Shown here one piece after another: positions 1-64,000 of a DNA stretch of 64,000 bases. Both the position numbers and the translations under genes were made by a program. Source of the stretch: an uncultured Methanosarcinales archaeon (GTDB lineage: Archaea; Nanobdellota; Nanobdellia; Woesearchaeales; GW2011-AR9); NCBI GenBank assembly GCA_964373955.1, contig CAYJXA010000001.1, positions 108,301 through 172,300 on the forward strand, written 5' to 3'. How positions within the stretch are numbered: the stretch's first letter is position 1; every line of letters starts with the position of its first letter. The notes beneath the pieces were generated by a model. It searched no databases. It was given only the letters and a program-made list of their open reading frames with translations, and was not told where the DNA came from.

Positions 1-1060
1 TTTTTTTCACGATACTATTCTCAAAAGCCCCTGATTCCAGCATTTCCTGAGCTTTCTTGGTTAATTCCCCCGTATATAATAATAGAAGGGGAAGTTTCTT
101 AATTTGAGCCTGCATATAGGCAGCAGAAAGATCTTTCTCATCGCACTTAGTTTTCTGCTTAGCTTTGCAAAAATAGGTCATCATGCCTACTGCGGAAGGA
201 ACTTTAAGCAGAAATTCCATCTCTGCATTCTTGCGGATGGTTTCTTTCTGCTCGATCGTAATTTTGAGCTTTTTACAGTATTCTTCTACGGAAGGTAATA
301 ATTCATCCTCACTCTTCCGCTTGCTTATCCTTTCCCTAACCCGCTGCAAGAGTGGTTTCTTCACCATCGTAGAGACTTTTTCTTCAGGCAAATCTTCTTT
401 TTTAGCTGATTCTGCAACCACAAGATTATCCTTTTGTTCTTCTTTCTCCATCAAGTGCTGTCTGGGAAGGCTCGGAGAAGGAGATATCGGTTCTGAGGGA
501 GTGATTTTATGCTCAAAACTACCCAAAGTAGTTCCTAAGCCGCTTGGCAAGGGTTCCGGAGCAGGAAGGGAAGCAGAAACGGGAAATTCAGGGAGCGTAA
601 TTGGATTCTGGCTGGAAATAAACAATATTTCACTAAGAAGCTGGTTGGTTTCCTCAGCGGAAAGAAGCGCCCACTTCCAAAACAATTCTGCTTTTCCTTC
701 TAAGGTTACTCGCAAAGGAAGGGCAAAATCACGTAAGTTTCGTAGCGCCACCTTATCCAGAAGCTCTAAATGCGATTCTCGCAGTACTTTTTTCTCTTTT
801 AAGAGATTAAGAACATGCAAATCTTTAGGATTAATGTTGCCTGCGGCAAACTGATGTAGCTGGGATTCCTGCCCAGGAAGGTAATAAAGAGGAGAACCAC
901 CGATCTTAAGAAAGGAAACTTTTACTTTTCCCTGCGCCGCTAGGTCGGAAAGCGAAGCAGATGCCAGAAGGATATCAGTACTGAGCATTTTAGCTACCTT
1001 TGCCGGCAAACTGGGCCCTGTAACTCGTAAAAAATGAATAATTTTGTCTTGATCGCTCAT
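1..1060 (-). CDS. Hypothetical protein with N-terminal winged-helix-like region; 3' part runs off the window edge (partial)
   Basis: Reverse-strand ATG at 1060-1058 and an open frame to position 1 with no stop (MSDQDKIIHFLRVTGPSLPAKVAKML...). It is not in the ORF track because it has no in-window stop. The plus-strand ORF 183..854 is its antisense shadow. Confidence 0.4.
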   Translation of the reverse strand, partial: MSDQDKIIHFLRVTGPSLPAKVAKMLSTDILLASASLSDLAAQGKVKVSFLKIGGSPLYYLPGQESQLHQFAAGNINPKDLHVLNLLKEKKVLRESHLELLDKVALRNLRDFALPLRVTLEGKAELFWKWALLSAEETNQLLSEILFISSQNPITLPEFPVSASLPAPEPLPSGLGTTLGSFEHKITPSEPISPSPSLPRQHLMEKEEQKDNLVVAESAKKEDLPEEKVSTMVKKPLLQRVRERISKRKSEDELLPSVEEYCKKLKITIEQKETIRKNAEMEFLLKVPSAVGMMTYFCKAKQKTKCDEKDLSAAYMQAQIKKLPLLLLYTGELTKKAQEMLESGAFENSIVKK

Positions 1061-1358
1061 AACTACTTTAGTAAAAAGGCACTTTAAATAACTTTTGCTA
1101 GAAAAAGAAGATGGTGAAAAAGAAGAAAGATTACAAAAAAAATGAAAAAAGAAAGAAAAGTAAGTATTTTTGGAAAGGGGAGGGAGGAGAGCTGGAAAAA
1201 TTATTCTTTTCTATTTTATCGTCGTTAAAATGAAGAGTTTTATAAAAAATGGCAGTGGAGGAGAGTTTGGCAGGAATTTTTCAGGTTTTAAAAATGGAAA
1301 AAATAAAAAATTGATAAAAATTTTTCACGTCGATAAAATATTGAAAGGTTTCAAAAAA

Positions 1359-1379
1359 CAAAAACTATTTAAATACAAA
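1359..1379 (+). promoter_or_regulatory. Archaeal BRE/TATA-like promoter motif (caaaaactaTTTAAATAcaaa) upstream of the 1430 gene
   Basis: TTTAAATA box about 55 nt upstream of the start codon. An identical 21-mer recurs at 47292..47312 upstream of the 47368 gene. Confidence 0.4.
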
Positions 1380-1429
1380 TGATTTTACATCAAAAAATAA
1401 AAACTTAAATGGCGTGACAGCCAAAACGG

Positions 1430-2137
1430 GTGAAAGTGCATCAAAATTATGTTTCAAGTGGCGAATCTCCACTGCACATTGTTGTTTCCGCGTCTACTCC
1501 CAGTTCTCTTGCATCTGACGTTTCTAGTTTGAGCTATCCTGGAGCAACAAACAGTTTACTAGAACAGAAAATTGGTCTTGCTCCCCCAATGAAAGCAGAG
1601 GGATACAATTCTGTCAGCATCACCCCTTTACCGATTTATAACGGTCTTGCGGAAGAAGATGAAGAGTATCTTACTTTAGGTGAAATGATTGATGAACAGT
1701 GGGTAGACGAAGATGGCGACGCTGCGGGAGATAAAAGTGCAGATTACGATGCCATTATGAAAGGAGAATATGCGGGAAGCTTAGATGCTGATCTTGCTCT
1801 CTACGTTGGACAAGATGGCACTGAGGAGGATGGCAATTGCTCTGCTCTAGAACTTTCTCCTGCTCTAAGCTATTTATTAGATCTGGAAGAGATGGATTCT
1901 GATACACCTACCCCTTACGCATTAAGGACGGAGGATACTTCTTCATATTATGCGTTTGAAACTACCAGTGCCGACTCAACAGGCGATTTTGAAGGAGATG
2001 AACCCGCCACTCCACTTAAAACGGCAACAGCAAAGGCAGAGACTGACGAAGCAGAAGAAGCGAGCGATCAAAAAGAAGGGTATGGACGGCGAGAAGGAGC
2101 ACAAAGTTTAGATCAAATGATCTTAAGAGCAACTTGA
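1430..2137 (+). CDS. Acidic (Asp/Glu-rich) low-complexity hypothetical protein
   Basis: ORF of 235 aa starting at GTG (the first in-frame ATG is about 53 codons in). Very D/E/S/T-rich. No recognisable domain. Confidence 0.3.
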   Translation: MKVHQNYVSSGESPLHIVVSASTPSSLASDVSSLSYPGATNSLLEQKIGLAPPMKAEGYNSVSITPLPIYNGLAEEDEEYLTLGEMIDEQWVDEDGDAAGDKSADYDAIMKGEYAGSLDADLALYVGQDGTEEDGNCSALELSPALSYLLDLEEMDSDTPTPYALRTEDTSSYYAFETTSADSTGDFEGDEPATPLKTATAKAETDEAEEASDQKEGYGRREGAQSLDQMILRAT

Positions 2138-2138
2138 A

Positions 2139-2783
2139 TTAGGGTCGTACCCATGCTACTTGGTAATATGTAACATCATTCTCATCATCGACAATCGCTA
2201 ACAATAATCTCTTTTTCGTGCTATGTGCAACCCGGTTTTTAGCGCTGAATTCATGCCAGGTAAGCGTGCTACCCTCATGAACTGGGAAGACAATCCATTT
2301 TGCATGGTCTTCCCCAGGTTTTACTCCCCGATCATACACCCTGAAGTCAGCTCCAAACTTGAGCGCAGTTTTAATTATATACCCCCTATTTCGCATATCT
2401 TTAAAAACACAATAGCGGATCCAGAAATTAGGCTCAATTTTCTTCGTCTTCTTGAGATACTCTTCAGGAGCAAGCTCTTTCCCAGCATCATTTCTAACCA
2501 GAAGCTTACCCTTTTCCATTAAATAGTATGCTTCCAGCAAGGATAACTCTACTTTCCCGTTCTCAGCTAAAGTACCATAACGAGATTGGTTATAGAGTTC
2601 CCTGGCGTCATCAGAAGATTCGGTGAGGACTTTTTCCCGGCCATGCACTGCTTGAATAACCACTTTTGGTTTAGATTGCTTTTCTGGTTCTGGTTCAGAG
2701 ATGGCCACTTTCTTCTTTGCATTTAATTCCAGATCTTCAAAAGCATTCTCTTCTTCGGACTTACTTTTGGTTATTTTAGGCAT
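2139..2783 (-). CDS. endA: tRNA-splicing endonuclease (tRNA-intron endonuclease catalytic subunit)
   Basis: C-terminal catalytic domain motifs (YLKKT..FWIRY..VFKDMRNRGY..KFGADFRVY...HAKW.VFPV..HSTKKRLL) typical of archaeal EndA. Start chosen at the inner Met (MPKITKSK). Confidence 0.75.
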   Translation of the reverse strand: MPKITKSKSEEENAFEDLELNAKKKVAISEPEPEKQSKPKVVIQAVHGREKVLTESSDDARELYNQSRYGTLAENGKVELSLLEAYYLMEKGKLLVRNDAGKELAPEEYLKKTKKIEPNFWIRYCVFKDMRNRGYIIKTALKFGADFRVYDRGVKPGEDHAKWIVFPVHEGSTLTWHEFSAKNRVAHSTKKRLLLAIVDDENDVTYYQVAWVRP

Positions 2784-2940
2784 AAGAAAATAGTTTAAGG
2801 GGATGTTTTTAAATGTTTGCAAAAATCCTCACTGATTTTTGAAACCCCAAAAAGATCTATTTTTTGTATGGTTTCTAAAAGGTATTTTCTCTACGATGGA
2901 ACTATTGGTCATATTTTGTCTCATTAGAGGTGTTCTTAAT

Positions 2941-4902
2941 CTACGCACAATTCTGCAAGTAATACGATAAAGCTGCTGTGCCTGCAGGAACCATAGTGGT
3001 TATATTTCTCTCTAAGAATGGACCTAATTCTTCTGGCGTACAAAAGAGAAGTTGTTCGTGTTCATAACGAGCCGGAGCATCTCTCCAGCGTTGCTCTAAC
3101 TCTGGTTTGCCAATACGAAGAGGTATTCCCATCACTAATTCCGGAACGCGAGAAGGCTGCTGGCGAATAAGACCATAAAATACGGGAACCCCCACACTAC
3201 TTCGATCTAAGCCCAATTTTTCTGCCAAAGCTTCCATTAAATAATCAAACGGATCAGGAGATCTATCTTCTCTCTTTTCAACATGGCAACCAAAGACGTG
3301 CACCGAGCCGGGATAATGATGGACTCTATCGCTGCGTAATCCCAATGGGATATAAATTTCCGTTCCAGGCGTTCGTCCTTCAGATTCCATACCATAAAGT
3401 ACTGCACAAATGCTTAAAGGACTGCCAAAATAGGAATCGGGATCAGCAGTATCTTCAAGTCCTGCATTGACCAACATATCTCGAAATTCCCGGTCGTGAA
3501 CCGCTAAATCATTCGTTCCTAACACATCACTATACGAAACGCTGTTAATTCCTAGATAAAGCGTAGTGCCTTGTAAAAATGCTCTTGACAATCGATGTTT
3601 CTGTCGCCCATCAATTTGACTAACAAGCTTTAATGCCTTTTGTTGATGCCCCTGGGCGAAGGCTTCCGCTAAATCTTCCTGGCGATGTGCTCTTACTCGA
3701 GCATCCGTTTGTTGCCAATATTCAACTGAACGCCGATAGAGTCCCGGATGTCGCGAGGCCAGCATACAGGGATCACCACCAGCAATTCTTATTTCTAATT
3801 TATCAAGAGAAATGGGTTTTTCTGGTTGAATTAATACTTCCCAGGGCCTTGCTACTCTCGGAGACGGAGAAACGGTTTCTGTAAGTACAATATCTGCAGC
3901 CACTCCTCGCCTCTGCGTAGAGGAAGATAACGGAGGAATTCGGTCCATCCAGTATTCAATCATCTCATCAAGCATACTTTCAAAAGTATACGTTGGTTTC
4001 CAGCCTAAAACCTGGCGCAGTTTAGCAGAATCCCCTTTAAGTACACGCAGTTCTTCACTGCGACACAAATTTGAATCAGTCTTGACAAATGCCTGATAAT
4101 CAAGACCAAGCTTTCCAAAAACATATTCACAGAGCTCTAAGACGGTATGACTTACGCCGGTTGCTACTACAAAATCATCTGGTTTGTCGTTTTGAAGCAT
4201 CAGCCACATAGCTTGTACAAAGTCGTGGGAATGACCCCAATCCCTAGCCGCATGCAAATTACCAAGCAAAAGTTCGGAGGACAAGCCGCGACTAATCTTA
4301 ACAGCTCCTTTTACAACTTTGTTGGTCACAAAATTAACCCCTCTTCGGGGGGACTCATGATTAAACGAAATTCCGTTGGACAAAAATAGGCCATACGATC
4401 TTCGATAATGTTGTATTAATTTGTGGGCATGGAGTTTGGCACAGCCATAAGGACTTACTGGTTCCATAGCAGTGGTTTCTCTTTGGAAGCCATCGGGATC
4501 TTGAGAGTTGCCAAACATTTCTGAGGAACTAGGATGAAAAAAACGGGCAGGCAAATTTAATTCTTTCATGAAATCAAGTAGCAGCATGGTTCCTTGCACG
4601 ATAGAGCTGCTGGTAAGCACAGGCATATCAAAGCTGGCACGCACATCCGTTTGAGCAGCTAAGTGGTAAATCTCATCGGGCTTGTATTTATGTAAAACAT
4701 GCAGCAGAGAAATTGGATCTTGTAGATCTGCGCGCTCAAGGGTGATACGACTAATTATAGCATCTAATCTCTCTGTATCAGTTTGGCTCACTGAGTAGTC
4801 GCGCTGGGCGATACCGATAACTCTGTATCCTTTATCAAGAAGAAAAGGTGCTAAGTAGCTCCCGTCTTGTCCGGTAATGCCGGTAATCAGCGCTTTTTTC
4901 AT
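2941..4902 (-). CDS. gmd: GDP-mannose 4,6-dehydratase (N-terminal ~340 aa) fused to an uncharacterised ~310-aa Arg-rich C-terminal domain
   Basis: N-terminus MKKALITGITGQDGSYLAPFLLDKGY.V.GI.RR, a Rossmann SDR fold matching Gmd. The single 653-aa ORF continues past the usual Gmd end into an unrelated domain. Confidence 0.75.
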   Translation of the reverse strand: MKKALITGITGQDGSYLAPFLLDKGYRVIGIAQRDYSVSQTDTERLDAIISRITLERADLQDPISLLHVLHKYKPDEIYHLAAQTDVRASFDMPVLTSSSIVQGTMLLLDFMKELNLPARFFHPSSSEMFGNSQDPDGFQRETTAMEPVSPYGCAKLHAHKLIQHYRRSYGLFLSNGISFNHESPRRGVNFVTNKVVKGAVKISRGLSSELLLGNLHAARDWGHSHDFVQAMWLMLQNDKPDDFVVATGVSHTVLELCEYVFGKLGLDYQAFVKTDSNLCRSEELRVLKGDSAKLRQVLGWKPTYTFESMLDEMIEYWMDRIPPLSSSTQRRGVAADIVLTETVSPSPRVARPWEVLIQPEKPISLDKLEIRIAGGDPCMLASRHPGLYRRSVEYWQQTDARVRAHRQEDLAEAFAQGHQQKALKLVSQIDGRQKHRLSRAFLQGTTLYLGINSVSYSDVLGTNDLAVHDREFRDMLVNAGLEDTADPDSYFGSPLSICAVLYGMESEGRTPGTEIYIPLGLRSDRVHHYPGSVHVFGCHVEKREDRSPDPFDYLMEALAEKLGLDRSSVGVPVFYGLIRQQPSRVPELVMGIPLRIGKPELEQRWRDAPARYEHEQLLFCTPEELGPFLERNITTMVPAGTAALSYYLQNCA

Positions 4903-5022
4903 ACGAAATAGAAATAAGAAGATTCTTTTTAAATATTTAGTAGATACTCACTAGAGAGTAGTATCCCATTTAGGAGGGCCTGCTACCATAATTAATATAT
5001 AGCTCAGGAAGAGGGAAATGAC

Positions 5023-6255
5023 ATGAAATACGCTCACCTCGCCGATCTCCATCTTGGATCCTGGCGTGAACTACAGATGAAAGAACTTTCCACCAAAGCC
5101 TTCCTCAATGCTATCGATCTTTGCATCCAACAGCAAGTGGATTTCATCCTTTTCGCTGGCGACATCTTTAACACTTCCCTCCCCTCACTTGACACGCTTA
5201 AAATAGTGACCAAGAAAATCAAAGAGTTGAAAGACCACCATATCCCTCTTTACGTGATCGCGGGATCTCACGACTTTTCTCCCAGCGGCAAAACGATGAT
5301 TGATGTGCTTGAAAATGCGGGATTGCTCACCAACGTTTGCAAAGGGGGGGTACATCCGGAAACCAAGCAACTTCAGTTGCATTTCACCCAAGATCAGAAA
5401 ACGGGAGCAAAGGTTACCGGAATCCTAGGCCGGAAAGGCCAATTAGATAAGAGTTACTATGAAAATCTTTCCCTGGAACCGTTAGAACAGGAAACAGGAT
5501 ATAAAATTTTCATGTTTCATACTTCTATTTCCGAATTGAAGCCAAAACATTTAGAAAACATAGAATCACAGCCAGCTTCTTTCCTTCCGAAAGGATTCAA
5601 CTATTACGCTGGAGGACATATCCATCACCGCACTCAAGTTGACCTTCCAGGCTACGGAACGTTGACTTATCCCGGAGCATTATTTCCCAATAATTTCGCT
5701 GAAATAGAAAAGTACAGTCACGGGGGCTTCTATCTTATTACTGTAGAAGAAAGCACTCAACAGATTCAGTGGATCCCTGTAGAGATAGTAAAACATCATG
5801 CTTTTACCTTCCACTGTGCTCACGAATCGCCAGAAGCTATGTACAACCAGATTATGGACTACTTTAAAGACCTGGGAGTAGGAAACAGCTTAATCACTAT
5901 CCGCCTCCAAGGAAAATTGGGTTCAGGGAAAGTCTCTGACATTAACTTTAAGAGAATTTTCCAAGAGTTGTATGCTAGGGGAGCTTATTTTGTCATGAAA
6001 AATACGGCTCAATTAGCCTCTTCGGAATTCGAGGAGGTCAAGATTGCTGAAAGCAGCCCGGAAGAAATTGAGGAAAGAATCATCAAAGAACATCTCCAAC
6101 AAAACCAACTCTTCGAGAAAGATGTGGAGCTGGGGATAATCACCGGCCTTTTGAACATTCTGAATACAACCAGGAGAGAAGGAGAAACAAGTACAACTTT
6201 TCAAGAGAGGATCGTTGAAAACCTAGAAAAGCAATTCTTGCCAGGGAGAGATTAA
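5023..6255 (+). CDS. mre11: DNA double-strand break repair nuclease Mre11 (metallophosphoesterase)
   Basis: MKYAHLADLHLG..GDIF.., GSHD and GGHIHHR phosphoesterase motifs, 410 aa. No rad50 is adjacent. Confidence 0.85.
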   Translation: MKYAHLADLHLGSWRELQMKELSTKAFLNAIDLCIQQQVDFILFAGDIFNTSLPSLDTLKIVTKKIKELKDHHIPLYVIAGSHDFSPSGKTMIDVLENAGLLTNVCKGGVHPETKQLQLHFTQDQKTGAKVTGILGRKGQLDKSYYENLSLEPLEQETGYKIFMFHTSISELKPKHLENIESQPASFLPKGFNYYAGGHIHHRTQVDLPGYGTLTYPGALFPNNFAEIEKYSHGGFYLITVEESTQQIQWIPVEIVKHHAFTFHCAHESPEAMYNQIMDYFKDLGVGNSLITIRLQGKLGSGKVSDINFKRIFQELYARGAYFVMKNTAQLASSEFEEVKIAESSPEEIEERIIKEHLQQNQLFEKDVELGIITGLLNILNTTRREGETSTTFQERIVENLEKQFLPGRD

Positions 6256-6327
6256 TTTCTTGATTACCCTAATTAGAAGAAAAAAGATAGGACTAAAAAA
6301 GAAAAACTCAAAAAGGAAATCGCCCAG

Positions 6328-6416
6328 AGCGAAGCTTTCCGCAAGGAAAGTCACGAACGAAGTGACTCGACGAGCATCCCACCGGTCCAAGACCGGGTGG
6401 AAAATTCCGTGATTTT
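6328..6416 (+). ncRNA. Copy A of a repeated structured RNA-like element (GNRA-capped hairpins, ends in ttccgtgatttt plus a U-tract)
   Basis: About 50-nt 5' block agcgaagctttcCgCaaggaaagtcacgaacgaagtgactcgacgag plus 3' ggaaaattccgtgatttt. A near-identical block occurs at 17324..17480. It lies about 70 nt downstream of the mre11 stop and overlaps the stop of the convergent gene. Confidence 0.35.
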
Positions 6417-6888
6417 ACCTTTTTTGGCTATGAATATACACGGCAACAAGAGCACCAATAGCCACAATTGCTAAAGTAGCCCACAACCAGCCTAATTCTA
6501 GTGCTTCCCGATCCATTTTTTCTGCTACTTCTAGTTCTTCAGTTGGAACCGTTTGATCTTGAACTGCTTCCTCTTGAATTTCTTCTGCAGGTGCAGCTTC
6601 TTCAGGTGCTTGTTCCGCCGTTTCTAGTTCTGGTTCTTCTGCTGCAGGTGCGGGCGCAGATTGCTTAACACAAACACCATTTACCTTCGTGTAACCAGCA
6701 ATACAAGTTCCACCTACTCCTCTCCCTCCGCCGCCCCCGCCGCCACCAGTACTGGAGGAGCTTGAACTACTACTGGAAGAACTACTTCCACTTGGCGCAC
6801 TTCCCGGACCGTACGCCGCAAACGCAAATGAAACTAAAAACAAAGTTATAATCACAAAAACAAAGGCTTTTTTCATTGTGACTTTCAT
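6415..6888 (-). CDS. Small secreted/membrane-anchored Ser/Gly-tract Cys-containing protein
   Basis: N-terminal signal peptide, poly-Ser (13x) and poly-Gly tracts, acidic linker, C-terminal TM helix. Its start overlaps the stop of the upstream giant Cys-rich gene (operon). Confidence 0.55.
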   Translation of the reverse strand: MKVTMKKAFVFVIITLFLVSFAFAAYGPGSAPSGSSSSSSSSSSSSTGGGGGGGGRGVGGTCIAGYTKVNGVCVKQSAPAPAAEEPELETAEQAPEEAAPAEEIQEEAVQDQTVPTEELEVAEKMDREALELGWLWATLAIVAIGALVAVYIHSQKR

Positions 6889-6889
6889 T

Positions 6890-9800
6890 TTAACATCCCC
6901 ACTCCGCTGGAACGCGCCAGGTTGTCAAGTTTGTAGTAGTATTATAACCCAAATTTGTAGCGTTCGCAGTTTTATTCACGCAGTTTCCAAGATTAGCATT
7001 ACACTGCCACAACACAGTTACGTTCCCTGGAATTCCAATTTCCAGTTTCTTCGGTCTGAAAGCGTTAATTAATTCCTGACACTTGGTATTTCCCAAGCCA
7101 ACAAAAGTCCCATTAGTGGTCGAATTAATTCCGATGTCACCTGTTCCAGGAGTAAAGTTTTGAGCACCGGTAGAAACTTTACCAGTAATGCTTGCATTAA
7201 CTAAAACCACTTTCCACTTGCTGCTATTCGAAGCGGTAGGATTTTCTATGACCAGATCGAAGCCTTTAGTCTGGCTGTAATTCAAGTTAACACCTGCGCT
7301 GCTATTCCCCGTAACATTATTTGTCGTCCCACCAGGTAACCTAAAAGTAAAGGTAATATTTCCCAGCGGATCAGTTGCTACCGCTCCCGAAGGGGGCGTG
7401 AAAGGGAACGTAAAAGTACTGGTACAAGTTTTACAGGTAGTTAACGTTCCTTTCGTCGTAAAATTGGAACAAGCGCTCACAGCACAATTACTACTGATAT
7501 CGCACACCGTTGTTTTGTAGTAATATACTGTTGCATTGTTCAATGTAGAGCCAACTTTATCTGGATTAAAATCAAAGTTATCAATAGAAGCATCGTGCCA
7601 GAGCCGATAATCTTGAAGCCCAGTATCAATAAGACCACTATCTCTTATAGTTTTATTTAATACCTTACAGGTGCTGTCGTTATTGTAAAAAGAGAGGGTT
7701 CCATTTGCCGGTTCATTAGTATCATAACTGATGAACGCTGAATCAATGAATGGATCCACCTGTGACCAGGTTATTTTTGGTGCTGTCTTATCATTCGCAT
7801 CAGCTTGTAAGACTCCGCCACAGAAATAGGAATCATAGCTGCAGCCAGCATCATCACAATCTGTTAGTCCGTCAGCATCGTTATCCACACTATCCTTACA
7901 CTGGAACCCAGCTTCATTGGGCACGAATCCAAACTTGAGGAAGCTGAAACAGTCCGGATCATTACTTGCGGTTATTCCATCCCCATCATTGTCTCCTCCA
8001 GTGTTAGAACAATCCTCAAACTTAAAGTCAAAAGAGCCGGGAGTATAGAAGTATGGTCCGGCAACATCCACCACAAAGCTATCGTTAGTGGTAATATTAC
8101 TTACAGTAGCATAGACGCGCATACTCTTGCTCTTATTGTAAAGAGACTTAAACTTGCTGAGCTCTACTTTGTCTATCCCGGCCATTCCTCCCCCAATCAA
8201 AGAACACATTTTTGCCCGATCCGAGGTAACCGGTATGGGAACTGCTCCCCAGCTGCCATTGAAACACTGGAAAGATGTTTTTATTTCTGCTAAGCTAGAG
8301 GTATAATTACCCTGATACTTAAATGAAAACTCAAACCCAGTTAAAGAACTATTATCCCGGGCAGCACAATTATTGGTCGCATTTCCATCGGTATCAAGAT
8401 ACCAAAGAAAGGTGTGATCCAAACTACCTGATCCGACACCGTTAGTTTTCAAAGGAATACTATTGCAAATTCCACTTCCAGTGAAATCCTGAATTACTGA
8501 TCCCAGCACTAAACGATCAAAGTCATCACGCAACCCTAACTGGCCTAAGTCATAATTATCACTTATTCCAGGTTGGTTGCCATCATCACCTAAGAATGTT
8601 GGTTCTATATTTCCCATGAACGTAACAAAGCCACCTTCTCCTTTGGGATCACAGAATCCAGAAACATTTTGGTTTTCTACGTTACTGGTTACATTATTAT
8701 TAAACCGACTATCTGTAAACCAGGTACAACTTGCATTCAAAGATCCCTCACATTTACTTTTATTCCCATCAGCACTAAAGCAATTTCCTCCAAAGGATTT
8801 AGGTTCACATAAGCCCGTAAGCTGTTCACATAACCCATTTGTTCCCGTCAGACAGGTAGCATTCGACCTCGTGAAACAAACAGGTTCACATTGTCCCAAA
8901 GAGTTATAAGTAGTACTCCAAGCACAGACTTGGGTAGATATGCCTCCAATAGTCACATTTGCTTCGCATGCTGCCTGGGAACTTCTTCGAGTAGCGTTGC
9001 CAAAACACTGTGAAAAGATAAGCGGCTCACACCAGCCCCCTCCACCAAAACCGCCGCCGAAACCTCCCCCCGTATTCCATCCGCAGCCCCTCGTTGTTTC
9101 GCACGCAGTTTGATTTTGGTTAGAGAAGCAATTATCTTCGGCAGTTGCATTTACTTCACAAGTACCGCCTGCTATAGAAATATAAGTACAGTCGGCAGTA
9201 TTGGAACAGCCCGTCTGATCAGTATCAAATTGCCAGCATTGTGCTCCCGGAAAGTCACAATGACCACCACTGGCTCCTCCAAAAGTACTTTCAAAATCAT
9301 CTTTCAGCCAGGCGCAGCCGTTAGAAGTACAGGTGGAATTACTGGTATAGCTGGGGCAGTTGCCAAATTTATCGTTTAAATCGTCCCCCCCGCAGAATTT
9401 GTCTGTAGCACAGTCTGCATCCGCACAGTCCGTTTTAGCGTCATTATCATTATCCTGTCCGTCAAAACAAACTTCCCCGGTAAAACCTACCGGTTCGCAA
9501 TAATAATTTACACTATCCCAGCTGCAAGATCCATTTCCCCCTTTTCCAGTGTTAATGCAGTCACTAGAGGAATAACAGCTGAAACAATCATTCCCACAGC
9601 GTTTCTCATTCTTGCCAAAACAATATCCCGCTCCGTTGGCAGCGCTAGTATCCGCTGCCCAAACACAGCCAGCAGTACTGTTCTCACACTTTGCCTGTGG
9701 TGCAGTTAAGAACTCACAAGCACCACATACATCATCACAATCTTTTCCTCCACCAATCACAAAAGCGTCTTTCGGAGTACACCACCCATACCCGTTAAAA

Positions 9801-17925: not shown

Positions 17926-18471
17926 CTACACGCATCTGTCATCAGTTACTGAATCATCACCACCATCGGTGAAGGTACATCCTGCTGACGTACATAGATC
18001 TTTCCTTATAAGATTAGACCTGTACCCACTATAATTATATTCATCAATGCGAGGGCATTCCCTAAGTCTTCCAGTACAAAAATCATCATTTAAATCACTT
18101 GTCAGGCGTTTTCCACCGCGTGTGTCACCACCGCTAAAAGTACACCCCGCTTGAGTACAAATAGTCTCTCTAATGTCTGTTGTTGTTTCAACCATTATTC
18201 TTTCCAGGTCTGAGAACTCGTAAGCTTCAAACCCAGTAGGATCAGCAAGTATAATATGACGAATATTCATACAAAGCTGATCCGTAGCATTCTCTTCGAT
18301 TATTGAAGTTGTTTGGGTTTGAGTAGGAACACAACCTCTTGTCAACAATAGAAAAATAGCTAAAATAAGTATGACCACGAAAGCAATGCCAATAAACTTA
18401 AATTTGTGCTTATCCTCCCCTAGTGTACTTTGTCCAGTTGATAATAATTGTCCACTTTTTTGAACCGCCAT
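17926..18471 (-). CDS. Membrane-anchored secreted protein with two CT(Q/S)AGCTF..GGD repeats
   Basis: N-terminal hydrophobic anchor (FKFIGIAFVVILILAIFLLL). Duplicated Cys motif. Confidence 0.45.
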   Translation of the reverse strand: MAVQKSGQLLSTGQSTLGEDKHKFKFIGIAFVVILILAIFLLLTRGCVPTQTQTTSIIEENATDQLCMNIRHIILADPTGFEAYEFSDLERIMVETTTDIRETICTQAGCTFSGGDTRGGKRLTSDLNDDFCTGRLRECPRIDEYNYSGYRSNLIRKDLCTSAGCTFTDGGDDSVTDDRCV

Positions 18472-18606
18472 TCACTCACCTCTGTCTTGAGGAAAAGAGA
18501 AATTGATATATAAATATGTCGCCGTCTTAAAAACAAGAGGTGCCTGGTTAATTCGTAAATAAAACTGTCGATAGGTTTAAATAGAATAATTAATTCAAAA
18601 AGAACT

Positions 18607-19086
18607 ATGAAAGGGGCCAATTATTTTATCTTCACTATCTTTATTATCATACTTGCTTTAGTCAGTGGTTGTACAAAGCAGGAGATAACACCCACTACAA
18701 CCAGTTCTCCCATTATAATATCAAAAGTTTATACTAATGGATTTACTTTAGAGGAATTGGGATTAACCATAGCTTTAGATGGGGCTGTTGTCTATTATGA
18801 AAAAGCTACTGATGAGTATGGTGTTAATTTTGAACAGAATAGAAAAGAAGGAAAGATAAATAATACCCACTTAATCCAATTGATCCAATTATTTGATAGC
18901 AATTTCTTTGGCTTAGAGGGGTATTATGGTTGCGAAAATGCTCCTACAGACGCTGGTACCAATACTTTTAATTTTAAGGATGAAACAAGAGAAAAATCTG
19001 TGGGGATTTATGGTGGTTGCGAACTTCCACCTGAATTGAAATCAATAGATGAAGAATTGAATAAAATTAAGGACAGGTTAAAATAA
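18607..19086 (+). CDS. Putative lipoprotein (lipobox LVSGC)
   Basis: Signal peptide ending in the L-V-S-G-C lipobox, then a Thr/Ser-rich linker. Confidence 0.5.
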   Translation: MKGANYFIFTIFIIILALVSGCTKQEITPTTTSSPIIISKVYTNGFTLEELGLTIALDGAVVYYEKATDEYGVNFEQNRKEGKINNTHLIQLIQLFDSNFFGLEGYYGCENAPTDAGTNTFNFKDETREKSVGIYGGCELPPELKSIDEELNKIKDRLK

Positions 19087-19127
19087 TTACTTTCTTTCTG
19101 TCTCATAGAATATATAAAATCAAAAAA

Positions 19128-19319
19128 TGGCCCCACCGGGACTATCACCAAAGTACACTATTCTGCTCATGTTGCGGGATTTCCAGAGGAATATCCCGCT
19201 TGAATACGACTCGCATAGTGTAACTTGCTTTGAACCCAGGACATCTGCCTGACTTCTAGTGCTTTGTTAAGAACGCACCCGTATAAGAGCAGCGCTCCAC
19301 CAGGCTGAGCTATGGGGCC
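19128..19319 (-). tRNA. tRNA-Ile(UAU) candidate with two introns (37/38, about 31 nt; 59/60 in the T-loop, about 87 nt)
   Basis: Minus strand reads ggcccca-ta-gctc-agcctggtg-gagc-g-ctgct-cttata|intron|a-ggcag-atgtc-ctggg-ttcaaa|intron|t-cccgg-tggggcc-a. Perfect 7-bp acceptor. Classic archaeal D-arm GCUCAGCCUGG. T-tract downstream. ttttaaag box about 25 nt upstream. Confidence 0.55.
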
Positions 19320-19510
19320 ATTCCCGCAAGATACCCCTTTCTTTAAAAGACTTTCTTCTCCCAGAATAAGAAAGGAAGAACAATTTCTTCCGTTTCCTTT
19401 ATAAATAAACCCTTATTTTGCTTTTCCCCACCAGGGAATTACTACAAACTTATATAAACCCAAAAAAGAAGTCTAGGGCTAGAAATTAAATTGACCTTTC
19501 GTGAGAAAAG

Positions 19511-20371
19511 ATGAACATAAACCAAATTAAGAAGTTAATGGAACGGAAAAAGACTTCCCACAAGGGAGAAAATGGGTATGCTTTAGTGATCGGGGGATCG
19601 GAAGAATATGCGGGAGCGGTTACTTTAGCAGGCTTGGCAGCGCTGCGAGCCGGCTGTGATGCCGTTACCGTTGCTGCGCCAGAAAAAGTGGCCTGGACTA
19701 TTAACCGCTACAGCCCTGACTTAATGACATATAAAATAAAAAGCGGCGCGTTTAGCATTAAAAATGCGAAAGAAATGGTCAAGTATGCTGAGAAATTTGA
19801 TGCCGTCCTTATCGGAAATGGCATTACCCGAAAAGCAGACAAGTTTTGCCAATACTTCATCAAGAAATCGCAAAAGCCCAAAGTCATTGATGCAGATGCC
19901 TTGAAGGGGCTTTCTTTTAAGGAGTTTAATAATGCCATCCTTACCCCCCATGAAACCGAATTGGAAACAATGCTCATCAACAGCAACAAGGAATTCCTGC
20001 TTCCCAAACTAAGAGAATCGAATGCCAAAGAGAAAGCCGAGATCCTTCAGGGGAATTTGCGCTACTTTTTGCAGAATAATAATGTGCTCTTAGTTAAAGG
20101 AGCTACGGATATCATCATTTCCCGTAATAAAATCGCCTACAATAGAACTGGAAACCAAGGTATGACCAAAGCGGGTACGGGGGATGTGCTGGCGGGAATT
20201 ATTGTTGGTTTCCTGGCGAAAACGAAAGATCCTTTCAAGAGTGCAGTGGCAGGATCATACATTAATGGCTATATTGGGGATATGCTTTTGAAGAAAAAGA
20301 AAGGATATACATTTATCGCTTCTGACATCTTGGATGATTTGGGGAAGATAAGTAAAGTTCCTAAGAAATAA
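19511..20371 (+). CDS. nnrD: ADP-dependent NAD(P)H-hydrate dehydratase (YjeF C-terminal domain family)
   Basis: HKGENGYALVIGGSEEYAGA..LA..AALRAGCD.VTVA and TGNQGMTKAGTGDVLAGII motifs. Confidence 0.8.
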   Translation: MNINQIKKLMERKKTSHKGENGYALVIGGSEEYAGAVTLAGLAALRAGCDAVTVAAPEKVAWTINRYSPDLMTYKIKSGAFSIKNAKEMVKYAEKFDAVLIGNGITRKADKFCQYFIKKSQKPKVIDADALKGLSFKEFNNAILTPHETELETMLINSNKEFLLPKLRESNAKEKAEILQGNLRYFLQNNNVLLVKGATDIIISRNKIAYNRTGNQGMTKAGTGDVLAGIIVGFLAKTKDPFKSAVAGSYINGYIGDMLLKKKKGYTFIASDILDDLGKISKVPKK

Positions 20372-20441
20372 AACAGTACATTTTAGTCCTCAATAATAGT
20401 TAAAAAAGCTTAATAACGCCCCTCTTCTCTACTAGAGAATA

Positions 20442-21251
20442 ATGGAATTCCGAGTCCAACGAAAAGAAAACGAGAACATTCACCGCTATCCTACCCAAGA
20501 CTTAAAGATTGCGCAGCGTTTTGCCCAGGAATTAAAGAACGAATTGGGGGATTTCATGATTTCAGCGGTTGCCTTTGGTAGTTCTGTGCGAAGAGAAGCA
20601 ACTCCCGAAAGTGATATTGACGTTTTAATTATTAGCGATGATGCTTCATTTGTTATCAACGAGCCCCTCGTGGAAGGATATCGGATGATTGTGGAAAAGT
20701 TGATTGGGAAAATTTCAACTAAATTACATGTTACGTCCATGACCTTCACTTCTTTTTGGGAATACGCCAAAGCCGGTGATCCTGTGGTGGTTAACATCCT
20801 TCGCGATGGTATTGCTTTAATTGACATTGGTTTTTTTGATCCTTTACAACGCTTGTTAAAAATGGGCCGCATCCGCCCCAGTGAAGAGAGCGTATGGCGA
20901 TACTTTGGCCGATCGCCAAGAACTTTGCTAAACTCCCGATGGCATGTCTTGCAAGCAACACTCGACTTATACTGGGCGGTAATTGATGCTGCTCATGCCG
21001 CTTTGATGCGGAAAAATGAAATCCCTCCCACACCAGAGCATGTTGCAGATTTACTTGAAAAAGCTTACGTTAAACCAAAGCAGTTAGAGCCTAAATACGT
21101 GGAAACGATGCGTCGTTTCTACAAACTGAGCAAGATGATTACCCATCGGGAAATTAAAGAAGTGAAAGGAGAAGAATTTGAGAATTATTATCGGGAAGCG
21201 GAAGAGTTTGTCCTGCGGATGAAACGGTTAGTGGAGAAAGGAAAATTCTGA
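20442..21251 (+). CDS. Nucleotidyltransferase (Pol-beta superfamily; KNTase-like NTase plus helical C-terminal domain)
   Basis: AFGSSVRREATPESDIDVLII matches G[SG]x9-13D[DE] of minimal NTases. 269 aa with an alpha-helical C-terminal half. Confidence 0.6.
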   Translation: MEFRVQRKENENIHRYPTQDLKIAQRFAQELKNELGDFMISAVAFGSSVRREATPESDIDVLIISDDASFVINEPLVEGYRMIVEKLIGKISTKLHVTSMTFTSFWEYAKAGDPVVVNILRDGIALIDIGFFDPLQRLLKMGRIRPSEESVWRYFGRSPRTLLNSRWHVLQATLDLYWAVIDAAHAALMRKNEIPPTPEHVADLLEKAYVKPKQLEPKYVETMRRFYKLSKMITHREIKEVKGEEFENYYREAEEFVLRMKRLVEKGKF

Positions 21252-21302
21252 CGTGTTTCAAAGAAAGATTTTAATATCAAGCCATGTCTTTCTAGAGAGA
21301 AG

Positions 21303-22877
21303 ATGACACCAGTAAAATACCGGCGCCTGCACACGAAGTTGAAAAATTTTCCTTTGGCACCAGTAAAATCCATCGCCACGTCGTACAATAAAGCTTTCCA
21401 TGCTAAAATATTCACGCTGTTTGCATCGTCCGAGAGTGAGATTTACTCCTTTGCTCAGCTTTATCCAGCACATTATGACTTCTGCCTTTGTTTTATCAAC
21501 AACGACCAGGGACAATGGTATCTCGGCAACGACCAAATTGAGCGAGTTCGGAACTGGGTTTTAGAAGAAGCTCGAAAAGATTCTCCAAAAGTTTCCGAAT
21601 TATATCAGCAATGGAAGAAAAATTGGGAGAAATATCTCCAACTCTCGGCAAAATTGCAACGGATTAAACTAGAAAAACTTTCCAAGAAAAAACTCTATGC
21701 CCTCTTTGAAGAGTTCCATTGCCGTTACGTAGTAGCGGGATCAGTAGCATACATTGCCGATGCTTTTATGTCTACGGGAACAGAAGATTGGCTGGAAACG
21801 CTAATCATGCAAGAATTAACCAAGGTAGGCGTTCCAAATACGGAAAGGGCCAAAAAAGTGAGGATACTCACCTCCCCGGTTCATCTCTCGTTTACGCTGG
21901 AAGCAGAATACCAATTGCTCAAAACAGCTCATGGGATTACCGCTCGATTCGCGGGAAAAGCTCCCTCCTTAAAAACGGTACGAAAAGAAGCCCCCTATTT
22001 GGGAAAAGAATTGCAAAAATTAGAGCAGAAATTTCACTGGATCCAGAACAATTATTACAATGTGCACTACCTCACTGCTGAAGAATTTTATGATGAAATC
22101 TGCCATCTGATTCAAGAAGCGGCAAAGAACAAGACGACCATCCACCAACTTTTGAGCAGGAGGGAACAAGAATTGCAACGGGTACGGAAAGAAAAAGAAG
22201 AACTGCTGAACTCCCTGGCCTTATCTCCATTCATGAAAAATCTAGTAGAGACCGCAACTTTATTTTCCAAATGGAAAGACGTGAGAAAGAGCGGAGTGTA
22301 TATTGGAATGTATCACTATGATCGTTTTCTTGCGGAAGTAGCGCGAAGAACTGGCTATAACAAAAAGCAACTTAATTTTTTGGTCTTTGATGAAATAAAA
22401 GAGGTGCTGCTAGACAATCGAAAACGCGATGCAGACATCGCCAAGCGAGAAAAACAATGCTTCTTTGCCGTAACGACGAAGGACTATTTTATCGCTGGAG
22501 GAGAAGAGGCAAAACCCTACTTTACACTTAATGCCCCCAGTGAAAACAGGAGTGTCACAGAATTGAAAGGAGTGGTTGCGTGTATGGGTTATGCCCGTGG
22601 CCGAGTAAGGATCATTAGAAAAACCGAGGAGATGAAGCAATTTCAAACCGGAGAAATCCTGGTTACAAACCAAACCACTCCAGAGTTTGTGCCAGTGATG
22701 AAGAAAGCTGCCGCCATTATCACAGAACAGGGAGGAATTACCTCTCATGCAGCAGTAGTGGCAAGAGAATTGGGAAAACCCTGTATTATAGGCACGAAAA
22801 TTGCAACTACTGCTTTATTAAATGGGGAAGTGGTGGAGGTAGACGCCAACAATGGAGTGGTAAGACGAGAGAGATGA
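21303..22877 (+). CDS. Protein with C-terminal PEP-utilizing enzyme mobile (phosphohistidine swivel) domain; N-terminal 400 aa uncharacterised
   Basis: C-terminus ILVTNQTTPEFVPVMKKAAAIITEQGGITSHAAVVARELGKPCIIG is the PF00391-type swivel domain with catalytic His. Confidence 0.6.
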   Translation: MTPVKYRRLHTKLKNFPLAPVKSIATSYNKAFHAKIFTLFASSESEIYSFAQLYPAHYDFCLCFINNDQGQWYLGNDQIERVRNWVLEEARKDSPKVSELYQQWKKNWEKYLQLSAKLQRIKLEKLSKKKLYALFEEFHCRYVVAGSVAYIADAFMSTGTEDWLETLIMQELTKVGVPNTERAKKVRILTSPVHLSFTLEAEYQLLKTAHGITARFAGKAPSLKTVRKEAPYLGKELQKLEQKFHWIQNNYYNVHYLTAEEFYDEICHLIQEAAKNKTTIHQLLSRREQELQRVRKEKEELLNSLALSPFMKNLVETATLFSKWKDVRKSGVYIGMYHYDRFLAEVARRTGYNKKQLNFLVFDEIKEVLLDNRKRDADIAKREKQCFFAVTTKDYFIAGGEEAKPYFTLNAPSENRSVTELKGVVACMGYARGRVRIIRKTEEMKQFQTGEILVTNQTTPEFVPVMKKAAAIITEQGGITSHAAVVARELGKPCIIGTKIATTALLNGEVVEVDANNGVVRRER

Positions 22878-22923
22878 TCAAAAATCAAAAAGTTTAAGTA
22901 CAAATATCTCTTTCTAATCCTTG

Positions 22924-23724
22924 ATGAAAGAAACCATTCTCAAATATGCTCTTAAAAATGCACTAGAGTTCCAGGGCAAAGTAAATCAAAATGTGGTGCT
23001 GGGATTAGTTTTAAGAGATCATCCAGAGCTTAAAAAAGATGTTCCCAAGGTTCGGCAAGAAATTGAAAAAGTCATTCTGGAGATTGGAAAACTAACCCTT
23101 GAAGAAAAAAAAGAGAAATTAGAACACCTTGCCCCGAATTTGCTTCAATCACCACCCGAAGAAACCGCCGAAGGACCATTAAAGCCGCTTCCCAAGGCAG
23201 AGAAAGGAGCGGTAAAAGTAAGAATCGCTCCTTCACCGAGCGGAGCGCTTCATATAGGGCATGCGTATGGAGCTTCTTTAAATTACGAATATAGTAAGAT
23301 GTATCAGGGAAAACTCATCCTGCGGATTGAAGATACCAATCCCGAAAATATCTATGAGCCCGCATATAAATTAATCGAGGAAGATCTGCGATGGTTAACG
23401 GAGAATAACGTGGCGGAAGTGCAGGTGCAATCTTCTCGCTTAGGGATTTATTACGATTATGCAGAAAAATTAATTCGCGACGGAAAAGCATATGTGTGCA
23501 CCTGCAATGCGGAAGTTTGGCGGGAGATGAAAAACCATGGTAAAGCCTGCTCTTGTCGAGAACTCCCCACTAAAGAACAGCACGTACGCTATGCGAAAAT
23601 GTTTAGCGGCTATGCAGAAGGGGAGGCGGTACTACGATTAAAAACAAATATCCAAGACAAGACTCCGGCGAGGCGGGATATAGGCATTATGCGTATTGTT
23701 GATCATGTTAATCCAAAGACATGA
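22924..23724 (+). CDS. gltX: Glutamyl-tRNA synthetase, N-terminal part (HIGH region), terminated by an in-frame TGA
   Basis: VRIAPSPSGALHIGHAYGASLNYEYS...LRIEDTNPEN class I Glu/Gln-RS signature. Ends ..RIVDHVNPKT then TGA. Confidence 0.7.
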   Translation: MKETILKYALKNALEFQGKVNQNVVLGLVLRDHPELKKDVPKVRQEIEKVILEIGKLTLEEKKEKLEHLAPNLLQSPPEETAEGPLKPLPKAEKGAVKVRIAPSPSGALHIGHAYGASLNYEYSKMYQGKLILRIEDTNPENIYEPAYKLIEEDLRWLTENNVAEVQVQSSRLGIYYDYAEKLIRDGKAYVCTCNAEVWREMKNHGKACSCRELPTKEQHVRYAKMFSGYAEGEAVLRLKTNIQDKTPARRDIGIMRIVDHVNPKT

Positions 23725-23748
23725 AAGCAACAGAAACTTTGGCCTTTT

Positions 23749-24624
23749 ATGGTTTTTTCAGTTGCAGTAGATGACCATGAACTGGGGGTTACTCACGTCT
23801 TAAATGGGAAAGATCAAGCAGATAATGCCGTGAAGGAGCGCTTGATTATGGAATTTTTGGGGTGGAAAGCACCGGAGTATAAACATTGGGGCATGATTAA
23901 TTTTGAAGGGTTTATCTTAAGCACTACTCAAACCAGGAAAGCCATCGAGCAAGGAGAATACAAAGGATGGGATGATATTCGCCTACCCTTTCTTCCTGCA
24001 TTGCGTAAAAGGGGTTACCAGCCGGGAGCTTTCCGCCGTTACGCTGTAGAAATCGGACTCAGCCTAAATGACAAGACCGTAAGTAAAGAAGAATTTTGGA
24101 AAAATATTAATGCCTTCAACAAAGAGATTGTAGATCCCCTTGCAAATAGATATTTCTTTATTGACGATCCCGTAGGAATAGTCATCGAAGGTTGCCAGAA
24201 AAAAAGTGTTGAGCTGGAATTGCATCCTGATTTTCCTTCGCGGGGAAAAAGAACTTTTCTTACTGATGAGAAATTTTACATTAGCATGCACGATTTTAAA
24301 AGACTGGGAGAAGGGTATATTCACCGTTTGATGGATTGTTGCAATTTTGAATTGCGGAAAAATAAATTATATTACCTTTCACAGAGTTATGAAGAATACA
24401 AAAATGCAACGAGGAAAGGACATATCATTCATTGGTTGCCTCACGCCGCTAAGAATGTTCAGATGGAAGTGCTTCAAGAGAATGGGTTAACTACCGCCGG
24501 ATTGGGTGAGGAGCGGTTAGCACAGTTGAAGGAAGGAGAAATAGTCCAGTTGGAACGGCGTTATTTTGCGCGGGTAGTGAGGAAAGAGAAAGAGAAGGTT
24601 ATCTTTTGGTATCTGCACAAGTAA
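23749..24624 (+). CDS. gltX: Glutamyl-tRNA synthetase, C-terminal part (same reading frame as 22924..23724)
   Basis: Begins MVFSVAVDDHELGVTHVLNGKDQ. This is the conserved AVDDH..GITHV block that follows the HPRTG-DKY.VWP segment, so the TGA sits exactly where the conserved Gly is expected. Confidence 0.7.
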   Translation: MVFSVAVDDHELGVTHVLNGKDQADNAVKERLIMEFLGWKAPEYKHWGMINFEGFILSTTQTRKAIEQGEYKGWDDIRLPFLPALRKRGYQPGAFRRYAVEIGLSLNDKTVSKEEFWKNINAFNKEIVDPLANRYFFIDDPVGIVIEGCQKKSVELELHPDFPSRGKRTFLTDEKFYISMHDFKRLGEGYIHRLMDCCNFELRKNKLYYLSQSYEEYKNATRKGHIIHWLPHAAKNVQMEVLQENGLTTAGLGEERLAQLKEGEIVQLERRYFARVVRKEKEKVIFWYLHK

Positions 24625-24688
24625 AAACCATTAAATAAAATAAATAATAAATCAAATAAAGCATCAATAAAAAGGGGAGGCCATCATC

Positions 24689-25228
24689 ATGGGAAAAATT
24701 AGCCGGGACACGCCATTAGCGGAGATTACACTACGACGATATGAAAAGCCAACTGCATCAGAAAGGGAGTTAGTGCGGAAGTTCTGTCTATCCGTAGGGT
24801 TATTGCAGCCGGGAGATTCCCGGGACGTGGTTGTGGATGTCTTGCATGTCCTATTGAAAGCAAAGCAGTACCGCAACGAGTTGCATTCAGAAGAGATCAA
24901 GGATCAAGTGATTGAGGAACGGAAGAGACAGAAACTTCCCCTGCTGGGAATAGCATCTTCTAATGTGCGCAGGCAGTTGAAACGAATCAAAGACCTGCAT
25001 TTAATTGAATCCAATGCTAATTTGTATCGTGTGGCAGAATTTAACGATATCAGTGAACTTTTTGAAGAGAAGATAGAACAGTTCATTCTGAAATCAGTGG
25101 TGAGCAGAGTTAAAGAGTATGTGAAAAAAATGGATGAAGAATTTCCTCCCAAGAGGAGGTTGGAAAGACTTCAACCACAGCCATTTTCAGACGAATTGCT
25201 ACAGTTAGCGAGGGCGCATAAGCAATAA
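24689..25228 (+). CDS. Hypothetical protein (possible HTH regulator)
   Basis: RBS ggggagg upstream. 179 aa, no confident motif. Immediately followed by the PHP gene. Confidence 0.4.
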   Translation: MGKISRDTPLAEITLRRYEKPTASERELVRKFCLSVGLLQPGDSRDVVVDVLHVLLKAKQYRNELHSEEIKDQVIEERKRQKLPLLGIASSNVRRQLKRIKDLHLIESNANLYRVAEFNDISELFEEKIEQFILKSVVSRVKEYVKKMDEEFPPKRRLERLQPQPFSDELLQLARAHKQ

Positions 25229-25230
25229 TA

Positions 25231-26097
25231 ATGAAGAATTTCGTCGATTTTCATGTACACACCCATTATTCTGATGGGGAAGACTCCCCCGCAAAAGTAA
25301 TAGATCTAGCGATGGCAGCAGAATTAAAATCCATTGCTATCACCGATCATGGAACAGTGAAAGGGATTACGGAAGCAAGCGAGCATAGTCGTGGAAGAAT
25401 AGAAGTAATTCCGGGGATAGAACTGAGTTGTGATGAGCCGCTGCTCGATGTTGTAGATATCCATATCCTCGGACTTTTTATTGATCCTAGAAATAAATTT
25501 TTAGAGCGATGGATCCAGGAAGCAAAAGAAAAAAGCAAAGCTCACAAAGAAGCCATCATTAAGAAATTGAATTCTCTCGGATTTGCCATTACTTTTGCCG
25601 AAGCAGCGATGTTTACCAAAGGGGAAGTAGGACGGCCCCATATTGCCAAAGCGCTGTTAACAAAATATCCTCGTCATTTCTCAAGCGTACGGCACATTTT
25701 CGATGAATATCTCATTGAGGGAAAAAAAGCGTATGTTCCAGCAAATCATAGAACAACCATGGAACCCGTGATTCAATTAATTCATCGGGCAGGGGGCATA
25801 GCAATTCTTGCCCACCCAGGATATTTTGATAAAGCAAAGTTCAAAAAAGTAATCGCTTTATTCGTAAAACAAGGCGGTGACGGGATAGAAGCATATTATG
25901 TGTATGATAAACTTCGCTTTCCATCCAGTTCTAGCCAAATTAATCAATTTTTCCGTTCCCTTGCACAAAAGCGAGGATTAACAGTATCGGGAGGAAGCGA
26001 TTATCATGGGAGCTTTAAGCCGGTTAAGATTGGAGACGCAAAGGTTCCCTATGCTGTTCTTCCCTTTCTTCAGGAGAAAGCAGAGAGGTATAAATGA
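25231..26097 (+). CDS. PHP-domain metal-dependent phosphoesterase
   Basis: DFHVHTHYSDG...ITDHG...HPG PHP motifs. Confidence 0.75.
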   Translation: MKNFVDFHVHTHYSDGEDSPAKVIDLAMAAELKSIAITDHGTVKGITEASEHSRGRIEVIPGIELSCDEPLLDVVDIHILGLFIDPRNKFLERWIQEAKEKSKAHKEAIIKKLNSLGFAITFAEAAMFTKGEVGRPHIAKALLTKYPRHFSSVRHIFDEYLIEGKKAYVPANHRTTMEPVIQLIHRAGGIAILAHPGYFDKAKFKKVIALFVKQGGDGIEAYYVYDKLRFPSSSSQINQFFRSLAQKRGLTVSGGSDYHGSFKPVKIGDAKVPYAVLPFLQEKAERYK

Positions 26098-26167
26098 AAA
26101 TACTTTTCTTTAAGTACACACTCCAGTGCATAAAAAATTATAAATCAAGCTGTAAGAAAGAGCGCTG

Positions 26168-27595
26168 ATGGACCTAACAAAATACTTGGCACCGGATATC
26201 AAAGTCATTGCCGTTGTTGATAGTCAGTGGGGTGACACCGGCAAAGGGAAAATTGTTGATCTTCTCGCAACTGAAGTGGATGTCATTGCCAGAGGAACCG
26301 GAGGGCCAAATGCGGGGCATACGTTAGTCGTGGATGGAGAAGAGCTCGTGCTTCATGCTATCCCTATCGGGAGTAGGTACGACAGAGAAGGAAAAGTAAG
26401 CATCATTGGAAATGGTTGCGTTATTTCGCCAACCATTGTAGAAGAGATTGATTTTCTTTTACGGAAGGGTTTCACCCTTGATCATCTGATGATCAGTCAG
26501 GATACTCATGTTATTATGCCCTACCATGTTGCTCGTGATAAAGATAAAAATGCCTCACTCACGAACGGAATAGGATCAACCGGGAGAGGAGTTGGTCCCT
26601 GCTATGCTGATAAAATTGCTCGTCATGGGATTTCTGTTCGCGATTTATATGATCGAGATGCTCTTGCCAGAAAGATTACAGCAGCATTGACTCACTACCC
26701 AGAACAAAAATTGTCCGTAGATGATATCGTTGCGCAATTAACCCCGTTGGCAGAGAAAATTGCCCCTTTTGTTCGAGACACTATCCATGAATTACACCAA
26801 CTCAGAAGGCAGGGAAAAAGGATATTATTGGAAGGAGCGCAGGGATTATTGTTAAGCGTAGAATATGGAACGTATCCCTATGTAACATCTTCCGATCCGT
26901 CAGTAAATGGAACCGCAAGTGGCGTAGGTATTTCTGCAAGAGAAGTGGATTTAGTGTTGGAATTAATCAAGTTTCCATTCATGACCCGAGTCGGAGCAGG
27001 TCCTTTCCCCACGGAATTGGGAGGAAGAGCAGGAGAGGAATACTGCCAAAACCAGGAAAGAAGGAAAAAGTTCGAATTGGGGGTATATCACATTCCTTTC
27101 ACCGAAGAGGAAGGGAGAGTTAGATATAACTATGCCGATCCAAGAATTATAGAACTAATGAATTCTCCCGATCCTTTGTTAAAAGCAGCCGGTATGCGCT
27201 TAGCAGCGGGAGAATTTGGCGCCACGACTGGAAGGCCCCGACGAATTGGCTGGACGGATGCGGAAGCGGCCCGATATGCGCACTCCATCAACGAGGGGAA
27301 AGTAATCCTCACCAAAGCTGATTGTATAGTAGGAATGCGGGAATTTGCGATTGGCTACGGATACATGAGTGCCCAAGAAGGAGATGTTCCATTTACAAGA
27401 GATAGTAGTGCGCTCGCGGCATGTCAACCAAGATTAAAGGCTTATAGCGGGTATGCAGATATTCGAGACTTGACTACATATGGAGAACTTCCTCCTTCTC
27501 TAGGAACAGCTATCGCTGATTTTGAACGGTACACCGGAGCAGAAGTAATTGCTGTCTCCACCGGGCCATCAAAAGAACAAATAATCGTTAAATAA
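26168..27595 (+). CDS. purA: Adenylosuccinate synthetase
   Basis: VVDSQWGDTGKGKIVDLL...GGPNAGHTLVVDG...LHAIPIG motifs. Confidence 0.85.
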   Translation: MDLTKYLAPDIKVIAVVDSQWGDTGKGKIVDLLATEVDVIARGTGGPNAGHTLVVDGEELVLHAIPIGSRYDREGKVSIIGNGCVISPTIVEEIDFLLRKGFTLDHLMISQDTHVIMPYHVARDKDKNASLTNGIGSTGRGVGPCYADKIARHGISVRDLYDRDALARKITAALTHYPEQKLSVDDIVAQLTPLAEKIAPFVRDTIHELHQLRRQGKRILLEGAQGLLLSVEYGTYPYVTSSDPSVNGTASGVGISAREVDLVLELIKFPFMTRVGAGPFPTELGGRAGEEYCQNQERRKKFELGVYHIPFTEEEGRVRYNYADPRIIELMNSPDPLLKAAGMRLAAGEFGATTGRPRRIGWTDAEAARYAHSINEGKVILTKADCIVGMREFAIGYGYMSAQEGDVPFTRDSSALAACQPRLKAYSGYADIRDLTTYGELPPSLGTAIADFERYTGAEVIAVSTGPSKEQIIVK

Positions 27596-27649
27596 GGGTA
27601 AATAAACCCAGCGAGTAATAAAAGAGTAATAAAAACAAAGAAAGAGGTC

Positions 27650-27913
27650 TTAAATAATGTCTTCTTCCGCAACCACAATAAAGTCACCTTTAGCGATAAC
27701 AGCAGAAAAGGGAATCAATATCTGGCCTTCCTTGGTTTTCTCCAATTCCATGCGATCAGTATAAGGAGTAGGATTCTTCAATAAGAGGTGAATTAACTCG
27801 CCGGAACCAACTTCAAAGATGAGATCTCCCACTTCTCCGAATTTCTTACCTGATTTAGAAACAATAGTTTTCCCTATCAACTCCTTAGAATAATTTTTGT
27901 CTTTCTCTTCCAT
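27650..27913 (-). CDS. PRC-barrel domain protein
   Basis: 87 aa. ..LIGKTIVSKSGKKFGEVGDLIFEV..G.L is the PRC barrel pattern. Downstream of the giant gene on the same strand. Confidence 0.55.
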   Translation of the reverse strand: MEEKDKNYSKELIGKTIVSKSGKKFGEVGDLIFEVGSGELIHLLLKNPTPYTDRMELEKTKEGQILIPFSAVIAKGDFIVVAEEDII

Positions 27914-28053
27914 AATGATTCACCTTCTTTGAGTATAATAGCCTGTGGATGGATGGTGACTATATAAAGTTTACGGTGATGGATTGGGATGATTCCCTCT
28001 AACCTATAGTTCAGACTACCGGGAGGGACGTTGATCCAAAAATAACCTCTTTT

Positions 28054-31000
28054 CTATTGCTTTTCTTTTCCAAGCTCTTTATTCAATTTCTCTAATTCTC
28101 CCTCAACCTGCAACAATCTTTTTTTCAGAGAAACTGACTCGCTGAGGGAAGACTTTGGACGAGAAATTCTTTCTGCTTCTTTCGCTTTCCGAGCACTATC
28201 AGCAGGCCCCAATCCGGCGATAGTTTCTTCGATTTGTCCTAGTTTTCGATTTAAGAATCTCTTTCGCTCTAGCGAGTCAACTCGGGAGGAAATATTCTCA
28301 TGGGAAGCAGGAGGTAAAAACTCTGGGGGTAGCTGTCCCGCTCTGAGCATACCGAAAGGGGGTTTTGGCGGTACCACTGTACCCGCTTCTGGCTGGTACT
28401 CCAATGATTTAAGATTTTTGTTAATCTGGTCATACTCTTCCTGTAGTTCTACCTGCTGCTTCTTTCCCCAAGCTGAAGGAAGAGTGACGCTAATGCTTGG
28501 TGCGGTCTTCTCAACTTCTTTCTTCCGTTCTCTGGTTTGGATAAAAGCTTTATATTTTCGATATTCTTCCCGCATCAAAATGGAAGTCAGGAAGAGCAAA
28601 GGTAAAAAGATAAGGAGAGCAATTAATCCTACCCAATACGAACTATACTGCAACGCCCTCCCTTTAAACTGTTGGAAGAATGCGCCCCCAACTAGAGCTC
28701 TTGCTTTAGGAGGCACAACTTCAGGGGCAACTACTACCGGAAGAGGTGCTGCCGCCATCACTTCGATCTGACGATGACTGGTAATGTGATAATCTCCATA
28801 CGTTAATTCAATAGTAAGAGTATACTGCCCTGGCTCAAGATCAGAAGGCACAAAGAGAGTTGCATTTTCTATTTCCTCCCTGCCGCTTTGAATAAAAATA
28901 ACATCTTTCCCCTCGGTTTTTATTACCCCCTCTTTCTCCAGGGTGAAATCCAAAACGACGTCTCCGGAAATATTGCTTACCGCTTTCATTAAATATCTCA
29001 CCATGATATTTTCCCCAGCCGGTACCGGAGAGGTAACATCAAGTATCCTTAGGTCAAAGAGTTTTACACAGGAGTGTTGAATGCACACTTCATCAGTACT
29101 ACATTGATCATCAGTGATACATTCATACTCTATGCATTGGTTATTGAAACAATATTGATCTGCTTCACAATCAGCATCGGTGGTGCATTCTACTTTTGGT
29201 TTACTTGCTCCACCTCCGCCGCCTCCACCCCCCGTTACCGCTTCGCTTTCCGTTGTAATCGTTTCACTGGCAGTAAAACTGCTGAAACTGGAAGTATTAA
29301 AAGTGAGTGTTCCGCTGCTGTAACTGATAAGAGTACAACCTGAGCCAAGACAATCAGATCCGCTTATCTCGCTAGCGCTTGATCTAAAGAGTGGATCCTT
29401 AGTCACCCCCGTAACTGAACTAAAAGTAAGCCCTTGAAGAATGATTGTTCCTGTCCGATTTAGGCCTACGAACGCAGAAGTATTAAAAGCGAAAAAATTA
29501 TCTGCAATGATGAGGTTCTTTCCATGCCCCAGCTCAAAGGGAAGACTGATATTAGAGATATTTGTCCATTGCACTGAACCAAAACTATTGTTATATTTCA
29601 TAGTTTGGGCGCAGGCAGATCCGGTAAAGAGAAGAGTAGTATTCTCAAACTGGTTATCCACAAAAGTGTTATTGCAAGAGTTCTCAACTGCTACTCCGGA
29701 AGTTATATTTCTCGTTTCCCGCACTTGTAAAGAGAGAGGATAGGTATATCCGCTACTAACATTAAAACTGGAGTTAAACAGGGCAGTAAGATTATCAATA
29801 TAATTAGAGGAATTGCCATTAGCTATTAAAGCATTAGTGATGTAAAAATCACAAATAGATCCGGGGAGATTAGTGACAACATTACTACAATTAGTTAATC
29901 CGTTAGTATCAGCAGAATCTTTCCGAAGAAAGATGGTCTGGTTAGAAGGAGTTGATCCTGAACTAGAATTAAGAAAACCAAGAATAAGATTAAAATTGTT
30001 ACTGCCATCCGCCATAATGATGGTGGTGTTATCTGCAGAAACATTAACGGAGCCGCCGCCGCCGGTGTACCTTAGGCTGCCATTATAAATCACCCCATTA
30101 TACGTCAAAGGCGAATAGGAGCTTCTAAAAGATATGATAGAAGATATTCGACTGCTATCATTGATAATATTACTCTCTAGATAGGAATGGTTAGAAAGAT
30201 TAAGAAGTACCGCCTGAACCCCCTCTTCATAAATAAGATTCCCCGTGAGATTTGCTTGGCTGCTGTTGAAAATTTGTATAGCCCAAGCAACATTAGAGTG
30301 TAAAACAGTATCAGTAATAATGCTCTTGCTGGTGTTATCAACAGAAATTCCCTGGGTATTCGTTGTAAAGGTGCTATTGCTTACTGTTACATTATTAGTA
30401 TTAGATTCAAAAACCCCCAGAGAAAAATTACTGATGAATATATTTTTAACAGTGACATTATTTACATCACTTATATTTACTCCTAACCCTACGCCATTGC
30501 CGATAATCGCATACCCTGCACCATCAATGATAATATTACTTCTCAGAACGGTAAAACAGGTTCCAGAGGAGGTAATATTTCTCGTTAAAGTAACGCTGGA
30601 GTTAACAGAGCCACACAATGTGTCAAGAGCCGCAAAACTGCTAAAAGAGGTAGTATTAAAGAGAAGTACTTGGCTAACATTATCAAAACTAAAAATAGTG
30701 CAGGAAGTGCCATTACAATTGGTTCCGCTGGTTCTTATTTCATTGGCATTAGTATTAAAAGTCTCCAATCTTCGGATATTGACCACTTCACTAAAACCAA
30801 GCCCCCTAAGAGTAATATTTGCGCTGGAGTTAATTCTTCCAGAGGTGAAAGCGGAAGTATTTACCGCAAGGGTATTATTTCCAATAAAGATATTCCTACC
30901 TACACCGATACCATTAGAATTATTAACATCTAAAGTTAAATCCCGAAGGAAACTACCCGTACCATTATCAATCCATTCGATCCCTCCAAAAGAGTTATTG

Positions 31001-34000
31001 TAAATAAGATAGTTACTGACATTAGCAGCACTATCGTCAGAAATTTCCACAGACCCATTAGAACTGATATTAATGTTGACGAAATAATTATTTCTTATAC
31101 AGTCTCCACTAGTGCAATCTCCCAGCGAAAAAGAGTTAAGGAAGAGAGCGCTAGACGTGCCAAAGTGAGTAATATTTTCATCTGTAAAAGTGTTGTTCTC
31201 AACTACTCCCTGCCCCTGAAGATCATAGGATATGCCCAGGCTGCCCCCCCCGGAATAGAAACGATTAGAAGAAAAATTCATAGTATCCACTCCAGCTATG
31301 AGCACGGTGCTCCCAAAAGCAGCAAAATCTATCAGGGTATTAGAGAAGAAAATTCCCCCGGACACATTACGTAAAATTATTCCCCCCTGGTTACTGTTAT
31401 TAGTTCTATTCACGTAATTTCCAGTGATATTAAAGCTTTTTGATTGAAATGAAATATTAGTATTAATTGCCGTCCCCGAAGAATTTAATTCAAAGAAGTT
31501 GTTAGCGATGGTCGTATGATTAGAGTTTTGTACAAAAAGAAGATCGAGACCTGATCTGGTTCGTGTTACTAAGGTCATATTGGTAATATTAGTACCGTTC
31601 GAATTCTGAACACGAATGTTAGTAGTGAAATTATTCAGCGTGAAATTAAAAAGAGTAATATTGTTAAAACCATTAATAGTTACTCCCGTCCCCGAGCCAT
31701 TACTGTAAACGGAATGGCCAGAACCATTGATGAAGAGGTTAGAATTATTAATAATAAAACAGTCCCCGGTACTACTTAAATCATGATTTAAGGTAAAACT
31801 AGCGGTTACCCTCCCACAGAAATTACTGATGGTAAGATTTCTTGTTTCAGAAACTGCAGAAGTTCCCCCGTCACTACAGTTAATAGACCAGTGGTATTCC
31901 CCATTGAGAAGAGAAGCATTAGCAGTTATACTAGTAGCGGTTGCATTTCGGGTAGAACTATTTCGGCCATAAGGGGCTGTAACCCCCTCGCTATTGTTCA
32001 AATAAAGAGTACAGTCTAAAGTTCCCTGTTGCGCTAGATCATCCGTGACATTAAAAGCAAAACGAGGAGTACTATTAGTATTGTTCAAAGTGTTATTGGG
32101 AGGAGATAAAAGGGAGATAGTAGGAGAACTGTTATCAGCGGTGACGGCAGTGAAACTGCCAAAAGAAGTCATGTTAAAGAGAAGAACTTGAGAGGCATTA
32201 TCAAAACTCAAAATAAGACAGGATGTTCCATTACAATATTCCCCTCCAGTTTTAATTTCATCGATATTCGTGCTAAACGTTTCTAACCGCTGGATGTTAG
32301 CTACGGAATTAAATCCTAAACCGACTAGGGTAAGATTGGCGCTAGAATTAATTCTTCCTGACGTAAAAGCAGACGTGTTAATGGTAACGCTATTATTACG
32401 AATAAAGAAACTCCTCTCTAATCCTATCCCCAAAGCATTACCAACCTGAAGATCTAAATCATCCAGGAAACTATTGTTAGTCCATTGAATTTTACCAAAG
32501 GAGTTGTTATATACAAAAGAATTGAGGTTAGAGTTTCCTGATTGATCATCTATTTCAGAAGTACTAGCGCTGGAGATATTATTATTTCGAAGAGTATTGT
32601 TGGCGGCACTAGCTTGGATAATAATACTTCTAACGGTATCAGTAGTGAAGTTATTCTCCACAAGCGTGTTTCGAGAGGCGTTCTGTCCAAGATTAACCAA
32701 CCCTCTTATAATATTAGACGAGATGTTGTTATCGCTGGAAGATTCACCGGTAGTAGTAATAAAGTTGAAATCAAGAGCAATACCGTCTCCCAAGCTGGTG
32801 ATATTATTAAAGTCTACAATACTAAAACTAGAGTTGACAAAATAAAGACTGCTGCTGTTAGTGGTAACAATTCTATTAAAACTAATGTTGTGGGACAGCG
32901 CATGTTGGGCTAGGATTCCCTCGGCTGCATTTCCAGTCGTATTAACATTATTAAAAATGATGGTGTTGTTTCTTTCACCCGGATTGATTAATATCCCTAC
33001 CGCTCCTAATCCCGAAGTGATAACCGTATTAGATTGCAGACGATTGGAAGAAACAGCAATGTCCAACCCATAAGAATTATTTCCTGAAGTCACCACTTTA
33101 TTTGAATCGATAACCAGGAGGGTTGAGGTGAGTGATCTTATTCCAGGTGACGAGTTAGTAAAAGTAGTGACATTATTTCTGCTGATGTTAGACCGGTTCG
33201 CGCTGGAGAAACTAATTCCTATACTGCCTGTGCTTGCATTGCCAGAAATAATGGTGTTATTCCAGATGGTGTGATTGACGGAGTCTCTTACATCTATTAC
33301 GGTGGAAAAGTTAACCGCGATTAGGTTTCGAACGGTGAGATTATTGAATCCAATTGCTAAAACTGCCGAGCCAGATCCATCTCCCGTTATGGTAAATCCC
33401 GCACCCTCAATCAGGATGTTAGAAGCGTTGACGATAAAGCACGTGCCATCAGTACTGATATTATTGTTAATAGTGACATCATTATTAATAGTGCCGCATT
33501 GAGTTACATTGCTTCCCGAAGTAGCGGAATAATTACTAAATGAAGCAACTGTCGCAGTTAAGATTCCCGTAGTAGAATCATAGGAAGCGATAGTGCAGAG
33601 AGTATTATCGTTATCACACCTCACCCCATCTTTCAATAAGAATGGCTGGGTAGAGTAAGTTAAATTTTTTATGTCTATACGGGCGGATCTATTAAGGTTA
33701 AGCGACTGAGCTGTGTCGAGAATACCCGTGAGATTTTGCTGTAAAAAGATAGTTTGTCCAAGCACTAAACTCATATTGGTAGTGAGATTTTCCCTGGTCC
33801 AGTTTATCATCCCAAAAGAATTATTGTAAATGAGCGTGTTGTTAGTCTCTAAGCCACTCAGATCATAAATACTAAAATTTACTACGGCATTGATGGTATT
33901 ATTCCGGAAAGTATTGTTATAGGTGCTAACATCACTTATCTCTATAGTGGCCAAGGTGGAATTGCCAGTAATATTGTTAGCGATAAAAGAGTTATTACTA

Positions 34001-37000
34001 TTATTGATGAGCAGAAGACCATAACTATTCCAGCCAATGATAGTATTAGATGCGATTATCCCCCCGCGGGTGTTCAACATATACAATCCTGGTGCTATTG
34101 TCCCGGACGTGTTCATATAATTCTGGGAGATGTTAGTCCTATTTGCAAAATTTCTAAGTTCTATTGACGCGCTAGCATTGGCAATAGTACTGAGAGTATT
34201 ATTAAAGAGTACACCGTCAAGAGCGCTGTCCCACCAGATTGCGTCTTTGTTAGAGGAAGTATCCGCCTGTTCAACCATCAGGCAGTTTTTAATGGTGACG
34301 TTATGAAAGCCGGTGTTATTAACTCCCTTTCCCTCTGCACTGGAAGAACCATACCTAATAACATTTCCAGTACAATTAATGAAAATGTTGGATGCGTTTA
34401 TAATGAAACAAGTGTTCTCCGCGCTTACATTCTGGTTGAGAGTAAAATTTCTATTGACATACCCACAACTAGCAATGTCCGCAGCAAAACTGCTAAACGA
34501 AGTAGTATTGAAACGCAAGATGCCGGTGTTTACATTATAATTAAAGACAAGGCAAGAATTGCTGCTGATACAATCAGTTCCTGCTCTGATCACGGTAGTA
34601 CTATTCTCATCATACTCTTCCAAACGACGGATACTTTCAACCCTGCTGACATTAAGGGCATAGAGGGTAAGATTCGCGCTGGAGTTTATTCTCCCCGATA
34701 CAAATGCGGAAGTATTAACGGTGATAATATTCTGCCCAATGAAAATATTTCTACCTAATCCAATCCCCAGACTATTATTAGCATTCAAGGTTAAATCCTG
34801 CTGAAAGCTCGTATTCGTCCATCGGATCTCCCCAAAGGTGTTGTTATAAATGAGATAATTTACCAAACCTGCTGATGACGAATCAGAAATCTCAGTGTTA
34901 TTTGACGTAAAGTTATTGTTTAAGAAGGTATTATTTTCAGAAGTGCTTAAAATTGACAACACCGTCGATTTACTCGAATTAAGGGAATTGTAATCGAAGA
35001 GGTTATAGCTGCCATTAACTAGGTTAATAGCAAGGTTAGGGCCAGAGCCAGTCGTATTGATGATGTTAGAACTAACATTATTATAGTTAGAAGTCCTTAA
35101 ACCAAGACCAGTAGAACCATTCCCGATAGAAAACAGAGTATTAGAAAGTAGGATATTGCCCTCTGAAAAGTTGAGCAGGATTCCATGAGAATTGGTAGCA
35201 TTAATAGTGAGGGTGCTGGTGTTAATCACAGAACTATTTGTGTCTTGAAAAACGATACCTGGTCTTTCTCCATCCCCCGCTGCGGTTTCGATAGTGACAT
35301 TAGAGATGGTAATATTAAACCCAGCAGTGATATGAATCCCTTCTGAAAAATTGTTGAGAGCAATATTCCTAATAGTAATATTCCTAAAGCCTGAACTGTT
35401 GATTCCAAACCCGCTTCCGGTTCCCGTGAGTACATACCCGGCACCATTAATCAGGATATTGGAAGCATTAATAGTTAAACAAGTTCCCGTAAAGGTTGTA
35501 TTTTGAGTTAAAGTGAGATTCCCATTGACCGTTCCACAAATGGAAGACCCGTTTCCCAAGGCAGCAAAACTGCTAAAAGAAGTAGTATTAAACCGCAAAG
35601 TACTATCTGCTCCCATACTAAACACGGTACAACTACTCCCCAGGCAATCCACCCCATTGTTAGAAATATTGGTAGAATTCGTATCATAAGCAGGAACTTT
35701 CAGAATAGAATTTATCGCCGTAAAGTTCAAACCAAAGACGGTTATGTTAGCTGTTCCGTTAATCCAGCTGCTCCCGAACGTAGAAGTATTTAACGCAATA
35801 ACATTGCTCCCTATAAAAAGATTCCTTGCTAAACCAATACCCTCACTGCTTGCAACAGAAAGTGTTAGGTTCCGAGTGAAGCTCCTTGTTCCATTATCAA
35901 TCCATTTTATCTCACCAAAAGAGTTATTATAGATGAGATAATTACTGACATTGGTAGCACTATTATCCTGTATCTCCTGGGACCCATTTGTGCTTATATT
36001 CACATTAATGAAATAATTATTTCTCACGCAATCCCCACCGGAACATTCTCCTTGCGAGAAAGAATTAAGAAAAACGGCGCTTTGAGTTCCAAAACTAGTA
36101 ATGTTGTCATTGGTGAAAGTGTTATTTTCCACAACGCCCATCCCTTGAAATCCAAAGGCGGTTGACAAGCTCCCTCCCCCAACGTATACTTTGTTAGAAG
36201 AAAAATTACTGTTAGTAACTCCCATTAAAAGAATCGCCGTTCCACCACTTCCAAAATCGAAGAGGGTATTGGAATTGAAATTCAAGCCAGTGATGTTTCC
36301 CAGATTGAATCCCCCCTGATTAGAATTATTTGTTCTATTAACGTAATTATTAGTAATGTTTAAATCGGTATTTAGAAAAAGAATGTTAGTATTAAGGGTC
36401 ATGGAAGAGGTATTCTGCTCAAAATAATTATTAACAATAGTGGTATGGTTTACATTTTGTAAGCTTATCAAAGCTTGCGTATTAGTTATGCGAGATAGAA
36501 AAGTAACGTTAGTGATATTAGTACCATTAGAATCCTGGACATAAATTTGTTGCGAGAAATTGTAAATAGTGAGATTAAAGATGGTAATATTATTGAAACC
36601 AGTGATATTAATTCCCACGCCAGAACCATTGCTAATAAGGGAATAACCAGAACCATTGAGAAATATGTCTGAACCATTAATGATAAAGCAGTGCGTATCC
36701 GCAACAATATTCTGAGTAAGAGTATAAACTCCGCGAGCAGTAAGATTAGCACAAGTTGATTGCAGGACCGTAGGGATGATGTATCCTGTGGGTGAAATGA
36801 TATTTGAAGGGTTATTCTCTGTTACTATTTCAACTGAAGCCCCAGTAATACTGTTTCCTGTTCCAAGGAAGGAATCCAGTGTAGTCACAATTATTTCTTT
36901 TTCGGAAAAAAAATGTCCCGGAATAGTATCAAAAACCAGAGTGGTAGTTGGCTCACTGACCAATAAGACAAAAATAAAAGAAATCATTCCTGCAAGCAAG

Positions 37001-37062
37001 AAATATTCTTTAGTCTCGTTCAGTGAATTCCTTTTCCAGTTTTTTCTCTCTCCTGATTTCAT
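28054..37062 (-). CDS. Giant (3002 aa) surface protein: N-terminal signal/anchor, multiple N-glycosylation-rich parallel beta-helix repeat modules, Cys-rich knot, C-terminal TM helix and cytoplasmic coiled-coil tail
   Basis: Uninterrupted 9 kb ORF. Asn/Thr/Ser-rich with hundreds of N-x-S/T sequons. The recurring TSFSSFAA motif marks about 6 modules. GGGGGGGG linker, CTTDADCEADQYCFNNQCIEYEC knot, then a TM (WVGLIALLIFLPLLFLTSILM) and a K/E-rich tail. Confidence 0.8.
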   Translation of the reverse strand: MKSGERKNWKRNSLNETKEYFLLAGMISFIFVLLVSEPTTTLVFDTIPGHFFSEKEIIVTTLDSFLGTGNSITGASVEIVTENNPSNIISPTGYIIPTVLQSTCANLTARGVYTLTQNIVADTHCFIINGSDIFLNGSGYSLISNGSGVGINITGFNNITIFNLTIYNFSQQIYVQDSNGTNITNVTFLSRITNTQALISLQNVNHTTIVNNYFEQNTSSMTLNTNILFLNTDLNITNNYVNRTNNSNQGGFNLGNITGLNFNSNTLFDFGSGGTAILLMGVTNSNFSSNKVYVGGGSLSTAFGFQGMGVVENNTFTNDNITSFGTQSAVFLNSFSQGECSGGDCVRNNYFINVNISTNGSQEIQDNSATNVSNYLIYNNSFGEIKWIDNGTRSFTRNLTLSVASSEGIGLARNLFIGSNVIALNTSTFGSSWINGTANITVFGLNFTAINSILKVPAYDTNSTNISNNGVDCLGSSCTVFSMGADSTLRFNTTSFSSFAALGNGSSICGTVNGNLTLTQNTTFTGTCLTINASNILINGAGYVLTGTGSGFGINSSGFRNITIRNIALNNFSEGIHITAGFNITISNVTIETAAGDGERPGIVFQDTNSSVINTSTLTINATNSHGILLNFSEGNILLSNTLFSIGNGSTGLGLRTSNYNNVSSNIINTTGSGPNLAINLVNGSYNLFDYNSLNSSKSTVLSILSTSENNTFLNNNFTSNNTEISDSSSAGLVNYLIYNNTFGEIRWTNTSFQQDLTLNANNSLGIGLGRNIFIGQNIITVNTSAFVSGRINSSANLTLYALNVSRVESIRRLEEYDENSTTVIRAGTDCISSNSCLVFNYNVNTGILRFNTTSFSSFAADIASCGYVNRNFTLNQNVSAENTCFIINASNIFINCTGNVIRYGSSSAEGKGVNNTGFHNVTIKNCLMVEQADTSSNKDAIWWDSALDGVLFNNTLSTIANASASIELRNFANRTNISQNYMNTSGTIAPGLYMLNTRGGIIASNTIIGWNSYGLLLINNSNNSFIANNITGNSTLATIEISDVSTYNNTFRNNTINAVVNFSIYDLSGLETNNTLIYNNSFGMINWTRENLTTNMSLVLGQTIFLQQNLTGILDTAQSLNLNRSARIDIKNLTYSTQPFLLKDGVRCDNDNTLCTIASYDSTTGILTATVASFSNYSATSGSNVTQCGTINNDVTINNNISTDGTCFIVNASNILIEGAGFTITGDGSGSAVLAIGFNNLTVRNLIAVNFSTVIDVRDSVNHTIWNNTIISGNASTGSIGISFSSANRSNISRNNVTTFTNSSPGIRSLTSTLLVIDSNKVVTSGNNSYGLDIAVSSNRLQSNTVITSGLGAVGILINPGERNNTIIFNNVNTTGNAAEGILAQHALSHNISFNRIVTTNSSSLYFVNSSFSIVDFNNITSLGDGIALDFNFITTTGESSSDNNISSNIIRGLVNLGQNASRNTLVENNFTTDTVRSIIIQASAANNTLRNNNISSASTSEIDDQSGNSNLNSFVYNNSFGKIQWTNNSFLDDLDLQVGNALGIGLERSFFIRNNSVTINTSAFTSGRINSSANLTLVGLGFNSVANIQRLETFSTNIDEIKTGGEYCNGTSCLILSFDNASQVLLFNMTSFGSFTAVTADNSSPTISLLSPPNNTLNNTNSTPRFAFNVTDDLAQQGTLDCTLYLNNSEGVTAPYGRNSSTRNATATSITANASLLNGEYHWSINCSDGGTSAVSETRNLTISNFCGRVTASFTLNHDLSSTGDCFIINNSNLFINGSGHSVYSNGSGTGVTINGFNNITLFNFTLNNFTTNIRVQNSNGTNITNMTLVTRTRSGLDLLFVQNSNHTTIANNFFELNSSGTAINTNISFQSKSFNITGNYVNRTNNSNQGGIILRNVSGGIFFSNTLIDFAAFGSTVLIAGVDTMNFSSNRFYSGGGSLGISYDLQGQGVVENNTFTDENITHFGTSSALFLNSFSLGDCTSGDCIRNNYFVNINISSNGSVEISDDSAANVSNYLIYNNSFGGIEWIDNGTGSFLRDLTLDVNNSNGIGVGRNIFIGNNTLAVNTSAFTSGRINSSANITLRGLGFSEVVNIRRLETFNTNANEIRTSGTNCNGTSCTIFSFDNVSQVLLFNTTSFSSFAALDTLCGSVNSSVTLTRNITSSGTCFTVLRSNIIIDGAGYAIIGNGVGLGVNISDVNNVTVKNIFISNFSLGVFESNTNNVTVSNSTFTTNTQGISVDNTSKSIITDTVLHSNVAWAIQIFNSSQANLTGNLIYEEGVQAVLLNLSNHSYLESNIINDSSRISSIISFRSSYSPLTYNGVIYNGSLRYTGGGGSVNVSADNTTIIMADGSNNFNLILGFLNSSSGSTPSNQTIFLRKDSADTNGLTNCSNVVTNLPGSICDFYITNALIANGNSSNYIDNLTALFNSSFNVSSGYTYPLSLQVRETRNITSGVAVENSCNNTFVDNQFENTTLLFTGSACAQTMKYNNSFGSVQWTNISNISLPFELGHGKNLIIADNFFAFNTSAFVGLNRTGTIILQGLTFSSVTGVTKDPLFRSSASEISGSDCLGSGCTLISYSSGTLTFNTSSFSSFTASETITTESEAVTGGGGGGGGASKPKVECTTDADCEADQYCFNNQCIEYECITDDQCSTDEVCIQHSCVKLFDLRILDVTSPVPAGENIMVRYLMKAVSNISGDVVLDFTLEKEGVIKTEGKDVIFIQSGREEIENATLFVPSDLEPGQYTLTIELTYGDYHITSHRQIEVMAAAPLPVVVAPEVVPPKARALVGGAFFQQFKGRALQYSSYWVGLIALLIFLPLLFLTSILMREEYRKYKAFIQTRERKKEVEKTAPSISVTLPSAWGKKQQVELQEEYDQINKNLKSLEYQPEAGTVVPPKPPFGMLRAGQLPPEFLPPASHENISSRVDSLERKRFLNRKLGQIEETIAGLGPADSARKAKEAERISRPKSSLSESVSLKKRLLQVEGELEKLNKELGKEKQ
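30250..36780 (-). repeat. Internal large segmental repeats within the giant gene (for example about 0.9 kb at 35.9-36.8 kb, about 70% identical at protein level to 30.25-31.2 kb)
   Basis: Protein segments FIINGSDIFLNGSGYSLISNGSGVGINITGFNNITIFNLT... and FIINNSNLFINGSGHSVYSNGSGTGVTINGFNNITLFNFT... align over about 300 aa. Confidence 0.5.
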
Positions 37063-37325
37063 ATCTGTTTTCCTTTCCTCATAAATTCTACTCTCACCAT
37101 GGCTCCTAATTGAAACTCAGGCCAAAATTTCTGCGGCACGGGAATACGACGCTGAATTTTTCCCTGCGCTTGCACTTTATCAACATAAAACAATGAAGCA
37201 TCTTCCAATTGTTCCACTTTTACAAAAGAACCGAGAGGAAACTCTCTCCAAAACTTCTTGGGAAGCGGAATTTTCCGTTGCCTGCGTCCCTGTCCTTGAA
37301 TCTTATCCACAAAGTAGATAGACAT
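37059..37325 (-). CDS. Tandem-duplicated AbrB/MazE/SpoVT-fold (swapped-hairpin) DNA-binding protein
   Basis: Two homologous halves (YFVDKIQGQGRRQRKIPLPKKFWREFPLGSFVKVE and FYVDKVQAQGKIQRRIPVPQKFWPEFQLGAMVRVE). Its stop overlaps the ATG of the giant gene (ATGA). Confidence 0.55.
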   Translation of the reverse strand: MSIYFVDKIQGQGRRQRKIPLPKKFWREFPLGSFVKVEQLEDASLFYVDKVQAQGKIQRRIPVPQKFWPEFQLGAMVRVEFMRKGKQI

Positions 37326-37496
37326 GTTATAGGTTTATTTCTTTATTAAATAGGTTTATTTTAAATATTTTATTGCCTTTATTAGACATATCACAAGTTT
37401 ATTTATAAAGTTTTTGGCGGATTGTTGGTCACAAATGGCAGCGGCGAGAACGGAGATACTGCTCTTTAGCTTAAAAATGAGGAACAACAAACAAGC

Positions 37497-37877
37497 CTAC
37501 TTAGAAAGATATTTTTCATAAAAAACACTGCCCACGTCTTTCTTCAAATCGCGGACCAGATTTTGGAAGGAGCGCTCATCAGCAGGACTGTTTTTATGTA
37601 AAAGATACGTCGTAACTTTCGCCTCTACAACACGATGGATGCTGTTAAACATTTGGCTGGCATTGCGATGACCCCCCTGTTCAATTTCTGCTTCGAGAAG
37701 CGCTCTTCGTTCGGCAAAAGCATTCATGAAATTATTCACAAAGTTCCCTCTCGTTTGGGTAGACGTTAAAAAATTATGGTCATTAATTCCTTTATTGCTG
37801 CCAGCATTTCGAGTAGTTTTAGTATAGGCTTTTAGCAAACTTAATTCAAATTCAAGAAGGAAGGCTTGAGTAATCAT
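37497..37877 (-). CDS. Hypothetical protein
   Basis: 126-aa ORF. No confident motif. Confidence 0.35.
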   Translation of the reverse strand: MITQAFLLEFELSLLKAYTKTTRNAGSNKGINDHNFLTSTQTRGNFVNNFMNAFAERRALLEAEIEQGGHRNASQMFNSIHRVVEAKVTTYLLHKNSPADERSFQNLVRDLKKDVGSVFYEKYLSK

Positions 37878-37931
37878 AATGGTGTTAAAATTAAGATAAA
37901 TATATAAATTGTTCGAAACTAAAGACTATAA

Positions 37932-38717
37932 ATGTGGATATATGATTTAAACCCCGTATTGGTACAGCTCGGCCCATTGCAAATACGATGGTACGGGTTG
38001 GTGTACGTTTTAGGATTTTTTGCAGCAATATGGTGGCTTCATCAAGCACAAAAAAGGGGGAAACTTTCTCTTGCCCCAGATGAAATATGGGATTTGATAT
38101 TTTACCTTATGGTGGGAGTAATTATTGGCTCCCGCCTTTTTATGATATTTTGGAATCCAGAAATATATCTCTACCATCCAATAAACCTCTTTAAAATCTG
38201 GGAAGGAGGAATGAGTTTCCATGGCGGTTTTGTAGGAATAATTACCGCTTGCTGGATTTATTGTAAAAGAAAGCGATTAGATTTTTGGCGGATAGCTGAT
38301 ATCATTTCTATTCCGGCGATGCTGGCCCTGGCGTTAGGAAGAATCGCCAATTTTATTAATGGGGAATTAGTCGGCAGGGTTTGGAATGGACGTTGGTGCG
38401 TAGTATTCCCAGAGTATGGCCAGGAATGCAGACACCCCAACATGATTTATTCTGCTCTACAGCGGTTAACGGTATTTAGTTGGCTCTGGTTCCTCAGCAT
38501 AAGAGATCGGTTTGCTCCGGGATTTATTTTCTGGAACTTCGTCTTTTGGGAAGGAGTAGGCCGATTTTTGATGGATTTTTTCCGGGAAGATAGCCTTTAC
38601 GTTGGGCTTAGCTTGGGGCAATGGTTTAGCCTCGCGATGATTATAGTAGCATTGGGGGTATTCTGGAAGAGATACAGAGAAGACTGGAAAGGGATGTTTT
38701 CTCCACAAAGTTCTTAA
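37932..38717 (+). CDS. lgt: Prolipoprotein diacylglyceryl transferase (bacterial-type Lgt)
   Basis: LGPLQIRWYGLVY, IWEGGMSFHGGFVG and GRIANFINGELVGR match Lgt signatures (HWYGLMY, VWDGGMSFHGG, GRLGNFINGELWGR). Confidence 0.8.
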   Translation: MWIYDLNPVLVQLGPLQIRWYGLVYVLGFFAAIWWLHQAQKRGKLSLAPDEIWDLIFYLMVGVIIGSRLFMIFWNPEIYLYHPINLFKIWEGGMSFHGGFVGIITACWIYCKRKRLDFWRIADIISIPAMLALALGRIANFINGELVGRVWNGRWCVVFPEYGQECRHPNMIYSALQRLTVFSWLWFLSIRDRFAPGFIFWNFVFWEGVGRFLMDFFREDSLYVGLSLGQWFSLAMIIVALGVFWKRYREDWKGMFSPQSS

Positions 38718-38754
38718 AGGGCCCCCTGAAATAAGCTTACTGGAGGGATATTAT

Positions 38755-39168
38755 ATGAAAACACCACTAATTATAGCAGTGGTGATAGGTGTTCTTGTGT
38801 TAATTGTAGGTTGTACGCAACAAGCTACGATTACAGAAGTAAAGTCAACCGCACCGCCAGCATTAGAAGATGATTCTACAGCAGTGCCAGTTCTATCGAG
38901 ACAAAGTTACCAGGTAGTAATCGAAGACGGCAAACTCATGCCTGTAGATGTGGAAATTAATGCTGGTGATACCGTAGAATGGGTCAACAAAGATGAAGTT
39001 CGTTATACTTTATTGTTCAGCGGATCTGAAGAGAGATTATCTGTTGGGGGAACCTTTGAGCAACAGTTTACAGAACCGGGCATAGCACGATACATTGTAG
39101 CAGTCGTAGAAGAAGACCGGGACGATAATCAAGAACGAGAACTGCAGGGTACAGTAATAGTAAATTAA
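38755..39168 (+). CDS. Putative lipoprotein (lipobox LIVGC), beta-sandwich-like
   Basis: MKTPLIIAVVIGVLVLIVGCTQQ signal plus lipobox. 38 nt downstream of lgt. Confidence 0.55.
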   Translation: MKTPLIIAVVIGVLVLIVGCTQQATITEVKSTAPPALEDDSTAVPVLSRQSYQVVIEDGKLMPVDVEINAGDTVEWVNKDEVRYTLLFSGSEERLSVGGTFEQQFTEPGIARYIVAVVEEDRDDNQERELQGTVIVN

Positions 39169-39206
39169 GATAACCTTTTTATTTTCTTCTTTCTTTCTCT
39201 TTCGCT

Positions 39207-39779
39207 ATGTTCAAAAAACAGATCCGTTTGCTGGGGATAGACGATGCTCCCTTTGAGAAAGGCGATGAGCAAGTTTTAGTGGTAGCAACATTCTTTCGGG
39301 GAGGAGAGTGTATGGATGGTGTACTAAGCACTAAAGTTCGCGTAGATGGGGATGATGCCACCTACAATCTCATTCAGATGATTAATAACAGTAAATTTAG
39401 GTCCCAAGTACGGGCTATTTTGCTCGATGGCATTGCCGTGGGAGGATTTAATGTAGTCAATATTGAAAGCGTATGGAAGCATACCGGAATCCCAGTGATA
39501 GTTATCGTTAGAAAGATGCCTGACTTTAAAGATTTGGAAGAAACGTTGCAAAAATTGGGAATGGAAAAGAGGTTTAAGTTGATGGAAAAAGCGGGAACGC
39601 CCCGAAAAATAAAAGTGAGAGGGGGGAGTATCCATATTCAAACCGCGGGAATTTCCATTGAAGATGCAGGAAAAATAATTACCCATTCATCAACCCAAAG
39701 TAATATTCCCGAGCCTATTCGGGCGGCTCATTTAATTGGCGCAGGAATTGTAAAAGGGGAAAGTAAAGGAAGGGCGTAA
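39207..39779 (+). CDS. DUF99/UPF0215 family protein (archaeal)
   Basis: LLGIDDAPF....VLVVATFFRGG...DG.....V.VDGDDAT is the DUF99 pattern. Confidence 0.65.
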   Translation: MFKKQIRLLGIDDAPFEKGDEQVLVVATFFRGGECMDGVLSTKVRVDGDDATYNLIQMINNSKFRSQVRAILLDGIAVGGFNVVNIESVWKHTGIPVIVIVRKMPDFKDLEETLQKLGMEKRFKLMEKAGTPRKIKVRGGSIHIQTAGISIEDAGKIITHSSTQSNIPEPIRAAHLIGAGIVKGESKGRA

Positions 39780-39839
39780 CTACTAATTCATCTTATTGAA
39801 CAGAAAGTATTAAATAGAATAAACTGTTCATAATGATGA

Positions 39840-40208
39840 ATGGAAGAGAAGATACACTTGTTTGCAGCTCAACTCTATTTCGAGGTGGCGCAGCAAAAAG
39901 ATAAGGAGTATGAAAAAGAAATAGAGCCGAATAGAAGAATTGCTTTAAGGATAGTAGCTGCTCAAAATTATTTCTATGCCATAATAAATGCCATTGAAGC
40001 TATCCTCGCTACTAAAGAAGAGCATTCATTTAACCATGAAAATAGAATGAGTAAAATCCACGAGCATCGAACTCTCTTTTCTGAAGAAGTGATAGGTTTG
40101 TACACGCAAATTGAACGAGACCAGCGAAATAAAGTGACTTATCGCGGCCAAAATGGGGTTATGTATGAAAATATTAAGAAATTAGCCCGGGTATTAAATC
40201 ATGAATAA
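39840..40208 (+). CDS. HEPN-domain protein (partner of the downstream NTase)
   Basis: All-alpha 122 aa with an R-x4-H motif (NRMSKIH). Its 3' end overlaps the next gene by 8 nt. Confidence 0.5.
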   Translation: MEEKIHLFAAQLYFEVAQQKDKEYEKEIEPNRRIALRIVAAQNYFYAIINAIEAILATKEEHSFNHENRMSKIHEHRTLFSEEVIGLYTQIERDQRNKVTYRGQNGVMYENIKKLARVLNHE

Positions 40209-40818
40209 ATTTGAAATAACTCTCCGAAAACTGCAAGAACTCTTTCCGGAAATACGCCAGGTATTAATGGTGTTTTTATTTGGTTCCGTTGCAAGAGGTG
40301 ATTTTTCCCTCCGTCATTCTGATTTGGATTTGTTTGTTATTCTTAAGAAAAAAGTGATTACTGAAGAGATTAAAGAGAAGCTAGATAAGATCATTTTACC
40401 GGTGGGAGACAGGGAAGGAGTTAAGATACAGACCGAATATCAAGGGCTCACTATTCTCCATGAAGATCGGACTTTAATCCGAAAGATGATCGAGGAGGGG
40501 AAAATAATTTATTCCACGGGGGTATTTACGTTCGATTACCAACAGGTAGGTTTGCAACAATATGCAATTTATAGTTTCTCTCTTAAAAATGCCCTTAACC
40601 CCACCATGTTCTCAAAAGTATTGCATGGACGAAAGAGCTGGTATCGAAAAGGAAAAGAGAGAGTAATCAGAGAGTATATTGGGATTATAGATGGGAAAGA
40701 GGTTATAGAATTAGGGAGGGGAGCAATTATGGTCCTTAAATCTAGAGAGAAAGACCTGAAACATATCTTTGAGCAATTTAAGACAGAATACAAACTAATA
40801 AAGATAGTGTATGCTTAA
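40201..40818 (+). CDS. Minimal nucleotidyltransferase (MNT) domain protein
   Basis: LFGSVARGDFSLRHSDLDLFVIL NTase motif. Confidence 0.7.
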   Translation: MNKFEITLRKLQELFPEIRQVLMVFLFGSVARGDFSLRHSDLDLFVILKKKVITEEIKEKLDKIILPVGDREGVKIQTEYQGLTILHEDRTLIRKMIEEGKIIYSTGVFTFDYQQVGLQQYAIYSFSLKNALNPTMFSKVLHGRKSWYRKGKERVIREYIGIIDGKEVIELGRGAIMVLKSREKDLKHIFEQFKTEYKLIKIVYA

Positions 40819-42581
40819 CTATAATACCACTTATTCTGTTCCCGCTGCTCACGGTCTTTGACACTGCCAACCTTGTTAATCCGGGGGCGATGAGAGTTAA
40901 CATCCCGACGAAGAGTAATATCCAATTCTTTCAAAAATAAATTCATGCCTTCTTCCATGGAGAAAGGCCCTTGCAGTAATCCAGACTGAGCTGGCTGGCC
41001 GGTAAACACGATTAACCTATCAGAGATATTATCCAAGAACATTAAGTCGTGGTCAACTACTAAGATAGTGATGTCCCTTTCTAAAGTAAGGTTTTGAATA
41101 ATCTTAGAAACAAGCAGCCGCTGTTCCACGTCTAGGTAGGCAGAAGGCTCGTCAAGCAAAAATAAATCCGCCTCTTGCGATAAGCAATGGGTAATTGCTA
41201 CCCGTTGCAGTTCTCCCCCGGAGAGATGCTGAAGTTTTCTGGTGAGTAAGGAATCTAAGCCTAGAGGAGTAATCAGTTGGTTGCTATATCGCTGCACCGC
41301 CACCTGTAGAAATTCCGCTACCAATTGCTCTGAACCGGTTTCTAAATATTGCGGTTTATATGCCACTCGCACTCCTGTTCCAAGCTCTCCGCTATCCGGA
41401 TCTAAAAGTCCTGCTAATAATTTGATGAAGGAGGTTTTGCCAATGCCATTTTCTCCTAAGATACCAACAATTTCATTTTTATACAATACTCCCCGTCCCG
41501 TGCGCAGTTGGAAATGACCTAATTTCTTCTCCACCTCATTCCAGGAAATAAGCGGCCGGGTGTGAGCTTCCCGACGATCCTGTACCCGCTGGAATTTAAT
41601 GGGATGATCCCGGAAGCGGATATTCTCTTCCCGAAGGTAGCCTTCTAAAAAAGAATTAATACCCTCGCGAGAGGATTTTACGCCGGAAACGACGCCAAAG
41701 ACTCCTTCGTGGCCGTACATGATATTTAAAAAATCCGTCATGTAATCTAAAATGATTAAGTCGTGCTCGATAGCCATCACTGAAGTTTCAGCTGATATTA
41801 AAGAACGAATAAAAGCAGATGCATGCAGTCGCTGCCTGATATCAAGATAGGAAGTAGGTTCGTCAAAAAGATAGACATTAGCACTCTTCAGGGAAGCAGC
41901 GGCAATCGCTACCCGTTGCAATTCTCCCCCAGAGATGGCGGAGATAGGATTATCAAGAAAAGGAGTAAGATTTAATTCCTGTGCCCGGGCAGCGAGAAGG
42001 TTTTGTTGATCTAATTTTTGCAGTAATTCTCTCACGGTTCCAGTAAATTGTTTGGGGATCAAATCTACTTGCTGGGGTTTGTAGGAAAGCGTAACCGCAT
42101 TTTCGTGGAGCTTTTCAATGAACTTCTGCATTTCCGTTCCCTTGAAATACTGAAGGACTTCTTTAAATTCTGCTGGATCTTTCCAACGCCCCAAGTTAGG
42201 CTTAATCTGATTGGCCAAAATCCTAAAGGCAGTAGATTTTCCAATACCATTCCTTCCTAAGATGCCAACGATATTGCCAAATAAAGGGGTGGGAAGAGAA
42301 TACAACTCAAACATATTCTCCCCATAACGATGGACGGGATCTTTATTAAGCGTTTCAGGCAGGTTAATAATGGTAATAGCCCCAAAAGGACAACGCTTGG
42401 GACAAATGGAGCAGCCAGTGCAGAGCATTTCATCAATTCTGGCTTTTTTACCGGCATCTTCTCCTGGATAAATGCAATCGGCCCCCGCTCTATTAACGGG
42501 GCACAGTTTAGCACAAAGGTAGTTCCCACATTCGTTAGGGTGGCATTTTTCCCGGTCAATGACTGCTATTCTTTTTCGCAT
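40815..42581 (-). CDS. abcE1: ABCE1/RNase L inhibitor-type ribosome recycling ATPase
   Basis: N-terminal Cys-rich 4Fe-4S region (C..C..C...CP.....C..C..C...CP) then two ABC cassettes (GILGRNGIGKST, LSGGELQR, and second copies GILGENGIGKTS, LSGGELQR). 588 aa. Confidence 0.9.
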   Translation of the reverse strand: MRKRIAVIDREKCHPNECGNYLCAKLCPVNRAGADCIYPGEDAGKKARIDEMLCTGCSICPKRCPFGAITIINLPETLNKDPVHRYGENMFELYSLPTPLFGNIVGILGRNGIGKSTAFRILANQIKPNLGRWKDPAEFKEVLQYFKGTEMQKFIEKLHENAVTLSYKPQQVDLIPKQFTGTVRELLQKLDQQNLLAARAQELNLTPFLDNPISAISGGELQRVAIAAASLKSANVYLFDEPTSYLDIRQRLHASAFIRSLISAETSVMAIEHDLIILDYMTDFLNIMYGHEGVFGVVSGVKSSREGINSFLEGYLREENIRFRDHPIKFQRVQDRREAHTRPLISWNEVEKKLGHFQLRTGRGVLYKNEIVGILGENGIGKTSFIKLLAGLLDPDSGELGTGVRVAYKPQYLETGSEQLVAEFLQVAVQRYSNQLITPLGLDSLLTRKLQHLSGGELQRVAITHCLSQEADLFLLDEPSAYLDVEQRLLVSKIIQNLTLERDITILVVDHDLMFLDNISDRLIVFTGQPAQSGLLQGPFSMEEGMNLFLKELDITLRRDVNSHRPRINKVGSVKDREQREQNKWYYS

Positions 42582-42639
42582 AGTGTTGATTCTCAGAAGG
42601 AGGGTTTATATTATTTTTGGTCAAGAATGCGCGAACAGA

Positions 42640-43083
42640 TTAATGTTCTTTAAGAACAATGATTGTTTCCGTGGACTGAACTCCGGGAATTTCTCTGATT
42701 TTATTGATTAATAGAGAGTTTAGATCACTTATCGATTTAACGCGTACTTTAACTAGGAGGTCATATTGTCCGGTAATAGAATGTACTTCTTCTACGCCTT
42801 CTTTTTTCTTAACCATCTCTATAATATCAAGAGGCGCTGTTTTCTTTGCCCGCAGGTACCCCAAATCCCCTTTAATTAAAAGGTACGCTACGATGCCATA
42901 CCCTAATTTGTGATGGTCAAGCACTGTAGTGTATCCTACAATAATCCCTGCTCGCTCTAATTTTTTAATTCGATTATGAACAGTAGTAATGGGGATTAAT
43001 GTTTTTTTAGCAATTTTATAAGTAGATGATTTAGAATTACTTTTGAGTATCTCCAAGATCTTTAAATCTTTATTGTCAAGCAT
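42640..43083 (-). CDS. Lrp/AsnC family transcriptional regulator
   Basis: LD.KDLKILEIL..NS..S...IAKKT.I...TVHNRIKKLE..GII.GY HTH plus a RAM domain. 147 aa. Confidence 0.85.
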   Translation of the reverse strand: MLDNKDLKILEILKSNSKSSTYKIAKKTLIPITTVHNRIKKLERAGIIVGYTTVLDHHKLGYGIVAYLLIKGDLGYLRAKKTAPLDIIEMVKKKEGVEEVHSITGQYDLLVKVRVKSISDLNSLLINKIREIPGVQSTETIIVLKEH

Positions 43084-43190
43084 TTTTGGAATAAATGTTC
43101 CATTATTTATAAATTTTTAGTGTATAATTGAATTAAATAACTATAAAAAGGAGGGATAGACCTATTAACAACCAAATTATAGAAAATAAC

Positions 43191-43739
43191 ATGGTAGACA
43201 GTTTCCCTCCCGGAGCTGAAGGAGAAGCAGAAAGATTAGAGCGAGAAGCATGCTGTGGTGATATTTCCAAACTTTTAGAACCTTACAAACTTCCCTGCTG
43301 CATACTTTTTTTAGGCATGAGTCTGGCGGGTGAAGTACTACGATCCTGCGAAGAGAGGAAAAGATCTCAAACAACATTTTCTTTACAGCAAGTGCTGGTT
43401 GACCAGATTGAATGGTACCAGCAAGAAATATCCCCTGAACTTCATCAAAGACTGGGCGTAGAGCGTATCTGCCGATATGAACCCAGCTGTTCAGCCTACG
43501 CAAAAGAAGCTATCATCAAAAATGGTGCTCTTCTGGGATCTTTACAGGCGGGAAGAAGATTACTTCGCTGTAACCCTTTAAGTCTAGGGGGGTATGACCC
43601 AATAACTTTAAACGAAACCAGGGAACACTTTAAAATGATGATAAAAGTTTACCAAAATGAAGGATGGTACGCAGCCCTACATTACGATTATGAACGAACT
43701 AAAACCTCTTGGTCAGAAAAATTATCGTTGAGATCATGA
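43191..43739 (+). CDS. YidD-like (membrane protein insertion efficiency factor / PF01809) domain protein with N-terminal extension
   Basis: CRYEPSCSAYAKEAIIKNGALLGSLQAGRRLLRCNPLSLGGYDP matches the YidD signature C.F.PSCS.YA..A....G...G......R..RC.P...GG.DP. Confidence 0.6.
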   Translation: MVDSFPPGAEGEAERLEREACCGDISKLLEPYKLPCCILFLGMSLAGEVLRSCEERKRSQTTFSLQQVLVDQIEWYQQEISPELHQRLGVERICRYEPSCSAYAKEAIIKNGALLGSLQAGRRLLRCNPLSLGGYDPITLNETREHFKMMIKVYQNEGWYAALHYDYERTKTSWSEKLSLRS

Positions 43740-43777
43740 CTTTCTCTGATAAAATTTATAAAAAAACGCTTTGATTC

Positions 43778-43951
43778 ATGAATAAGATGGAAAAGTGCAG
43801 TATTTGTGGCAATAAGATAGCAGAGTTATTCCTGGAGAAACCAAAAGGAACGATCATTAAAAAATTAGGCTCTAGCAAGCAATACCCTATCTGTTTCGAA
43901 TGCCAGAAGAAGTTTAGGAGTAAAGAAGAGTTGTTACAACAAATAAAATAG
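43778..43951 (+). CDS. Small zinc-ribbon protein (CxxC...CxxC), about 57 aa
   Basis: MNKMEKCSICGNK...YPICFECQKK. Below the ORF-track length cutoff. The overlapping minus ORF 43756..44157 is rejected. Confidence 0.4.
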   Translation: MNKMEKCSICGNKIAELFLEKPKGTIIKKLGSSKQYPICFECQKKFRSKEELLQQIK

Positions 43952-43953
43952 TA

Positions 43954-43983
43954 TCCCTGTGGCTTAGTAGCTCTTCGCGGCCA
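43954..43983 (+). repeat. Partial duplicate of the 5' end (acceptor 5' strand plus D-arm) of the downstream tRNA-Thr
   Basis: The 18-mer ccctgtggcttagtagct is identical at 43955-43972 and 44063-44080. Similarity extends with an indel (agctcttcgcgg versus agctatagcgg). No matching 3' half for this copy was found. Confidence 0.45.
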
Positions 43984-44060
43984 ATTTCGATTTGGCGTTC
44001 GAGGTGCCATCTTCGCAACGGGGCTGCTCGATAGCACAAGAGCATAAATTCGTGCCAAAT

Positions 44061-44172
44061 GCCCCTGTGGCTTAGTAGCTATAGCGGCTGCCTCGTAGAA
44101 TCGAATGGTGATAAGCGTTACTCTTCGATTTTTGACAGCAGCAGATCGCGAGTGCAATTCTCGCCAGGGGCT
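44061..44172 (+). tRNA. tRNA-Thr(CGU) with one canonical 39-nt intron at 37/38
   Basis: gcccctg-tg-gctt-agtagcta-tagc-g-gctgc-ctcgta|intron|a-gcagc-agatc-gcgag-tgcaatt-ctcgc-caggggc-t. Perfect 7-bp acceptor. The intron carries an aatcgaa/ttcgatt stem. T-tract follows. Atypical G at T-loop position 55 and no GG in the D-loop. Confidence 0.5.
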
Positions 44173-44252
44173 TTTTATTCTTCACTCATACAGATTATAA
44201 TCAAACCAACCATCATAATTTATATACTAGAGCTTCTTCTGCTCAAAGCATA

Positions 44253-44537
44253 ATGAGCATCGTCTTCAAAACGTACAATCGAAAACATCAACTTCATTTG
44301 TACCAAGAAACCTGGGTGTTTACAACCAAAGTCCAGTTGGATGAAGTTCTGGGGCTCTTTCCAAAAAAGGAAATTAGCAAAGCAGAGATTAAACCAGTCA
44401 ATGAAACTATTGAAGTGACGTTTAACGGCCTGATCATGGACTGCCGGGATTTAGCTGATTTAAAGAAAAAGTTTGGTTTGTTGGCAGACTTGAAAGAGCG
44501 ATACCAAAAACAAATGGTGCAAAAACCAAAGAAATAA
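44253..44537 (+). CDS. Hypothetical protein
   Basis: 94-aa ORF. No motif. Confidence 0.4.
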   Translation: MSIVFKTYNRKHQLHLYQETWVFTTKVQLDEVLGLFPKKEISKAEIKPVNETIEVTFNGLIMDCRDLADLKKKFGLLADLKERYQKQMVQKPKK

Positions 44538-44568
44538 ACCCCTTTTTAACATTACTTTCTCTCTAAAA

Positions 44569-45642
44569 GTGAGCGTAAACCTTTATAAAATAGACTTCAT
44601 CCTAGATAAAAGTATGGACGTAGAAACAGCCCACTTAATCCAACAAGCGCAGGAGACCTATGTGCAACATTTTCCTTTAGAGACCTGCTTTGAACGAGCT
44701 GTTTTCTTTAGCTGGGGATGTACTATTGGAGATTGCACCTTCTGCTATATGAGCACTCAGCCTGCAGATAAAAAACCCACGGAAACGAAGCGAAGCGTTG
44801 AGTCCATTCTCGCAGAATTTATTCTTGCTAAGCATCTGGGCTGGGACATCGGTTTTTTTACCGGAGGCATAGGAGTGTTCTCGCCAACAGAATTAGAATT
44901 CTTACTTCAAGCCATCACTACCATCACCAATGATAAGATCTGGCTTTCCGTCGGACCGCTCTCCAAACCACTTTTAGAACGATATCTTCCTTATATCAAA
45001 GGAGTAGTAGGATCTACAGAAACAATTAATCCTCATTTACATGAAGTGGTCTGCCCTTCTAAACCGCTGGCTCCGTACGAGCGCATGTTTGAAGCAGCAG
45101 AGGAACTTAACTTGCAAAAAGCAATGACGTTTATTGTGGGAATGGGTGAAACTAAAGCGGACTTACAATTATTGAAAGAATTCATTCGCAAATATAAAAT
45201 TGACAAGATCCATCTCTATGGATTGGTGCCACAAAAAGGCACCATATTTGAACATACGCCCCCGCCCACTGCGGAAGAGCAGGCCTGGTGGATCGCTCAA
45301 CTCAGAATTGCTTTTCCTACTTTAGATATCCAATGCGGAGTATGGGAAGATCGTATCGAACGAGTTTCCTTGCTCTTACATGCAGGAGCAAACTCCATCT
45401 CAAAATTTCGGGCAATAGCATTGTTTGGAACTTCCTCCGCCAAAGAACTAGAACTCCAAGCCCGGCAGGCAGGAAGAATATTTAAAGGGACAGTCACAAA
45501 AATACCGGAGCCAGATTGGGAAGGGGAAGTGCATACACTCCCATTTGAACCGGAACTGAAAAAGAGAATACTGATCAAACTTCAAGAATATCTGGACACC
45601 ATGAAGAAGAACAGCAAGATTATGGTAACACAAAGCATATAA
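44569..45642 (+). CDS. Radical-SAM-like protein (BioB/ThiH-like region) with non-canonical C-x4-C-x2-C cluster motif
   Basis: VFFSWGCTIGDCTFCYMS resembles the BioB-type GGC..DC.YC site but has one extra residue. A possible alternative start is the ATG at 44617. Confidence 0.5.
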   Translation: MSVNLYKIDFILDKSMDVETAHLIQQAQETYVQHFPLETCFERAVFFSWGCTIGDCTFCYMSTQPADKKPTETKRSVESILAEFILAKHLGWDIGFFTGGIGVFSPTELEFLLQAITTITNDKIWLSVGPLSKPLLERYLPYIKGVVGSTETINPHLHEVVCPSKPLAPYERMFEAAEELNLQKAMTFIVGMGETKADLQLLKEFIRKYKIDKIHLYGLVPQKGTIFEHTPPPTAEEQAWWIAQLRIAFPTLDIQCGVWEDRIERVSLLLHAGANSISKFRAIALFGTSSAKELELQARQAGRIFKGTVTKIPEPDWEGEVHTLPFEPELKKRILIKLQEYLDTMKKNSKIMVTQSI

Positions 45643-45665
45643 ATCAATAACAGCAGGGAAAAAAT

Positions 45666-46403
45666 ATGAATGATGCAGCAAAGATAAACATAGGAGAGCG
45701 CAATAACCCTCTGCCCCTCGAAGAAGCAACAGGAGATTCCCCTGCAGATAGAACGCCAAGCACTGAAGGAAAAACCGTTCTCATTATGGCTGCGGTAGTG
45801 GTTGGCTTGTTGATTCTGATCATAGGGGGAACGAAAGTATATAGTAATCTCACGACAGCTAATGTTATAAATATTGATGAACAACATCAGAAAAATTTGC
45901 AAGGAGAGCTTGACTCAGAGGAAGGATACATCTATAACGGATATAGTTTCATTTACGCAGATGGATTATGGTGGACGGAATTAAATAAATTTGGAAGCTT
46001 ACTTAAAGTTCCCTTGCACTTCGGCCCTCAAGAATTGGAAGGTATTCCCATTACCGGGAGATTGGATTCGGTATTTAACGATCAGGACGAGGTGTTCATC
46101 GCAATTGATCCCAATATCAGAGACAAATATTACACGCTAGCGATCTCGGAATTAAGTTTTAATGTCGTAAAAGGGTTGGATAGAACTCCAGTAGGCTCTT
46201 GCACGGAAGAAAATTGGGCTTGCGAAAATAGAACCATTGTGAGCTGCAATAACACTCAAGGCAAAGCAGTGGTAGAATTAGCGTTGCAGAATGAAACCGG
46301 GATTGAATTCTCAGGTACGTGCATTAAATTGCAAGGCCGGGAATATGGATTGGTGAAGGCGACGGATAGATTGTTATACCAATGGTATGGAGTTATGAAG
46401 TAA
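45666..46403 (+). CDS. N-terminally anchored extracytoplasmic hypothetical protein
   Basis: TM at residues about 35-55 (VLIMAAVVVGLLILIIGG). 245 aa. Confidence 0.45.
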   Translation: MNDAAKINIGERNNPLPLEEATGDSPADRTPSTEGKTVLIMAAVVVGLLILIIGGTKVYSNLTTANVINIDEQHQKNLQGELDSEEGYIYNGYSFIYADGLWWTELNKFGSLLKVPLHFGPQELEGIPITGRLDSVFNDQDEVFIAIDPNIRDKYYTLAISELSFNVVKGLDRTPVGSCTEENWACENRTIVSCNNTQGKAVVELALQNETGIEFSGTCIKLQGREYGLVKATDRLLYQWYGVMK

Positions 46404-46411
46404 GATCTACA

Positions 46412-46801
46412 ATGGATTCATCTCCTTTTTGGAAATTGGTATATCAAGTATATCCCCCACTCCTGCGTTTTCTTGAAAGAATGAAAGTCCATTCCAAAAG
46501 ACAACCTTTCATTTTGGGAAAAGTAAGAGGCAATGCTTCCATTGAAGAGATTCAAAGTTTTCTGGTAGGAAATGGCTTTGAGCATGCTATTCTTGCATGG
46601 AAAGACCCGGAAGAAGTGCTTAGTGTGCGAAAGAGAGACAAATCAAATTTTCAGTATCATCTTAGGATTTATAATGATATGGAAATACGAGGACATTACG
46701 AGTTCAGGCCAGAAACTAACCCTTGGAAGCACATTAGAGAAACTTTATTTGAATCGAAAGAACAAGACTTCAAACTATTACTCCAGCCATACTTACGATA
46801 A
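46412..46801 (+). CDS. Hypothetical protein
   Basis: ORF beginning MDSSPFWKLVYQ immediately after the previous stop. Confidence 0.35.
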   Translation: MDSSPFWKLVYQVYPPLLRFLERMKVHSKRQPFILGKVRGNASIEEIQSFLVGNGFEHAILAWKDPEEVLSVRKRDKSNFQYHLRIYNDMEIRGHYEFRPETNPWKHIRETLFESKEQDFKLLLQPYLR

Positions 46802-46803
46802 TG

Positions 46804-47172
46804 TTACCTTTTCAGCCCTAACGTTTCAACCTGGCCGTTATTCAACGTAATCAATCGAAAATTTAAGCCCAATTCTAATACTGCTTCTACTACGGCCATG
46901 TGTTCTTTGCCAGAGCCGGAAACCAAATTTATACCTACCTCAAAATCAGAGACTTTTCCTTGAAGCTGTTTCTTAATTTGTTCTACCAGTATCGGAGTTT
47001 CGGCCATAAAATTAAATAAAAGTAATTCGGTGTTGGCAGTGGGTTTAAAATTTTCTTTTCCGAATTCATTCGTAATCAGGAATACCTTGCTCCAAGGCTG
47101 ACTATTCATAATTCGAGTAACTTCACTCCAAGTTCCCTTTCCCGTAGAAAGGCAGGCAATCAAGGTTGGCAT
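46804..47172 (-). CDS. Hypothetical protein
   Basis: 122-aa ORF with an ATG start. Confidence 0.4.
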   Translation of the reverse strand: MPTLIACLSTGKGTWSEVTRIMNSQPWSKVFLITNEFGKENFKPTANTELLLFNFMAETPILVEQIKKQLQGKVSDFEVGINLVSGSGKEHMAVVEAVLELGLNFRLITLNNGQVETLGLKR

Positions 47173-47291
47173 GCGAAGGGGAAAAAGCGAGTACTATAAA
47201 AAATTATGCAAACACTACGTGCCACACCAGCAGTAGTAGGGTGGCCGAAAACACGCTACCCCGTTTTGCTCTCATCATTTATAAACCCCAT

Positions 47292-47312
47292 CAAAAACTA
47301 TTTAAATACAAA
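47292..47312 (+). promoter_or_regulatory. BRE/TATA promoter motif identical to the one at 1359..1379
   Basis: caaaaactaTTTAAATAcaaa about 60 nt upstream of the 47368 ATG. An SD-like gggggtg sits 6 nt before the ATG. Confidence 0.45.
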
Positions 47313-47367
47313 ACTATTCTTACCTCTAAGAAGCATACTTATCAACAAAACAAAAGGGGGTGTGAAC

Positions 47368-47742
47368 ATGGTGGAACAATACGGTAAGAAAATAGTCAAT
47401 AAGCTTATCGCTTATGCCTTTACGATAGGGGTAGTCGTTGCTTTAGTATTGGGATTGATTGCTAATCTAGTCCCAGCCGGCGCAGTGCCTTATCTAACCA
47501 GCTTACTGATCTTAGCAGGGATAGTAGTGGGATTCTTTAACATTACTCCAGCGGAAACGCGGGATTATGTGTTATATGTAACCGCTCTGGTGCTAGTGAC
47601 CAGCTTAAGCAGAGGCGTTTTGGGCCAAATCCAAGGGATCGGGCCATACTTAGAAAGCGTTCTAGCGAGTATTCTTGCCTTCATCCTACCTTCAGTCGTG
47701 ATTGTGGGATTAAAAGCAGTGATGAACTTAGCGAAGAACTAG
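47368..47742 (+). CDS. Small polytopic membrane protein (paralog of 16904..17278)
   Basis: MVEQYGKK... with a C-terminal ..GLKAVMNLAKN block conserved with the paralog. Confidence 0.6.
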   Translation: MVEQYGKKIVNKLIAYAFTIGVVVALVLGLIANLVPAGAVPYLTSLLILAGIVVGFFNITPAETRDYVLYVTALVLVTSLSRGVLGQIQGIGPYLESVLASILAFILPSVVIVGLKAVMNLAKN

Positions 47743-47837
47743 ATTTTTTTTATTTTATTTCTCTTTTTTAATATGGTTTTAGTTAAGAATCTTCTCTCAA
47801 AAGAAAGATTAAAAAAGACTTGAAAAATTCTTCATAC

Positions 47838-48599
47838 ATGATTATCAGCTTCTTTGAAGAATTCCCCACCAGGAAAAATCTCCAAAGGCTAAGACTGGTG
47901 AAATGGCCAGCGAAACTCTATCTGGGCTGCTCTTCCCTCCAAGAATTTAAGAGGATATGCTCAGGAATAAGGAACAGACATTGTAAGGAACTAATTTACT
48001 GGCCCATTCTCAAAAAGAATGAGGGGTATTGGATTTCTCCATTTTCAAAAAGAAAATCTTTGCGGAGGGTTTTTCAGGAATTACATGGTCAGAAAATTCC
48101 CGTGATGCTGGACTTGGAATTGCCGACGACTCAAAACCCCCTATTGTACATAACACAAGCGGTATATTTTTGGGTGAACAAGAGAACTATACAGAACTTC
48201 ATCAGACGCTATGATGGAGAGATTTATCTTGCGGAATACTATCCGGAAGGAAGGAGATCTGAACAGATAATGCTACGGTTAGGATTACATTATTCTAATC
48301 ATAAAGTTAAGTTTATCAAAATGCTGTACCATTCGTTACATCATTTCAGCGATAATTTTCTGCGCCAGGAACTAGAACGAGGCAGGCAGGAGTATAAAGA
48401 GAGGTTTATTCCAGCATACGGAGTAATTGCTCCGGGGATCCAGGGAACAGAAGTGGTGTTATCCCAAGTGCAATTGGAGAAGGACTTACAGCTGGCAAAG
48501 AACGCTGGAGTAAAGGAAGTAATTATTTTTAGGTTAGGCGGGTTGAATAAAGGATACCTCAGAATTGTACAAGAATTTTCTTATAGCAAATCTCCTTAA
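47838..48599 (+). CDS. Hypothetical protein
   Basis: The ORF-track start at 47820 is TTG. The first ATG is at about 47838 (MIISFFEEF). Confidence 0.4.
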   Translation: MIISFFEEFPTRKNLQRLRLVKWPAKLYLGCSSLQEFKRICSGIRNRHCKELIYWPILKKNEGYWISPFSKRKSLRRVFQELHGQKIPVMLDLELPTTQNPLLYITQAVYFWVNKRTIQNFIRRYDGEIYLAEYYPEGRRSEQIMLRLGLHYSNHKVKFIKMLYHSLHHFSDNFLRQELERGRQEYKERFIPAYGVIAPGIQGTEVVLSQVQLEKDLQLAKNAGVKEVIIFRLGGLNKGYLRIVQEFSYSKSP

Positions 48600-48673
48600 T
48601 TATTGAAAATTTGGAAGATTTGCTAGAATAGTAAATCGTAATTAAAAAGTTCTTGGATGATTTCGATTTACTA

Positions 48674-49759
48674 TTAGAACAAATACTTCCCAAACCTCAA
48701 AAACCGCGGTTCCTTGAATAACGACTTCAAAACAAGGGGAATGGGATTATCTCTAGTATGCTGCTCAAACACTTTCTGAATGCGAGGTTGATTAATATAC
48801 GCTACTAAGCGATCCCAATCTTCGTCAGTAAACTTGTCAAAGATCTTGTGCACTTGCAAATGCAGCCACATTTTCTTCCGAACAGGTGCAATCTCCTTTT
48901 CGTAATTCTTACTGTTAATAATGCAATCTGCGAGTATCTTCGCCTGCTGTAATCCGGGCACTAAACCACCCAAAGTAGTTGCTTTTACGTACGTAGACGC
49001 ATCTCCCACCAAATAGCAATTCTCATGCTGCAGCTTCTGGCGAGGATGATACACAGGAATAGCTCCAGCTTGAATTTCTTTTGCCACAAAATTATGCTCG
49101 TTCATAAATTTGTCAAAATAATGCTTAGAGTTTTTAACTGTCGCTAAACCGACCCGAGCAATGGTTGCTGATTCCGGAACTACCCAGGCAAATAATCCGG
49201 GGCAAATTTCATTGCCAAAATATGTTTTGATGGCATGTGGTTCAAATTTTCCTTCTACTGTCGCTTGGACACCATAAAAATTAATCCTCTCTGGGTTATG
49301 GAAGCCGTATGCTTTTGCTGTCGGTGATAAAGGCCCATCTGCAGCAATGACAATGTCGGGAGTGATTACTCTCTCTACCTTATTCACCGAATCTTTAATG
49401 ATGATATTCTTCCCTTCTTTACGCGTGAAAGAATGATTCAAATGAAGCGTAGCACCTGCTTTGATAGCCATTTCCACAAAAAAAGTATCAAATTTGGTCC
49501 GATGGACAATATAATCTTTCTGTTTCACCGCTAATTGCTGACGGGGGGTTATCACTTCAATTTTATCAATAGTATTAACCAAATAAGAATCCATGGGAAA
49601 GCCAAATTCATCAAAATCGGAGGTTAGAATGCCCGTGCATTGAATGGGGCAGCCCACTTGGGAATGATTTTCATAGATACTAACGAAATTACCTGCTTTT
49701 GCTAACAAATAACCTGCATAACCGCCGATAGGGCCTGCTCCGATGATGGCGATGTTCAT
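48674..49759 (-). CDS. Geranylgeranyl reductase family flavoprotein (archaeal lipid saturation type)
   Basis: MNIAIIGAGPIGGYAGYLLAKAG FAD-binding Rossmann motif plus the GGR family body. Start set at the inner Met. Confidence 0.8.
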   Translation of the reverse strand: MNIAIIGAGPIGGYAGYLLAKAGNFVSIYENHSQVGCPIQCTGILTSDFDEFGFPMDSYLVNTIDKIEVITPRQQLAVKQKDYIVHRTKFDTFFVEMAIKAGATLHLNHSFTRKEGKNIIIKDSVNKVERVITPDIVIAADGPLSPTAKAYGFHNPERINFYGVQATVEGKFEPHAIKTYFGNEICPGLFAWVVPESATIARVGLATVKNSKHYFDKFMNEHNFVAKEIQAGAIPVYHPRQKLQHENCYLVGDASTYVKATTLGGLVPGLQQAKILADCIINSKNYEKEIAPVRKKMWLHLQVHKIFDKFTDEDWDRLVAYINQPRIQKVFEQHTRDNPIPLVLKSLFKEPRFLRFGKYLF

Positions 49760-49805
49760 GAAAAGATTCTTACTTATAGACGGTATAAAAATGTTGTTAA
49801 ACAAC

Positions 49806-50450
49806 TTACCGCGAAAGAACACAATACCTCACAAAGAAGCTGCCGCCCTCGGGATTATTTTCTTGGAATTCCAATGCATACATTAAATGAGGATCTTTTC
49901 TGGCTTGAGTGTACAATTTACTTCGCTCATCTAATTGAATGCGTATACCACTATCGATAATGGCAGTAGAACCCTCTGGAAGGGTAACTGTTCCGATATC
50001 AATTCTGTCTTTGTTGCAAGGAATGGAGCAATAGAAAGTTAAATTGGTGATGTAACCGCTAGCAGTTTGCGCAATGGAACCTTCAGAACCAATACGTCTG
50101 TGTACGGTATTATCAACTAATCTATGGGTTAGCTTCCTGCCTTCAAATTGCTCAAAATTGCACCGGCTGATTTCTACATAGCCGGAATGATTAACTCCAT
50201 AATGACCAAAGGGAAACCAAAACGGCCAAGGGTCAAATTCAGAAAGACATTCATCACTTGCCTTATCTAAAGGTAGAACTGCATATACCGAAGCTTGCTG
50301 GCATTGACTCTCTAAAGACTGTGGCAAGCATTGTAGCGTTTCTTGACACCTAGGTCCAATTGCTGCGTCGGGAGAAGGGGGAGAAGCATCTCCACAATAG
50401 GCTAGAGCCGACAGCAGCATTGCTCTCCATAATGATAATTTTCTTGCCAT
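49806..50450 (-). CDS. Secreted Cys-containing hypothetical protein
   Basis: Signal peptide MARKLSLWRAMLLSALAYCG. Its 3' end overlaps the GGR ORF-track frame. Confidence 0.45.
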   Translation of the reverse strand: MARKLSLWRAMLLSALAYCGDASPPSPDAAIGPRCQETLQCLPQSLESQCQQASVYAVLPLDKASDECLSEFDPWPFWFPFGHYGVNHSGYVEISRCNFEQFEGRKLTHRLVDNTVHRRIGSEGSIAQTASGYITNLTFYCSIPCNKDRIDIGTVTLPEGSTAIIDSGIRIQLDERSKLYTQARKDPHLMYALEFQENNPEGGSFFVRYCVLSR

Positions 50451-50557
50451 AGGAGCTTAAAATACCATCTAATCTTTAAAAGATTCGTAAGAAGAATTAA
50501 AGTTAAATTAAAAAAATAAAAAAAGATTTGGAGGAAAGATCAACGAGCGTACTACGC

Positions 50558-51835
50558 TTAGTAGTACGTCTTTTCTTCTTCCTCGCCGTCTTTTCGCAGT
50601 CTGCTAAACCCGATTATCAAGCCGATTATAACCAGTAAAACTACCAGCACAATTAAGGCTATTTCTAATCCGTTTCGCAGGCTTAGGCTTTGTTGGCCTG
50701 ACTGAGGCTGAGCTCCAACGACGTTTGCATTCAGGGTCACTGTTTGCAATACTTCATTGTTAGCGCTTACAGTCATGGACACTGGATATTGTCCAGCAGG
50801 AGCATTTCCTGCAGCAGCAACTTGAACATAGACGACTTTGGTCTTGCCAGCTTCCAGAACCACTAAGCTATCACTTAATGAGGTAGTAGCCCAGCTTCCC
50901 GTAGTTGCAGCTAAAACATACGCTTTAGAGCGAGTTCCAGGGTTGTTTAAGGCAACTGCGTACGTAGCAGTACTGCCCGCGGCAACATTTTGGGTTTCCG
51001 GACCAACCGCTAATACTAAAGTGTCTTCGCTATCTTGAGCATCTTGGAACAACTCATTCGCTAACACATTCACGGAGTATGTTTTGGTAACGGTATCATA
51101 TTGATTAAACTCAGCAGTTACTTCCACATTGTATTCTCCAGCGGCTGCATTAGCAGGGATGGACAAGAACATTTCAGGAACGTCTTCGTATTCAACATCA
51201 TCGGTGTCAGCTTCCACGTCAACATATTCAACTGCGCTTACGCCCAATTGAGGGATGCTCACGGTAACTTTGACATCATTTTCGTCCCTATCTCCATAGT
51301 TCTCTAAGAGAACGGTGGTAAGCAAGGATCGTCCTGCTTTAACAGTGTTTCCCGGTGAAAAGGAAACGTCAGCAATGTCTAAGCCATGTCGGGGCGATTC
51401 AACCGCTAAAATGACATCTTGGTAAAGAGCTTCGGTATTTCTATCTAATACTCTCAAGCGAAGCAGATATTGATCGCTGTCGAGCTGCCGAGGCATTTCA
51501 ACGTCTAAGGTAACATATTTGGTCGTGCCAGGCGCAATGTCGAAAACAGGGGTGGAATCTTCCAAAGTTTGTCGATCGGAATATTCGTATCCACTAATTC
51601 TGGCTTCAACTTCAATATTTTGTGCACCAGCTACAGCTTCTAAACCTACTCTCACATGCAAGGTTTCTCCTTCTTCAACCGCAAGAACGGTTGGACTTGC
51701 CGGATCCGTATTTATTTCGTCGCCATTAATCTTAACTGTTCCCCAATCAAGATTAGTGCTGTCTAAAGCGCTAACCATGGAGATAGTTAACAAACTAATG
51801 ACGAACAACGCCATTATACTTAACAACTTTCTCAT
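50558..51835 (-). CDS. Cell-surface protein with signal peptide, Ig/CARDB-like beta domains and C-terminal TM anchor
   Basis: MRKLLSIMALFVISLLTISMVSA signal. C-terminal hydrophobic helix then KDGEEEEKTYY. Confidence 0.55.
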   Translation of the reverse strand: MRKLLSIMALFVISLLTISMVSALDSTNLDWGTVKINGDEINTDPASPTVLAVEEGETLHVRVGLEAVAGAQNIEVEARISGYEYSDRQTLEDSTPVFDIAPGTTKYVTLDVEMPRQLDSDQYLLRLRVLDRNTEALYQDVILAVESPRHGLDIADVSFSPGNTVKAGRSLLTTVLLENYGDRDENDVKVTVSIPQLGVSAVEYVDVEADTDDVEYEDVPEMFLSIPANAAAGEYNVEVTAEFNQYDTVTKTYSVNVLANELFQDAQDSEDTLVLAVGPETQNVAAGSTATYAVALNNPGTRSKAYVLAATTGSWATTSLSDSLVVLEAGKTKVVYVQVAAAGNAPAGQYPVSMTVSANNEVLQTVTLNANVVGAQPQSGQQSLSLRNGLEIALIVLVVLLVIIGLIIGFSRLRKDGEEEEKTYY

Positions 51836-51968
51836 TTTTCTTCCTCCAAATCTTTTAAGATTGTTTGATTATTACTTTAAGGCTTGAAAGAGCCCTTATT
51901 TATAAATGTTTCGGATTTTAGTATCCTAAAGTGATTACATGATGTACCCATCAAAAAATGAATACCCT

Positions 51969-54632
51969 CTACACTACCGTAACCAGGCGATACGTAGAGG
52001 ACCTGCTTTCGCCGTTGCCGACGGACACTTTGATCAGATACTCACCGGGAACAGCATCGTACGGGATCTCTACCGTCAGCAATTTATTGACACTCCTTCC
52101 ATCGCGAAGGTCAAACTCAGCACTGGCTCGATACACGTTCAAATCGTACATCATCACGCTGATTTGCAAATCTTCTAAATCTTCCTCGCCTTCATTTCTG
52201 ACGCCGACTCGCAGCAAAAGCATATCGCCGGCAACTACTTCTTCCGTTGCCAAATGTACGCTGGTAAAGCGGATATCATTGGTAGGAGCAGCATAGCGGC
52301 AATTGCCCACGTCTAAGGTGGCGCGGGAATTGTAATTCAAAGCGGTCGGATCAGTGCAGCCTAAGACATCGACGGGAAGCTCGTCCTCATCGCAAACGCC
52401 ATTACTGTTTTCATCAGGACAGGGAGGTACTTCCTCATCATCGCAAATACCATTCCCATTAGCATCAATGCATTCATCAACGGTATCACAAATGCCGTCT
52501 TCGTCGACATCTGCAGGACAGGGAGGGACATCCTCTTCGCAAGCATCTCCTATACCATCCCCGTCGCTATCTGCTTGAGTGGGGTTAAAGACTGCTGGAC
52601 AATTATCTTCATCATCGTTAATTCCATCCCCGTCGCTATCTTCTTCAGAGTCATAAACACAACTTGCTGGATCAGAGATCCCAGCGAAAGGATTGTAATT
52701 GAGAGCCGCTGGATCAAGGCAACCTGATTCTTCTTCATCACAGGTTCCATTACTATTTCCATCAGCGCATACTTCTTCCTCATCGCAAACGCCATTACTA
52801 TTTTCATCAGGACAAATTTCATCTTCATCGCAGATGCCGTTGCCGTTGGTATCGGGGCAGGGAGGCGCTTCTTCGTCATCGCAGATCCCATTGCCATTTA
52901 CATCCGGACAAGGAGGGACTTCTTCATCATCGCAAATGCCATTTCCATTTATGTCGGGACATGGTTCTTCGTATTCACAGCTACCATCGTCAGTAGTTGC
53001 TTCGGGATTATAATTAGTAGCGGTAGCATCCGTACACCCAGGAACTTCTACGACGGGAAGATCTTCAATAGTTATGGAAATGCTTTCAAAGTCTTCTAAT
53101 TCACCATCAGAAACAATAAAAGTAACTTCATATACTCCGGATTGTGCTAAGCCGGGAGTCCAGGTGAAAGTAGCAGTACCGTCTCCATTATCAATAAAAG
53201 TTGCTCCGACATCCACGAGATCAAGATCTTCAGCCTCGAAAGTTAACGCATCTCCATCAGGGTCGATAGCAGTAAGTAGTAATTCAAGTGTTTCACCTTC
53301 CGTAACCGTTTGATCGCCAATAGGCGCTAAAACGGGTGGCCTATTTACATTGCCTACACTAATAGTAATTGTTTCCGTATCAATTAAAGAGCCATCGGTA
53401 ATAGTGAACGTAACTTCATAATTTCCCGTTTGTTCAAAGGTGGGCGTCCAGCTGAAAGTTTGGGTTACTGCATCAAACGTAGCTCCTTCCGGAAGTCCGC
53501 TTGCAGAGAACGCAACCGCATCTCCATCCGGATCACTGCCGCTTACCGTGAACGTTAACAATTCCATCTCCGCTACACTTTGATCGCCAATGAGATCAAG
53601 CACCGGAGCGCGATTGGTATTGGCAACAGTAATAGTAAATTCTTGTTCTACACTATCAAAGCCATCGGAAACTCGAATGGTAACATCATGATCACCAGCA
53701 TCATTATAGTCTGGAGTCCAACGGAGACGCTGCAATTTGTCAATCGTCATCCCTGTAGGATATGTGGTCAAAGTATATGTTAAATCGTCTTCCGGGTCAG
53801 CATCGCTGGCGGTAACAGTATAACTATAAAGAGAACCTTCGGCTGCTTCCGTAACCGGCGTGGAGGTAATCGCAGGAATTCTGTTGACATCATGAACTCT
53901 AATAGTAATATATTCATCGGGAGAATAATTCTCGCCATCGAATGCGCGTAGTACTAAAGTAAGGGTTCTTTCTTCACTCGGATGTTGAACTTCATCATAC
54001 TCAGGAGTGTAGGTGATGCTGGTGATTACGCCGCTCTCTCGAACTGCACTCACATCAGCATCAACCAAAGGCAGATTCCAGCATGAAGAGCCAAAACCTA
54101 CGTTGATACAATATCGTTGAAGTAAAGCTACCTCTAAATCATCCCCATCTTGATCAACAGTAACAATTCGGGGAATCCATAACGTTTCTTCCTCATTAAC
54201 ATCATAATTGTCGGGCCACACTGAAACTGCAGGAACGGTATCGACGTTTAAGTTAAGATATTGAAAATCTTCTCCTTCTGTATTCATCACATGAACCCTA
54301 ACAATATAATCTCCCGCAAGTCCCTCGGTGTTAACTGTAAATTCTTGAATATAGGGATCATCAATATCCGCAGCAACAGTAGAATCAGCAAAAACAGTTC
54401 TTACAATAGTGCTTCCACGCAAAACATCAATCCATAGGCCGATATTTTCGGTACTGGTGACGTACACTAACAATTCAGCATTTTCACCTTGATCGACAGA
54501 TAAAGAATCATCGCCATTAGCGGTCCATTCACTGGTCAAATCAATAGTGTGATCTGCATATGCCAATGAGATTATTGTACTAGCTATTAAAATGAATGCA
54601 ATTATTCCCCCTAGGATTTTACTTGTTTTCAT
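51969..54632 (-). CDS. Surface protein with tandem thrombospondin type-3-like Ca-binding repeats and Ig-like/cadherin-like domains
   Basis: Signal peptide. At least 10 repeats of CPDxNGNGICDDEExPP and DSDGDGINDDEDNCPAVFNPTQADSDGDGIGDACE (TSP3 consensus DxDxDGxxDxxDNCP..N..Q.D.D.DG.GD.CD). Confidence 0.7.
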   Translation of the reverse strand: MKTSKILGGIIAFILIASTIISLAYADHTIDLTSEWTANGDDSLSVDQGENAELLVYVTSTENIGLWIDVLRGSTIVRTVFADSTVAADIDDPYIQEFTVNTEGLAGDYIVRVHVMNTEGEDFQYLNLNVDTVPAVSVWPDNYDVNEEETLWIPRIVTVDQDGDDLEVALLQRYCINVGFGSSCWNLPLVDADVSAVRESGVITSITYTPEYDEVQHPSEERTLTLVLRAFDGENYSPDEYITIRVHDVNRIPAITSTPVTEAAEGSLYSYTVTASDADPEDDLTYTLTTYPTGMTIDKLQRLRWTPDYNDAGDHDVTIRVSDGFDSVEQEFTITVANTNRAPVLDLIGDQSVAEMELLTFTVSGSDPDGDAVAFSASGLPEGATFDAVTQTFSWTPTFEQTGNYEVTFTITDGSLIDTETITISVGNVNRPPVLAPIGDQTVTEGETLELLLTAIDPDGDALTFEAEDLDLVDVGATFIDNGDGTATFTWTPGLAQSGVYEVTFIVSDGELEDFESISITIEDLPVVEVPGCTDATATNYNPEATTDDGSCEYEEPCPDINGNGICDDEEVPPCPDVNGNGICDDEEAPPCPDTNGNGICDEDEICPDENSNGVCDEEEVCADGNSNGTCDEEESGCLDPAALNYNPFAGISDPASCVYDSEEDSDGDGINDDEDNCPAVFNPTQADSDGDGIGDACEEDVPPCPADVDEDGICDTVDECIDANGNGICDDEEVPPCPDENSNGVCDEDELPVDVLGCTDPTALNYNSRATLDVGNCRYAAPTNDIRFTSVHLATEEVVAGDMLLLRVGVRNEGEEDLEDLQISVMMYDLNVYRASAEFDLRDGRSVNKLLTVEIPYDAVPGEYLIKVSVGNGESRSSTYRLVTVV
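52380..52960 (-). repeat. Tandem DNA repeats encoding the TSP3-like motif array
   Basis: Recurrent units ttcctcatcgcaaa(c/t)gccatt(a/c)c...tcaggacagggagg within the gene. Confidence 0.5.
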
Positions 54633-54695
54633 GGTTTACCTCACGAACTAATTAAAACACACCAGAAACCACTTTACATTAAAAAATAAAAATAA

Positions 54696-56252
54696 TTAAA
54701 ATGTGCCCAAGAGGCTGAATGCAAATTCTGCACGATTGTTTTGGACATCGATTTGCGCCGTTCCTCGTACTCCAACTGCATAACCATCTCTATTTCCATC
54801 ACGGAAGAGATCAACTGCAACCCCTGGAGCAACACCGTAACTTCTGGTGCTACCTGATTCTGCGCAAGCATCATTTGAGTCAGTGCCACAGCTAACTGCA
54901 TGTGGTTCACCAACAGCTCTACCATCCGCATCAAACAATTGCGACGTTCTCGTTCGAGCAACGGCAACTTCTCTATCGCTTGCGGTAAGGTCAACAATGC
55001 CACTAACTCCTGGAACCCATTTTTGACTAGGTTTCCAAGGTGTTCCTACTCGTAACTGAGCATGACCACGATAATGGTCAGTTGTTCCTCTCGTTCCAAT
55101 CATAGAAGAATCTTCTCGGTAATCTCCTTGAGGTTGGGATTGTGCTACGGGATCCAGATCGGAGGTGTCTGTAACTGCTCCGCCATGTCCAACTCCGCCG
55201 CCTAAGCCAACGGTGACGGAATCCCCTCGGTAGGTAACTGCAGCAACGACTGCGCCAGCAGCTGCTCCTCGATATCCTGCTTGCACTCCTGCTTCCAGCC
55301 AGATGCGTCGAGTATTATCATGATGTCCGAAGACGTTACGAGTAATCCGTTGTTCGAGTTCATGATAAGCTGCATCGTAAGCACCAGTTGCTTGGGTGCA
55401 TTGTCTTGCGACTGCATCCGCATGTTCTCTTCGCGCAGGTAATCCTCGTTGCCGTCTTTCAAGTTCTCGACGAAGTTCAATAGCTCTTAAAGCTCTACCC
55501 TCATCAGTTAAACCTTGTTCACTGGCAAGAGCATCAATTCTCGCAGAGAGAGAAGCTGCTTCCTGTGCAACGGCACTTTCTTCTCGCGCAACATCACGCT
55601 GAGCTTGATATGCTCCAGCACAAGTATCTTTCATTTTTTGTGCAATTCCAGCTAATCGTGCAAATTCAGGGGTTAATGCTTCCCTAAAAATTCTATGCAT
55701 ATATTGTGTGGTTGGATCTTTTTCCATTCTGTCCACTCTTACTACCAGATCTTCATAGCCTTCTAATCTCTCCACAAGCCCAGTAAGACTTGCTAAAAGG
55801 CCTTCTTGAGCAGCAGAAACACTTTGTTGATTTCGTTCAAGTGCATCTTGTCGTCCTGCTAAATCATCCTGGCGTTCACTTAATCCTACAACACCTTGAC
55901 CTAAAGCATCAACCGCACTTTGAAGACCGCTATAATCCTCGCCAGTTCTTTCTTGCAAAGCATCAATTCTTTCCTGTAAGCGTTGTAATTCGGCTTCATA
56001 ATCCGCATGCGTATGAGGATGTTCATGCGCTCGCACTGCTGGAGCAACTGCTCTTTTTCGTGCAGGTCTCTTTGCAGGTGCTGCTGGAGCTGCAGGACTT
56101 GGGGCTGCAGCAGCTGGTGAACCGCCAGGAACGAAAGTCCCGCCTTGCGTACCATCATCTGCAAACGCAGTTGCGGAAAGTAATGAAATTCCAACTGCTG
56201 CTGCAGGAGCTAAAACATATTCTCCAATCATTCTGGTTAATGAATTTGACAT
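54696..56252 (-). CDS. Secreted Ala/Arg-rich protein: signal peptide, long coiled coil, Gly/beta-rich C-terminal domain ending in Phe (bacterial OMP-like terminus)
   Basis: LAPAAAVGISLLSATAFADD signal. Heptad-rich middle. C-terminus ..NNRAEFAFSLLGTF. Confidence 0.5.
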   Translation of the reverse strand: MSNSLTRMIGEYVLAPAAAVGISLLSATAFADDGTQGGTFVPGGSPAAAAPSPAAPAAPAKRPARKRAVAPAVRAHEHPHTHADYEAELQRLQERIDALQERTGEDYSGLQSAVDALGQGVVGLSERQDDLAGRQDALERNQQSVSAAQEGLLASLTGLVERLEGYEDLVVRVDRMEKDPTTQYMHRIFREALTPEFARLAGIAQKMKDTCAGAYQAQRDVAREESAVAQEAASLSARIDALASEQGLTDEGRALRAIELRRELERRQRGLPARREHADAVARQCTQATGAYDAAYHELEQRITRNVFGHHDNTRRIWLEAGVQAGYRGAAAGAVVAAVTYRGDSVTVGLGGGVGHGGAVTDTSDLDPVAQSQPQGDYREDSSMIGTRGTTDHYRGHAQLRVGTPWKPSQKWVPGVSGIVDLTASDREVAVARTRTSQLFDADGRAVGEPHAVSCGTDSNDACAESGSTRSYGVAPGVAVDLFRDGNRDGYAVGVRGTAQIDVQNNRAEFAFSLLGTF

Positions 56253-56269
56253 TTTATTTTTTCCTCCAC

Positions 56270-57835
56270 TTATAGCTTATCTAATCCCAAACCAAATCTT
56301 ATGTCTTTGTCTCTGCCAACTTGAACATGAGCAGCACAGGCGTCCACTCCTTTTGCAATAATATCTGCCCTGAGAGGACCGTACAATGAATGCGTTTGAG
56401 CTCCAGGAACTGAACCAAGAGTAAGATCAACTAACTGGCCAATACCTAATTCACATGCCCCTCGTGCATCATTTCCTTTGTAACTACGAATAGAAACGGC
56501 AACAGGAACTCTTGCATACGCACCAACAATCTCTTGCCAAGAGTGATTAGCAACATACTGTCGAGCATCCCCTAACATAGTTGCTAAAAAATCAGTAGGT
56601 GCAGGACATACTGGAGCAGGTGGACAAACTACAGCAGGAGCTGGAACCACGGGTGGAACCGCCGGAGCTGTTGGAGCCACCGGTGCAGCTGGTACAACGG
56701 GTGCTGCAGGAGCAGCAACATATGGTGCAGCGGGACTAGCTGCAGCTGGTACTCCACCATCCATTCTTGGAGAGGGAGTTTGTGCAATATAAGGAGTTCC
56801 CGGAGTTGCTGGTGCAATAGGAGCAACGGGCGGAACTGGTGCAGCAGGTGCAGGAACTACTGGAGCAACTGGTGCTACAGGAGCCGCTGGTTGAGCTGGA
56901 GCTCCACCATCTAAACGAGGAGGAGGTGAAGATAATGCGCCAGCAGACGCTGCTGAAGGTGCTCCGCCGTCAGCTCTTGTAGCTGCTACGGGAGGAGCAG
57001 GACTTGCACTCGCGTCACGTCGTTGAGATTGAGCAGATGCAGAGCCATCGAGAGGAGCAGAATACCCTGCTCCGTCGCTTCCTGCATCTAAATTAGGATG
57101 AACGCCAGCGTCTGCATGAGAAACTGGTGCTGGACTAGGTCCACAGCCCCAGCCTTGATATGAACTGAAACCAATTGCTGCTGCTAACACTAACGTGCCT
57201 AAGCCAGCATACGTTGCAATTCTTTCCCCGCGAGTTCGAGGTCGAGGAACTAATGCTCGCAATTGTGCTCCCCATCCTAAAGTCTGAAGATTTTGTTGAC
57301 CTTGCCCTTGTTGTTGAACAGTCATTTGTCCTAAAGCAGCGAAGACAGCTACTCCATCACTTTGTGGAGCTAAACCAAAATAACTTGCGGTATCAGAACC
57401 ATGAAGGGTAGGTTGAAGAGCTTGATGCTGCGCAAAAACGTCCGCGATTGTTTTAGTGCCAACCCCAATCTGCGCCCATTCTTCCGCTCTAGCAGCAGGC
57501 AATTGTGCCACCACTCTGGGCAAGCCAACCAGTGCATGATCTGCTGCGTCAAAACTTTCATACGCAACAAAAGTTCGCAAAATTCGAATAAGATCGTCCC
57601 CTACTCTGGTTCTGTCCGCCGCCGGAACTACTTGCGCTCCCGGGGCGGCGCCTTCGCCAGTGATGTAAGTAACTGCAGATAATAAACGAGCATCGTCAAA
57701 ATTGTATGCAAGAGGCTGGGCAGGTGGTTGTGCTTGGTAATGATTACGAACTTCATCTTCAAAATCTGAAAGTCGTTGTAATAAATCCCGCGCTTCTTGT
57801 GTTTGAAAAGTATGCTGTACTTGTCGTGCTGCCAT
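56270..57835 (-). CDS. Membrane protein with cytoplasmic N-domain, one TM, long Pro/Ala-rich linker and C-terminal extracytoplasmic domain
   Basis: Start chosen at the ATG with a gaggt RBS (MAARQVQ...); the ORF track begins at an upstream GTG. PAxPV repeats over about 150 aa. Confidence 0.5.
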   Translation of the reverse strand: MAARQVQHTFQTQEARDLLQRLSDFEDEVRNHYQAQPPAQPLAYNFDDARLLSAVTYITGEGAAPGAQVVPAADRTRVGDDLIRILRTFVAYESFDAADHALVGLPRVVAQLPAARAEEWAQIGVGTKTIADVFAQHQALQPTLHGSDTASYFGLAPQSDGVAVFAALGQMTVQQQGQGQQNLQTLGWGAQLRALVPRPRTRGERIATYAGLGTLVLAAAIGFSSYQGWGCGPSPAPVSHADAGVHPNLDAGSDGAGYSAPLDGSASAQSQRRDASASPAPPVAATRADGGAPSAASAGALSSPPPRLDGGAPAQPAAPVAPVAPVVPAPAAPVPPVAPIAPATPGTPYIAQTPSPRMDGGVPAAASPAAPYVAAPAAPVVPAAPVAPTAPAVPPVVPAPAVVCPPAPVCPAPTDFLATMLGDARQYVANHSWQEIVGAYARVPVAVSIRSYKGNDARGACELGIGQLVDLTLGSVPGAQTHSLYGPLRADIIAKGVDACAAHVQVGRDKDIRFGLGLDKL

Positions 57836-57928
57836 GATGGTATACCTCGTACGAATTGTTAATACCACTGCAAAGTAGACACTTCTATATAAATCTTTTG
57901 CACTAAATTGCTAGCTGGGAGTGATAAC

Positions 57929-59122
57929 TTATACGAAACTTCCCCGGAGCTGGTACAGAATACCGAGGATAAAAAGAAGCATCAAGGCCGCTCCCAAAAT
58001 GAAATGTTTACCCAACGCATATTCTGGCGTTCGGTCTCCATACTTCTTCGCTTCCCAATACAAAAGAATAATTAAAACTCCATTCAAGCCTCCCGCAACG
58101 GCACCGGTAATATCTAATACTCGTAAGAACGTGGCTAAATTAAAAACAGCAATCACCAACGGCAAGGAAAATGTTAATAATAAAGAGACCGCCCTGCTTA
58201 TCTTATAATCATATTCGTAGACTTCTGTAAGTGCAATGCTTAAGGTCAGAAAAGAAGTAAACATCGACAGTATGGCCAAAAGGTTAGCGAATACTCCCAT
58301 CAAAGGGTTGGCGTACATGCTTAAAGCAATGGTCGCAATTCTCTCATTGGGCTGCAATAATTCAAATTGTTCTATGCCTACTAATCCCATGATAACTGCC
58401 GTGAAGACAATATATAACAAGATAGGGATGAGCGAGCCGATAATTATAGCTCGTTTGAGGAGCTTTTTATCTTCACCCAGAACTTCCTGCATCTCTGGAA
58501 TGGCGGGTGAGCCTAATAAGGAAAACAGGATTACACCATAAGGCAAAAAAACATAACCCCAGTTAAAAGTGGAGAGACGAGAAAAATCTAATTGCCGATA
58601 AGAAAATATACTAATAGACGCAACAACCACAAACAGAAGAAGAATTAAAAAAAGTTCTACTTTGCCTGTTGCTTTGACTCCTCTCCAGACAATGAAAAAA
58701 CCGATAATAAAAAAGAGAAGAGTGTAGAATAGCGGCGACCCTAGTTTGAAAATTGCCCGTAAGGATTCCCCTTCTCCAATAAGATAAGCCGTTAAAGCAC
58801 CATAAATAGAAAAAAGCATAATGAAAGTCATAACCCGTTTTCCCCATCGACCGAGATACTTTTCCGCATACCCAGTTAATTGGTGCTGTTCTTTGGTTCT
58901 TAGAACGATTTCACCGGTGAAAAGATTAAGGTACAAGAAGGCTAAGCCAAGTAGAACTATAAACAGGAATCCAATGATAAATCCGGCTTTCGCAACGACG
59001 TAAGGAATCCCTAAAATGCCTGCGCCAACGATCGTTCCTACGAGAGTAGTACTAGCCATCCATATTTTGTGGCGGGAAAAAAAACTGCTTCTTTCAGTCA
59101 TTTCACCTCTTTTTTGGAACAT
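57929..59122 (-). CDS. Amino acid permease (aromatic amino acid / Trp-Tyr permease family)
   Basis: About 11 TM helices. N-terminus ..WMASTTLVGTIVGAGILGIPYVVAKAGF. Confidence 0.7.
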   Translation of the reverse strand: MFQKRGEMTERSSFFSRHKIWMASTTLVGTIVGAGILGIPYVVAKAGFIIGFLFIVLLGLAFLYLNLFTGEIVLRTKEQHQLTGYAEKYLGRWGKRVMTFIMLFSIYGALTAYLIGEGESLRAIFKLGSPLFYTLLFFIIGFFIVWRGVKATGKVELFLILLLFVVVASISIFSYRQLDFSRLSTFNWGYVFLPYGVILFSLLGSPAIPEMQEVLGEDKKLLKRAIIIGSLIPILLYIVFTAVIMGLVGIEQFELLQPNERIATIALSMYANPLMGVFANLLAILSMFTSFLTLSIALTEVYEYDYKISRAVSLLLTFSLPLVIAVFNLATFLRVLDITGAVAGGLNGVLIILLYWEAKKYGDRTPEYALGKHFILGAALMLLFILGILYQLRGSFV

Positions 59123-59188
59123 AGAGAAAAGAGAATTTTTGCTATTATATATAGGTTGTGGGAAGAACCGTAAAAGAAAAGAAAGATA

Positions 59189-60013
59189 TTACAACGGATT
59201 TCCAATATCCGTGAAAATAATTTTTCCTGTATCTAAATTCGTACGATAGGGTTTATCATTTGGAACAGCCATAATTAAGCCCACTAAATCATGCCGGGCA
59301 TTAAAGACACCACAGCCACTATTTCCTGGACCCCCTTGCATATCGGTAATGTAAAATGAAACATTGGGATTTTTGTCATCGTGAACAACAAATCCTGCAT
59401 GCCCACGCAAGGTTACCACTTCTCTATTCCGGTAGCAAACCGCATACACATTTTTATCCCCGTTCTTAAAATCGTATTTTGGATCAATTCCAATCCTGCC
59501 CGCGCGAAAGAAAGGTTTTTCTAAAGTAATCCGCGCCAGATCCGTATCCTTATTATGACGAACATTTCCTGCATGTAAGTCCACCCGCACACTCTCTCCC
59601 TGCGCGAGATAACTTTGGCTTTGTATATAGAGGGGAGCTCGGCGAGCTACGCTTTCTTCAATAACGTGGTTAGCAGTATACAACGTGTAAGGATCAACCA
59701 AGATTCCCGTTCCTACCCCTCCCGACGCAGTAATTCTAACTACATTATCTATATTTCGGGCCATGGGCCCGTCAACATTGAGTGTTTCAGAGAGAGATTG
59801 AGCAGCGAGAGGTTTGTCCCGAGCTATTTTTTCCACCAACTGAGGAACGGCCCCTTCCAGAAAGAAAGAACTTAATACTTGAATTCCAACTGCCGCCGCA
59901 AGGTATAACATTCCTCTCCCGTAATTAGAAGAAGCTAGCCCTTGGCGTTTTTGTTCTATTCTAAAGTCGCCTGCGCGTTCATCTTCAATGATAGTTCGTT
60001 GATCTTCTGCCAT
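59189..60013 (-). CDS. Membrane-anchored trypsin-like serine protease (S1B/V8-like, GNSG motif)
   Basis: TANHV (His), D, GGPGNSGCGVF (Ser) triad order. N-terminal TM. Confidence 0.6.
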   Translation of the reverse strand: MAEDQRTIIEDERAGDFRIEQKRQGLASSNYGRGMLYLAAAVGIQVLSSFFLEGAVPQLVEKIARDKPLAAQSLSETLNVDGPMARNIDNVVRITASGGVGTGILVDPYTLYTANHVIEESVARRAPLYIQSQSYLAQGESVRVDLHAGNVRHNKDTDLARITLEKPFFRAGRIGIDPKYDFKNGDKNVYAVCYRNREVVTLRGHAGFVVHDDKNPNVSFYITDMQGGPGNSGCGVFNARHDLVGLIMAVPNDKPYRTNLDTGKIIFTDIGNPL

Positions 60014-60023
60014 AATGTAATAC

Positions 60024-61547
60024 CTACAGTTTGTTCAATTCCTCATGAAGCCGTGAGGCCATAGTTGATGCTTGATCAAAATAACCCCCATCATCGCAAA
60101 AGGGAGCCGGCTTGACTAATTGAGGAGTTTCCTGCGCCAAATATTCATTCATGATTCTCGCTGCCAAGGTATCGGAGTCAGCTTGCAATCGGGCAACGCT
60201 CCGGGGCAACGTCCATAACAATCCGGGTGCGAAGCGTGCACTATATTCGGACTGCGCTAAAGCAAGTGCATAAAATTCGATGGGAGACAATTCAACTGCC
60301 AGCTGCAAATGGAATCCATCCCGAGCTTTTTCAAAAGTCGTTTTGGATGAAAGAACCGTTGCCCTCACATCCTGATGAGAGTATCCTCTAGCTGACTCGT
60401 GAGCTTTAATTTTGTCCAACTCTTCCTGATATTTCCGTCCAAGATCCTGCTCCAGTTTCCGTAGCACATCCATTTCTTGCTGAGCAAAGGAAGTAAAGCC
60501 AGCAAAATTATCCAAGTAGGTTCGACGGGCTATTTCTGCGGATCCAGTCCTGGCTAACCGCTGTTCTAAGTCTTTTAGGCAGGGCTGTAATTCCGTAAGG
60601 CGTTCCAGAGGAGGAACCCCTTTTTGATCTTTGTACATTTTCTTGTAGCAGACGTAAAAATTAGCGGTGGTGGAAAGATTCAGCCAGTACTTCTGTTTGA
60701 ATTCTTTAGCTCGATCCAAGAGAGCGTTAAATTTCTGCGCATACTGTGTTCCCAATTGTCCAATCTCATCCAGCTGCAAGGTCTCTTGAAATGCCGTTAG
60801 ATCCTGCCGACGTTGAGCCGCTACATGAGTTCGATGCCCAAGATAAATTGGAGTAATAATTGATGCCGCCAACGCTAAAGCCGCGACAACTGACCAAGTT
60901 CTGGTTTTTGAGCGTAGAGCCCGTTCCGGTTCAGCAGTCATAACCTCTACCAAATCAGCGAATCCTCGTTGGGCAAATACTTTTCGTGCCTGAATTTCAC
61001 CGGCAAAAGCATCAACCAGATGGTTCATGAGATAATAACGGACATATTCATTCTTGATCAGGGGCTTGGTTTCTGCCGGCGGTTCCGCTTGAGTTGCAGC
61101 GGTTCCCTCCTCTTTTTTGACTGTTTTCTTTTTCTGTTCTTCTTCCAGCGGCAATTGATCAAATAAAAAGCGAAGGGAATTGGCCATTGGCCTAACTAAA
61201 GCAAGAGCATCTACCAACGCTTCCAATTTTCGGGCAACAGTCTTTTTCCGGCGGGTATGTTGTACTCGCTGGCCCAACGTGGGAGTATACTCTAAGGCAT
61301 TAACTTGAGTTATGAAGTCTCCTAAACTTATGCCATACGTGCTTACAAAATTATAAAATCCCCGCTGCTGTAATTCCCGAACACTGCGTATTCCATCGCA
61401 AGTTTTCACAACATCAGAACACATCTCTGTAATAAAAGTACAAGCATCTTCCAAGGAATTAACGGTAACTGGCACGGGCAGTCCACCAACGGCAGCATAA
61501 CCCTCCAAAGGATCAGCGATCTCAAAGCGAGGAGTGATTCTTCTCAT
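60024..61547 (-). CDS. Arg-rich coiled-coil protein with central TM helix
   Basis: 507 aa. TM at TRTWSVVAALALAASIITPIYLG. Its start overlaps the stop of the VWA gene (TAATG). Confidence 0.45.
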   Translation of the reverse strand: MRRITPRFEIADPLEGYAAVGGLPVPVTVNSLEDACTFITEMCSDVVKTCDGIRSVRELQQRGFYNFVSTYGISLGDFITQVNALEYTPTLGQRVQHTRRKKTVARKLEALVDALALVRPMANSLRFLFDQLPLEEEQKKKTVKKEEGTAATQAEPPAETKPLIKNEYVRYYLMNHLVDAFAGEIQARKVFAQRGFADLVEVMTAEPERALRSKTRTWSVVAALALAASIITPIYLGHRTHVAAQRRQDLTAFQETLQLDEIGQLGTQYAQKFNALLDRAKEFKQKYWLNLSTTANFYVCYKKMYKDQKGVPPLERLTELQPCLKDLEQRLARTGSAEIARRTYLDNFAGFTSFAQQEMDVLRKLEQDLGRKYQEELDKIKAHESARGYSHQDVRATVLSSKTTFEKARDGFHLQLAVELSPIEFYALALAQSEYSARFAPGLLWTLPRSVARLQADSDTLAARIMNEYLAQETPQLVKPAPFCDDGGYFDQASTMASRLHEELNKL

Positions 61548-62764
61548 TAGAGCGCCCCCTTCTTCATTTTATCGTTCAGCGTTCGGCTAAATGCCTGCAT
61601 ATCTTCTAAGCGTGAAATGTGAGAGTACCAGGTTTGAGGAATTCCTGTTTCTCTAATTATTTGATCTTTACGAGGATTATATCCTCCGTCAGTTCTCCAT
61701 TCAACGAAGAATACTCGATTTAAAGACGCAGTGCCCATGACTCGTTGCAACTCTGCAATATTCTGGCGCATCGATTGCTCGCTAAAGACATCATTATCAG
61801 CAATAATATAAATATCTACGGCAGAACTTGAACCTTTCAGGATTCTTTCCAAGAGAGCATAATCAATATACGTTCCGTCACATTCTACTTTGGAAAATTG
61901 ATTTGCTAAGGTAGGCATATTTCGAGTAAAAGGAGTAGCGTAACTTTTCGTCGAGAAGACAAAGGCGCTTACGTCTGCATTTAATTCATGCACATAAAAA
62001 TCAGCGATTGATAGGGCAAAGGCAGAAGGCAAATAGACCGTATACCCTTGGCTATTAAACGATCTCTGTTGATAGTTACGGGGATTAGCACACATGCTTC
62101 CGGACGTATCAACCAGAATAACTGCTTTATTGTCACGAACTACTTCTAATGCTTTTTCTGGTTTTTTCTCTTTCGCTTTCGAACCGTAATCTAGCTGTCC
62201 GCGAGGAACAATAAAGCTGGTGTCCCGATTAAAAGTAAGAGTTTTGTCTCCATCCAATTTACGCAATTCAAATTGATGTCCCCGCTCCACATCAGCTTTG
62301 GGATTAAGATATTTTTGCGGCCCTTGCTCCTGCACATCCGTCGTGCCCGGATCAGCTTTCGGTTGATCAAGCTTGAAACGAAATTCTTTTGCCGTGAGCA
62401 TTAAAGCGGTAGCGTCCATTTCCTGCGGTGTGCGACCACTTTCCCCTCCCCTGAAATGCCCTAGGTCTTCTGCTTTTGCTCCTTCCTTGAGAAAATCCGC
62501 TAAGCTTTGAGAAGAATCTAATTCCACCTCTCCCGGAGCACGGAGTTTTTCTTCCAATGCTGATTGGCCTTCCAGAGATTTTTCCATCATCTCCTGCTGC
62601 TGACCTTGATTAGAAAGGGAACTAACGTAATCTGCGTGCTCTTTGCCACTGCACGTGAGTCTTCCCAAAGTGTAGATTAGAGAAAGATAAAAAATGCCGC
62701 GCCCGAGCTGCTTAAACCAACTTCCCGGTTCTTTTTTCTTTTCTTTTCCGTTTTTTGTCGTCAT
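61547..62764 (-). CDS. von Willebrand factor type A (VWA) domain protein with N-terminal TM
   Basis: MIDAS motif VILVDTSGSM..., then T and D positions. Start overlaps the upstream gene stop (TATGA). Confidence 0.65.
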   Translation of the reverse strand: MTTKNGKEKKKEPGSWFKQLGRGIFYLSLIYTLGRLTCSGKEHADYVSSLSNQGQQQEMMEKSLEGQSALEEKLRAPGEVELDSSQSLADFLKEGAKAEDLGHFRGGESGRTPQEMDATALMLTAKEFRFKLDQPKADPGTTDVQEQGPQKYLNPKADVERGHQFELRKLDGDKTLTFNRDTSFIVPRGQLDYGSKAKEKKPEKALEVVRDNKAVILVDTSGSMCANPRNYQQRSFNSQGYTVYLPSAFALSIADFYVHELNADVSAFVFSTKSYATPFTRNMPTLANQFSKVECDGTYIDYALLERILKGSSSAVDIYIIADNDVFSEQSMRQNIAELQRVMGTASLNRVFFVEWRTDGGYNPRKDQIIRETGIPQTWYSHISRLEDMQAFSRTLNDKMKKGAL

Positions 62765-63441
62765 AGTCCAACCAACTGAATGAGATATCGTTCAGCATCC
62801 TCTAAATGTCCCGGTGCTTTTCCCGGTACGTTTTCTTTGGTTACGTTGGCCGAGTCAGGAGATTTATAATATATCAATGCTTCCAGTCCTTCTGACGTTA
62901 CCGTTCCTTTACCAGTAGCAGAAAGATTGGGAGCAGGAATGGCTTTCGCGAGAGGGACAGTTAACTTATATCCTCCCGCAGTTTTGCGAACATGCGTGCT
63001 ATAATCTTTTCCGGCAATTAAAACTTGCTGGGGCAGCTGCGGAAAAAAAAGAGATAAGGTTGTTTCTGCAATAGACTGGGGAGCATACACTTCCGTGGTT
63101 TGCCGGGATCGCTCACTATATTTTGCCCCGTCCCATTTCTTCACTGCAGTACCGGGATGGAAAGTAACTGGTTTCCTGCCCTGCGCTACTAATTCAAGCC
63201 GGCTGAAATGAAGAGGATCATATCCCATCGCTTCAACAATGGGCACCTGCACTTTCTGTTCTTTGTAGACTATTCGACTATGCCTTGGCGGGCTTCTTCC
63301 TAAAACATAGGCTAGTCCTGCTACTGCCAACACTCCCGCGACTGCTACGGCATTCCTCCGGAGAGCAGAATAACTAGGCAATCGTTCTTTTCCTTCCCCG
63401 CGGATGTAGCCGAGGAATGTTCTACTTTCTCTTTGGTTCAT
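62761..63441 (-). CDS. Single-pass membrane protein, hypothetical
   Basis: TM AVAVAGVLAVAGLAYVLG. Operonic overlaps on both sides. Confidence 0.4.
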   Translation of the reverse strand: MNQRESRTFLGYIRGEGKERLPSYSALRRNAVAVAGVLAVAGLAYVLGRSPPRHSRIVYKEQKVQVPIVEAMGYDPLHFSRLELVAQGRKPVTFHPGTAVKKWDGAKYSERSRQTTEVYAPQSIAETTLSLFFPQLPQQVLIAGKDYSTHVRKTAGGYKLTVPLAKAIPAPNLSATGKGTVTSEGLEALIYYKSPDSANVTKENVPGKAPGHLEDAERYLIQLVGL

Positions 63442-63976
63442 GGAGTGGTTGGTGTGGTTGGTTTGGCTGGTGTGGAAACTTTACAGAATATTGCCGACCA
63501 TCAGTATATTCTATTTTAATATCCTGAAGATCCATTCCGGCAAAGGTCATTTCTTTTGTTTCTGATCCAATAGCGGTGCGATAATCCAATTCTTGCGTGT
63601 ACGTTCCTTTTCCTTGTCGGAAAGTAAACAAGACGCGCTCCACCGGATGTGCGGAATTTTTGGTGAATTGAACGTTATATGCATTGGTAGCACTATTCAC
63701 AAAATCATCCAAGCTCAATCTTAATTCACCACTCGTCGCATTACCTAGTGGAACGTATCTCCCGTTAATCATGAGTCCACCTTTATTATCGGATTTCCCC
63801 GAAACTTCGATTCGGGTATGCGCGCGTTCATCAATGCTGACTCGATCAGACGTGGTGAGATAAATAATAGAGAAACATAACGCTGCTAATCCGGTTGCTT
63901 TCAATCCGGTTCTCGCGCGGCGTTCGCTCCACAGCCGACGGTACAAAGGCATTTCGAGTTTTGGATCCATAGTCAT
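63422..63976 (-). CDS. Single-pass membrane protein, hypothetical
   Basis: TM GLAALCFSIIYL. Overlaps the next gene by 20 nt. Confidence 0.4.
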   Translation of the reverse strand: MTMDPKLEMPLYRRLWSERRARTGLKATGLAALCFSIIYLTTSDRVSIDERAHTRIEVSGKSDNKGGLMINGRYVPLGNATSGELRLSLDDFVNSATNAYNVQFTKNSAHPVERVLFTFRQGKGTYTQELDYRTAIGSETKEMTFAGMDLQDIKIEYTDGRQYSVKFPHQPNQPHQPLHEPKRK

Positions 63977-64000
63977 TTACCTGTATTGTTGCGCTCTCTG

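Follow-up and report, generated by a model that had tools for sequence, protein, structure and literature searches.

A repeated structured element with a 36-nt two-hairpin cassette in Woesearchaeal DNA

REP/BIME sequences, Rickettsia palindromic elements (RPEs), and MITE-like repeats are short intergenic hairpin repeats with conserved stems that often lie between convergent genes, and RPEs can also sit inside RNA genes and UTRs. For DPANN archaea, whose tiny genomes hold little spare DNA, we know of almost nothing that has been described on non-coding RNAs. Another related system is that of the mobile bulge-helix-bulge (BHB) tRNA introns of Archaea, where intron transposition has been proposed for Thermoproteales (PMC4090602).

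Here, we describe a structured element that occurs in two copies, A and B, in a stretch of Woesearchaeal DNA of 64,000 nt (hereafter, the window). For PGK, the closest named homologs carry Woesearchaeota or Nanoarchaeota annotations, which places the organism among the DPANN archaea; a cyanobacterial origin was rejected on this ground and because the DNA has no HIP1 sites. Both copies are members of an uncatalogued small Woesearchaeal (DPANN) family, although its general kind, the lineage-specific structured repeat or small RNA, is familiar. The element resembles REP/BIME, RPE, and MITE-like repeats in its intergenic hairpins, the conservation of its stems, its presence in RNA genes and UTRs, its modular and nested build, and the reduced genome that carries it. 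With BHB introns it shares the character of a small structured insert at new positions in RNA genes; this genome also has a splicing endonuclease and multi-intron tRNAs, and two of the five known loci abut tRNA genes. We tentatively favor reading the element as a modular small RNA or UTR element that has a low copy number and is restricted to its lineage; its 36-nt cassette would act as an insertion module and probably as a protein-recognition junction.

Two copies of the element and their genomic setting

A preliminary description of this DNA had placed a repeated element at 6328–6416 and 17324–17480. Its presence at two sites was confirmed by pattern counts against shuffled sequences and by an unbiased repeat scan. 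Copies A (6307–6427) and B (17304–17490) have in common a 67-nt block with 84% identity and an 18-nt 3′ block, which is far beyond chance. In the unbiased scan, the 67-nt direct repeat (6321–6387 and 17317–17383) was the only dispersed non-coding repeat of the window. The 5′ block (AGCGAAGCTTTCYGYAAGGAAAGTCACG ... GTGACTCGACGAGYATCC) has exactly two occurrences in the window; its 28-nt and 18-nt sub-patterns were likewise found exactly twice in 64 kb, compared to 0.00–0.01 expected from the shuffles. The 3′ block GGAANATTCCGTGATTTT is exact at 6399–6416 and 17473–17490. The earlier limits had to be widened, as similarity begins further upstream, at CTCAAAAAG (6307 and 17304), and copy B ends at 17490. 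Between the 5′ and 3′ blocks lies one 20-nt hairpin in copy A and about 100 nt in copy B. The parts of the two copies, with helices as placed by predicted folds and cassettes by covariance model R1, are listed below.

Copy A
6307–6323, + strand: A-rich leader CUCAAAAAGGAAAUCGC, the 5′ strand of closing helix P1, pairing with 6409–6427 in both the minimum free energy (MFE) and the constrained fold
6324–6335, + strand: 5′ junction CCAGAGCGAAGC, conserved in copy B and containing GCGAAGC
6335–6370, + strand: 36-nt cassette (R1, 64.3 bits)
6335–6350, + strand: hairpin 1 of the cassette, CUUUCC-GCAA-GGAAAG
6350–6366, + strand: hairpin 2 of the cassette, (G)UCAC-GAACGAA-GUGA(C), followed by UCGA
6371–6379, + strand: 3′ junction (C)GAGCAUCC, which reads GAGUAUCC in copy B and is contiguous with GAGCGAAGC at locus L024
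6377–6401, + strand: predicted variable arm HP3, UCC..CCGGUC-CAA-GACCGG..GGA
6399–6427, + strand: conserved 3′ block GGAAAAUUCCGUGAUUUU and U-rich tail, with the P1 3′ strand at 6409–6427 and runs of T4 and T6

Copy B
17304–17320, + strand: leader CUCAAAAAGUCCCCGAC, with the 5′ strand of the closing helix (17308–17320 pairs with 17398–17410)
17321–17331, + strand: 5′ junction CAAAGCGAAGC, from the 5′ block patterns and the repeat scan
17331–17366, + strand: 36-nt cassette (R1, 59.9 bits), with hairpin 1 CUUUCU-GUAA-GGAAAG (one G-U pair), hairpin 2 UCAC-GGAAGGA-GUGA, and then CUCGA
17365–17410, + strand: 3′ junction GAGUAUCC in a predicted 8-bp hairpin (17365–17383), and the 3′ strand of the closing helix (17398–17410)
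17411–17490, + strand: extra 3′ hairpin domain that is not in copy A, with the perfect 12-bp inverted repeat CGGAAUGUUCCA/UGGAACAUUCCG

The leader portion CTCAAAAAG is common to both copies. The GCGAAGC of the 5′ junction was also found at loci L001 and L024; in copy A it is predicted to form a mini-hairpin, AGAGC-GAA-GCUUU, which competes with hairpin 1. HP3 of copy A resembles the CCACUGGUG/CACCAGUGG helix of L024. In copy B, the 12-bp inverted repeat is a perfect inverted copy of its own 3′ block and puts this conserved block (17473–17490) into a long stem.

Copy A lies between an Mre11-like gene (5023–6255) and the convergent ORF 6415–6888 (−), the last 13 nt of which are overlapped by its tail. 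The distances reported earlier between both copies and the preceding plus-strand stop codons, as well as the overlap of copy A with the stop codon of this ORF, were correct. Copy B is flanked by a conserved 128-aa membrane-protein gene (16892–17278) and, 44 nt downstream, by a two-intron tRNA-Gly(GCC) gene that had been missed in the preliminary description. This tRNA gene (17534–17723, +) carries a 51-nt intron at 37/38 (17571–17621) and a 67-nt intron in the T-loop at 59/60 (17643–17709). It was missed by ARAGORN and Rfam on genomic DNA and was recognized once spliced in silico. Its TATA box (TTTATTAATAAATA) directly follows copy B, and the same gene occupies the syntenic position in L004 and L009.

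T-loop (59/60) introns recur in several tRNAs, namely at 17643–17709 of the window, in L009 (10690–10770, +, and about 9660–9880, −), in L010 (10460–10560), and in L011 (7865–7990). They have a common border design, UUCR-AA / ... YGAA-AG / U, which is compatible with a BHB motif, and some of them are alike (nhmmer E = 0.0055). A 12-nt identity, CGAACGAAGUGA, between one of the L009 T-loop introns and hairpin 2 of copy A was noticed post hoc and was reached by 0 of 500 shuffles. A gene at 2139–2822 (−) specifies a tRNA splicing endonuclease that has both an N-terminal and a catalytic domain, which is consistent with multi-intron tRNAs. GluRS is apparently split, with the first part of the catalytic domain at 22921–23724 (+) and its remainder plus the anticodon-binding domains at 23749–24624 (+). 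The listed ORF 183–854 (+) has an odd, low-complexity product, and a minus-strand ORF running from ~1060 past the left end of the window looks like the actual gene. A comparison of 43 window ORFs with Pfam, covering all but the 3002-aa ORF (28054–37062) and five ORFs at 59189–63976, found no transposase, TnpB, reverse transcriptase (RT), or integrase.

The cassette at other loci and its presence or absence

The conserved unit is the 36-nt cassette, which is present or absent within otherwise related RNAs and was overlooked in the preliminary description. Its consensus is CUUUCC-GNRA-GGAAAG / UCAC-GAACNNA-GUGA / CUCGA, usually preceded by CGAAG. Pattern scans and a covariance-model search of the kind proposed earlier found further copies outside this genome: three more distinct loci, on other Woesearchaeal contigs, carry the cassette. 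At L001 (JGI metagenomes) it lies beside a tRNA gene and is flanked by a 13-nt direct repeat, at L002 (a groundwater Woesearchaeota MAG) it is inside the 5′UTR of ribosomal protein L11, and at L019, which is identical to L020, a diverged cassette is located downstream of another L11 gene. The R1 scores at the five distinct loci (A, B, L001, L002, and L019) are 48–64 bits, and the next best match in the 332 kb of Woesearchaeal DNA scores 13 bits. The preliminary description had named two objections to its own reading, namely that only these two copies might exist, untranscribed, and that a known Rfam family might explain them. Since copies exist outside this genome and no Rfam model matches (see below), neither objection applies.

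About 330 kb of Woesearchaeal DNA, fetched around PGK, the membrane protein, and L11, was searched with an HMM and covariance model R1, which added L019 only. Exact-pattern scans returned one true match (L002) among 185,579 species genomes and one (L001) among 241 million JGI metagenome records. About 130 kb of relatives' DNA, fetched via neighboring protein genes and not via a DNA match to the element, contained one copy. Viral contigs, phages, and plasmids gave no true match; more than 120 viral matches to a 15-mer of the junction were rejected, as their flanks were at chance level. Also rejected were L003 (Planctomycetota), a chance match in coding DNA; the window region at 950 (AAGCGAAGC...), which by translation is coding on the minus strand; and weak nhmmer matches at 46460–46620 in probable coding sequence. 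No neighboring gene is conserved across the copies, and no trans target of the junction sequence was found in the 64-kb window.

The L019 cassette lies in a 750-nt spacer after L11 (10742–11494), in which one AT-rich hairpin follows another. A second, weaker two-hairpin module (10853–10907; R1, 10.8 bits) and a further two-hairpin domain (11355–11425) are located in the same region. The L11 genes of four Woesearchaeal lineages (L002, at about 2435–2480, and L012, L016, and L019, upstream of L11) have a common promoter, CTATATAAATAG, and a conserved downstream motif, (C)TGTTACGC(G)CTTCAAA, presumed to be the mRNA start, which would place the transcription start 100–200 nt before the ATG. The L11 upstream sequence CTGTTACGC is the reverse complement of GCGUAACAG, which we take to be part of the L11-binding region of 23S rRNA.

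One case of absence is L024, which represents ten independent assemblies of one population (L022–L031) downstream of the membrane-protein gene. There, the flanks of copy A are joined directly, without the cassette, as GCCCCGAGCGAAGC/GAGCAUGCCACUGG; the copy A counterpart reads GCCCAGAGCGAAGC, 36 nt, and GAGCAUCCCACCGG. The cassette is therefore a discrete insert into, or a deletion from, a common backbone. The variable arm of this backbone is also related between copy A and L024 (CCACYGGU/ACCRGUGG), and the L024 site is a strongly structured region (z = −4.9). All ten assemblies break 75–175 nt past the gene, in or just beyond a strongly structured 150-nt region, which suggests a repeat or a strain-variable junction at this position.

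Absence was also observed elsewhere. The L11 of L012 is 91% identical to that of L002, and promoter, outer helix, and start region are all retained in L012; at the cassette position, it has only a GUUCAC-GAA-GUGAAC hairpin, and R1 did not detect a whole cassette in L012. The syntenic copy B sites in L004 and L009 keep the tRNA-Gly and have no detectable homolog of the element, and those in L010 and L011 have tRNA-Asn instead and no element. The L004 and L009 spacers looked vaguely similar by eye, but they aligned locally at chance level and are unstructured.

At L001, a perfect 13-nt direct repeat, TATGCGGGTATAA, at 12743–12755 and 12878–12890 flanks a 122-nt insert. The repeat covers the first 10 nt of tRNA(CAU) together with the 3 nt that precede them, and the insert separates this tRNA from its TATA box. 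As the TATA box lies upstream of the partial tRNA copy, the intact tRNA body is left without a promoter at the usual distance. A flanking direct repeat of at least 10 nt was found at L001 only, and none at A, B, L002, or L019. A further palindromic region was observed in L005 (16440–16685, −; the same as L007, 11270–11515), where 246 nt of nested near-perfect palindromes (MFE −108.8 kcal/mol, z = −13) follow a strong TATA box. This region and the L024 RNA have a two-hairpin module in common; the only Rfam matches of the region were spurious ones to miRNA hairpins.

These observations bear on an alternative that we regard as possible, if somewhat doubtful, in which the element is a selfish or neutral palindromic DNA insert like REP/BIME, RPEs, or small MITEs, with no RNA role. 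It would spread at the DNA level through a putative enzyme or template-switch inverted duplication, with RNA structure as a by-product, and settle harmlessly between convergent genes, in UTRs, and in the loops of other hairpins. The sporadic, non-syntenic distribution and the absences at syntenic sites are consistent with such an insert, as are the sequence-invariant stems with variable loops and the equal folding of both strands. So are the L001 direct repeat, which is typical of DNA insertion, the identical L024 flanks without the cassette, the inverted duplicate in copy B, and the nested palindromes at neighboring loci (L005, and the hairpin array of L019). However, copies are very few (two in 64 kb, and single matches in huge collections), the ends are the most variable part and form no conserved terminal inverted repeats, A and B have no flanking duplication, and nothing resembling a transposase was seen nearby among the ORFs scanned in the window. 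The placement of GNRA loops and G-U pair on one strand also argues against it, and a near-identical cassette amid unrelated flanks needs either selection or very recent transfer. Importantly, the RNA reading that we favor and this DNA-level explanation are not mutually exclusive.

Folding, strand, and known RNA classes

All full-length copies were more stable than their shuffles (z = −2.7 to −5.9), with z = −2.8 to −3.1 for copy A and −3.5 for copy B. In the predicted folds, an enclosing helix is present in every copy, with sequences unrelated between copies: AAUCCCA/UGGGAUU and more at L001, ACAAAGUUGUCAU/AUGAUAACUUUUGU plus GGCUG/CAGCC at L002, and UAUCUAUAGG/CCUCUUAGAUA at L019. The 3′ tail of copy A pairs with its own 5′ leader, which had previously been overlooked. 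An alternative helix proposed in the preliminary description (ggaaagtcacg/cgtgatttt) is indeed part of the MFE structure when only 106 nt of copy A are folded, but in folds that take in the A-rich leader, the tail pairs with this leader. Because hairpins 1 and 2 share one G, they cannot both be full length at once. In copies A and B, hairpin 1 and the leader/tail helix face competition from the GCGAAGC mini-hairpin and from the core/tail helix just described, so that alternative conformations are possible.

Hairpin 1 of L019 has two compensatory pair changes (UA to GC and CG to UA) and reads CUUGCU/AGCAAG; L019 alone shows such changes. All 50 alignment cells are paired (100%), against a weak shuffle control (38/500). 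The C-to-U difference between copies A and B in hairpin 1, previously taken as compensatory, is a one-sided change to a G-U pair and not a double change. The hairpin 1 loops are GCAA, GUAA, GUAA, GAA, and GAUA. Hairpin 2 did not vary in any copy apart from its loop (GAACGAA, GGAAGGA, GAACGCA, and GAACAAA). The center of the element is the most conserved part and its ends are the least conserved. Such a conserved center with free ends is the opposite of a transposon with terminal inverted repeats; junctions that are closed by a helix of arbitrary sequence typically show this pattern.

The two stems could also be read in DNA, with CTTTCC-N4-GGAAAG and GTCAC-N7-GTGAC as double-stranded operator sites to which transcription factor dimers would bind. 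Each is a perfect palindrome in DNA and has the size usual for operators, and at L002 they are located between promoter and start codon. This explanation is nevertheless hardly credible. L019 keeps the hairpin 1 palindrome with changed half-site bases, which means that pairing is preserved and not a protein-read sequence, and in copy B the palindrome is broken in DNA while the G-U pair is kept. In addition, most copies are at gene 3′ ends, away from promoters, and every copy has a larger enclosing complementarity.

Thermodynamics was uninformative on the strand, as the antisense folds equally well. The plus strand is favored by the GNRA loops (GCAA, GUAA, and GUAA), which are consistently on this strand, by the G-U pair of copy B, by the sense orientation of the cassette in the L11 5′UTR of L002, and by the relative L005, whose upstream TATA box gives the orientation of L024. 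Against the plus strand stand the hairpin-plus-T-run sites, which were found on the minus strand only (6332–6320 and 17330–17314); by consensus scan, these amount to one weak site per copy, at chance rate. The L001 tRNA also seems to need antisense read-through through the element.

The consensus scan found no intrinsic terminator on the plus strand, and the earlier suggestion of a terminator there is not supported. What remains of the preliminary interpretation is a repeated, structured, non-tRNA element, without the plus-strand terminator and without compensatory changes between A and B. A broader role at gene 3′ ends is an unlikely but separate explanation: the element would be a cis-acting structured 3′UTR or a bidirectional termination/stability module of convergent genes, shielding the mre11 and membrane-protein (or opposing) transcripts from 3′ exonucleases and marking the polymerase stop at T-runs. 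Its location fits in several cases. Copy A, L019, and L024, together with the related L005 RNA, are between convergent genes, copy B has a protein gene on one side and, on the other, a tRNA-Gly of the same strand that is followed by a convergent gene, and L001 is between a gene 3′ end and a divergent tRNA. The A-rich leader and U-rich tail provide T-runs on both strands, the small minus-strand sites described above combine a hairpin with such a run, and the tail of copy A overlaps the stop codon of ORF 6415–6888 (−). However, archaeal termination requires only oligo-T. Strong runs of T5, T4, and T4 lie between the stop codon and copy B, and the upstream transcript should therefore end ahead of the element. 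Furthermore, L002 is in a 5′UTR, L001 adjoins a divergent tRNA gene, and a generic stability hairpin needs no sequence-invariant cassette.

A search of the whole window with Rfam 15, which the preliminary description had called for, gave no matches anywhere at the gathering threshold, and local scans that admitted E values up to 10 yielded nothing but noise (12–18 bits). The related loci matched tRNAs or noise only. In agreement with the earlier statement that the copies are not tRNAs, ARAGORN and RF00005 found nothing at either copy, and the hairpin 2 loop, read from the sequence, has no U33.

Other candidate classes were rejected on their defining features. Copy A (6300–6430) has neither the TGATGA nor the CTGA of a box C/D sRNA, and the GUGAUUU of the 3′ block is a partial C-box look-alike. 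For a BHB intron, inspection of the predicted folds shows the cassette as part of a three-way junction, formed by CGA/UCG and the two hairpins; the 4-bp helix UGCG/CGCA of L001 is flanked by 1x1 and 5x5 loops. A MITE with conserved terminal inverted repeats does not fit the unrelated leader/tail helices of A, B, L001, L002, and L019, where the conserved part is central. The sequences GGAAAGUCAC and GGAAAGUC and the AAGUCACG/CGUGAUUU helix recall, in RNase P, CR-I (GGAAAGUCC) and P4, the helix that CR-I forms with CR-V; RNase P RNA was rejected because no model scores, two copies are present, and L001, L002, and L019 lack the 3′ partner. A diversity-generating retroelement was discarded, as the window has no other long near-repeat pair and the ORFs scanned have no RT domain. 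Hammerhead, kink-turn/k-junction, H/ACA, retron, integron attC, and TnpB omega-RNA each lack a defining feature here. A riboswitch or ribosomal-protein leader class was rejected because L002 alone is in a 5′UTR; A, B, L001, and L019 have no same-strand downstream gene except a tRNA with its own promoter.

A new catalytic or sensing RNA, i.e., a small self-cleaving ribozyme or a ligand- or protein-sensing leader such as an L11 binding site, was considered as well and is very unlikely. As a ribozyme, it would be a three-way junction made of an arbitrary closing helix, a GNRA hairpin, an invariant hairpin, and the conserved strands CGAAG and CUCGA. The conserved junction and hairpin 2, the arbitrary closing helix, and the diverse multi-copy contexts are as in small ribozymes. 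The L002 copy precedes the L11 start codon by 34 nt, a hairpin at the AUG competes with the outer helix of this copy, and the L019 copy also adjoins an L11 gene. The proximity to L11 is, however, partly due to the way the loci were fetched, and in the close relative L012 the L11 leader is retained but has no cassette. Even at E = 10, none of the ribozyme or riboswitch models in Rfam gave a match. The sequence has no hammerhead core (CUGANGA, GAAA), and at four of the five loci there is no gene downstream that could be regulated.

A proposed modular RNA element compared with known systems

In the modular small RNA or UTR reading, each copy would form a multi-helix fold, closed by pairing of the A-rich 5′ leader with the U-rich 3′ part. 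Its purine-rich junction (GAGCGAAGC ... GAGCAUCC) would be interrupted by the 36-nt cassette, whose two hairpins abut: the first has a GNRA cap and is free to covary, and the second has an invariant sequence (UCAC-GAACNNA-GUGA-CUCGA). The cassette would act as an insertion module, present or absent in otherwise related RNAs and UTRs. We infer transcription on the plus strand: copy A may be a small RNA or may belong to the mre11 transcript as a 3′ extension that ends in the T-runs at 6413–6425, and copy B may be transcribed from a separate start shortly before the tRNA-Gly promoter. The junction and invariant hairpin 2 would be a protein recognition site, for binding, processing, or stabilization, and not a base-pairing guide. 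The outer helix of the L002 L11 5′UTR, which is common to the cassette-poor L012, speaks for an RNA role, whereas the sporadic distribution and a covariation signal that comes from one sequence (L019; 38/500 shuffles) speak against it. An invariant hairpin 2 with varying loops is less suggestive of an ancient RNA fold than of recent spread or of a hairpin that is recognized as DNA or RNA. We consider it improbable that the cassette is a new, very small mobile structured-RNA module that inserts into loops and junctions of DPANN small RNAs, UTRs, and tRNA flanks. Such a module may have an activity of its own, self-cleavage or recruitment of a processing enzyme, that makes its insertions harmless or useful, and it would be a counterpart of mobile BHB introns or RPEs with a different architecture.

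Comparison with described systems separates the element from each of them. In contrast to RPEs and to REP/BIME repeats, of which a genome typically has tens to hundreds along with a RAYT-type gene, it appears to be of very low copy number (two copies in 64 kb), and it consists of two abutting hairpins with conserved junction strands instead of one palindrome. It has no conserved terminal repeats, no RAYT-type gene or transposase was seen among the window ORFs scanned, its GNRA loops and G-U pair are confined to one strand, and its host is a DPANN archaeon. Unlike BHB introns, the borders of the cassette and the element form no 3-nt bulge, 4-bp helix, and 3-nt bulge in the predicted folds, and most copies are outside tRNA and rRNA; the real T-loop introns found here do show the BHB motif. 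The element resembles hammerhead and twister-sister ribozymes in its compact junction with an arbitrary closing helix, a variable GNRA-capped hairpin, conserved junction nucleotides, and scattered contexts, but it lacks their signature sequences and has no Rfam match. A likeness to ribosomal-protein mRNA leaders, which are autoregulatory rRNA mimics, is seen at L002, where the element is in a long L11 5′UTR and its outer helix competes with the start-codon hairpin; in contrast, the window copies are upstream of no gene, and L012 has the leader without the cassette. If the favored reading is correct, it adds a lineage-specific RNA-protein recognition module; alternatively, hairpin parasites would remodel RNA genes even in minimal genomes. 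The multi-intron tRNAs, the nested palindromic RNAs, and the promoter-severed tRNA nearby suggest an unusually fluid landscape of RNA genes. The interest of the element lies in its modular presence and absence inside the RNA genes of a minimal genome.

Follow-up and report, generated by a model that had tools for sequence, protein, structure and literature searches.

The minus strand at positions 19128-19319 of the window, by which we mean the whole 64,000-nucleotide stretch of DNA analyzed here, holds a genuine tRNA-Ile(UAU) gene that is interrupted by two introns, the first in the anticodon loop at the canonical site 37/38 and the second in the T loop at position 59/60. The minus-strand sequence quoted for this locus in an earlier note matches the interval exactly, and the note's reading of it as a two-intron tRNA with the anticodon UAU is borne out by ARAGORN, which calls tRNA-Ile(tat) on the exons spliced in silico. 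Judged by its sequence features and their conservation, the locus is very probably a functional, independently transcribed tRNA-Ile(UAU) gene of a DPANN archaeon of the Woesearchaeota/Nanoarchaeia type. Its parts are the following.

19128-19319, minus strand: the whole tRNA-Ile(UAU) gene with its three exons and two introns; it begins with G1 and ends with the discriminator A73, CCA not encoded (from the sequence and in-silico splicing)
19282-19319, minus strand: exon 1 of 38 nt, comprising the 5' strands of the acceptor and anticodon stems, the D arm and positions 32-37 of the anticodon loop (CUUAUA)
19283-19285, minus strand: anticodon UAU (34-36), between U33 and A37
19251-19281, minus strand: intron 1, 31 nt, canonical position 37/38, relaxed BHB
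19229-19250, minus strand: exon 2 of 22 nt, running from A38 through the 3' strand of the anticodon stem, the variable loop and the 5' strand of the T stem to positions 54-59 of the T loop (UUCAAA)
19142-19228, minus strand: intron 2, 87 nt, position 59/60, the only cut that restores UUCAAAU together with BHB geometry
19128-19141, minus strand: exon 3 of 14 nt, with U60, the 3' strands of the T stem and the acceptor stem, and the discriminator A73

The spliced product has 74 nt, and all of its stems are paired: 7/7 in the acceptor stem, 4/4 in the D stem, and 5/5 in both the anticodon stem and the T stem, each of the latter two with one G-U pair. The anticodon loop reads CUUAUAA and the T loop UUCAAAU, and it is indeed the removal of the T-loop insert at 59/60 that restores the latter, as had been claimed. 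U8, A14, G18-G19, U33, U54-U55-C56, A58 and C61 are all present, both by direct reading and in the family alignment. That the tRNA would be charged with isoleucine is suggested indirectly by the discriminator A73, by A37 and A38, and by its place in a conserved DPANN family that published work annotates as Ile (PMC3239211). It sits in a 424-nt gap between flanking ORFs that end at 19086 and start at 19511.

Detection of the interrupted gene

On the raw 64-kb window ARAGORN finds no tRNA at all, and Rfam reports no tRNA (RF00005) in the window at its gathering thresholds. When the threshold is relaxed to E ≤ 10, Rfam still has no match of any kind at the locus 19128-19319, and inspection of the introns by eye found no C or D boxes; the sole tRNA that Rfam then detects in the window is a different one, with a single intron, at 44061-44172. 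The silence of both programs on the unspliced Ile(UAU) gene is expected, because the gene is interrupted twice.

As a looser structural tRNA scan returned mostly noise, tightened criteria were used instead: the acceptor stem had to have 7 bp and be rich in G+C, U8 had to be present, and a T stem of 5 bp with a UUCRA loop was required, in which an interruption was allowed. This strict scan of the whole window retrieves two loci only, the Ile(UAU) gene and a gene for tRNA-Gly(GCC). Together with the more than 130 homologous genes found in public genomes and metagenomes, it places the locus far beyond what chance would produce.

The value of these observations lies mainly in annotation. The Ile(UAU) gene, the neighboring tRNA-Gly and a third tRNA in the window all go unseen by ARAGORN and by Rfam at its curated thresholds, and with automatic annotation the genome would seem to be without a decoder for AUA (19% of Ile codons) and for some Gly codons. 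A gap of this kind was predicted for DPANN archaea by Kaneta et al. (PMC5829648). These authors linked EndA variants in DPANN to heavy disruption of tRNA genes, in a set that included one Woesearchaeota and one Pacearchaeota genome, and took incomplete tRNA sets to point to disrupted genes that had escaped detection (PMC5829648).

Intron junctions and BHB motifs

Both BHB motifs are of the relaxed class and not strict 3-4-3 motifs, because each central helix has only three of its four pairs. At intron 1 these are C32-G, U33-A and U34-A, and the fourth position is an A35.G mismatch. The hairpin h' (GGUGC/GCACU) begins with a G.A and closes a 12-nt loop, GUUCUUAACAAA, and the two mismatches A35.G and G(+2).A(-7) border the 5' bulge. 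At intron 2 the T stem serves as the outer helix, the 3' bulge is AG↓U60 and the 5' bulge A58 A59↓G (arrows mark the cuts), and the central helix consists of U55-A, C56-G and A57-U with a U54.U mismatch adjoining the 3' bulge. The intron itself forms a single long hairpin with its final 7 nt unpaired and a fold z-score of -3.46.

The outer helices, that is the anticodon stem and the T stem, are intact at both predicted splice sites. Note that the minimum-free-energy fold finds the acceptor stem, the T stem and the long intron hairpin, but does not predict the short central helices. A naive single-sequence scan for hBHBh' did not rank the true sites first either. As chance combinations score equally high, naive scoring was replaced by comparative position statistics; for the placement of the junctions, the single sequence is weak evidence and the comparison is decisive.

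For the T loop, eight possible cut positions were compared in 19 distinct two-intron genes among the matches listed. With the cut at 59/60 the central helix has on average 3.68 of its 4 pairs, as opposed to at most 2.3 with the other seven cuts, and the T stem, in its role of outer helix, has 4.0 out of 4, where the best other cut reaches 2.2. A canonical loop of the UUCRAAU type is restored by the 59/60 cut in 100% of these listed genes and by any other cut in at most 37%. For the anticodon loop, in 93 distinct 37/38 introns among the matches listed the four pairs of the central helix form at frequencies of 1.0, 0.90, 0.98 and 0.78 and the first pair of h' at 0.87, and pairing is much lower in slid controls on the same set. 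The central helix is complete in 63 of these 93 introns and has 3/4 pairs in 29; the A35.G mismatch occurs in 14 of them and is common to the closest relatives of the window gene. Both relaxed features, A35.G and U54.U, are seen again in related genes such as those at the metagenome loci L133 and L124. The comparative data fix both predicted junctions, 37/38 and 59/60, where the earlier note had them.

It is hardly credible, then, that the introns lie elsewhere, with an anticodon other than UAU or a T-arm insert at a position other than 59/60. Several alternative cut pairs from the naive BHB scan do have similar or higher scores, and one of these motifs lies inside the 87-nt intron. The alternative cut pairs, however, wreck the cloverleaf, and of the eight T-loop cuts 59/60 alone both yields UUCAAAU and makes the T stem the outer helix, which holds for the window as well as for 19/19 listed genes. 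At intron 1 the anticodon stem and the 3-nt bulge that ends in A38 leave a single place for the 3' splice site, which excludes a different anticodon with BHB geometry, and the slid controls collapse. When the 31-nt intron is left in the sequence, ARAGORN still returns Ile(tat) and independently places the intron in the anticodon loop; the anticodon thus remains UAU on re-scanning, a point on which the earlier note had held its reading to be exposed. The BHB-like motif inside the 87-nt intron, which bounds 50 nt (gene positions 110-159), is at chance level, as 9/60 shuffles reach its score. A nested intron at this place is not supported, on the same count, and the global alignment has no clean insertion there, though the 37-nt remainder resembles the 40-nt intron of L122.

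Homologues and conservation

Homologues were collected in a scan of species-representative genomes for CUUAUA preceded by a D arm of the archaeal type, which gave at least 120 loci, and in a metagenome scan with a lineage-specific 20-mer, which gave 15 further contigs. Among the matches listed, 129 tRNA-Ile(UAU) genes were parsed: 76 with the 37/38 intron only, 33 free of introns (a few of these from CPR bacterial records) and 20 with both a 37/38 and a T-loop intron. Two loci from Aenigmatarchaeota, L071 and L108, parsed badly, probably have a different intron layout, and were left out of the statistics. The CUUAUAA loop of the window gene is found in more than 130 homologues. In an RNAalifold consensus of 30 spliced homologues, with the window gene as the first sequence, the cloverleaf comprises 21 pairs, 15 of which show compensatory double changes, and the window sequence pairs at 21/21 of these positions.

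The combination of a 37/38 and a 59/60 intron seen in this Woesearchaeota-like tRNA-Ile(UAU) gene occurs in at least 19 others. Exon 1 is identical in the metagenome loci L122, L123 and L133, and a homologous intron 1 is found in L122, L124, L133, L135, L128 and L131, with changes from G-U to G-C in h'. The 59/60 intron of the orthologues is fixed in position but ranges from 13 to ~100 nt, and its interior is not alignable; the 87-nt intron of the window is among the longest T-loop introns parsed, with that of L132 about equal. In L129, a syntenic orthologue, the T-loop intron is absent, which implies that the insert is removable and dispensable for the mature tRNA, as is expected of an intron. 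The position 59/60 is therefore stable in evolution while the sequence and length of the intron that occupies it turn over freely, and the homologues indicate that relaxed BHB motifs are tolerated in the lineage of the window.

The genomic context is retained as well. The Ile(UAU) gene is paired with a divergent gene for an NAD(P)H-hydrate dehydratase (19511-20371; Pfam Carb_kinase), and this pairing is kept in L027, with 79% amino-acid identity, and in nine metagenome contigs, where the nucleotide identity is 69-72% and the exons of the tRNA differ little or not at all.

Putative promoter and terminator

Two putative transcription signals flank the gene.

19341-19359, minus strand: BRE/TATA-like promoter element AGAAGAAAGUCUUUUAAAG; its TATA-like part ends ~22 nt upstream of the mature 5' end
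19116-19127, minus strand: oligo-T tract TTTTTTGATTTT, directly after A73, candidate terminator

BRE and TATA elements are the established architecture of archaeal promoters, and by analogy AGAAGAAAGUCUUUUAAAG may be taken for one. The motif AGAAAnCTTTTAAA lies at an equal upstream distance in the window and in eight homologues (L122, L124, L133, L135, L128, L131, L132 and L027). In the same eight homologues a T-rich tract follows within a few bases of A73, and CCA is not encoded; the tract TTTTTTGATTTT is likely to be the transcription terminator.

These signals also bear on the possibility that the locus is a decaying, non-functional tRNA pseudogene whose two inserts could not be removed and which would yield no mature tRNA. 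We consider this very improbable. What might speak for decay is the mismatch in the central helix of both BHB motifs, a T-loop insert whose length is among the greatest of those parsed, and the failure of standard tools to call the gene. Yet all four stems are intact and the universally conserved tRNA positions are all there, and the exons have stayed identical or nearly so in orthologues in which the neighboring gene has diverged to ~70% nucleotide identity. The putative promoter and terminator are conserved, and the very mismatches in question, A35.G and U54.U, recur in relatives such as L133 and L124. AUA codons, moreover, are regularly used: in the long ORFs of the window they amount to 12.3 per 1000 codons, or ~19% of the Ile codons. 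A functional gene is the reading that we retain.

The companion tRNA-Gly and the splicing endonuclease

The tRNA-Gly(GCC) gene close by has the same two-intron architecture, and the window also encodes a splicing endonuclease.

17534-17723, plus strand: tRNA-Gly(GCC), exons 17534-17570, 17622-17642 and 17710-17723
17571-17621, plus strand: tRNA-Gly(GCC) intron 1, 51 nt, position 37/38
17643-17709, plus strand: tRNA-Gly(GCC) intron 2, 67 nt, position 59/60
2139-2822, minus strand: tRNA-splicing endonuclease (EndA) catalytic subunit, 227 aa, Pfam PF01974 (E = 1.5e-29) and PF02778

The T-loop BHB of the tRNA-Gly gene is perfect, with the central helix UUCG/CGAA and the bulges AA↓A and AG↓U, and by reading of the sequence its 37/38 central helix, UUGC/GCAA, has 4/4 pairs. 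The junction analysis of both genes confirms that the T-loop intron of Ile(UAU) sits at 59/60 as it does in the neighboring tRNA-Gly. From this shared position a lineage-wide mode of processing had been proposed, a view that is supported by the BHB geometry across the homologues and by the presence of an EndA gene in the window.

As evidenced by sequence comparison, the best solved relative of the window EndA is 3IEY_A (E = 7e-38), the catalytic alpha subunit of the N. equitans enzyme, and the catalytic Tyr, His and Lys of the window EndA align with solved EndA structures. It is the enzyme that would be expected to cut both BHB motifs. In enzymes of broad specificity, insertions relative to the strict alpha4 enzymes have been described, L1 and L2 near the catalytic His and L3 at the C-terminus (PMC5829648). 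A pairwise comparison of the window EndA with the strict-specificity enzyme of M. jannaschii (1A79) reveals an N-terminal extension only, with no insertion between Tyr and His or C-terminally; as coordinates for L3 are not given in the text of Kaneta et al., this comparison does not properly score L3. Elsewhere in the window, at 14241-15440, lies a gene for an Obg-like GTPase, which shares 55-63% identity with proteins encoded at MAG loci of Nanoarchaeia and Woesearchaeota. The matches of the GTPase and of EndA assign the window to a DPANN archaeon of the Woesearchaeota/Nanoarchaeia type. The G+C content of the window is ~41%.

Decoding of AUA

The genomically encoded UAU anticodon had been put forward as rare and notable. 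This view does not survive the genome scan, in which at least 120 species-level genomes, nearly all of DPANN archaea, carry a UAU gene. Among the matches listed, such genes come from Woese-, Pace-, Micr- and Aenigmarchaeota, Iainarchaeota/Diapherotrites, Nanoarchaeota, Parvarchaeum MAGs and a few CPR bacteria. The matches listed comprise more than 130 tRNA-Ile(UAU) genes, of which 20 have an intron at 59/60, and they show decoding by UAU to be the norm across DPANN, with the trait widespread in uncultivated lineages. The notion of rarity presumably originates from a survey of 167 mostly cultivated archaeal genomes, in which UAU was encoded by N. equitans and K. cryptofilum alone (PMC6000648).

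A further question is whether the UAU tRNA is the primary decoder of AUA or a redundant, supplementary isoacceptor in a genome that also has a tRNA-Ile(CAU) and TiaS, the agmatidine synthetase. We regard redundancy as unlikely. What leaves room for it is that only 64 kb of the genome are visible, and nothing speaks directly in its favor. The window contains no tRNA(CAU), and a Pfam search of 49/53 non-overlapping ORFs of at least 110 aa found neither TiaS nor IleRS; note that both results concern the 64-kb window and are uninformative for the rest of the genome. Against redundancy stand the precedents of ARMAN-2, -4 and -5, which have tRNA-Ile(UAU) and have lost both TiaS and tRNA-Ile(CAU) (PMC3239211), and of N. 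equitans and K. cryptofilum, which are likewise without the two (PMC6000648). In addition, the UAU gene is near-ubiquitous across the DPANN lineages among the matches listed, which fits a primary decoder. A full-text literature search that paired TiaS with DPANN found no paper.

With respect to codon usage in the window, genome-wide recoding of UGA (in-frame TGA in GluRS) was rejected: GluRS is the only split gene, and the usage of stop codons is ordinary.

A model for processing

The features described above can be combined into a model for the maturation of the tRNA. A precursor of ~190 nt would be transcribed from the BRE/TATA-type promoter and end at the oligo-T tract. It would fold with one BHB stacked on the anticodon stem, at 37/38, and a second stacked on the T stem, at 59/60. 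On either strand of a BHB, archaeal EndA cleaves at a distance of two nucleotides 3' of the central helix. The enzyme of the window, with the gene for its catalytic subunit 17 kb from the tRNA gene, would thus cut at both BHB motifs and release the 31-nt and 87-nt introns, and the three exons would then be joined by an RtcB-type ligase. CCA would be added post-transcriptionally, because none is encoded. The mature 74-nt tRNA, presumably with t6A37 and possibly with a modified U34, would be charged and read the isoleucine codon AUA, for which it may be the sole decoder.

Relation to known systems

Precedents have been published for ARMAN, N. equitans, K. cryptofilum and DPANN archaea more widely (PMC3239211, PMC6000648, PMC5829648), so that UAU as the anticodon, an intron at the canonical site, another at 59/60 and several introns in one gene are all of kinds already known. 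The current view of archaeal tRNA processing and AUA decoding is left unchanged by the results on Ile(UAU).

The closest parallel is ARMAN-2 (Candidatus Micrarchaeum acidiphilum), likewise a DPANN archaeon, whose pre-tRNA-Ile(UAU) combines a genomic UAU for AUA with a BHB intron at 37/38 (PMC3239211). This precursor is cleaved in vitro by the organism's own EndA (Fujishima et al. 2011, PMC3239211), and so is the ARMAN-2 pre-tRNA-Cys(GCA), which has an intron at 59/60 (PMC3239211). In pre-tRNA-Cys(GCA) and pre-tRNA-Pro(GGG) of ARMAN-2 the 59/60 intron uses the T stem as the outer helix of a BHB or relaxed BHB, just as in the window, and the same paper describes a tRNA-Pro with two T-loop introns (PMC3239211). 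The systems nevertheless differ in detail. The Ile precursor of ARMAN-2 has a single intron of 25 nt with a strict hBHBh' motif, whereas the window gene has a relaxed 31-nt intron and a second one of 87 nt at 59/60, an unusual length for a T-loop intron when compared to the 13 nt in ARMAN-2 tRNA-Cys. EndA from ARMAN-2 is a three-unit epsilon2 enzyme, while that of the window is a single catalytic-type subunit of 227 aa, nearest to N. equitans alpha.

Outside ARMAN, multi-intron tRNAs are described for Thermoproteales (Sugahara et al. 2007, 2008, as cited in PMC4090602), and according to PMC3239211 and PMC4090602, 59/60 introns and the presence of two or three introns in one tRNA gene go together with endonucleases that accept non-canonical sites. 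The 59/60 cases in ARMAN-2 and Thermoproteales concern other isoacceptors and lineages; those of the window are tRNA-Ile(UAU) and tRNA-Gly(GCC), each with 37/38 plus 59/60. N. equitans and K. cryptofilum resemble the window in that UAU is encoded and there is no reliance on an agmatidine-modified CAU (PMC6000648). For the UAU gene of K. cryptofilum, however, one intron is described (PMC6000648), and the window gene has two.

Possible role of the 37/38 intron

The retention of the 37/38 intron raises the question of whether it has a function of its own. In yeast tRNA-Ile(UAU) the intron is needed for the pseudouridylation of U34 and U36, which sharpens the discrimination between AUA and AUG (PMC4090602). 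The eukaryotic tRNA-Ile(UAU) is like the window gene in pairing a UAU anticodon for AUA with a retained 37/38 intron (PMC4090602), although the likeness is an analogy only. On this analogy one might speculate that the 37/38 intron of DPANN tRNA-Ile(UAU) has a task at the precursor stage, for instance in a modification of U34 and/or U36 that depends on the intron or in some other recognition of the precursor, an idea to which we give little credence. If true, it would let an anticodon that starts with U read AUA and not AUG, and archaea would have a counterpart of the intron-dependent pseudouridylation known from yeast. Among the matches listed, 33 of the 129 parsed genes are free of introns. 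The 37/38 intron is retained in 96 of these 129 listed genes and in 15/15 metagenome relatives. A T-loop-like motif, GYUCUAAnACAA, occurs in 19 of 93 distinct introns among the matches listed versus a mean of 1.8 after shuffling, a count that is inflated by shared ancestry, and the sub-family of introns with this motif spans Woese-, Micr- and Iainarchaeota.

Introns of the tRNA-Ile(UAU) gene

Among the homologous tRNA-Ile(UAU) loci compared from public genomes and metagenomes (given L numbers here), the intron at 59/60 is polymorphic even between syntenic orthologues, being missing from L129 and ranging from 13 to about 100 nt in L121–L125, L128 and L131–L135, with only the final few nucleotides (UGAAAG|U) conserved. 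The site is thus fixed, while the intron is gained or lost there and turns over rapidly. An element nested within the 87-nt intron of the window was hinted at by a motif resembling the bulge-helix-bulge (BHB) splicing signal that bounds 50 nt (gene positions 110–159; window 19161–19210, minus strand), and excision of these would leave a 37-nt hairpin with ends similar to the 40-nt intron of L122. This motif was not significant, as the same BHB score was reached in 9 of 60 shuffles.

The intron at 37/38 belongs to a sub-family of approximately 30-nt introns of tRNA-Ile(UAU) that share the loop motif GYTCTAAnACAA. In the intron hairpin, this motif comes immediately 3′ of the 5′ strand, and it resembles a T loop (GTTCnAA). 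The sub-family consists of the intron of the window

19251–19281, minus strand: 37/38 intron of tRNA-Ile(UAU)

and those of L008, L013, L031, L054, L074, L082, L086, L097 and L122–L135, a set that crosses loci labelled Woese-, Micr- and Iainarchaeota. Of 93 distinct introns, 19 have the motif, where shuffled sequences gave 1.8 on average; common ancestry inflates this enrichment. The sequence GCTCTTATCAA is present within the 37/38 intron of the tRNA-Gly of the window.

Note that DPANN-type tRNA-Ile(UAU) genes were found in three MAGs entitled 'uncultured Methanosarcinales archaeon' (L027, L031 and L086). The synteny of the NAD(P)H-hydrate dehydratase and tRNA genes seen in the window also extends to L027 (79% amino-acid identity). 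All three bins probably carry a wrong label or are chimeras.

Splicing endonuclease

The gene for a catalytic-type subunit of the tRNA-splicing endonuclease (EndA) lies at a distance of 17 kb from the tRNA genes with two introns:

2139–2822, minus strand: EndA, 227 aa

It is nearest to the alpha subunit of N. equitans (3IEY_A), and the positions of the catalytic Tyr, His and Lys align. In comparison to EndA from M. jannaschii, it lacks an obvious specificity-loop insertion and carries an N-terminal extension of some 60–80 aa, unless the start was mis-called.

Other features of the window

A third tRNA gene of the window, likewise containing an intron, scored 50.4 bits with Rfam and was not called by ARAGORN:

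44061–44172, plus strand: putative tRNA-Thr(CGU), by our own reading

Its intron of about 39–41 nt lies close to the anticodon loop. The T loop is odd (UGCAAUU, with G in the usual place of U55), and the GG typical of D loops is missing from AGUAGCUA, the D loop of this gene. The contact between both loops may be a compensated one.

The gene for an archaeal-type GluRS is interrupted by a single in-frame stop:

22921–24624, plus strand: GluRS, TGA at 23722–23724

The TGA aligns with the conserved Gly in the HPRTG motif of the GluRS structure from M. thermautotrophicus (3AII), to which the alignment is colinear on either side. It probably reflects a change from GGA to TGA or an assembly error; local read-through is a conceivable alternative, and no second gene split by an in-frame stop was found within the 64-kb window.

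Three very large ORFs probably encode large surface proteins:

28054–37062, minus strand: 3002 aa, NosD and beta-helix domains
6890–10945, minus strand: 1351 aa, no Pfam match
51969–54632, minus strand: 887 aa, Ig, PKD and cadherin-like repeats

Follow-up and report, generated by a model that had tools for sequence, protein, structure and literature searches.

The window, that is, the whole 64-kb stretch of DNA that was analysed, carries on its forward strand, at 22924-24624, a colinear frame of 566 codons for a glutamyl-tRNA synthetase (GluRS, gene gltX) of the archaeal type, which can be read directly in the sequence and contains a single internal TGA (Table 1). The genome belongs to the Woesearchaeota/Nanoarchaeota, among the DPANN archaea, and the window shows no other GluRS gene. 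The upstream ORF, 22924-23724, codes for 266 aa when counted from its ATG, a TTG being present at 22921, and the frame past the TGA runs to a TAA at 24622-24624. An earlier note, made from the letters of this DNA alone, had described the break and had listed, without choosing among them, an error, a recent pseudogene, readthrough and a split enzyme as its possible causes; the context that it gave, ...VDHVNPKT*KQQKLWPFMVFSVAVDDHELGVTHV, matches the sequence exactly, and the in-frame ATG that it placed eight codons 3′ of the TGA is located at 23749. The TATA-like box ahead of the gene suggests a leaderless or short-leader transcript; a similar A/T box is found 21-35 nt 5′ of the start in most genes of the window.

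Table 1. Features of the interrupted GluRS gene, in window coordinates.
Feature	Position	Strand	Remarks
TATA-like box TTTAAG	22893-22898	+	26-31 nt 5′ of the GluRS ATG
GluRS part 1	22924-23721	+	Residues 1-266: YqeY-like N-terminal domain, first Rossmann half, most of the CP insertion domain
HIGH signature H110-I-G-H113	23251-23262	+	Class I synthetase motif; part 1 only
Anomalous patch	23662-23748	+	Residues 247-275: β-hairpin 254-262 / 269-274 and the preceding loop
6-bp inverted repeat	23703-23724	+	TCATGT (23703-08) / ACATGA (23719-24); from the MFE fold
Out-of-frame ATG overlapping the stop (ATGA)	23720-23773	+	Opens a 17-codon ORF
In-frame TGA	23722-23724	+	Codon 267; hairpin turn H/N-P-K-T-G-K of the CP domain; GGG in the nearest relative (L001)
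Eight codons KQQKLWPF	23725-23748	+	Between the TGA and the next start codon; include invariant W273 and P274
ATG of Met276	23749-23751	+	First possible restart codon; roughly where α-G, the helix of the amino-acid pocket, starts
GluRS part 2, independent ORF	23749-24624	+	Residues 276-566: helix α-G, second Rossmann half, stem-contact fold, both anticodon-binding β-barrels
Loop L-S-T-T-Q, presumed KMSKS equivalent	23917-23931	+	Residues 332-336, consensus LSTSK; part 2 only

The assignment to GluRS made in the earlier note is confirmed by the Pfam domains and by a structural homologue. PF00749, the class I E/Q catalytic domain, is divided by the stop, with profile positions 2-161 in part 1 and 183-310 in part 2 (133.6 and 56.5 bits), and both PF03950 (64.7 bits) and PF20974 (31.4 bits) lie in part 2, all above the Pfam cut-offs. 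Both motifs of the family, HIGH (110-113) and a KMSKS-type sequence (332-336), are present; in the alignment of homologues H110, G112 and H113 are invariant and I111 is at least 90% conserved, and the loop LSTTQ is what we take, from general knowledge of GlxRS enzymes, to be the KMSKS equivalent. As HIGH is found on part 1 and the KMSKS-like loop on part 2, neither part would be catalytic alone and both would have to be kept. The Methanothermobacter thermautotrophicus ndGluRS (PDB 3AII) is matched at E = 1e-126 over its full length, part 1 aligning with its residues 6-264; with domain limits taken from PMC2978374, the two share the domain order YqeY, Rossmann, CP, stem-contact fold and two β-barrels. 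The HP(K/R)TG turn is also common to both genes; in the window gene, however, the turn Gly is replaced by TGA and the turn His by Asn, and this gene departs from the single uninterrupted frame of the GluRS family at codon 267.

The joined 566-aa protein aligns without gaps to 121 full-length homologues of 560-600 aa. The nearest relative, L001, has a syntenic and intact orthologue of 1701 nt with 83% aa identity and GGG at the stop site, and the DNA alignment of the two genes is free of indels along all 1701 nt. The frame is open throughout in every one of the 121 homologues and 35 loci, with the exception of one error-ridden locus, L038; the inspection of sister genomes that the earlier note had proposed was carried out, and every relative proved intact. 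The TGA interruption is therefore specific to one genome and the break lineage-specific, as the nearest relative and every other homologue examined lack it, the collections holding no relative closer than 83% aa. In a collection of 15 billion proteins the pair of half-proteins turns up a single time, with no near-identical sequence beside it. No match to the same population was obtained in JGI metagenomes with a 25-mer that carried N in place of the T, and protein-guided metagenome scans for a near-identical GluRS returned nothing closer than 67%. A short-query protein search around the anomalous patch (Table 1) returned only a GluRS fragment on L038, an ENA contig so rich in errors that the two are not comparable.

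The glycine that the stop replaces had been called invariant; this does not hold, as column 267 of the 121 homologues contains G 107, K 10, N 3 and R 1 times, so that 12% of the close homologues have K, N or R. The proposal that TGA lies one base from a Gly codon stands: at the 35 loci the site is occupied by GGA (15), GGG (6), GGT (4), GGC (4), AAA (2) and AAC, AGA, GAA and GTA (1 each), GGA thus being the commonest codon in relatives. Secondary structure was taken from the AlphaFold model of the homologue P0001, which has the same numbering as the window protein, and places the TGA in the turn of the last β-hairpin of the CP insertion domain. The model suggests that the position is a permissive one, the stop being in the turn of a CP-domain hairpin and Met276 at about the start of helix α-G (residues 273-285 in 3AII numbering, PMC2978374). 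The downstream ATG, regarded earlier as the own start of the second half, codes for this Met276, which is internal and invariant in every homologue, and for this reason it is no evidence for a separate gene. A part 2 that started there would lose the strand 269-274 with the invariant W273 and P274, and the KQQKLWPF codons, lying between the TGA and the restart ATG, would be translated only if the TGA is read through. The out-of-frame ATG at 23720 could compete for reinitiating ribosomes. The inverted repeat at 23703-23724 is completed both by the T of the TGA and by the T arising from the E260D change; it could be due to chance, the fold z-score for the whole region being only -0.6.

The strongest clue, overlooked in the earlier note, is a cluster of changes at conserved residues on either side of the stop, with normal purifying selection elsewhere. 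The patch contains the departures N247T, M250R, F253I, E260D, H263N, V272L and L275F, of which V272L is common to the intact orthologue of L001, together with E269Q, R271K and the stop at 267. Seven of the eight departures from columns that are at least 90% conserved in the 121 homologues fall at 247-275 (permutation P about 5e-6); all seven are at most 20 codons from the stop and they include the 100%-conserved N247 and H263, the rest of the protein having only one. No comparable cluster exists in any of the 121 full-length homologues, and the hairpin is not generally variable, as it accounts for 75 of 805 homologue departures and 19 of 229 conserved columns; no similar patch was found in the neighbouring genes examined. 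The replacements lean conservative (mean BLOSUM62 score +0.75, as compared with -0.11 when single-base changes are drawn at random; P = 0.065), none of the eight strictly invariant residues in the patch has been replaced, and the eight codons after the stop have only conservative changes and no indel. Transversions make up eight of the nine replacement changes of the patch; the ratio of transversions to other changes, 8:1 vs roughly 9:5 elsewhere by hand count, is too weak to part error from evolution.

Three sources for the patch were considered and rejected: adenine mutagenesis of the DGR type, since the derived changes affect all four bases; import from another GluRS, the derived residues being absent from the homologues or present in at most 2% of them; and nearby repeats as templates, for which only 9-10-nt matches at chance level were found.

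Relative-rate comparison with L001 showed that the excess of changes is confined to the patch. Inside it the window branch has 9 changes vs 2 on the L001 branch; outside it the counts are 16 and 19, namely 12 vs 12 upstream of the patch and 4 vs 7 at residues 276-566. If part 2 had been untranslated during the time in which some 0.3 changes per codon accumulated in the patch, about 90 changes would be expected in it. Purifying selection is therefore seen on both parts, as in a split gene; the gene has one lesion and no indel, and it shows neither the several lesions nor the relaxed selection along its length that mark a pseudogene. A long-dead pseudogene is excluded by these sequence comparisons, because the departures cluster near the stop and selection is normal elsewhere. 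Given the patch around the stop, a lone base-call error would in turn require a coincidence.

The reading favoured here is that the TGA is a genuine and tolerated break, and that gltX is, as far as sequence comparison can tell, probably still working despite it. In the likeliest form of such a break, ranked before leaky readthrough of the UGA, the stop would have been carried for some time by the lineage and the gene would be in use by way of a two-piece enzyme restarted at Met276; this form is put forward tentatively, as possible rather than probable. A G-to-T change would have turned the GGA of Gly267 into TGA in the turn of the last CP-domain hairpin, so that ribosomes would terminate part 1 (1-266, with HIGH) at this codon. 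Some of them would reinitiate 24 nt downstream, at the pre-existing codon of the invariant Met276, and would produce part 2 (276-566) with helix α-G, the KMSKS-like loop and the anticodon-binding domains; the two parts would then form an active enzyme by non-covalent association, which class I synthetases with a cut in the CP region are able to do. The broken hairpin would lose most of its constraint, with a burst of substitutions at 247-275 as the consequence. We infer that the stop exists in the organism and did not arise during assembly, that it preceded the burst (an order which is assumed), and that reinitiation and fragment assembly take place. Against the two-piece enzyme, the break is seen in one genome only, its relatives being uninterrupted, and the unchanged frame with conservative changes after the stop is no less compatible with readthrough. 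Neither an SD-like nor a TATA-like motif was found before the ATG at 23749; an SD-like GAGG that is present by chance ahead of the Met276 codon in L001 is lost in the window gene, and SD sequences are absent from most genes of the window.

Split informational genes, including those of tRNA synthetases, are known in DPANN archaea (PMC6349945). The split alanyl-tRNA synthetase and reverse gyrase of N. equitans (PMC6349945) resemble the present case in their DPANN host, GluRS likewise being an essential translation enzyme, in the possession of two ORFs that each hold part of one conserved protein and are both under selection, and in the intact gene of close relatives, which is reported for several of them. 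They differ in that the GluRS parts adjoin each other in one frame with a single stop codon between them, part 2 being devoid of a recognisable start signal of its own and the split occurring in one genome only. We know of no earlier description of a split GluRS. Class I synthetases cut in the CP region comprise the artificial two-piece MetRS and IleRS and, as a natural example, the α/β LeuRS of Aquifex aeolicus. The last case is touched on in PMC3643597. As in these enzymes, the break of the window gene falls in the CP insertion between the Rossmann halves, HIGH and KMSKS are placed on separate pieces, and activity would need non-covalent assembly; unlike them, the assembly of the GluRS parts is hypothetical, and a restart at Met276 deletes eight residues including the invariant Trp-Pro. 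Termination-reinitiation coupling is known in Archaea, and in Haloferax it does not strictly depend on an SD motif (Huber et al. 2019, PMC6728339). The window gene is similar in that the stop of an upstream ORF is closely followed by an AUG on the same mRNA; however, stop and start overlap in the demonstrated cases (ATGA, TGATG), whereas here 24 nt lie between the stop and the in-frame AUG, and the overlapping ATGA belongs to another frame.

The two-piece enzyme has to be weighed first against an assembly or sequencing artefact, with a sense codon, probably GGA, at 23722 in reality. This is a serious if unlikely explanation, and could take the form of a single consensus error inside a genuinely remodelled hairpin or of about 87 nt of poor or chimeric read support. 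When an essential gene in a MAG has one isolated in-frame stop, such errors are a priori the most frequent cause; the TGA is one base from the commonest codon of the site, both halves look fully functional, the population is known from a single assembly, and the patch, with its predominance of transversions, is about as long as a read tail. Yet no other real gene is interrupted in the 64 kb, where ORFs of 3002 and 1351 codons are intact on a 298-kb contig, and a single-base error would have to coincide with a type of patch that is absent from the 121 homologues. A patch made of errors should hit invariant residues and replace at random, instead of sparing all eight of them and leaning conservative, and it should not be free of indels; L038, from a truly error-ridden assembly, looks quite different.

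A second alternative accepts the stop and has it leaky or programmed, a near-cognate tRNA (Trp, Arg, Cys or Gly) reading the UGA to give full-length GluRS with a tolerated residue in a surface turn, at a low yield that would be enough for a slow-growing symbiont. In homologues the site accepts G, K, N and R, the eight codons that follow the TGA are intact, in frame and, with W273 and P274, only conservatively changed, and both halves are under selection; in addition, a full-length product needs no new start signal and loses no conserved strand. Against it, the hallmarks of programmed readthrough, a stop conserved in orthologues and a stimulatory context or structure, were not found: the stop is conserved in no relative, the TGA-A context is common to ordinary stops of the window, and the fold of 23692-23830 is no better than that of shuffled sequences (z = -0.6), and the window gave no Rfam match. 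The loss of constraint in the hairpin would also be left unexplained. To our knowledge, near-cognate readthrough has not been demonstrated in Archaea. Selenocysteine and pyrrolysine are the only established cases of archaeal readthrough (PMC8211752), a further point against this explanation. Readthrough is regarded here as rather improbable. Two other ways of passing the stop were examined and rejected: splicing by the archaeal tRNA endonuclease, as 23640-23810 contains no bulge-helix-bulge motif (0, with an average of 1.2 in shuffles), and ribosome hopping from ACA266, as the sole nearby ACA (23730) lands out of frame.

A third possibility is a recent null allele, in which a real stop, very young or confined to part of the population, has killed the gene and the cell relies on a second GluRS or on its host. 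The lesion is single, the gene is intact in the nearest relative and DPANN genomes are reductive; however, there is no relaxation anywhere outside 247-275, and a stop that fell within the patch (29 of 566 codons, about 0.05) would have to be put down to chance. In Nanobdellota the single-copy core includes the aminoacyl-tRNA synthetases (bioRxiv 10.64898/2026.05.13.725050), so that a null allele should be lethal and should not reach consensus frequency; such an allele is decidedly improbable.

UGA is known to be read as Gly in SR1/Gracilibacteria (genetic code 25). Reassignment or recoding of UGA to Gly (code 25), Trp (code 4) or selenocysteine, to which the usual Gly at this position lends some colour, is exceedingly unlikely, since TGA terminates eight other genes of the 64-kb window and is internal in none, Trp is always TGG, no SECIS or other Rfam family is present in the window, and Cys never occurs at the site in homologues, which have G, K, N or R only. 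The earlier note had judged genome-wide recoding unlikely on the grounds that the 3002-aa and 1351-aa ORFs have no TGA and use TGG for Trp, and it was right on both counts; with TGA as a regular terminator of genes in the window, recoding across the genome is excluded. No tRNA genes are found in the window. The gene thus shares with archaeal selenocysteine and pyrrolysine recoding (PMC8211752) an in-frame UGA within an apparently functional gene, and with code 25 a UGA at a position normally occupied by Gly, but it differs from all of them in that no SECIS is present, UGA is an ordinary stop elsewhere and the stop is not conserved in orthologues.

To return to the tolerated break, a GluRS that has remained functional across an internal UGA for long enough to allow remodelling of the hairpin, either as a nascent two-subunit enzyme or through the first ordinary UGA readthrough in Archaea, is given a little less than an even chance. 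If the stop is an artefact, the case would show that the reads should be checked when a core gene from a MAG contains one isolated stop, before the gene is annotated as a pseudogene or a completeness penalty is applied. Artefact or not, the lineage-specific remodelling (N247T, H263N and others) suggests that the CP-domain hairpin is less indispensable than its conservation implies. If the stop is real and tolerated, the gene would show how split informational genes of DPANN archaea can originate in one step, when a nonsense mutation falls in a permissive turn of the CP domain and an internal Met codon or leaky termination immediately rescues the gene. GluRS would then be added to the few class I synthetases that naturally consist of two pieces or, if readthrough is the rescue, would provide the first archaeal example beyond selenocysteine and pyrrolysine.

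The GluRS gene is a 566-codon frame broken once, by a TGA at codon 267. Joined across this stop, the product is similar from end to end to M. thermautotrophicus non-discriminating GluRS (PDB 3AII; E = 1e-126) and aligns gap-free with 121 full-length homologues, to which it is 62-68% identical; these results and the ORF and Pfam matches bear out the earlier note's observation of a single in-frame TGA within GluRS, and the interruption is genuinely present in the sequence. The window is DNA of a DPANN archaeon; it has a G+C content of 41.8%, its genes have best homologues labelled Woesearchaeota or Nanoarchaeota, and the source contig is an NCBI record of 298,406 bp.

Features of the interrupted GluRS gene and of the surrounding window
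Feature	Position	Strand	Description
GluRS frame	22924-24624	+	566 codons
GluRS part 1	residues 1-266	+	PF00749 positions 2-161
GluRS part 2	downstream of TGA	+	PF00749 positions 183-310, then PF03950 and PF20974
In-frame stop	23722-23724	+	TGA
TATA-like motif	22893-22898		TTTAAG, upstream of GluRS
Direct repeat	23620-23629 / 23667-23676		GGGGAGGCGG / GGCGAGGCGG; second copy holds derived base(s) of the M250R codon
Direct repeat	23654-23662 / 23716-23724		AAGACAAGA / AAGACATGA; second copy holds derived base(s) of the stop
Inverted repeat	within 23703-23724		TCATGT / ACATGA, 6 bp, stop codon included
Out-of-frame ORF	23720-23773		17 codons
PEP-utilizers-domain gene	21303-22877	+	directly upstream of GluRS
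Small protein gene	24689-25228	+	179 aa, downstream of GluRS; no Pfam match
Very large ORF	28054-37062	-	3002 aa; NosD and right-handed beta-helix matches
Very large ORF	6890-10945	-	1351 aa; no Pfam match
Very large ORF	51969-54632	-	887 aa; Ig, PKD and cadherin-like repeats

The stop lies between the HIGH motif (residues 110-113) and the KMSKS-equivalent loop (332-336). Glycine at this site, which the earlier note had taken to be invariant, is only strongly preferred: the homologues have Gly in 107 cases, Lys in 10, Asn in three and Arg in one. GGA is the commonest codon at the site across 35 related loci (15 loci; AGA occurs once), so that TGA is one transversion away from the usual codon. 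The AlphaFold model of a homologue with the same numbering (P0001; mean pLDDT 89.6) has a strand at 254-262, a turn at 263-268 (H-P-K-T-G-K), a strand at 269-274 and a helix from 276; the latter is alpha-G, belonging to the amino-acid pocket. By the domain limits of 3AII (Rossmann fold 86-170 and 288-331, connective polypeptide or CP insertion 171-287; PMC2978374), the modeled hairpin holding codon 267 is the final element of this insertion.

The stop is surrounded by a patch of substitutions. Departures were defined as residues differing from columns whose conservation across the 121 homologues is 90% or more (229 columns); the window GluRS has eight, a normal total (homologue median 6), but seven of them fall at residues 247-275 (N247T, M250R, F253I, E260D, H263N, V272L and L275F), including N247 and H263, which are 100% conserved in the homologues, and E269Q and R271K enlarge the cluster further. 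When the eight departures were permuted over the conserved columns, seven fell within any 29-residue span in one of 200,000 trials, and around codon 267 in none of 200,000. Two N-terminally truncated entries aside, no cluster exceeded five when each homologue served as query in turn. Nor is the hairpin variable in general: it holds 75 of the 805 departures across the homologues, as its share of the conserved columns would predict; no comparable patch was found in neighboring window genes, where departures (1/121 and 6/98) are scattered and conservative.

The closest relative, P0123, is encoded on contig JAIYSA010000110.1 of GCA_053530855.1 (locus L001) and was found again in a Logan assembly of SRR16110256, made independently. 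Its gene has the same length (1701 nt), 83% protein and 77% DNA identity and a shared order of Carb_kinase, NTP_transf_2, PEP-utilizers, GluRS, a 180-aa protein, PHP and PurA; it is intact and has GGG in place of the TGA. No interruption occurs in 17 loci from genome species representatives and 18 from JGI metagenomes, all at most 68% identical. The comparison with sister genomes that the earlier note had proposed thus points to a lineage-specific interruption. A search for the same population brought up no sequence belonging to it: a 25-mer spanning the site, N replacing the T, was unmatched in the JGI metagenomes, and the two half-proteins occur once among 15 billion proteins.

Window-L001 differences were polarized by means of the other homologues. 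The window and L001 branches carry, respectively, 6 and 7 changes in residues 1-96, 6 and 5 in 97-246, 9 and 2 in the patch, and 4 and 7 in 276-566, that is 16 and 19 outside the patch; the downstream part is therefore at least as constrained as in the intact lineage. About 90 changes would be expected there had it been untranslated while the patch gained about 0.3 per codon, which excludes an old pseudogene.

An artefact behind the TGA is a serious alternative, only slightly less likely than the reinitiation route set out below. A lone base-call error or a mutation of very recent date accounts for the intact halves, but makes the patch an unrelated, independently rare event enclosing the stop by chance. 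A stretch of bad sequence explains stop and patch at once; however, it fits poorly with the clean 64 kb and long contig, with the lack of indels, with the fact that all eight strictly invariant patch residues are kept and with mildly conservative replacements (P = 0.065). A truly error-ridden assembly looks different: in ENA ERZ1286166 contig_1941 (144 kb), GluRS and its neighbors are chopped into many ORFs, GluRS and glutamate dehydrogenase (5180-7374 and 1-1037) each lying in several small ones, as is typical of a long-read assembly full of indels, in contrast to the clean window. A recent null allele with another GluRS as backup is improbable. UGA reassignment or selenocysteine at codon 267 is barely credible, and TGA as a sense codon was rejected: TGA terminates eight other window genes (TAA 35, TAG 8, TGA 9 with GluRS counted), and no other real gene of the window has an internal TGA when TAA and TAG alone are taken as stops. 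The earlier note's view that genome-wide recoding is unlikely therefore holds, as does its remark that the 3002- and 1351-codon ORFs lack TGA and encode Trp by TGG. Among real genes in the 64 kb, GluRS alone has a frame running on across a stop; neither tRNA genes nor Rfam families, SECIS included, were found in the window.

The three very large ORFs are probably giant surface proteins typical of DPANN. An A/T-rich TATA-like box lies 21-35 nt upstream of the start in most genes (about 50 upstream regions checked), and an SD-like motif precedes only about 14 of the 52 genes, which suggests that the mRNAs, that of GluRS included, may be mostly leaderless or short-leader. The PEP-utilizers-domain gene is only 49% identical to its L001 counterpart (7305-8822), against 94-95% for the flanking Carb_kinase and NTP_transf_2 genes; it has undergone either very fast evolution or replacement. 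A DUF2238 gene lying between NTP_transf_2 and this gene in L001 is absent from the window. The 179-aa protein, unusually conserved, small and always adjoining GluRS, belongs to a 17-member 90%-identity cluster, whose source contigs encode GluRS only about 67% identical to that of the window.

A genuine, tolerated stop could be accommodated in two ways. Tentatively, ribosomes terminating at TGA would restart at the next in-frame start, the codon of invariant Met276, 24 nt downstream; Met276 stands roughly where helix alpha-G begins, and class I synthetases can withstand being cut in the CP region. Termination-reinitiation is documented in Archaea, an SD motif not being strictly required (PMC6728339), and DPANN are known to have split synthetase genes (PMC6349945). 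Against this route, residues 268-275 would be lost, invariant W273 and P274 among them, no SD or TATA motif was found before the Met276 ATG, and an out-of-frame ATG, opening the 17-codon ORF, overlaps the stop as ATGA. This overlap and the inverted repeat, which is completed by two derived bases (the T of E260D and that of TGA), could be due to chance, be a quasi-palindrome mutation footprint or be relevant to reinitiation. Leaky UGA readthrough, a more doubtful route, would yield an enzyme of native length, the inserted residue being tolerated at a turn that naturally accepts K, N and R, and agrees with the conservative way in which codons 268-275 have evolved; however, neither a stimulatory RNA structure nor a special context was found at the TGA, no such readthrough has been proven in Archaea (PMC8211752), and the relaxed hairpin is left unexplained. 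Other candidates were rejected: a bulge-helix-bulge intron (none found), ribosome hopping (landing site out of frame), DGR-like mutagenesis of the patch (no base bias), its import from another GluRS (derived residues essentially unseen in homologues) and repeat-templated mutation, the direct repeats being only 9-10 nt, chance level for their length.

The genuine, tolerated stop is the reading that needs the fewest coincidences, and the substitution cluster tilts the balance to it over an assembly artefact. Loss of constraint on the hairpin would reflect a chain broken, or only rarely completed, at that point, while the remainder of the gene would be conserved because it is still used. Such a tolerated break would join the known split or interrupted informational genes of DPANN.

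Follow-up and report, generated by a model that had tools for sequence, protein, structure and literature searches.

A small duplicated barrel protein encoded upstream of giant surface-protein genes in Woesearchaeota-type archaea: a candidate regulator with a phased palindrome in its promoter

A Woesearchaeota-type archaeon (DPANN) carries a gene for a small protein of 88 aa directly ahead of a gene for a giant surface protein of 3002 aa, and of about 33 distinct Woesearchaeota-type loci only one departs from this order. In the promoter of the small gene, an asymmetric 18-bp palindrome, TAAACTTACTGTATATCT, adjoins the TATA box. The pairing across loci and the promoter palindrome are new here; a literature search returned no description of the small/giant gene pair, of DUF7489, or of a function for DUF1905. 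On balance, the small protein is probably a dedicated DNA-binding factor for the giant gene, and one that would also regulate its own promoter.

RESULTS

Gene layout and conservation of the gene pair

The window, that is, the whole 64-kb stretch of DNA that was analyzed, contains the following genes at this locus.

27650..27913, minus strand: PRC-barrel gene, 87 aa; a neighbour, probably with its own promoter
28054..37062, minus strand: giant gene, 3002-aa surface protein; its ATG overlaps the TGA of the small gene (ATGA)
37059..37325, minus strand: small gene, 88 aa; basic, internally duplicated product, predicted to be a RIFT-type cradle-loop barrel and a candidate DNA-binding regulator
37497..37877, minus strand: ORF126, conserved hypothetical; recurs upstream of the small gene in several loci
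37932..38717, plus strand: lgt homologue (prolipoprotein diacylglyceryl transferase); divergent, a conserved neighbour of the small gene

An earlier note on this DNA had described the ORFs of 88, 3002, and 87 aa as a three-gene operon. All three are present on the minus strand, and the stop codon of the small gene shares the four letters ATGA with the start of the giant gene. The small/giant part of the proposed operon stands: ATGA overlap or near-adjacency was found in almost all loci, which points to translational coupling, with a downstream giant ORF of 1016 to 5509 aa. The ectodomains of these giants differ among loci (beta-helix, Laminin_G_3, DUF2341, and CARDB). In the single exception, the small gene is followed not by a giant gene but by one for a cytoplasmic AlbA_2 protein. 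Thus, the co-occurrence of the two genes, which had been proposed as a check, holds.

The third gene fits the operon less well. Its product was correctly assigned as a PRC-barrel protein (PF05239; 37.5 bits against a cut-off of 21.2, E 2.4e-9, residues 5-82). A gap of 140 nt separates it from the giant gene, with a T-run after the giant's stop codon and a TATA-like box and a Shine-Dalgarno-like sequence before the PRC gene, and a PRC gene follows the giant in only two related loci (L008 and L021). Because of these promoter signals and the partial synteny, the PRC-barrel gene lies probably outside the operon and is probably transcribed separately.

The small gene is conserved as a protein, as indicated by 102 homologues and by the codon-position differences among homologues (779/400/1693); the homologues share 58-88% identity, which bears out the expectation that the small ORF is conserved in related genomes. 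The family is narrow: an exhaustive search of 1.8 billion representatives gave just 16 clusters, some of them spurious. Two of these, P0110 (a vertebrate Ig-like repeat protein) and P0115, were rejected as spurious repeat matches. The contigs with the distant relatives P0113 and P0116 (92-102 aa) are very short; small ORFs surround these genes, and no giant gene can be seen on them. No relative was found among the viral contigs searched, and there is thus no sign of a viral origin. Elsewhere, the small gene occurs in tandem copies and in a fused four-repeat version, which fits with an oligomeric binder.

The giant surface protein

The earlier note had read the giant protein as a membrane-anchored, sequon-rich beta-helix surface protein, and this was confirmed by six modules, profile matches above cut-off, and hydrophobic helices at both ends. 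Its parts are arranged as follows.

36943..37005, minus strand: aa 20-40, N-terminal hydrophobic signal-anchor helix, preceded by a basic tail (KNWKR)
36832..36849, minus strand: aa 72-77, ITGASV, the window copy of the family motif [LIF]TG[AGS]x[VI], after the N-terminal helix
29275..36765, minus strand: aa 100-2596, six beta-helix modules (from module BLAST, Pfam, and the module model): M1 100-499, M2 505-859, M3 862-1183, M4 1185-1637, M5 1731-2143, and M6 2146-2596
28753..29202, minus strand: aa 2621-2770, 8-Cys tandem motif, then a beta-rich domain
28567..28647, minus strand: aa 2806-2832, C-terminal transmembrane helix
28057..28566, minus strand: aa 2833-3002, charged tail of 170 aa, predicted cytoplasmic

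The six modules are homologous, with pairwise identities of 27-62% and E values down to 1e-149 in module-versus-module BLAST; self-BLAST of the whole protein gave no off-diagonal matches. Every module ends in YNNSFG...FNTTSFSSF, and a 95-aa insert separates M4 from M5. A right-handed parallel beta-helix is indicated by Pfam profiles above the gathering score, namely NosD PF05048 (45.5 bits, cut-off 23.6) and Beta_helix PF13229 (27 bits, cut-off 25.9, 6 stretches), and by fold matches: a module model, in which the N-terminal 170 aa were predicted at pLDDT >85, weakly matched NosD, alginate epimerase, and tailspikes (E 4e-3 to 6e-2).

The "hundreds" of N-x-S/T sequons in the earlier account come down to about 200. 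The protein has 202 in total, and the 198 in the ectodomain are about twice the 94 ± 8 expected from composition. The supposed Cys knot corresponds to the 8-Cys tandem motif, for which all Pfam matches stayed below threshold (DUF7107, E 0.074). The beta-rich domain after this motif appeared CARDB-like by eye, by comparison with homologues.

Across loci, N-terminal features of the giants are conserved despite the variable ectodomains; the N-terminal cytoplasmic and the C-terminal tails are poorly conserved. No lipobox, a possible reason for the neighbouring lgt, was seen in the N termini of the giant proteins. The probable role of the giant is in attachment or contact at the surface of the cell.

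Predicted fold of the small protein

The halves of the small protein are identical at 21 of 40 positions (52%), which indicates an internal duplication. The 10.5-kDa protein is basic (pI 10.4; 18 K+R against 8 D+E), and the family's invariant residues comprise Q, R, and K of the beta1-beta2 turn, together with the KFW helix, in either half. The conserved turn residues are Q12, Q16, R17, and K18 in the first half and Q54, Q58, R59, and R60 in the second. It was predicted with a pLDDT of 93.6 as a single-chain pseudo-dimer, a six-stranded barrel of two beta-beta-alpha-beta halves (secondary structure E-E-h-E twice) with pseudo two-fold symmetry. The best structural matches of the model were PG0164/DUF1905 and the RIFT barrel PhS018, and its superposition on members of these two types was near full-length. 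PG0164/DUF1905 and PhS018 are cradle-loop relatives of AbrB. Before the last strand of each half, where a GD-box would be expected, there is a G/D-S/A turn (PLGS and QLGA; PLDS in homologues). Membrane-fusion proteins, riboflavin kinase, helicase 1B barrels, VAT-N/Cdc48-N, and the barrel domains of the RNA helicases Sen1/SETX and Upf1 were also among the structural matches.

The earlier note had taken the protein for two AbrB/MazE-like halves in one chain and expected two swapped-hairpin barrels. The single-chain pseudo-dimer of two halves survives from that reading; membership in the AbrB/MazE sequence family does not. The model is a six-stranded RIFT-type cradle-loop barrel like PhS018 and PG0164, not the AbrB-type eight-stranded barrel made by two hairpin-swapping chains. 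PF04014 matched neither the window protein (E<=1) nor any of 49 family members (E<=10). In hhalign, the half-repeat profile was compared with the N-domains of AbrB, Abh, SpoVT, and MazE; the probability was 0.9%, at which the columns R-x-x-I-P-x-x-[KR][KR] were paired with the AbrB DNA-binding loop and helix.

Other family searches were similarly sparse. A PDB sequence search with full-length and half-repeat profiles gave chance matches only, NCBIfam and PHROGs gave none, and Pfam gave DUF1294 and DUF7489 below threshold. For DUF7489 (PF24315), one homologue reached 27.5 bits against a cut-off of 27, 18 of 49 members matched only at E<=10, and the window protein did not match. The Pfam DUF1905 profile had no match in the family, and Cren7 gave a faint match in one member (E 0.11). 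Thus, no sequence homology to known DNA-binding families was detectable.

A phased palindrome in the small-gene promoter

The left half of the promoter palindrome is AAACTTAC and the right half is GTATATCT. In the window, it was found beside a TATA-box-like element that was read from the sequence.

37402..37409, minus strand: TATA-box-like TTTATAAA, directly upstream of palindrome site 1
37384..37401, minus strand: palindrome site 1, TAAACTTGTGATATGTCT, 19.2 bits (16.3 bits when left out of training)
37320..37337, minus strand: palindrome site 2, TAAACCTATAACATGTCT, 15.2 bits; overlaps the ATG of the small gene, 64 bp from site 1

These two sites, both in the upstream region of the small gene, were the sole matches of at least 12 bits in the whole window. 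A de novo search converged on the motif (total score 333), whereas no shuffled set exceeded 210. At 14 bits or more, 20 matches were found in 3.9 kb of upstream regions, compared with 3 in about 197 kb elsewhere. When promoters were held out one at a time, 13 of 16 scored above all 658 AT-rich control windows. In independent metagenome loci, the palindrome was present in about 17 of 19 evaluable cases. Over the whole collection, one locus (L027) lacks it and in one (L018) it is not significant. It accompanies the small gene even in loci without lgt.

The sites occur in both orientations and are often repeated, and 23 of 29 spacings deviate by no more than 2 bp from a multiple of 21 bp. In some loci they extend to the start codon; sites also lie upstream of the TATA box or overlap it. 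The juxtaposition of TATA-like box and palindrome recurs in related loci, and part of the conservation could reflect promoter architecture, because the first half merges with the TATA box. The asymmetry of the palindrome is consistent, which fits two diverged halves in one chain.

DISCUSSION

A probable dedicated switch for a costly gene

The small gene is most likely a dedicated switch for the costly giant gene, given the conserved phased palindrome in its promoter. The idea of a dedicated transcription factor, already raised in the earlier note, thereby gains independent support. The model draws on gene structure, conservation, the predicted fold, the gene pairing, and the specificity and phasing of the motif. 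The 88-aa protein would be a cytoplasmic, sequence-specific DNA-binding regulator, its RIFT-type pseudo-dimer serving as a one-chain structural counterpart of AbrB-type dimers. It would bind the asymmetric 18-bp palindrome, which adjoins or overlaps the TATA box in the promoter of the small gene; occupancy would control the access of TBP, TFB, and RNA polymerase, most likely as negative autoregulation. We infer both that the small protein, and not another factor, binds the palindrome and the sign of the regulation. Through the ATGA overlap, a single transcript would yield both regulator and giant, their translation being coupled, so that the regulator would set the expression of the giant protein. 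The controlled product would be very costly: a 9-kb gene encoding a sequon-rich protein anchored at both ends.

Some observations run counter to the regulator reading. The nearest structures, PhS018 and PG0164, are without established function, RIFT barrels also occur in non-DNA-binding contexts, and an identity of 58-88% is unusually high for a single-target regulator. The same goes for the negative homology searches against known DNA-binding families, the merging of the motif with the TATA box, the AlbA_2 locus, and loci L027 and L018.

Alternative roles of the small protein

The small protein could instead serve the giant's biogenesis from the cytoplasm, as a dedicated chaperone, targeting factor, or anchor, with another factor binding the palindrome. 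It would then act on the N-terminal leader (either the basic tail with its KNWKR-like motif, or the nascent helix and the [LIF]TG[AGS]x[VI] segment) or on the cytoplasmic tail. ATGA coupling is typical of proteins that act together, the giants have N-terminal features in common despite variable ectodomains, and the protein-binding barrels VAT-N/Cdc48-N are among the structural matches. However, we consider this role unlikely. The tails of the giants are poorly conserved compared with the strongly conserved small protein, the predicted location of the TG motif is extracellular, and positive charge with conserved Q/R/K turns suits nucleic acid better than a basic peptide. In addition, a phased palindrome that travels with the small-gene promoter would be left unexplained.

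A nucleic acid other than promoter DNA could also be the target. As an RNA or RNA polymerase binder, the small protein would be an RfaH-like processivity, anti-termination, or translation factor for a long gene rather than an operator-binding repressor. This would suit the strict association with genes of 3-16 kb, the basic charge, the Sen1/SETX and Upf1 barrels among the structural matches, and the sites that reach the start codon in some loci and could be transcribed. Yet the sites are found in both orientations, and those that lie ahead of the TATA box or overlap it would be missing from the transcript. Moreover, 21-bp phasing is a property of duplex DNA, and the small protein bears no resemblance to NusG/Spt5 or any other known elongation factor. 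Such a role is quite improbable.

A general chromatin or housekeeping nucleic-acid binder, adjacent to the giant gene by inherited synteny with no functional link, is very improbable. Its very high conservation, small size, and basic charge do resemble those of nucleoid proteins, and one member has the faint Cren7 match, but the ATGA overlap is kept while downstream ectodomains and upstream neighbours change, the family is very narrow, and the palindrome is confined to the small gene's own promoter. Finally, an ordinary AbrB/MazE/VapB-type antitoxin or transition-state regulator is scarcely credible and such family membership is largely refuted: the beta-beta-alpha-beta halves and the R-x-x-I-P-x-x-[KR][KR] columns resemble the AbrB DNA-binding loop and helix, but PF04014 and hhalign gave no support, no AbrB or MazE chain was among the top structural matches, and one chain with six strands differs from an eight-stranded swapped-hairpin dimer. 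A toxin-antitoxin reading was rejected, with no toxin gene adjacent.

Wider reading and significance

Beyond a dedicated regulator of the giant gene, a bolder and rather doubtful reading is that the single-chain RIFT/PhS018-like barrel represents a new archaeal transcription-factor class, its diverged halves reading an asymmetric palindrome. It would belong to a fixed, co-evolved "regulator plus leader" cassette whose ectodomains Woesearchaeota swap: the divergent lgt, then the small gene, then a giant gene with the conserved N-terminal anchor and TG motif. In a more unusual version, the small protein would do double duty, binding the operator and also partnering the giant's leader during translation.

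Most Woesearchaeota, like most other DPANN archaea, have not been brought into culture; the leading candidates for attaching them to their hosts are giant surface proteins. Variable domains, and genes that interrupt assemblies, make such proteins difficult to identify. The small conserved partner gene and its 18-bp promoter motif provide a simple searchable marker for giant-protein loci, as well as a concrete, testable regulatory circuit with a synthesisable protein and a defined DNA target. If the reading is true, it would give a first function to the orphan PhS018/DUF1905-like single-chain cradle-loop barrels, mainly discussed as an evolutionary intermediate. It would also offer a case from nature in which a pseudo-dimer goes with an asymmetric operator. 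The cassette would then mark the host-contact apparatus of uncultured Woesearchaeota.

Comparison with known systems

PhS018 of Pyrococcus horikoshii (PDB 2glw) is likewise a single-chain RIFT barrel of the cradle-loop group. It has no detectable sequence similarity to the small protein, and no function, operator, or conserved partner gene of PhS018 is on record, whereas the small-protein family is confined to Woesearchaeota-type DPANN and coupled to giants. PG0164/DUF1905 (PDB 2d9r) is bacterial, shares about 13-15% identity with the small protein, and has no established function.

AbrB, SpoVT, and MazE have a related cradle-loop architecture, with a two-fold DNA-binding face made of a beta-hairpin turn and a short basic helix. 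The mode of action is probably the same, with oligomers on AT-rich phased sites and autoregulation, as in AbrB (PMC4333400). Each AbrB chain contributes four strands to a homodimer with swapped hairpins; in the small protein, a single chain supplies three strands from each half. MraZ was not found among the structural matches of the small protein. It is a bacterial tandem AbrB-like regulator of about 150 aa, with two repeats in one chain, that forms large oligomers and, as the first gene of its operon (the dcw cluster), binds repeated sites in its own promoter. MraZ belongs to a different sequence family, and the dcw cluster rather than a giant surface gene lies downstream of it.

Giant surface proteins of DPANN archaea have been reported as the SPEARE proteins of Nanohaloarchaeota (PMC6642349) and as large proteins in Woesearchaeota and Pacearchaeota (PMC8204110). 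In the searchable literature, none of these comes with a dedicated upstream barrel protein or a conserved operator. The giant described here resembles them in being very large, lineage-specific, and extracellular, in a small-genome and probably host-associated archaeon, with a proposed role in contact; it differs in its six-module beta-helix and in the membrane helices at both ends.

Gene layout and conservation of the small gene

The small gene, the giant gene and a PRC-barrel gene follow one another on the same strand.

Genes of the cassette and its downstream neighbour (window positions)
37059-37325, minus strand: small ORF, 88 aa
28054-37062, minus strand: giant ORF, 3002 aa
27650-27913, minus strand: PRC-barrel ORF, 87 aa, after a 140-nt gap behind the giant ORF

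The small ORF ends in ...CAG ATA TGA, and the giant ATG lies inside ATATGA. As the earlier note had claimed, the stop and start overlap, with ATGA common to both. The ORF also passed the conservation check proposed there: 102 homologues were found (82 to 109 aa, 58 to 88% identity), and most nucleotide differences fell at third codon positions (779/400/1693 by position). The small protein is genuine, and purifying selection acts on it. Its family is narrow: when 1.8 billion representatives were searched exhaustively with a profile, 16 clusters emerged, some of them spurious, and viral contigs yielded no relatives.

The surrounding genes are archaeal (ABCE1/RLI, endonuclease dU, adenylosuccinate synthetase, and class I tRNA synthetase), and homologues with informative names came from Woesearchaeota/Nanoarchaeia metagenome-assembled genomes (MAGs). 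The window thus derives from a Woesearchaeota-type DPANN archaeon. Some MAGs carry labels, for example "Methanosarcinales" and "Nomurabacteria", that probably stem from mislabeling or mis-binned contigs. The class I Glu/Gln-tRNA synthetase region comprises two adjacent plus-strand ORFs (22921-23724 and 23749-24624). In the second, the match takes in just the C-terminal portion of the catalytic domain (profile positions 189-310) and the anticodon-binding domains; the synthetase thus seems divided between the two ORFs, whether by a gene split, a frameshift or an error in sequencing.

Fold of the small protein

The two halves of the small protein (pI 10.4) are 52% identical, and the AlphaFold2 model from a 49-sequence alignment (pLDDT 93.6) contains beta-beta-(short helix)-beta twice, which confirms the proposed single-chain pseudo-dimer. 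The assignment to the AbrB fold and family did not hold. No AbrB, MazE or MraZ chain appeared among the structural matches listed, no family member matched the AbrB/MazE Pfam model, and profile-profile comparison with AbrB-type domains gave 0.9%, which is not significant, yet paired the structurally expected columns. PhS018, among the best structural matches, has been described as a highly two-fold symmetric RIFT protein (PMC11258233); it has also been related, as an intermediate, to the swapped-hairpin barrel of AbrB and predicted to bind DNA (PMC4333400). As modeled, the small protein is the six-stranded single-chain relative.

Some genomes encode a fused four-repeat form of 180 to 194 aa (locus L015, 2322-2864, and the profile-search relative P0103). 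Four loci (L021, L054, L055, and L060) carry two tandem small genes (about 103 aa and about 85 to 94 aa), with palindromes upstream of the first.

The small gene is paired with giant surface-protein genes

Related loci were gathered through exact-protein look-ups, species-representative genomes and metagenomes. A very large ORF followed the small gene in about 33 distinct loci, most with the same ATGA overlap, so the suggested co-occurrence with giant genes was confirmed. Complete paired ORFs spanned 1136 to 2034 aa and gene calls reached 5509 aa, with many running off the contig. The one exception was L033, a contig of only 1.2 kb, where the ORF overlapping the small-gene stop by ATGA (281-1171) encodes a cytoplasmic Schlafen/AlbA_2 protein (E 8.5e-18).

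The window's giant protein begins with a basic tail and a hydrophobic helix (aa 20-40), followed by an extracellular part of ~2,760 residues, a second helix (aa 2806-2832) and a charged 170-aa tail. The ectodomain contains 198 N-x-S/T sequons versus 94 ± 8 expected from composition, and six homologous modules (27 to 62% pairwise identity), each starting with CGxVN...C.IIN.SN and ending with YNNSFG...FNTTSFSSF. NosD and Beta_helix scored above Pfam cut-offs. The model of module 2, which has high confidence over the first ~170 residues only, retrieved right-handed beta-helix proteins (NosD, alginate epimerase, and phage tailspikes). Thus, the earlier description of a repeated beta-helix, sequon-rich surface protein with a C-terminal helix was essentially right. 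Of the "Cys knot", an 8-Cys tandem motif is present, but family matches were sub-threshold only.

Ectodomains of the paired giants vary (beta-helix, Laminin_G_3, DUF2341, and CARDB), and several have a C-terminal membrane helix and cytoplasmic tail. At the N-terminus, almost every one has a basic tail, a single hydrophobic helix and, 5 to 60 residues after it, [LIF]TG[AGS]x[VI] (typically LTGAAV), which may be a processing or sorting site. The motif is near-exclusive to these giants: across the 164 ORFs of 150 aa or longer from the first loci, 17 of its 18 matches lay in giants.

Giant proteins carrying the TG motif
Window: ITGASV, aa 72-77 (36832-36849)
Related loci: L002, L004, L008, L010, L012-L016, L018, L020, L021, L028, L034, L035, L037, L041, L047, L048, L050, L052, L055, L058

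Several giants carry [KR]x[WC]KR in their short cytoplasmic N-terminal tail (RKNWKRN at aa 5-12 in the window, KNWKRT in L010, NGWKRT in L012, SGWKRM in L028, with C replacing W in L002, L004, and L041); some (L002, L017, L020, and L041) have L-x-W-[IV]-[DE]-x-[EK]-L in its place. In L006, a 1248-aa giant with its own C-terminal helix and tail (10258-14004) overlaps by 4 nt a second giant ORF of >1800 aa carrying LTGAAI (14001-19469). L007, L009, and L036 are similar, and such loci look like arrays of giant genes behind one small gene. In the giants of L006, L008, and L021, the C-terminal helix is followed by a common, conserved domain in the cytoplasmic tail (...LEQWVREMQAM...YVVAYYR), which differs from the window's charged tail. 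A second large ORF in the window (6890-10945, minus strand, 1351 aa) has neither a small barrel gene nor a palindrome match nearby.

Neighboring genes

The 87-aa neighbor is a true PRC-barrel protein, highly conserved and likewise following the giant in L008 (93% identity) and L021 (83%); other loci with visible giant 3' ends lack it. Between the giant stop and this gene lie a T-run, then a TATA-like box and a Shine-Dalgarno-like sequence of its own. The proposed three-gene operon was therefore not upheld, and, from sequence features, the PRC-barrel gene is treated as a frequent neighbor outside the small-giant unit.

Upstream neighbors of the small gene (window positions)
37497-37877, minus strand: 126-aa hypothetical protein without family match
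37932-38717, plus strand: lgt homologue (prolipoprotein diacylglyceryl transferase; PF01790, E 1.8e-68)
38755-39168, plus strand: small cupredoxin-like gene adjoining lgt, weak plastocyanin/amicyanin matches only

Lgt lies divergently upstream in the window and in 26 of the gathered loci (including L002, L006, L008, L012, L014, L018-L021, L028-L030, L034, L038, L043, and L047). A bacterial-type Lgt kept beside a giant surface-protein cassette in an archaeon was unexpected; no lipobox cysteine was seen in the giant N-termini. In L002, a cupredoxin-like gene also adjoins lgt (8254-8709; recorded Pfam matches Cupredoxin_1/Copper-bind). The 126-aa protein, which may be a further neighborhood member, recurs at 38 to 56% identity on the same strand upstream of the small gene (L021 1101-1463, L034 4092-4460, L038 5445-5813, L047 4080-4442; also L054, L055, L060, and L062).

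A palindromic element marks the small-gene promoter

Reading of the upstream regions revealed a recurrent element beside the TATA box. An unsupervised search for motifs arrived at TAAACTTACTGTATATCT (15.9 bits); its total score was 333, and shuffled sets reached no more than 210. In the training loci, 20 matches of at least 14 bits fell in 3.9 kb upstream of the small gene versus 3 in about 197 kb elsewhere. Across the 64-kb window, only two sites reached 12 bits: one at 37384-37401, immediately following TTTATAAA, and one at 37320-37337, overlapping the start codon. In leave-one-out analysis, 13 of 16 held-out promoters scored above all 658 AT-rich control windows. Among later metagenome loci outside the training set, about 17 of 19 evaluable non-duplicate loci had a match of 14 bits or more in front of the (first) small gene; just two matches of that strength lay elsewhere, one in a duplicate of a training locus. 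Loci in which lgt is not the upstream neighbor (L004, L010, and L015-L017) have the element as well, so it accompanies the small gene.

The element occurs in both orientations, with at least two sites in 25 of 35 distinct loci. Spacings were within ±2 bp of 21, 42, 63 or 105 bp in 23 of 29 cases, so that the sites lie along the same face of the DNA helix. The palindrome is consistently imperfect (AAACTTAC versus AGATATAC), the asymmetry that a binder with two non-identical halves would be expected to select.

Regulation model

We infer that the small protein most likely binds the element, each half using its conserved Q/R/K turn and KFW helix, and that it occupies the phased sites cooperatively and, at its own promoter, competes with or positions the basal machinery of transcription. 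With giant-gene translation coupled to the small gene, it would thereby gate the giant gene. The element lies over or just downstream of the TATA box, where archaeal repressors classically bind; therefore, negative autoregulation, which would keep expression of a costly 9-kb gene at a fixed level, is favored, with activation as the alternative. Taken as a whole, including binding, sign of regulation and signal, this gating model seems to us slightly on the probable side.

Rival readings, each considered less likely, are a biogenesis partner of the giant protein, an RNA or elongation factor, a general chromatin protein and a canonical AbrB antitoxin. The last is disfavored by the structural and Pfam comparisons.

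In the papers searched, no description was found of the small-protein family, its obligatory giant pairing or the operator. The cassette is useful as a marker and a testable circuit; only if the more unusual readings hold would it amount to a new principle. AbrB-like regulators as an idea, and the fold class, were known before, as were, in general terms, giant surface proteins of DPANN archaea (PMC8204110, PMC6642349).

Follow-up and report, generated by a model that had tools for sequence, protein, structure and literature searches.

A prolipoprotein diacylglyceryl transferase homolog and its likely lipobox substrate in Woesearchaeota-type DPANN archaea

In bacteria, the lipid anchor of lipoproteins is attached by Lgt, the phosphatidylglycerol:prolipoprotein diacylglyceryl transferase (EC 2.5.1.145), which is represented by the Escherichia coli structures 5AZB/5AZC and by the profiles PF01790 and TIGR00544. 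According to work on the E. coli enzyme (PMC4728403), Y26, H103, G142, R143 and E151 are essential in a plate assay, R239, E243 and R246 are described as intolerant of mutation and a G145A mutant is inactive; E202 and Y235 are conserved but are not among the residues shown there to be essential, while E243 is. In archaea, AliA and AliB (arCOG02177 and arCOG02178; HVO_2859 and HVO_2611) are components of lipoprotein lipidation in Haloferax volcanii (PMC12462473), and they are presumed to do the same job as the protein described below, namely to lipidate the lipobox cysteine of archaeal secreted proteins so that they are anchored through a thioether. AliA is only marginally similar to PF01790 (HHpred probability 29%), resembles Lgt in two conserved arginines in its putative pocket, has been suggested to be derived from Lgt, and is reported for DPANN archaea 'with some gaps' (PMC12462473). 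The discoverers of AliA/AliB (Nat Commun 2025, PMC12462473) and a phylogenomic survey of Lgt based on a RefSeq search of February 2021 (mBio 2026, PMC13251419) both state that Lgt is absent from archaea, and both argue from this absence that archaeal lipids needed a different enzyme.

The window, the whole stretch of 64,000 nucleotides analysed here, comes from a Woesearchaeota-type archaeon (DPANN; GTDB Nanoarchaeota). A previous reading of the letters alone (the sequence-only reading) had placed a bacterial-type Lgt alongside archaeal core machinery, and this setting is borne out: the window encodes ABCE1/RLI (NF009945, 799 bits), endonuclease dU, a tRNA-splicing endonuclease as well as a protein of the geranylgeranyl reductase family (TIGR02032, 161.6; cutoff 158.8). 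The host is thus archaeal and carries archaeal information-processing genes, unlike the hosts of bacterial Lgt. A YidD equivalog, otherwise bacterial, is also found within the window.

The lgt gene occupies positions 37932..38717 of the forward strand and encodes a full-length prolipoprotein diacylglyceryl transferase homolog of 261 aa, which was characterised by profile searches, structure prediction and a residue table. The strong Lgt match that had been noticed before holds, with all quoted motifs present (RWYGL at residues 19-23, GGMSFHGG at 92-99 and GRIANFINGEL at 136-146) and profile and sequence scores far beyond chance. PF01790 is matched over profile positions 1-239 of 240 (E=1.8e-68, 230.9 bits against a cutoff of 24.9), the TIGR00544 equivalog scores 176.3 bits (cutoff 118.9), and sequence comparison with E. 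coli Lgt (5azb) gives E=4e-38. As a strong member of PF01790, the protein does not belong to the AliA/AliB families (arCOG02177/02178). The AlphaFold2 model (pLDDT 85.3, pTM 0.85) comprises seven transmembrane helices and an N-terminal beta-hairpin arm; it reproduces the seven-helix fold with periplasmic arm and head of 5AZB, which is its sole significant PDB match in Foldseek (E=1.8e-13, probability 1.00, TM 0.76/0.70). A full-length profile match above curated cutoffs and the fold with arm and head (TM 0.76) are therefore shared with bacterial Lgt, as are the signature G-R-x-x-N-F-I-N-G-E-L-x-G, H-G-G, Y26, D129, the R143/R239 pair and R246. The archaeal protein differs in being about 30 aa shorter, owing to a shorter head and L6-7 loop.

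At the residue level, Y21 (Y26 in E. coli), H97-G-G (H103), D123 (D129) and G136-R137 (G142-R143) agree with the E. coli enzyme, as do N140, N143, E145, G148, H168 (H196), R211 (R239) and R218 (R246). The signature motif reads G136-R-I-A-N-F-I-N-G-E-L-V-G148, compared with G142-R-L-G-N-F-I-N-G-E-L-W-G154 in E. coli, of which R143, N146, E151 and G154 are essential. A residue table of 39 sequences of the core clade and 9 other archaeal Lgt sequences, accompanied by a separate alignment of 42 sequences, demonstrates that the E. coli-essential residues examined are invariant or nearly so. The R, N, N, E and G of the signature motif are invariant in all 48 archaeal sequences, and so are the equivalents of R143 and R239 (the protein in the window has R137, R211 and R218); the H103 equivalent is kept in 39/39 core and 8/9 other sequences, and that of Y26 in 36/36 ungapped core sequences (three are gapped there) and 9/9 others. 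On this basis the reading frame appears to be catalytically intact, and we infer from the sequences that the archaeal Lgt is an active enzyme. A point that speaks against activity is that at E. coli position 145 the window protein has Ala instead of Gly, the change that inactivates the E. coli enzyme. Neither this Ala nor the short L6-7 loop could be retained as an archaeal signature, both being common in unlabelled and bacterial-type representatives.

It is important to point out that the core clade also departs from the bacterial enzyme in its pocket. Y235 is replaced by Glu in 39/39 sequences, E202 by Ser or Ala in 36/39 and E243 by Asp in 39/39 (E207, S174 and D215 in the window protein), so that this clade has not preserved the E202/Y235/E243 hydrogen-bond network which, in E. 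coli, surrounds C3 of the donor's glycerol. Y235 and E202 are mostly retained by other archaeal Lgt groups. The core clade furthermore has an invariant pair of cysteines (C156/C166) in the extracytoplasmic head region.

The gene directly downstream of lgt, on the same strand at 38755..39168, encodes a protein of 137 aa that is a likely substrate of the enzyme, just as candidate lipobox-bearing substrates are encoded near lgt in bacteria. The adjacency had been recognised in the sequence-only reading, which gave the distance as 38 nt; the spacer (38718-38754) is 37 nt long. A TATA-like, AT-rich element, ATAAATATATAAAT (37896..37909, forward strand), precedes the ATG of lgt by about 23-36 nt, within a divergent intergenic region of 54 nt, and is a putative archaeal promoter that would give rise to a leaderless or short-leader transcript. 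No TATA-like element could be read in the 37-nt spacer between the two genes, which suggests that they are co-transcribed, and the two co-oriented genes probably form one transcription unit. A GGAGG Shine-Dalgarno-like motif (38742..38746, forward strand) is positioned 8 nt upstream of the second ATG. Directly after the stop codon of the lipoprotein gene, the T-rich tract CTTTTTATTTTCTTCTTTCTTTCTCTTTC (39175..39203, forward strand) is a possible archaeal oligo-T terminator of the lgt-lipoprotein unit.

The downstream protein begins MKTPLIIAVVIGVLVLIVGC and satisfies the PROSITE-type lipobox rule with Cys20, in agreement with the LIVGC lipobox reported earlier. It consists of a signal peptide (residues 1-19), the lipobox L-I-V-G-C20, a disordered linker rich in Thr, Ser, Pro and Ala (approximately 21-49) and a cupredoxin-fold domain (50-137). 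At about 21 of the 37 archaeal loci, blastp identifies a homolog as the gene after lgt; the lipobox is retained in 16 of the 19 syntenic homologs evaluated, and Cys20 is invariant in 21/21 family members. The cupredoxin domain was modelled by AlphaFold2 with a pLDDT above 90 and retrieves plastocyanin and amicyanin in Foldseek (E 3e-7 to 1e-5, probability 1.00, target TM 0.6-0.7); it has the Greek-key beta-sandwich of cupredoxins, and the match to PF13473 is weak. The His, Cys, His and Met ligands of type-1 copper are missing: the mature protein contains no His and its sole Cys is that of the lipobox, and in this protein and its close relatives Tyr stands in place of a ligand His and an acidic insertion has taken over from the Cys-His-Met loop. 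Having lost the copper ligands, the protein is not a blue copper electron carrier. The closest described counterpart is halocyanin of Natronomonas pharaonis, a lipobox-anchored archaeal blue copper protein and likewise a small cupredoxin whose N-terminal region bears a lipobox Cys. Unlike halocyanin, the window protein and its close relatives lack copper ligands; the likeness extends further in distant family members, which match PF00127 and of which P0299-P0303 keep the full type-1 set (H…C-x2-H-x2-M).

The lipobox protein that had been reported at 18607 (LVSGC) is real as well. This gene (18607..19086, forward strand) encodes 159 aa beginning MKGANYFIFTIFIIILALVSGC22…, fulfils the lipobox rule with Cys22, has a weak DUF6438 match (PF20033, 29.7 bits, just below the cutoff of 30) and is a further candidate substrate. 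Applied to the approximately 56 genes of the window, the rule is passed by these two genuine genes only; two further matches were shadow ORFs within larger genes. Lipobox proteins make up 25/80 signal-peptide-like ORFs at archaeal loci versus 22/77 at bacterial loci, in a census that is biased because it was drawn from lgt neighbourhoods, with 16 of the 25 archaeal matches being the linked gene itself.

The idea of a bacterial-type 'pathway' did not fare as well. Pfam scans of the window found no match to Lsp (PF01252) among ORFs of at least 110 aa and no CN_hydrolase/LNT match that would indicate Lnt. Lnt is dispensable in many bacteria. The related archaeal DNA covered amounts to 473 kb, and neither Lsp nor Lnt was found in it: phmmer with E. 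coli LspA as the query (E≤10) returned no match and three six-frame regular expressions found no credible Lsp motif. This result says little about absence at the genome level because the DNA represents about 1-6% of each genome and because the bacterial loci likewise yielded no Lsp, so that the search had no positive control. A single motif match in a 614-aa ORF of locus L017 was judged to be due to chance.

An apparently intact Lgt in an archaeal genome, together with a lipobox protein whose Cys is invariant throughout its family, makes Lgt-type cysteine lipidation very likely. We hold with fairly high confidence that the window Lgt is a bona fide functional member of its family, which was acquired early from bacteria, was then inherited vertically and diversified, and has a substrate encoded downstream. 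If it works like its E. coli counterpart, the enzyme would reside in the cytoplasmic membrane and expose its active site to the outside. The pocket around R137 and R211 would bind an anionic glycerophospholipid, and the enzyme would join the glyceryl-dialkyl or -diacyl moiety of this lipid to the lipobox Cys thiol of preproteins that have been exported, so that a thioether anchor is formed. The copper-less cupredoxin (38755..39168) would be one substrate and the protein at 18607 another.

As to the nature of the donor, the sequence-only reading had proposed that the organism diacylglycerylates its lipoproteins like a bacterium. Lipidation of the Lgt type survives from this proposal; the diacylglyceryl part is overstated, since a geranylgeranyl-reductase-family enzyme is encoded in the window and two residues of the backbone pocket are changed, and transfer of archaeol is at least as plausible. 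That the donor is archaetidylglycerol, with archaeol being attached and Lgt doing in Woesearchaeota the job of AliA in haloarchaea, is a tentative reading that we hold at a little under even confidence. The archaeal lipoproteins studied so far (Hfx. volcanii; halocyanin) carry thioether-linked archaeol, and the reductase-family gene fits such a lipid. Moreover, Y235 and E202, which contact the glycerol C3 region according to PMC4728403, have been replaced in a clade-specific manner, as might be expected of an enzyme adapting to the opposite glycerol stereochemistry and to ether bonds. This argument is purely inferential; Y235/E202 of the bacterial type persist in the other archaeal Lgt groups, and many DPANN archaea are believed to lack lipid synthesis of their own.

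Alternatively, the donor could be a bacterial-type phosphatidylglycerol, either self-made or obtained from a bacterial partner, which would result in true S-diacylglyceryl lipoproteins. In E. coli Lgt the ester oxygens of phosphatidylglycerol are contacted by Y26 and R143 (PMC4728403), and both residues are invariant. Woesearchaeota/Nanoarchaeota MAGs have been reported to contain Fab genes, the MEP pathway and a cyclopropane-fatty-acyl-phospholipid synthase (PMC10936187), further reports give GpsA/GlpK for Woesearchaeota and PlsC/PlsY for some DPANN members (PMC6431249), bacterial hosts are possible for DPANN, and the YidD equivalog likewise belongs to an otherwise bacterial family. The reductase-family protein, however, fits isoprenoid lipids, the altered pocket of the core clade argues for a donor that is not identical to that of E. 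coli, and no phospholipid-synthesis gene of either bacterial or archaeal type is found within the window. This alternative appears possible, if on the unlikely side.

A further possibility is that the Lgt fold has been neofunctionalised towards another acceptor or donor, such as a non-lipobox target or lipid head-group remodelling, leaving lipobox proteins to be lipidated by AliA, the enzyme of other archaea. The remodelled glycerol-backbone pocket (Y235E, E202S/A, E243D) could be taken in this sense, as could the reports of AliA (arCOG02177) in DPANN, gaps included, the lack of any visible Lsp in the window and the 473 kb of related DNA, and the precedent of a mycobacterial Lgt paralog that is thought to be inactive or weak. 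Set against this, no residue with a role in catalysis varies, nor does the HGG motif proposed to bind the peptide, the tightly linked neighbour of lgt has the lipobox Cys as its sole invariant N-terminal feature, and the other archaeal Lgt groups, which keep Y235/E202, also have lipobox genes nearby (L081, L082). Neofunctionalisation is rather improbable.

The distribution of archaeal Lgt is that of a lineage-wide trait. More than 100 homologs share 60-80% identity with the window protein, and among the matches listed all named ones are Woesearchaeota/Nanoarchaeota; orthologs with 55-73% identity occur at no fewer than 37 species-level MAG loci of these groups, with ABCE1 within a few kb of lgt in about 30 of the 37. 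More divergent groups (35–49% identity) are found among archaeal ribosomal (L24e/S28e/L7Ae/eIF2γ/S6e; S19e/L31e/L15e; S13e/RpoL), exosome and proteasome (Rrp4/SBDS/proteasome/Rpp14) and Orc1-Cdc6 genes, and also on a 910 kb Woesearchaeota contig, and a profile search with these groups returned, among the matches listed, 15 Woesearchaeota or Nanoarchaeota out of 16 matches bearing a taxon name. Most library matches lack such names and were assigned by gene context, which is ambiguous for P0150. The shared ABCE1 synteny and the archaeal contexts of the divergent groups argue that Lgt belongs to this DPANN group as a whole, and within the genomes of Woesearchaeota/Nanoarchaeota it constitutes a family that is large, old and diversified. 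The earlier view that Lgt homologs are essentially bacterial thus agrees with the literature (PMC12462473, PMC13251419) but not with the content of the databases.

In a neighbour-joining tree (100 bootstraps) the core archaeal clade is recovered with 71%, while support for the deep branches of the backbone is around 0. The distances among archaeal groups are only marginally smaller than those to bacteria, which weakly favours a single archaeal radiation; given such a backbone and such small differences, a single ancient transfer is not demonstrated. The nearest named bacterial homologs, from Gammaproteobacteria, are about 41% identical among the matches listed, which makes a bacterial origin plausible, and the DPANN group probably owes its Lgt to an ancient bacterial transfer.

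The same gammaproteobacterial homologs could be cited for a recent one-off acquisition devoid of lineage-wide significance. This is refuted by the orthologs and synteny across MAGs: orthologs with 55-80% identity occupy a conserved position in at least 37 species-level genomes, no bacterial sequence among the matches listed is closer than about 45%, and the gene is compositionally fully ameliorated, leaving this explanation extremely improbable. The compositional break that, according to the sequence-only reading, would betray a contaminant is absent: lgt agrees with the rest of the window in GC (0.425 vs 0.428±0.025), GC3 (0.435 vs 0.386±0.054), tetranucleotide correlation (r 0.73 vs 0.75±0.09) and codon usage (r 0.78 vs 0.82±0.055). 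Contamination by bacterial DNA, chimeric assembly or mis-binning of the contig could be suspected from the reports that Lgt is absent from archaea (PMC12462473, PMC13251419) and from some wrong MAG labels within the family ('Bacteroidota', 'Nitrosarchaeum'). Such an origin is refuted by the conserved synteny and has virtually no probability left, given the unbroken composition and codon usage, the archaeal genes on both sides of lgt on one contig, the about 30 independent MAGs, produced by various studies and assemblers, that share the order lgt-(lipoprotein)-(endo dU)-ABCE1, and the archaeal Orc1/Cdc6 and archaeal-type IleRS on the mislabelled contigs.

The archaeal Lgt had gone unrecognised in a domain of life where this enzyme family was not expected, and it corrects the stated phyletic distribution of Lgt. 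It is a candidate explanation for the predicted lipoproteins of DPANN archaea, among which AliA has gaps, and it bears on the question of whether AliA evolved from an Lgt once present in archaea. A testable question is whether an Lgt-fold enzyme uses archaeal ether lipids or whether these archaea possess bacterial-type phospholipids, as is hinted at by the other bacterial-type lipid genes reported in Woesearchaeota. It is possible, though less likely than not, that protein lipidation crosses the 'lipid divide' in Woesearchaeota and in related DPANN of the Nanoarchaeota type. Their membranes might contain bacterial-type phosphatidylglycerol, made by the cells or taken up from bacterial partners, and give rise to true S-diacylglyceryl lipoproteins, or the Lgt fold might have been adapted, through its Y235E/E202S pocket, to archaetidylglycerol with its opposite stereochemistry. 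With either donor, Archaea would have a first lipoprotein system that depends on Lgt. DPANN genomes that are rich in lipoproteins but lack AliA would be explained, and the proposed evolutionary link from Lgt to AliA would gain a living reference point.

The open reading frame at 37932..38717 (+ strand, 261 aa) encodes a prolipoprotein diacylglyceryl transferase (Lgt). It matches PF01790 (LGT) in a Pfam scan over profile positions 1-239 of 240 (231 bits, E=1.8e-68), passes the NCBIfam equivalog TIGR00544 with 176 bits against a curated cutoff of 118.9, and contains the motifs RWYGL, GGMSFHGG and GRIANFINGEL; the strong Lgt match claimed by the sequence-only reading, and the places it gave for this gene and its neighbour, are thus borne out. 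Among PDB sequences, the sole phmmer match is E. coli Lgt (5azb/5azc, E=4e-38). A confident AlphaFold2 model was computed from 42 homologs (pLDDT 85, pTM 0.85); a Foldseek search of the PDB with it gave a single significant match, 5AZB (E=1.8e-13, TM 0.76/0.70), the next following at E=1.

Residues were mapped onto E. coli numbering via HMMER and MAFFT alignments, and conservation was judged in 39 sequences of the core clade (the close archaeal orthologs including the window protein) and nine other archaeal Lgt sequences. The following residues are kept in the window protein (its numbering in brackets) and are invariant or nearly so across both sets: Y26 (Y21), H103-G-G (H97-G-G), D129 (D123), G142-R143 (G136-R137), N146 and N149 (N140, N143), E151 (E145), G154 (G148), H196 (H168), R239 (R211) and R246 (R218). 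They include residues that are essential, or form the proposed catalytic centre, in E. coli Lgt (Mao et al., PMC4728403). The core clade differs from the E. coli enzyme by three changes in the hydrogen-bond network around glycerol C3 of the donor, namely Y235 to Glu (39/39), E202 to Ser or Ala (36/39) and E243 to Asp (39/39); Y235 and E202 are also lost in G1, the nearest group, whereas other archaeal groups mostly retain them. All 42 aligned Woesearchaeal Lgt sequences share three cysteines, C111, C156 and C166; the latter two belong to the extracytoplasmic head segment (WNGRWCVVFPEYGQECRHP) and could pair in a disulfide specific to the clade.

A candidate substrate is encoded 37 nt downstream. 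The product of 38755..39168 (+, 137 aa) starts MKTPLIIAVVIGVLVLIVGC, with a canonical n-region and h-region and the lipobox that had been claimed for it. GGAGG lies in the spacer 8 nt ahead of its ATG, with no TATA-like element there; a TATA-like ATAAATATATAAAT precedes lgt by ~25 nt and the lipoprotein gene is followed by a T-rich tract, and this arrangement likely represents a bicistronic unit. The protein belongs to a small family (31 proteins), in which the lipobox Cys is invariant and the linker variable (21-sequence alignment); across loci, 16 of the 19 syntenic homologs evaluated keep the lipobox. Distant members match PF00127/PF13473 and retain the type-1 copper ligands (H…C-x2-H-x2-M); in the window subfamily the first ligand His is replaced by Tyr and the Cys-His-Met loop by an acidic insertion. 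In the AF2 model, 49 disordered N-terminal residues precede a confident β-sandwich that matches plastocyanin and amicyanin. Together, the lost ligands, the cupredoxin-like fold and the invariant Cys point to a predicted lipid-anchored cupredoxin without its copper site. Halocyanin, the sole archaeal lipoprotein whose lipid had been chemically analysed before 2025, is likewise a lipobox cupredoxin (PMC12462473).

A PROSITE-style lipobox rule run on all window ORFs returns only two real genes, 38755..39168 and the ORF at 18607 (…ALVSGC) that had already been proposed as a second lipobox protein; its two other hits are shadow ORFs lying within larger genes. Counted crudely, lipoboxes occur in 25 of 80 signal-peptide-like ORFs at archaeal loci versus 22 of 77 at bacterial loci, the archaeal count being biased since 16 of the 25 are the lgt-linked gene itself; Cys follows a [LVI][AST..][GAS] tripeptide in 11% of cases versus a Cys background of 1.4%. 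Lipobox proteins also lie next to or near lgt at L081 (8790..9155, −; …FTILSGC) and L082 (6778..7581, −; …IFLAGC), loci of two divergent archaeal Lgt groups whose synteny differs, which suggests that the enzyme–substrate linkage recurs.

The window is archaeal, carrying ABCE1/RLI (NF009945, 799 bits), the archaeal markers endonuclease dU and tRNA-splicing endonuclease, and a geranylgeranyl-reductase-family protein (TIGR02032, above cutoff); no rRNA or tRNA genes were found within the 64 kb. The sequence-only reading had named a compositional break at the lgt boundaries as a sign of contamination, and none is present: the GC profile is flat and lgt falls within the spread of similar-length genes, with GC 0.425 and GC3 0.435 (all genes, mean ± SD: 0.428 ± 0.025 and 0.386 ± 0.054) and tetranucleotide and codon-usage correlations of 0.73 and 0.78 (genes of 600–1100 nt: 0.75 ± 0.09 and 0.82 ± 0.055). 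A search of 5.8 billion proteins recovered, besides an exact copy on an NCBI contig of 298 kb, >100 clusters that share 60-80% identity, those with taxon names among the matches listed all being 'Candidatus Woesearchaeota archaeon' or 'Nanoarchaeota archaeon'. GTDB contigs (one genome per species) yielded 37 loci at 55-73% identity, every one an archaeal MAG, below which identity falls to ~41% (Gammaproteobacteria). When the flanking proteins were compared with these loci by blastp, ~30 of 37 had ABCE1 (~70% identity) at most a few kb from lgt, ~21 a homolog of the lipoprotein immediately 3′ of lgt and seven endonuclease dU; several had the giant surface protein or the small ORF that lie upstream in the window. 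The syntenic block is vertically inherited; matching composition, flat GC, archaeal homologs and kept synteny rule out both a contaminant and a recent import.

To see how far Lgt extends in archaea, 1.84 billion cluster representatives were scanned exhaustively with HMMER, which gave graded relatives (66, 55, 53, 49, 46, 44 … % identity), and gene context was looked up for divergent representatives at 35-49% identity to the window protein. Neighbours are L24e, S28e, L7Ae, eIF2γ and S6e for P0130 (41%), TIM, S19e, L31e and L15e for P0128 (44%), S13e/S15P, RpoL and A24 prepilin peptidase for P0168, and Rrp4, SBDS, proteasome α, Rpp14 and SecDF for P0142; P0124 (49%) is labelled Nanoarchaeota and P0145 (39%, 910 kb contig) Woesearchaeota. 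P0147 is bacterial, with DnaB close by, and the context of P0150 is ambiguous. A profile built from six confirmed divergent archaeal Lgts gave, among its best 120 matches, the names Woesearchaeota (11), Nanoarchaeota (4) and 'Bacteroidota' (one). This last contig (L090, GCA_042584385.1 JBHOSX010000023.1) carries Orc1/Cdc6 and an archaeal-type IleRS, and a 'Nitrosarchaeum sp.' contig (L091, GCA_012030845.1 JAAUVG010000056.1) carries IleRS; both labels look like binning errors, given the archaeal genes and the shared DPANN-type IleRS…Lgt–TIM arrangement, of which Lgt–TIM also occurs in L082. The 'uncultured Methanosarcinales archaeon' TPA contigs (L001, L002 …) share Woesearchaeal synteny with the window, so that label looks wrong too; the titles of this assembly series appear to be placeholders. 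From these archaeal contexts and taxon names, Lgt is a diversified, lineage-wide gene in this DPANN group (Woesearchaeota/Nanoarchaeota), where at least two types of synteny are conserved.

Neighbour joining on 214 sequences and 246 columns with 100 bootstraps gives the core clade 71% support and a backbone without support; Kimura distances among archaeal groups (~1.1-1.2) are only a little shorter than those separating them from bacteria (~1.2-1.4). A single ancient bacterial-to-archaeal transfer would be the most economical reading, since Lgt is restricted in its distribution among archaea and its ~40% identity to the bacterial enzymes is high for a domain-level vertical split.

Several other features of the window deserve mention. 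A YidD-domain protein is encoded at 43191..43739 (+, 182 aa; PF01809, 76 bits; TIGR00278 equivalog, 60.6 against a cutoff of 40), a second bacterial-type membrane-biogenesis gene 4.5 kb from lgt; YidD, an efficiency factor for the insertion of membrane proteins, is usually considered bacterial. Just upstream of the lgt region, a giant 3002-aa ORF (28054..37062, −), with homologs at the same position in the lgt loci L001, L033, L035 and L036, has a Cys-rich module, a TM segment at its C-terminus, and beta-helix-like repeats very densely packed with N-x-S/T sequons; it presumably encodes a heavily N-glycosylated surface protein. One in-frame TGA at 23722..23724 (…NPKT*KQQKLWPFMVFSVAVDDHELGV…) divides a class-I Glu/Gln-tRNA synthetase (22921..24624, +) into two ORFs of the same frame; since 10 of 54 window genes use TGA as a normal stop, this one would reflect local recoding or readthrough, a pseudogene or an isolated sequencing error. 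Two adjacent genes of ~520 aa each (54696..56252 and 56270..57868, both −) have no Pfam match and atypical composition (GC 0.48-0.50, GC3 only 0.23, tetranucleotide correlation 0.29-0.44 vs ~0.75 for other genes); they could represent foreign DNA or encode surface proteins of low complexity. A large uncharacterised 1351-aa ORF (6890..10945, −) has no Pfam match at E≤1e-4.

The idea that the organism lipidates proteins like a bacterium is partly supported: it holds for Lgt and a substrate, and a complete bacterial pathway and diacylglycerol as the lipid are possibilities only. Pfam scans of all window ORFs ≥110 aa matched neither signal peptidase II (Lsp, PF01252) nor apolipoprotein N-acyltransferase (Lnt), and neither phmmer with E. 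coli LspA nor motif regexes found Lsp in the 473 kb of archaeal sequence surrounding lgt genes; Lsp therefore seems not to be linked to lgt at these loci, and may be encoded elsewhere in these genomes of ~1 Mb. As to the donor, the geranylgeranyl-reductase-family gene speaks for an isoprenoid lipid; for a bacterial-type lipid speak the Fab genes, MEP pathway and cyclopropane-fatty-acyl-phospholipid synthase surveyed in Woesearchaeota/Nanoarchaeota MAGs (PMC10936187), together with GpsA/GlpK in Woesearchaeota and PlsC/PlsY in some DPANN (PMC6431249).

NCBI and JGI records already hold archaeal proteins auto-annotated as Lgt, so this is not a new protein family; full-text literature searches found no mention of an archaeal Lgt. 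What had gone unrecognised is that a known enzyme occurs throughout a lineage of the 'wrong' domain, where its active site varies in a clade-specific way. We consider it likely that the protein is a working lipid transferase of the Lgt type that modifies lipobox cysteines, was acquired in ancient times and passed down vertically in Woesearchaeota, and counts the probably co-transcribed cupredoxin lipoprotein among its substrates. Hong et al. (PMC12462473) argued that distinct enzymes (AliA/AliB) are necessary for archaeal lipids and suggested AliA as a possible Lgt derivative. An archaeal Lgt contradicts the explicit current claim that the enzyme is absent from archaea (PMC12462473, PMC13251419), and makes the lipid-donor question directly testable.
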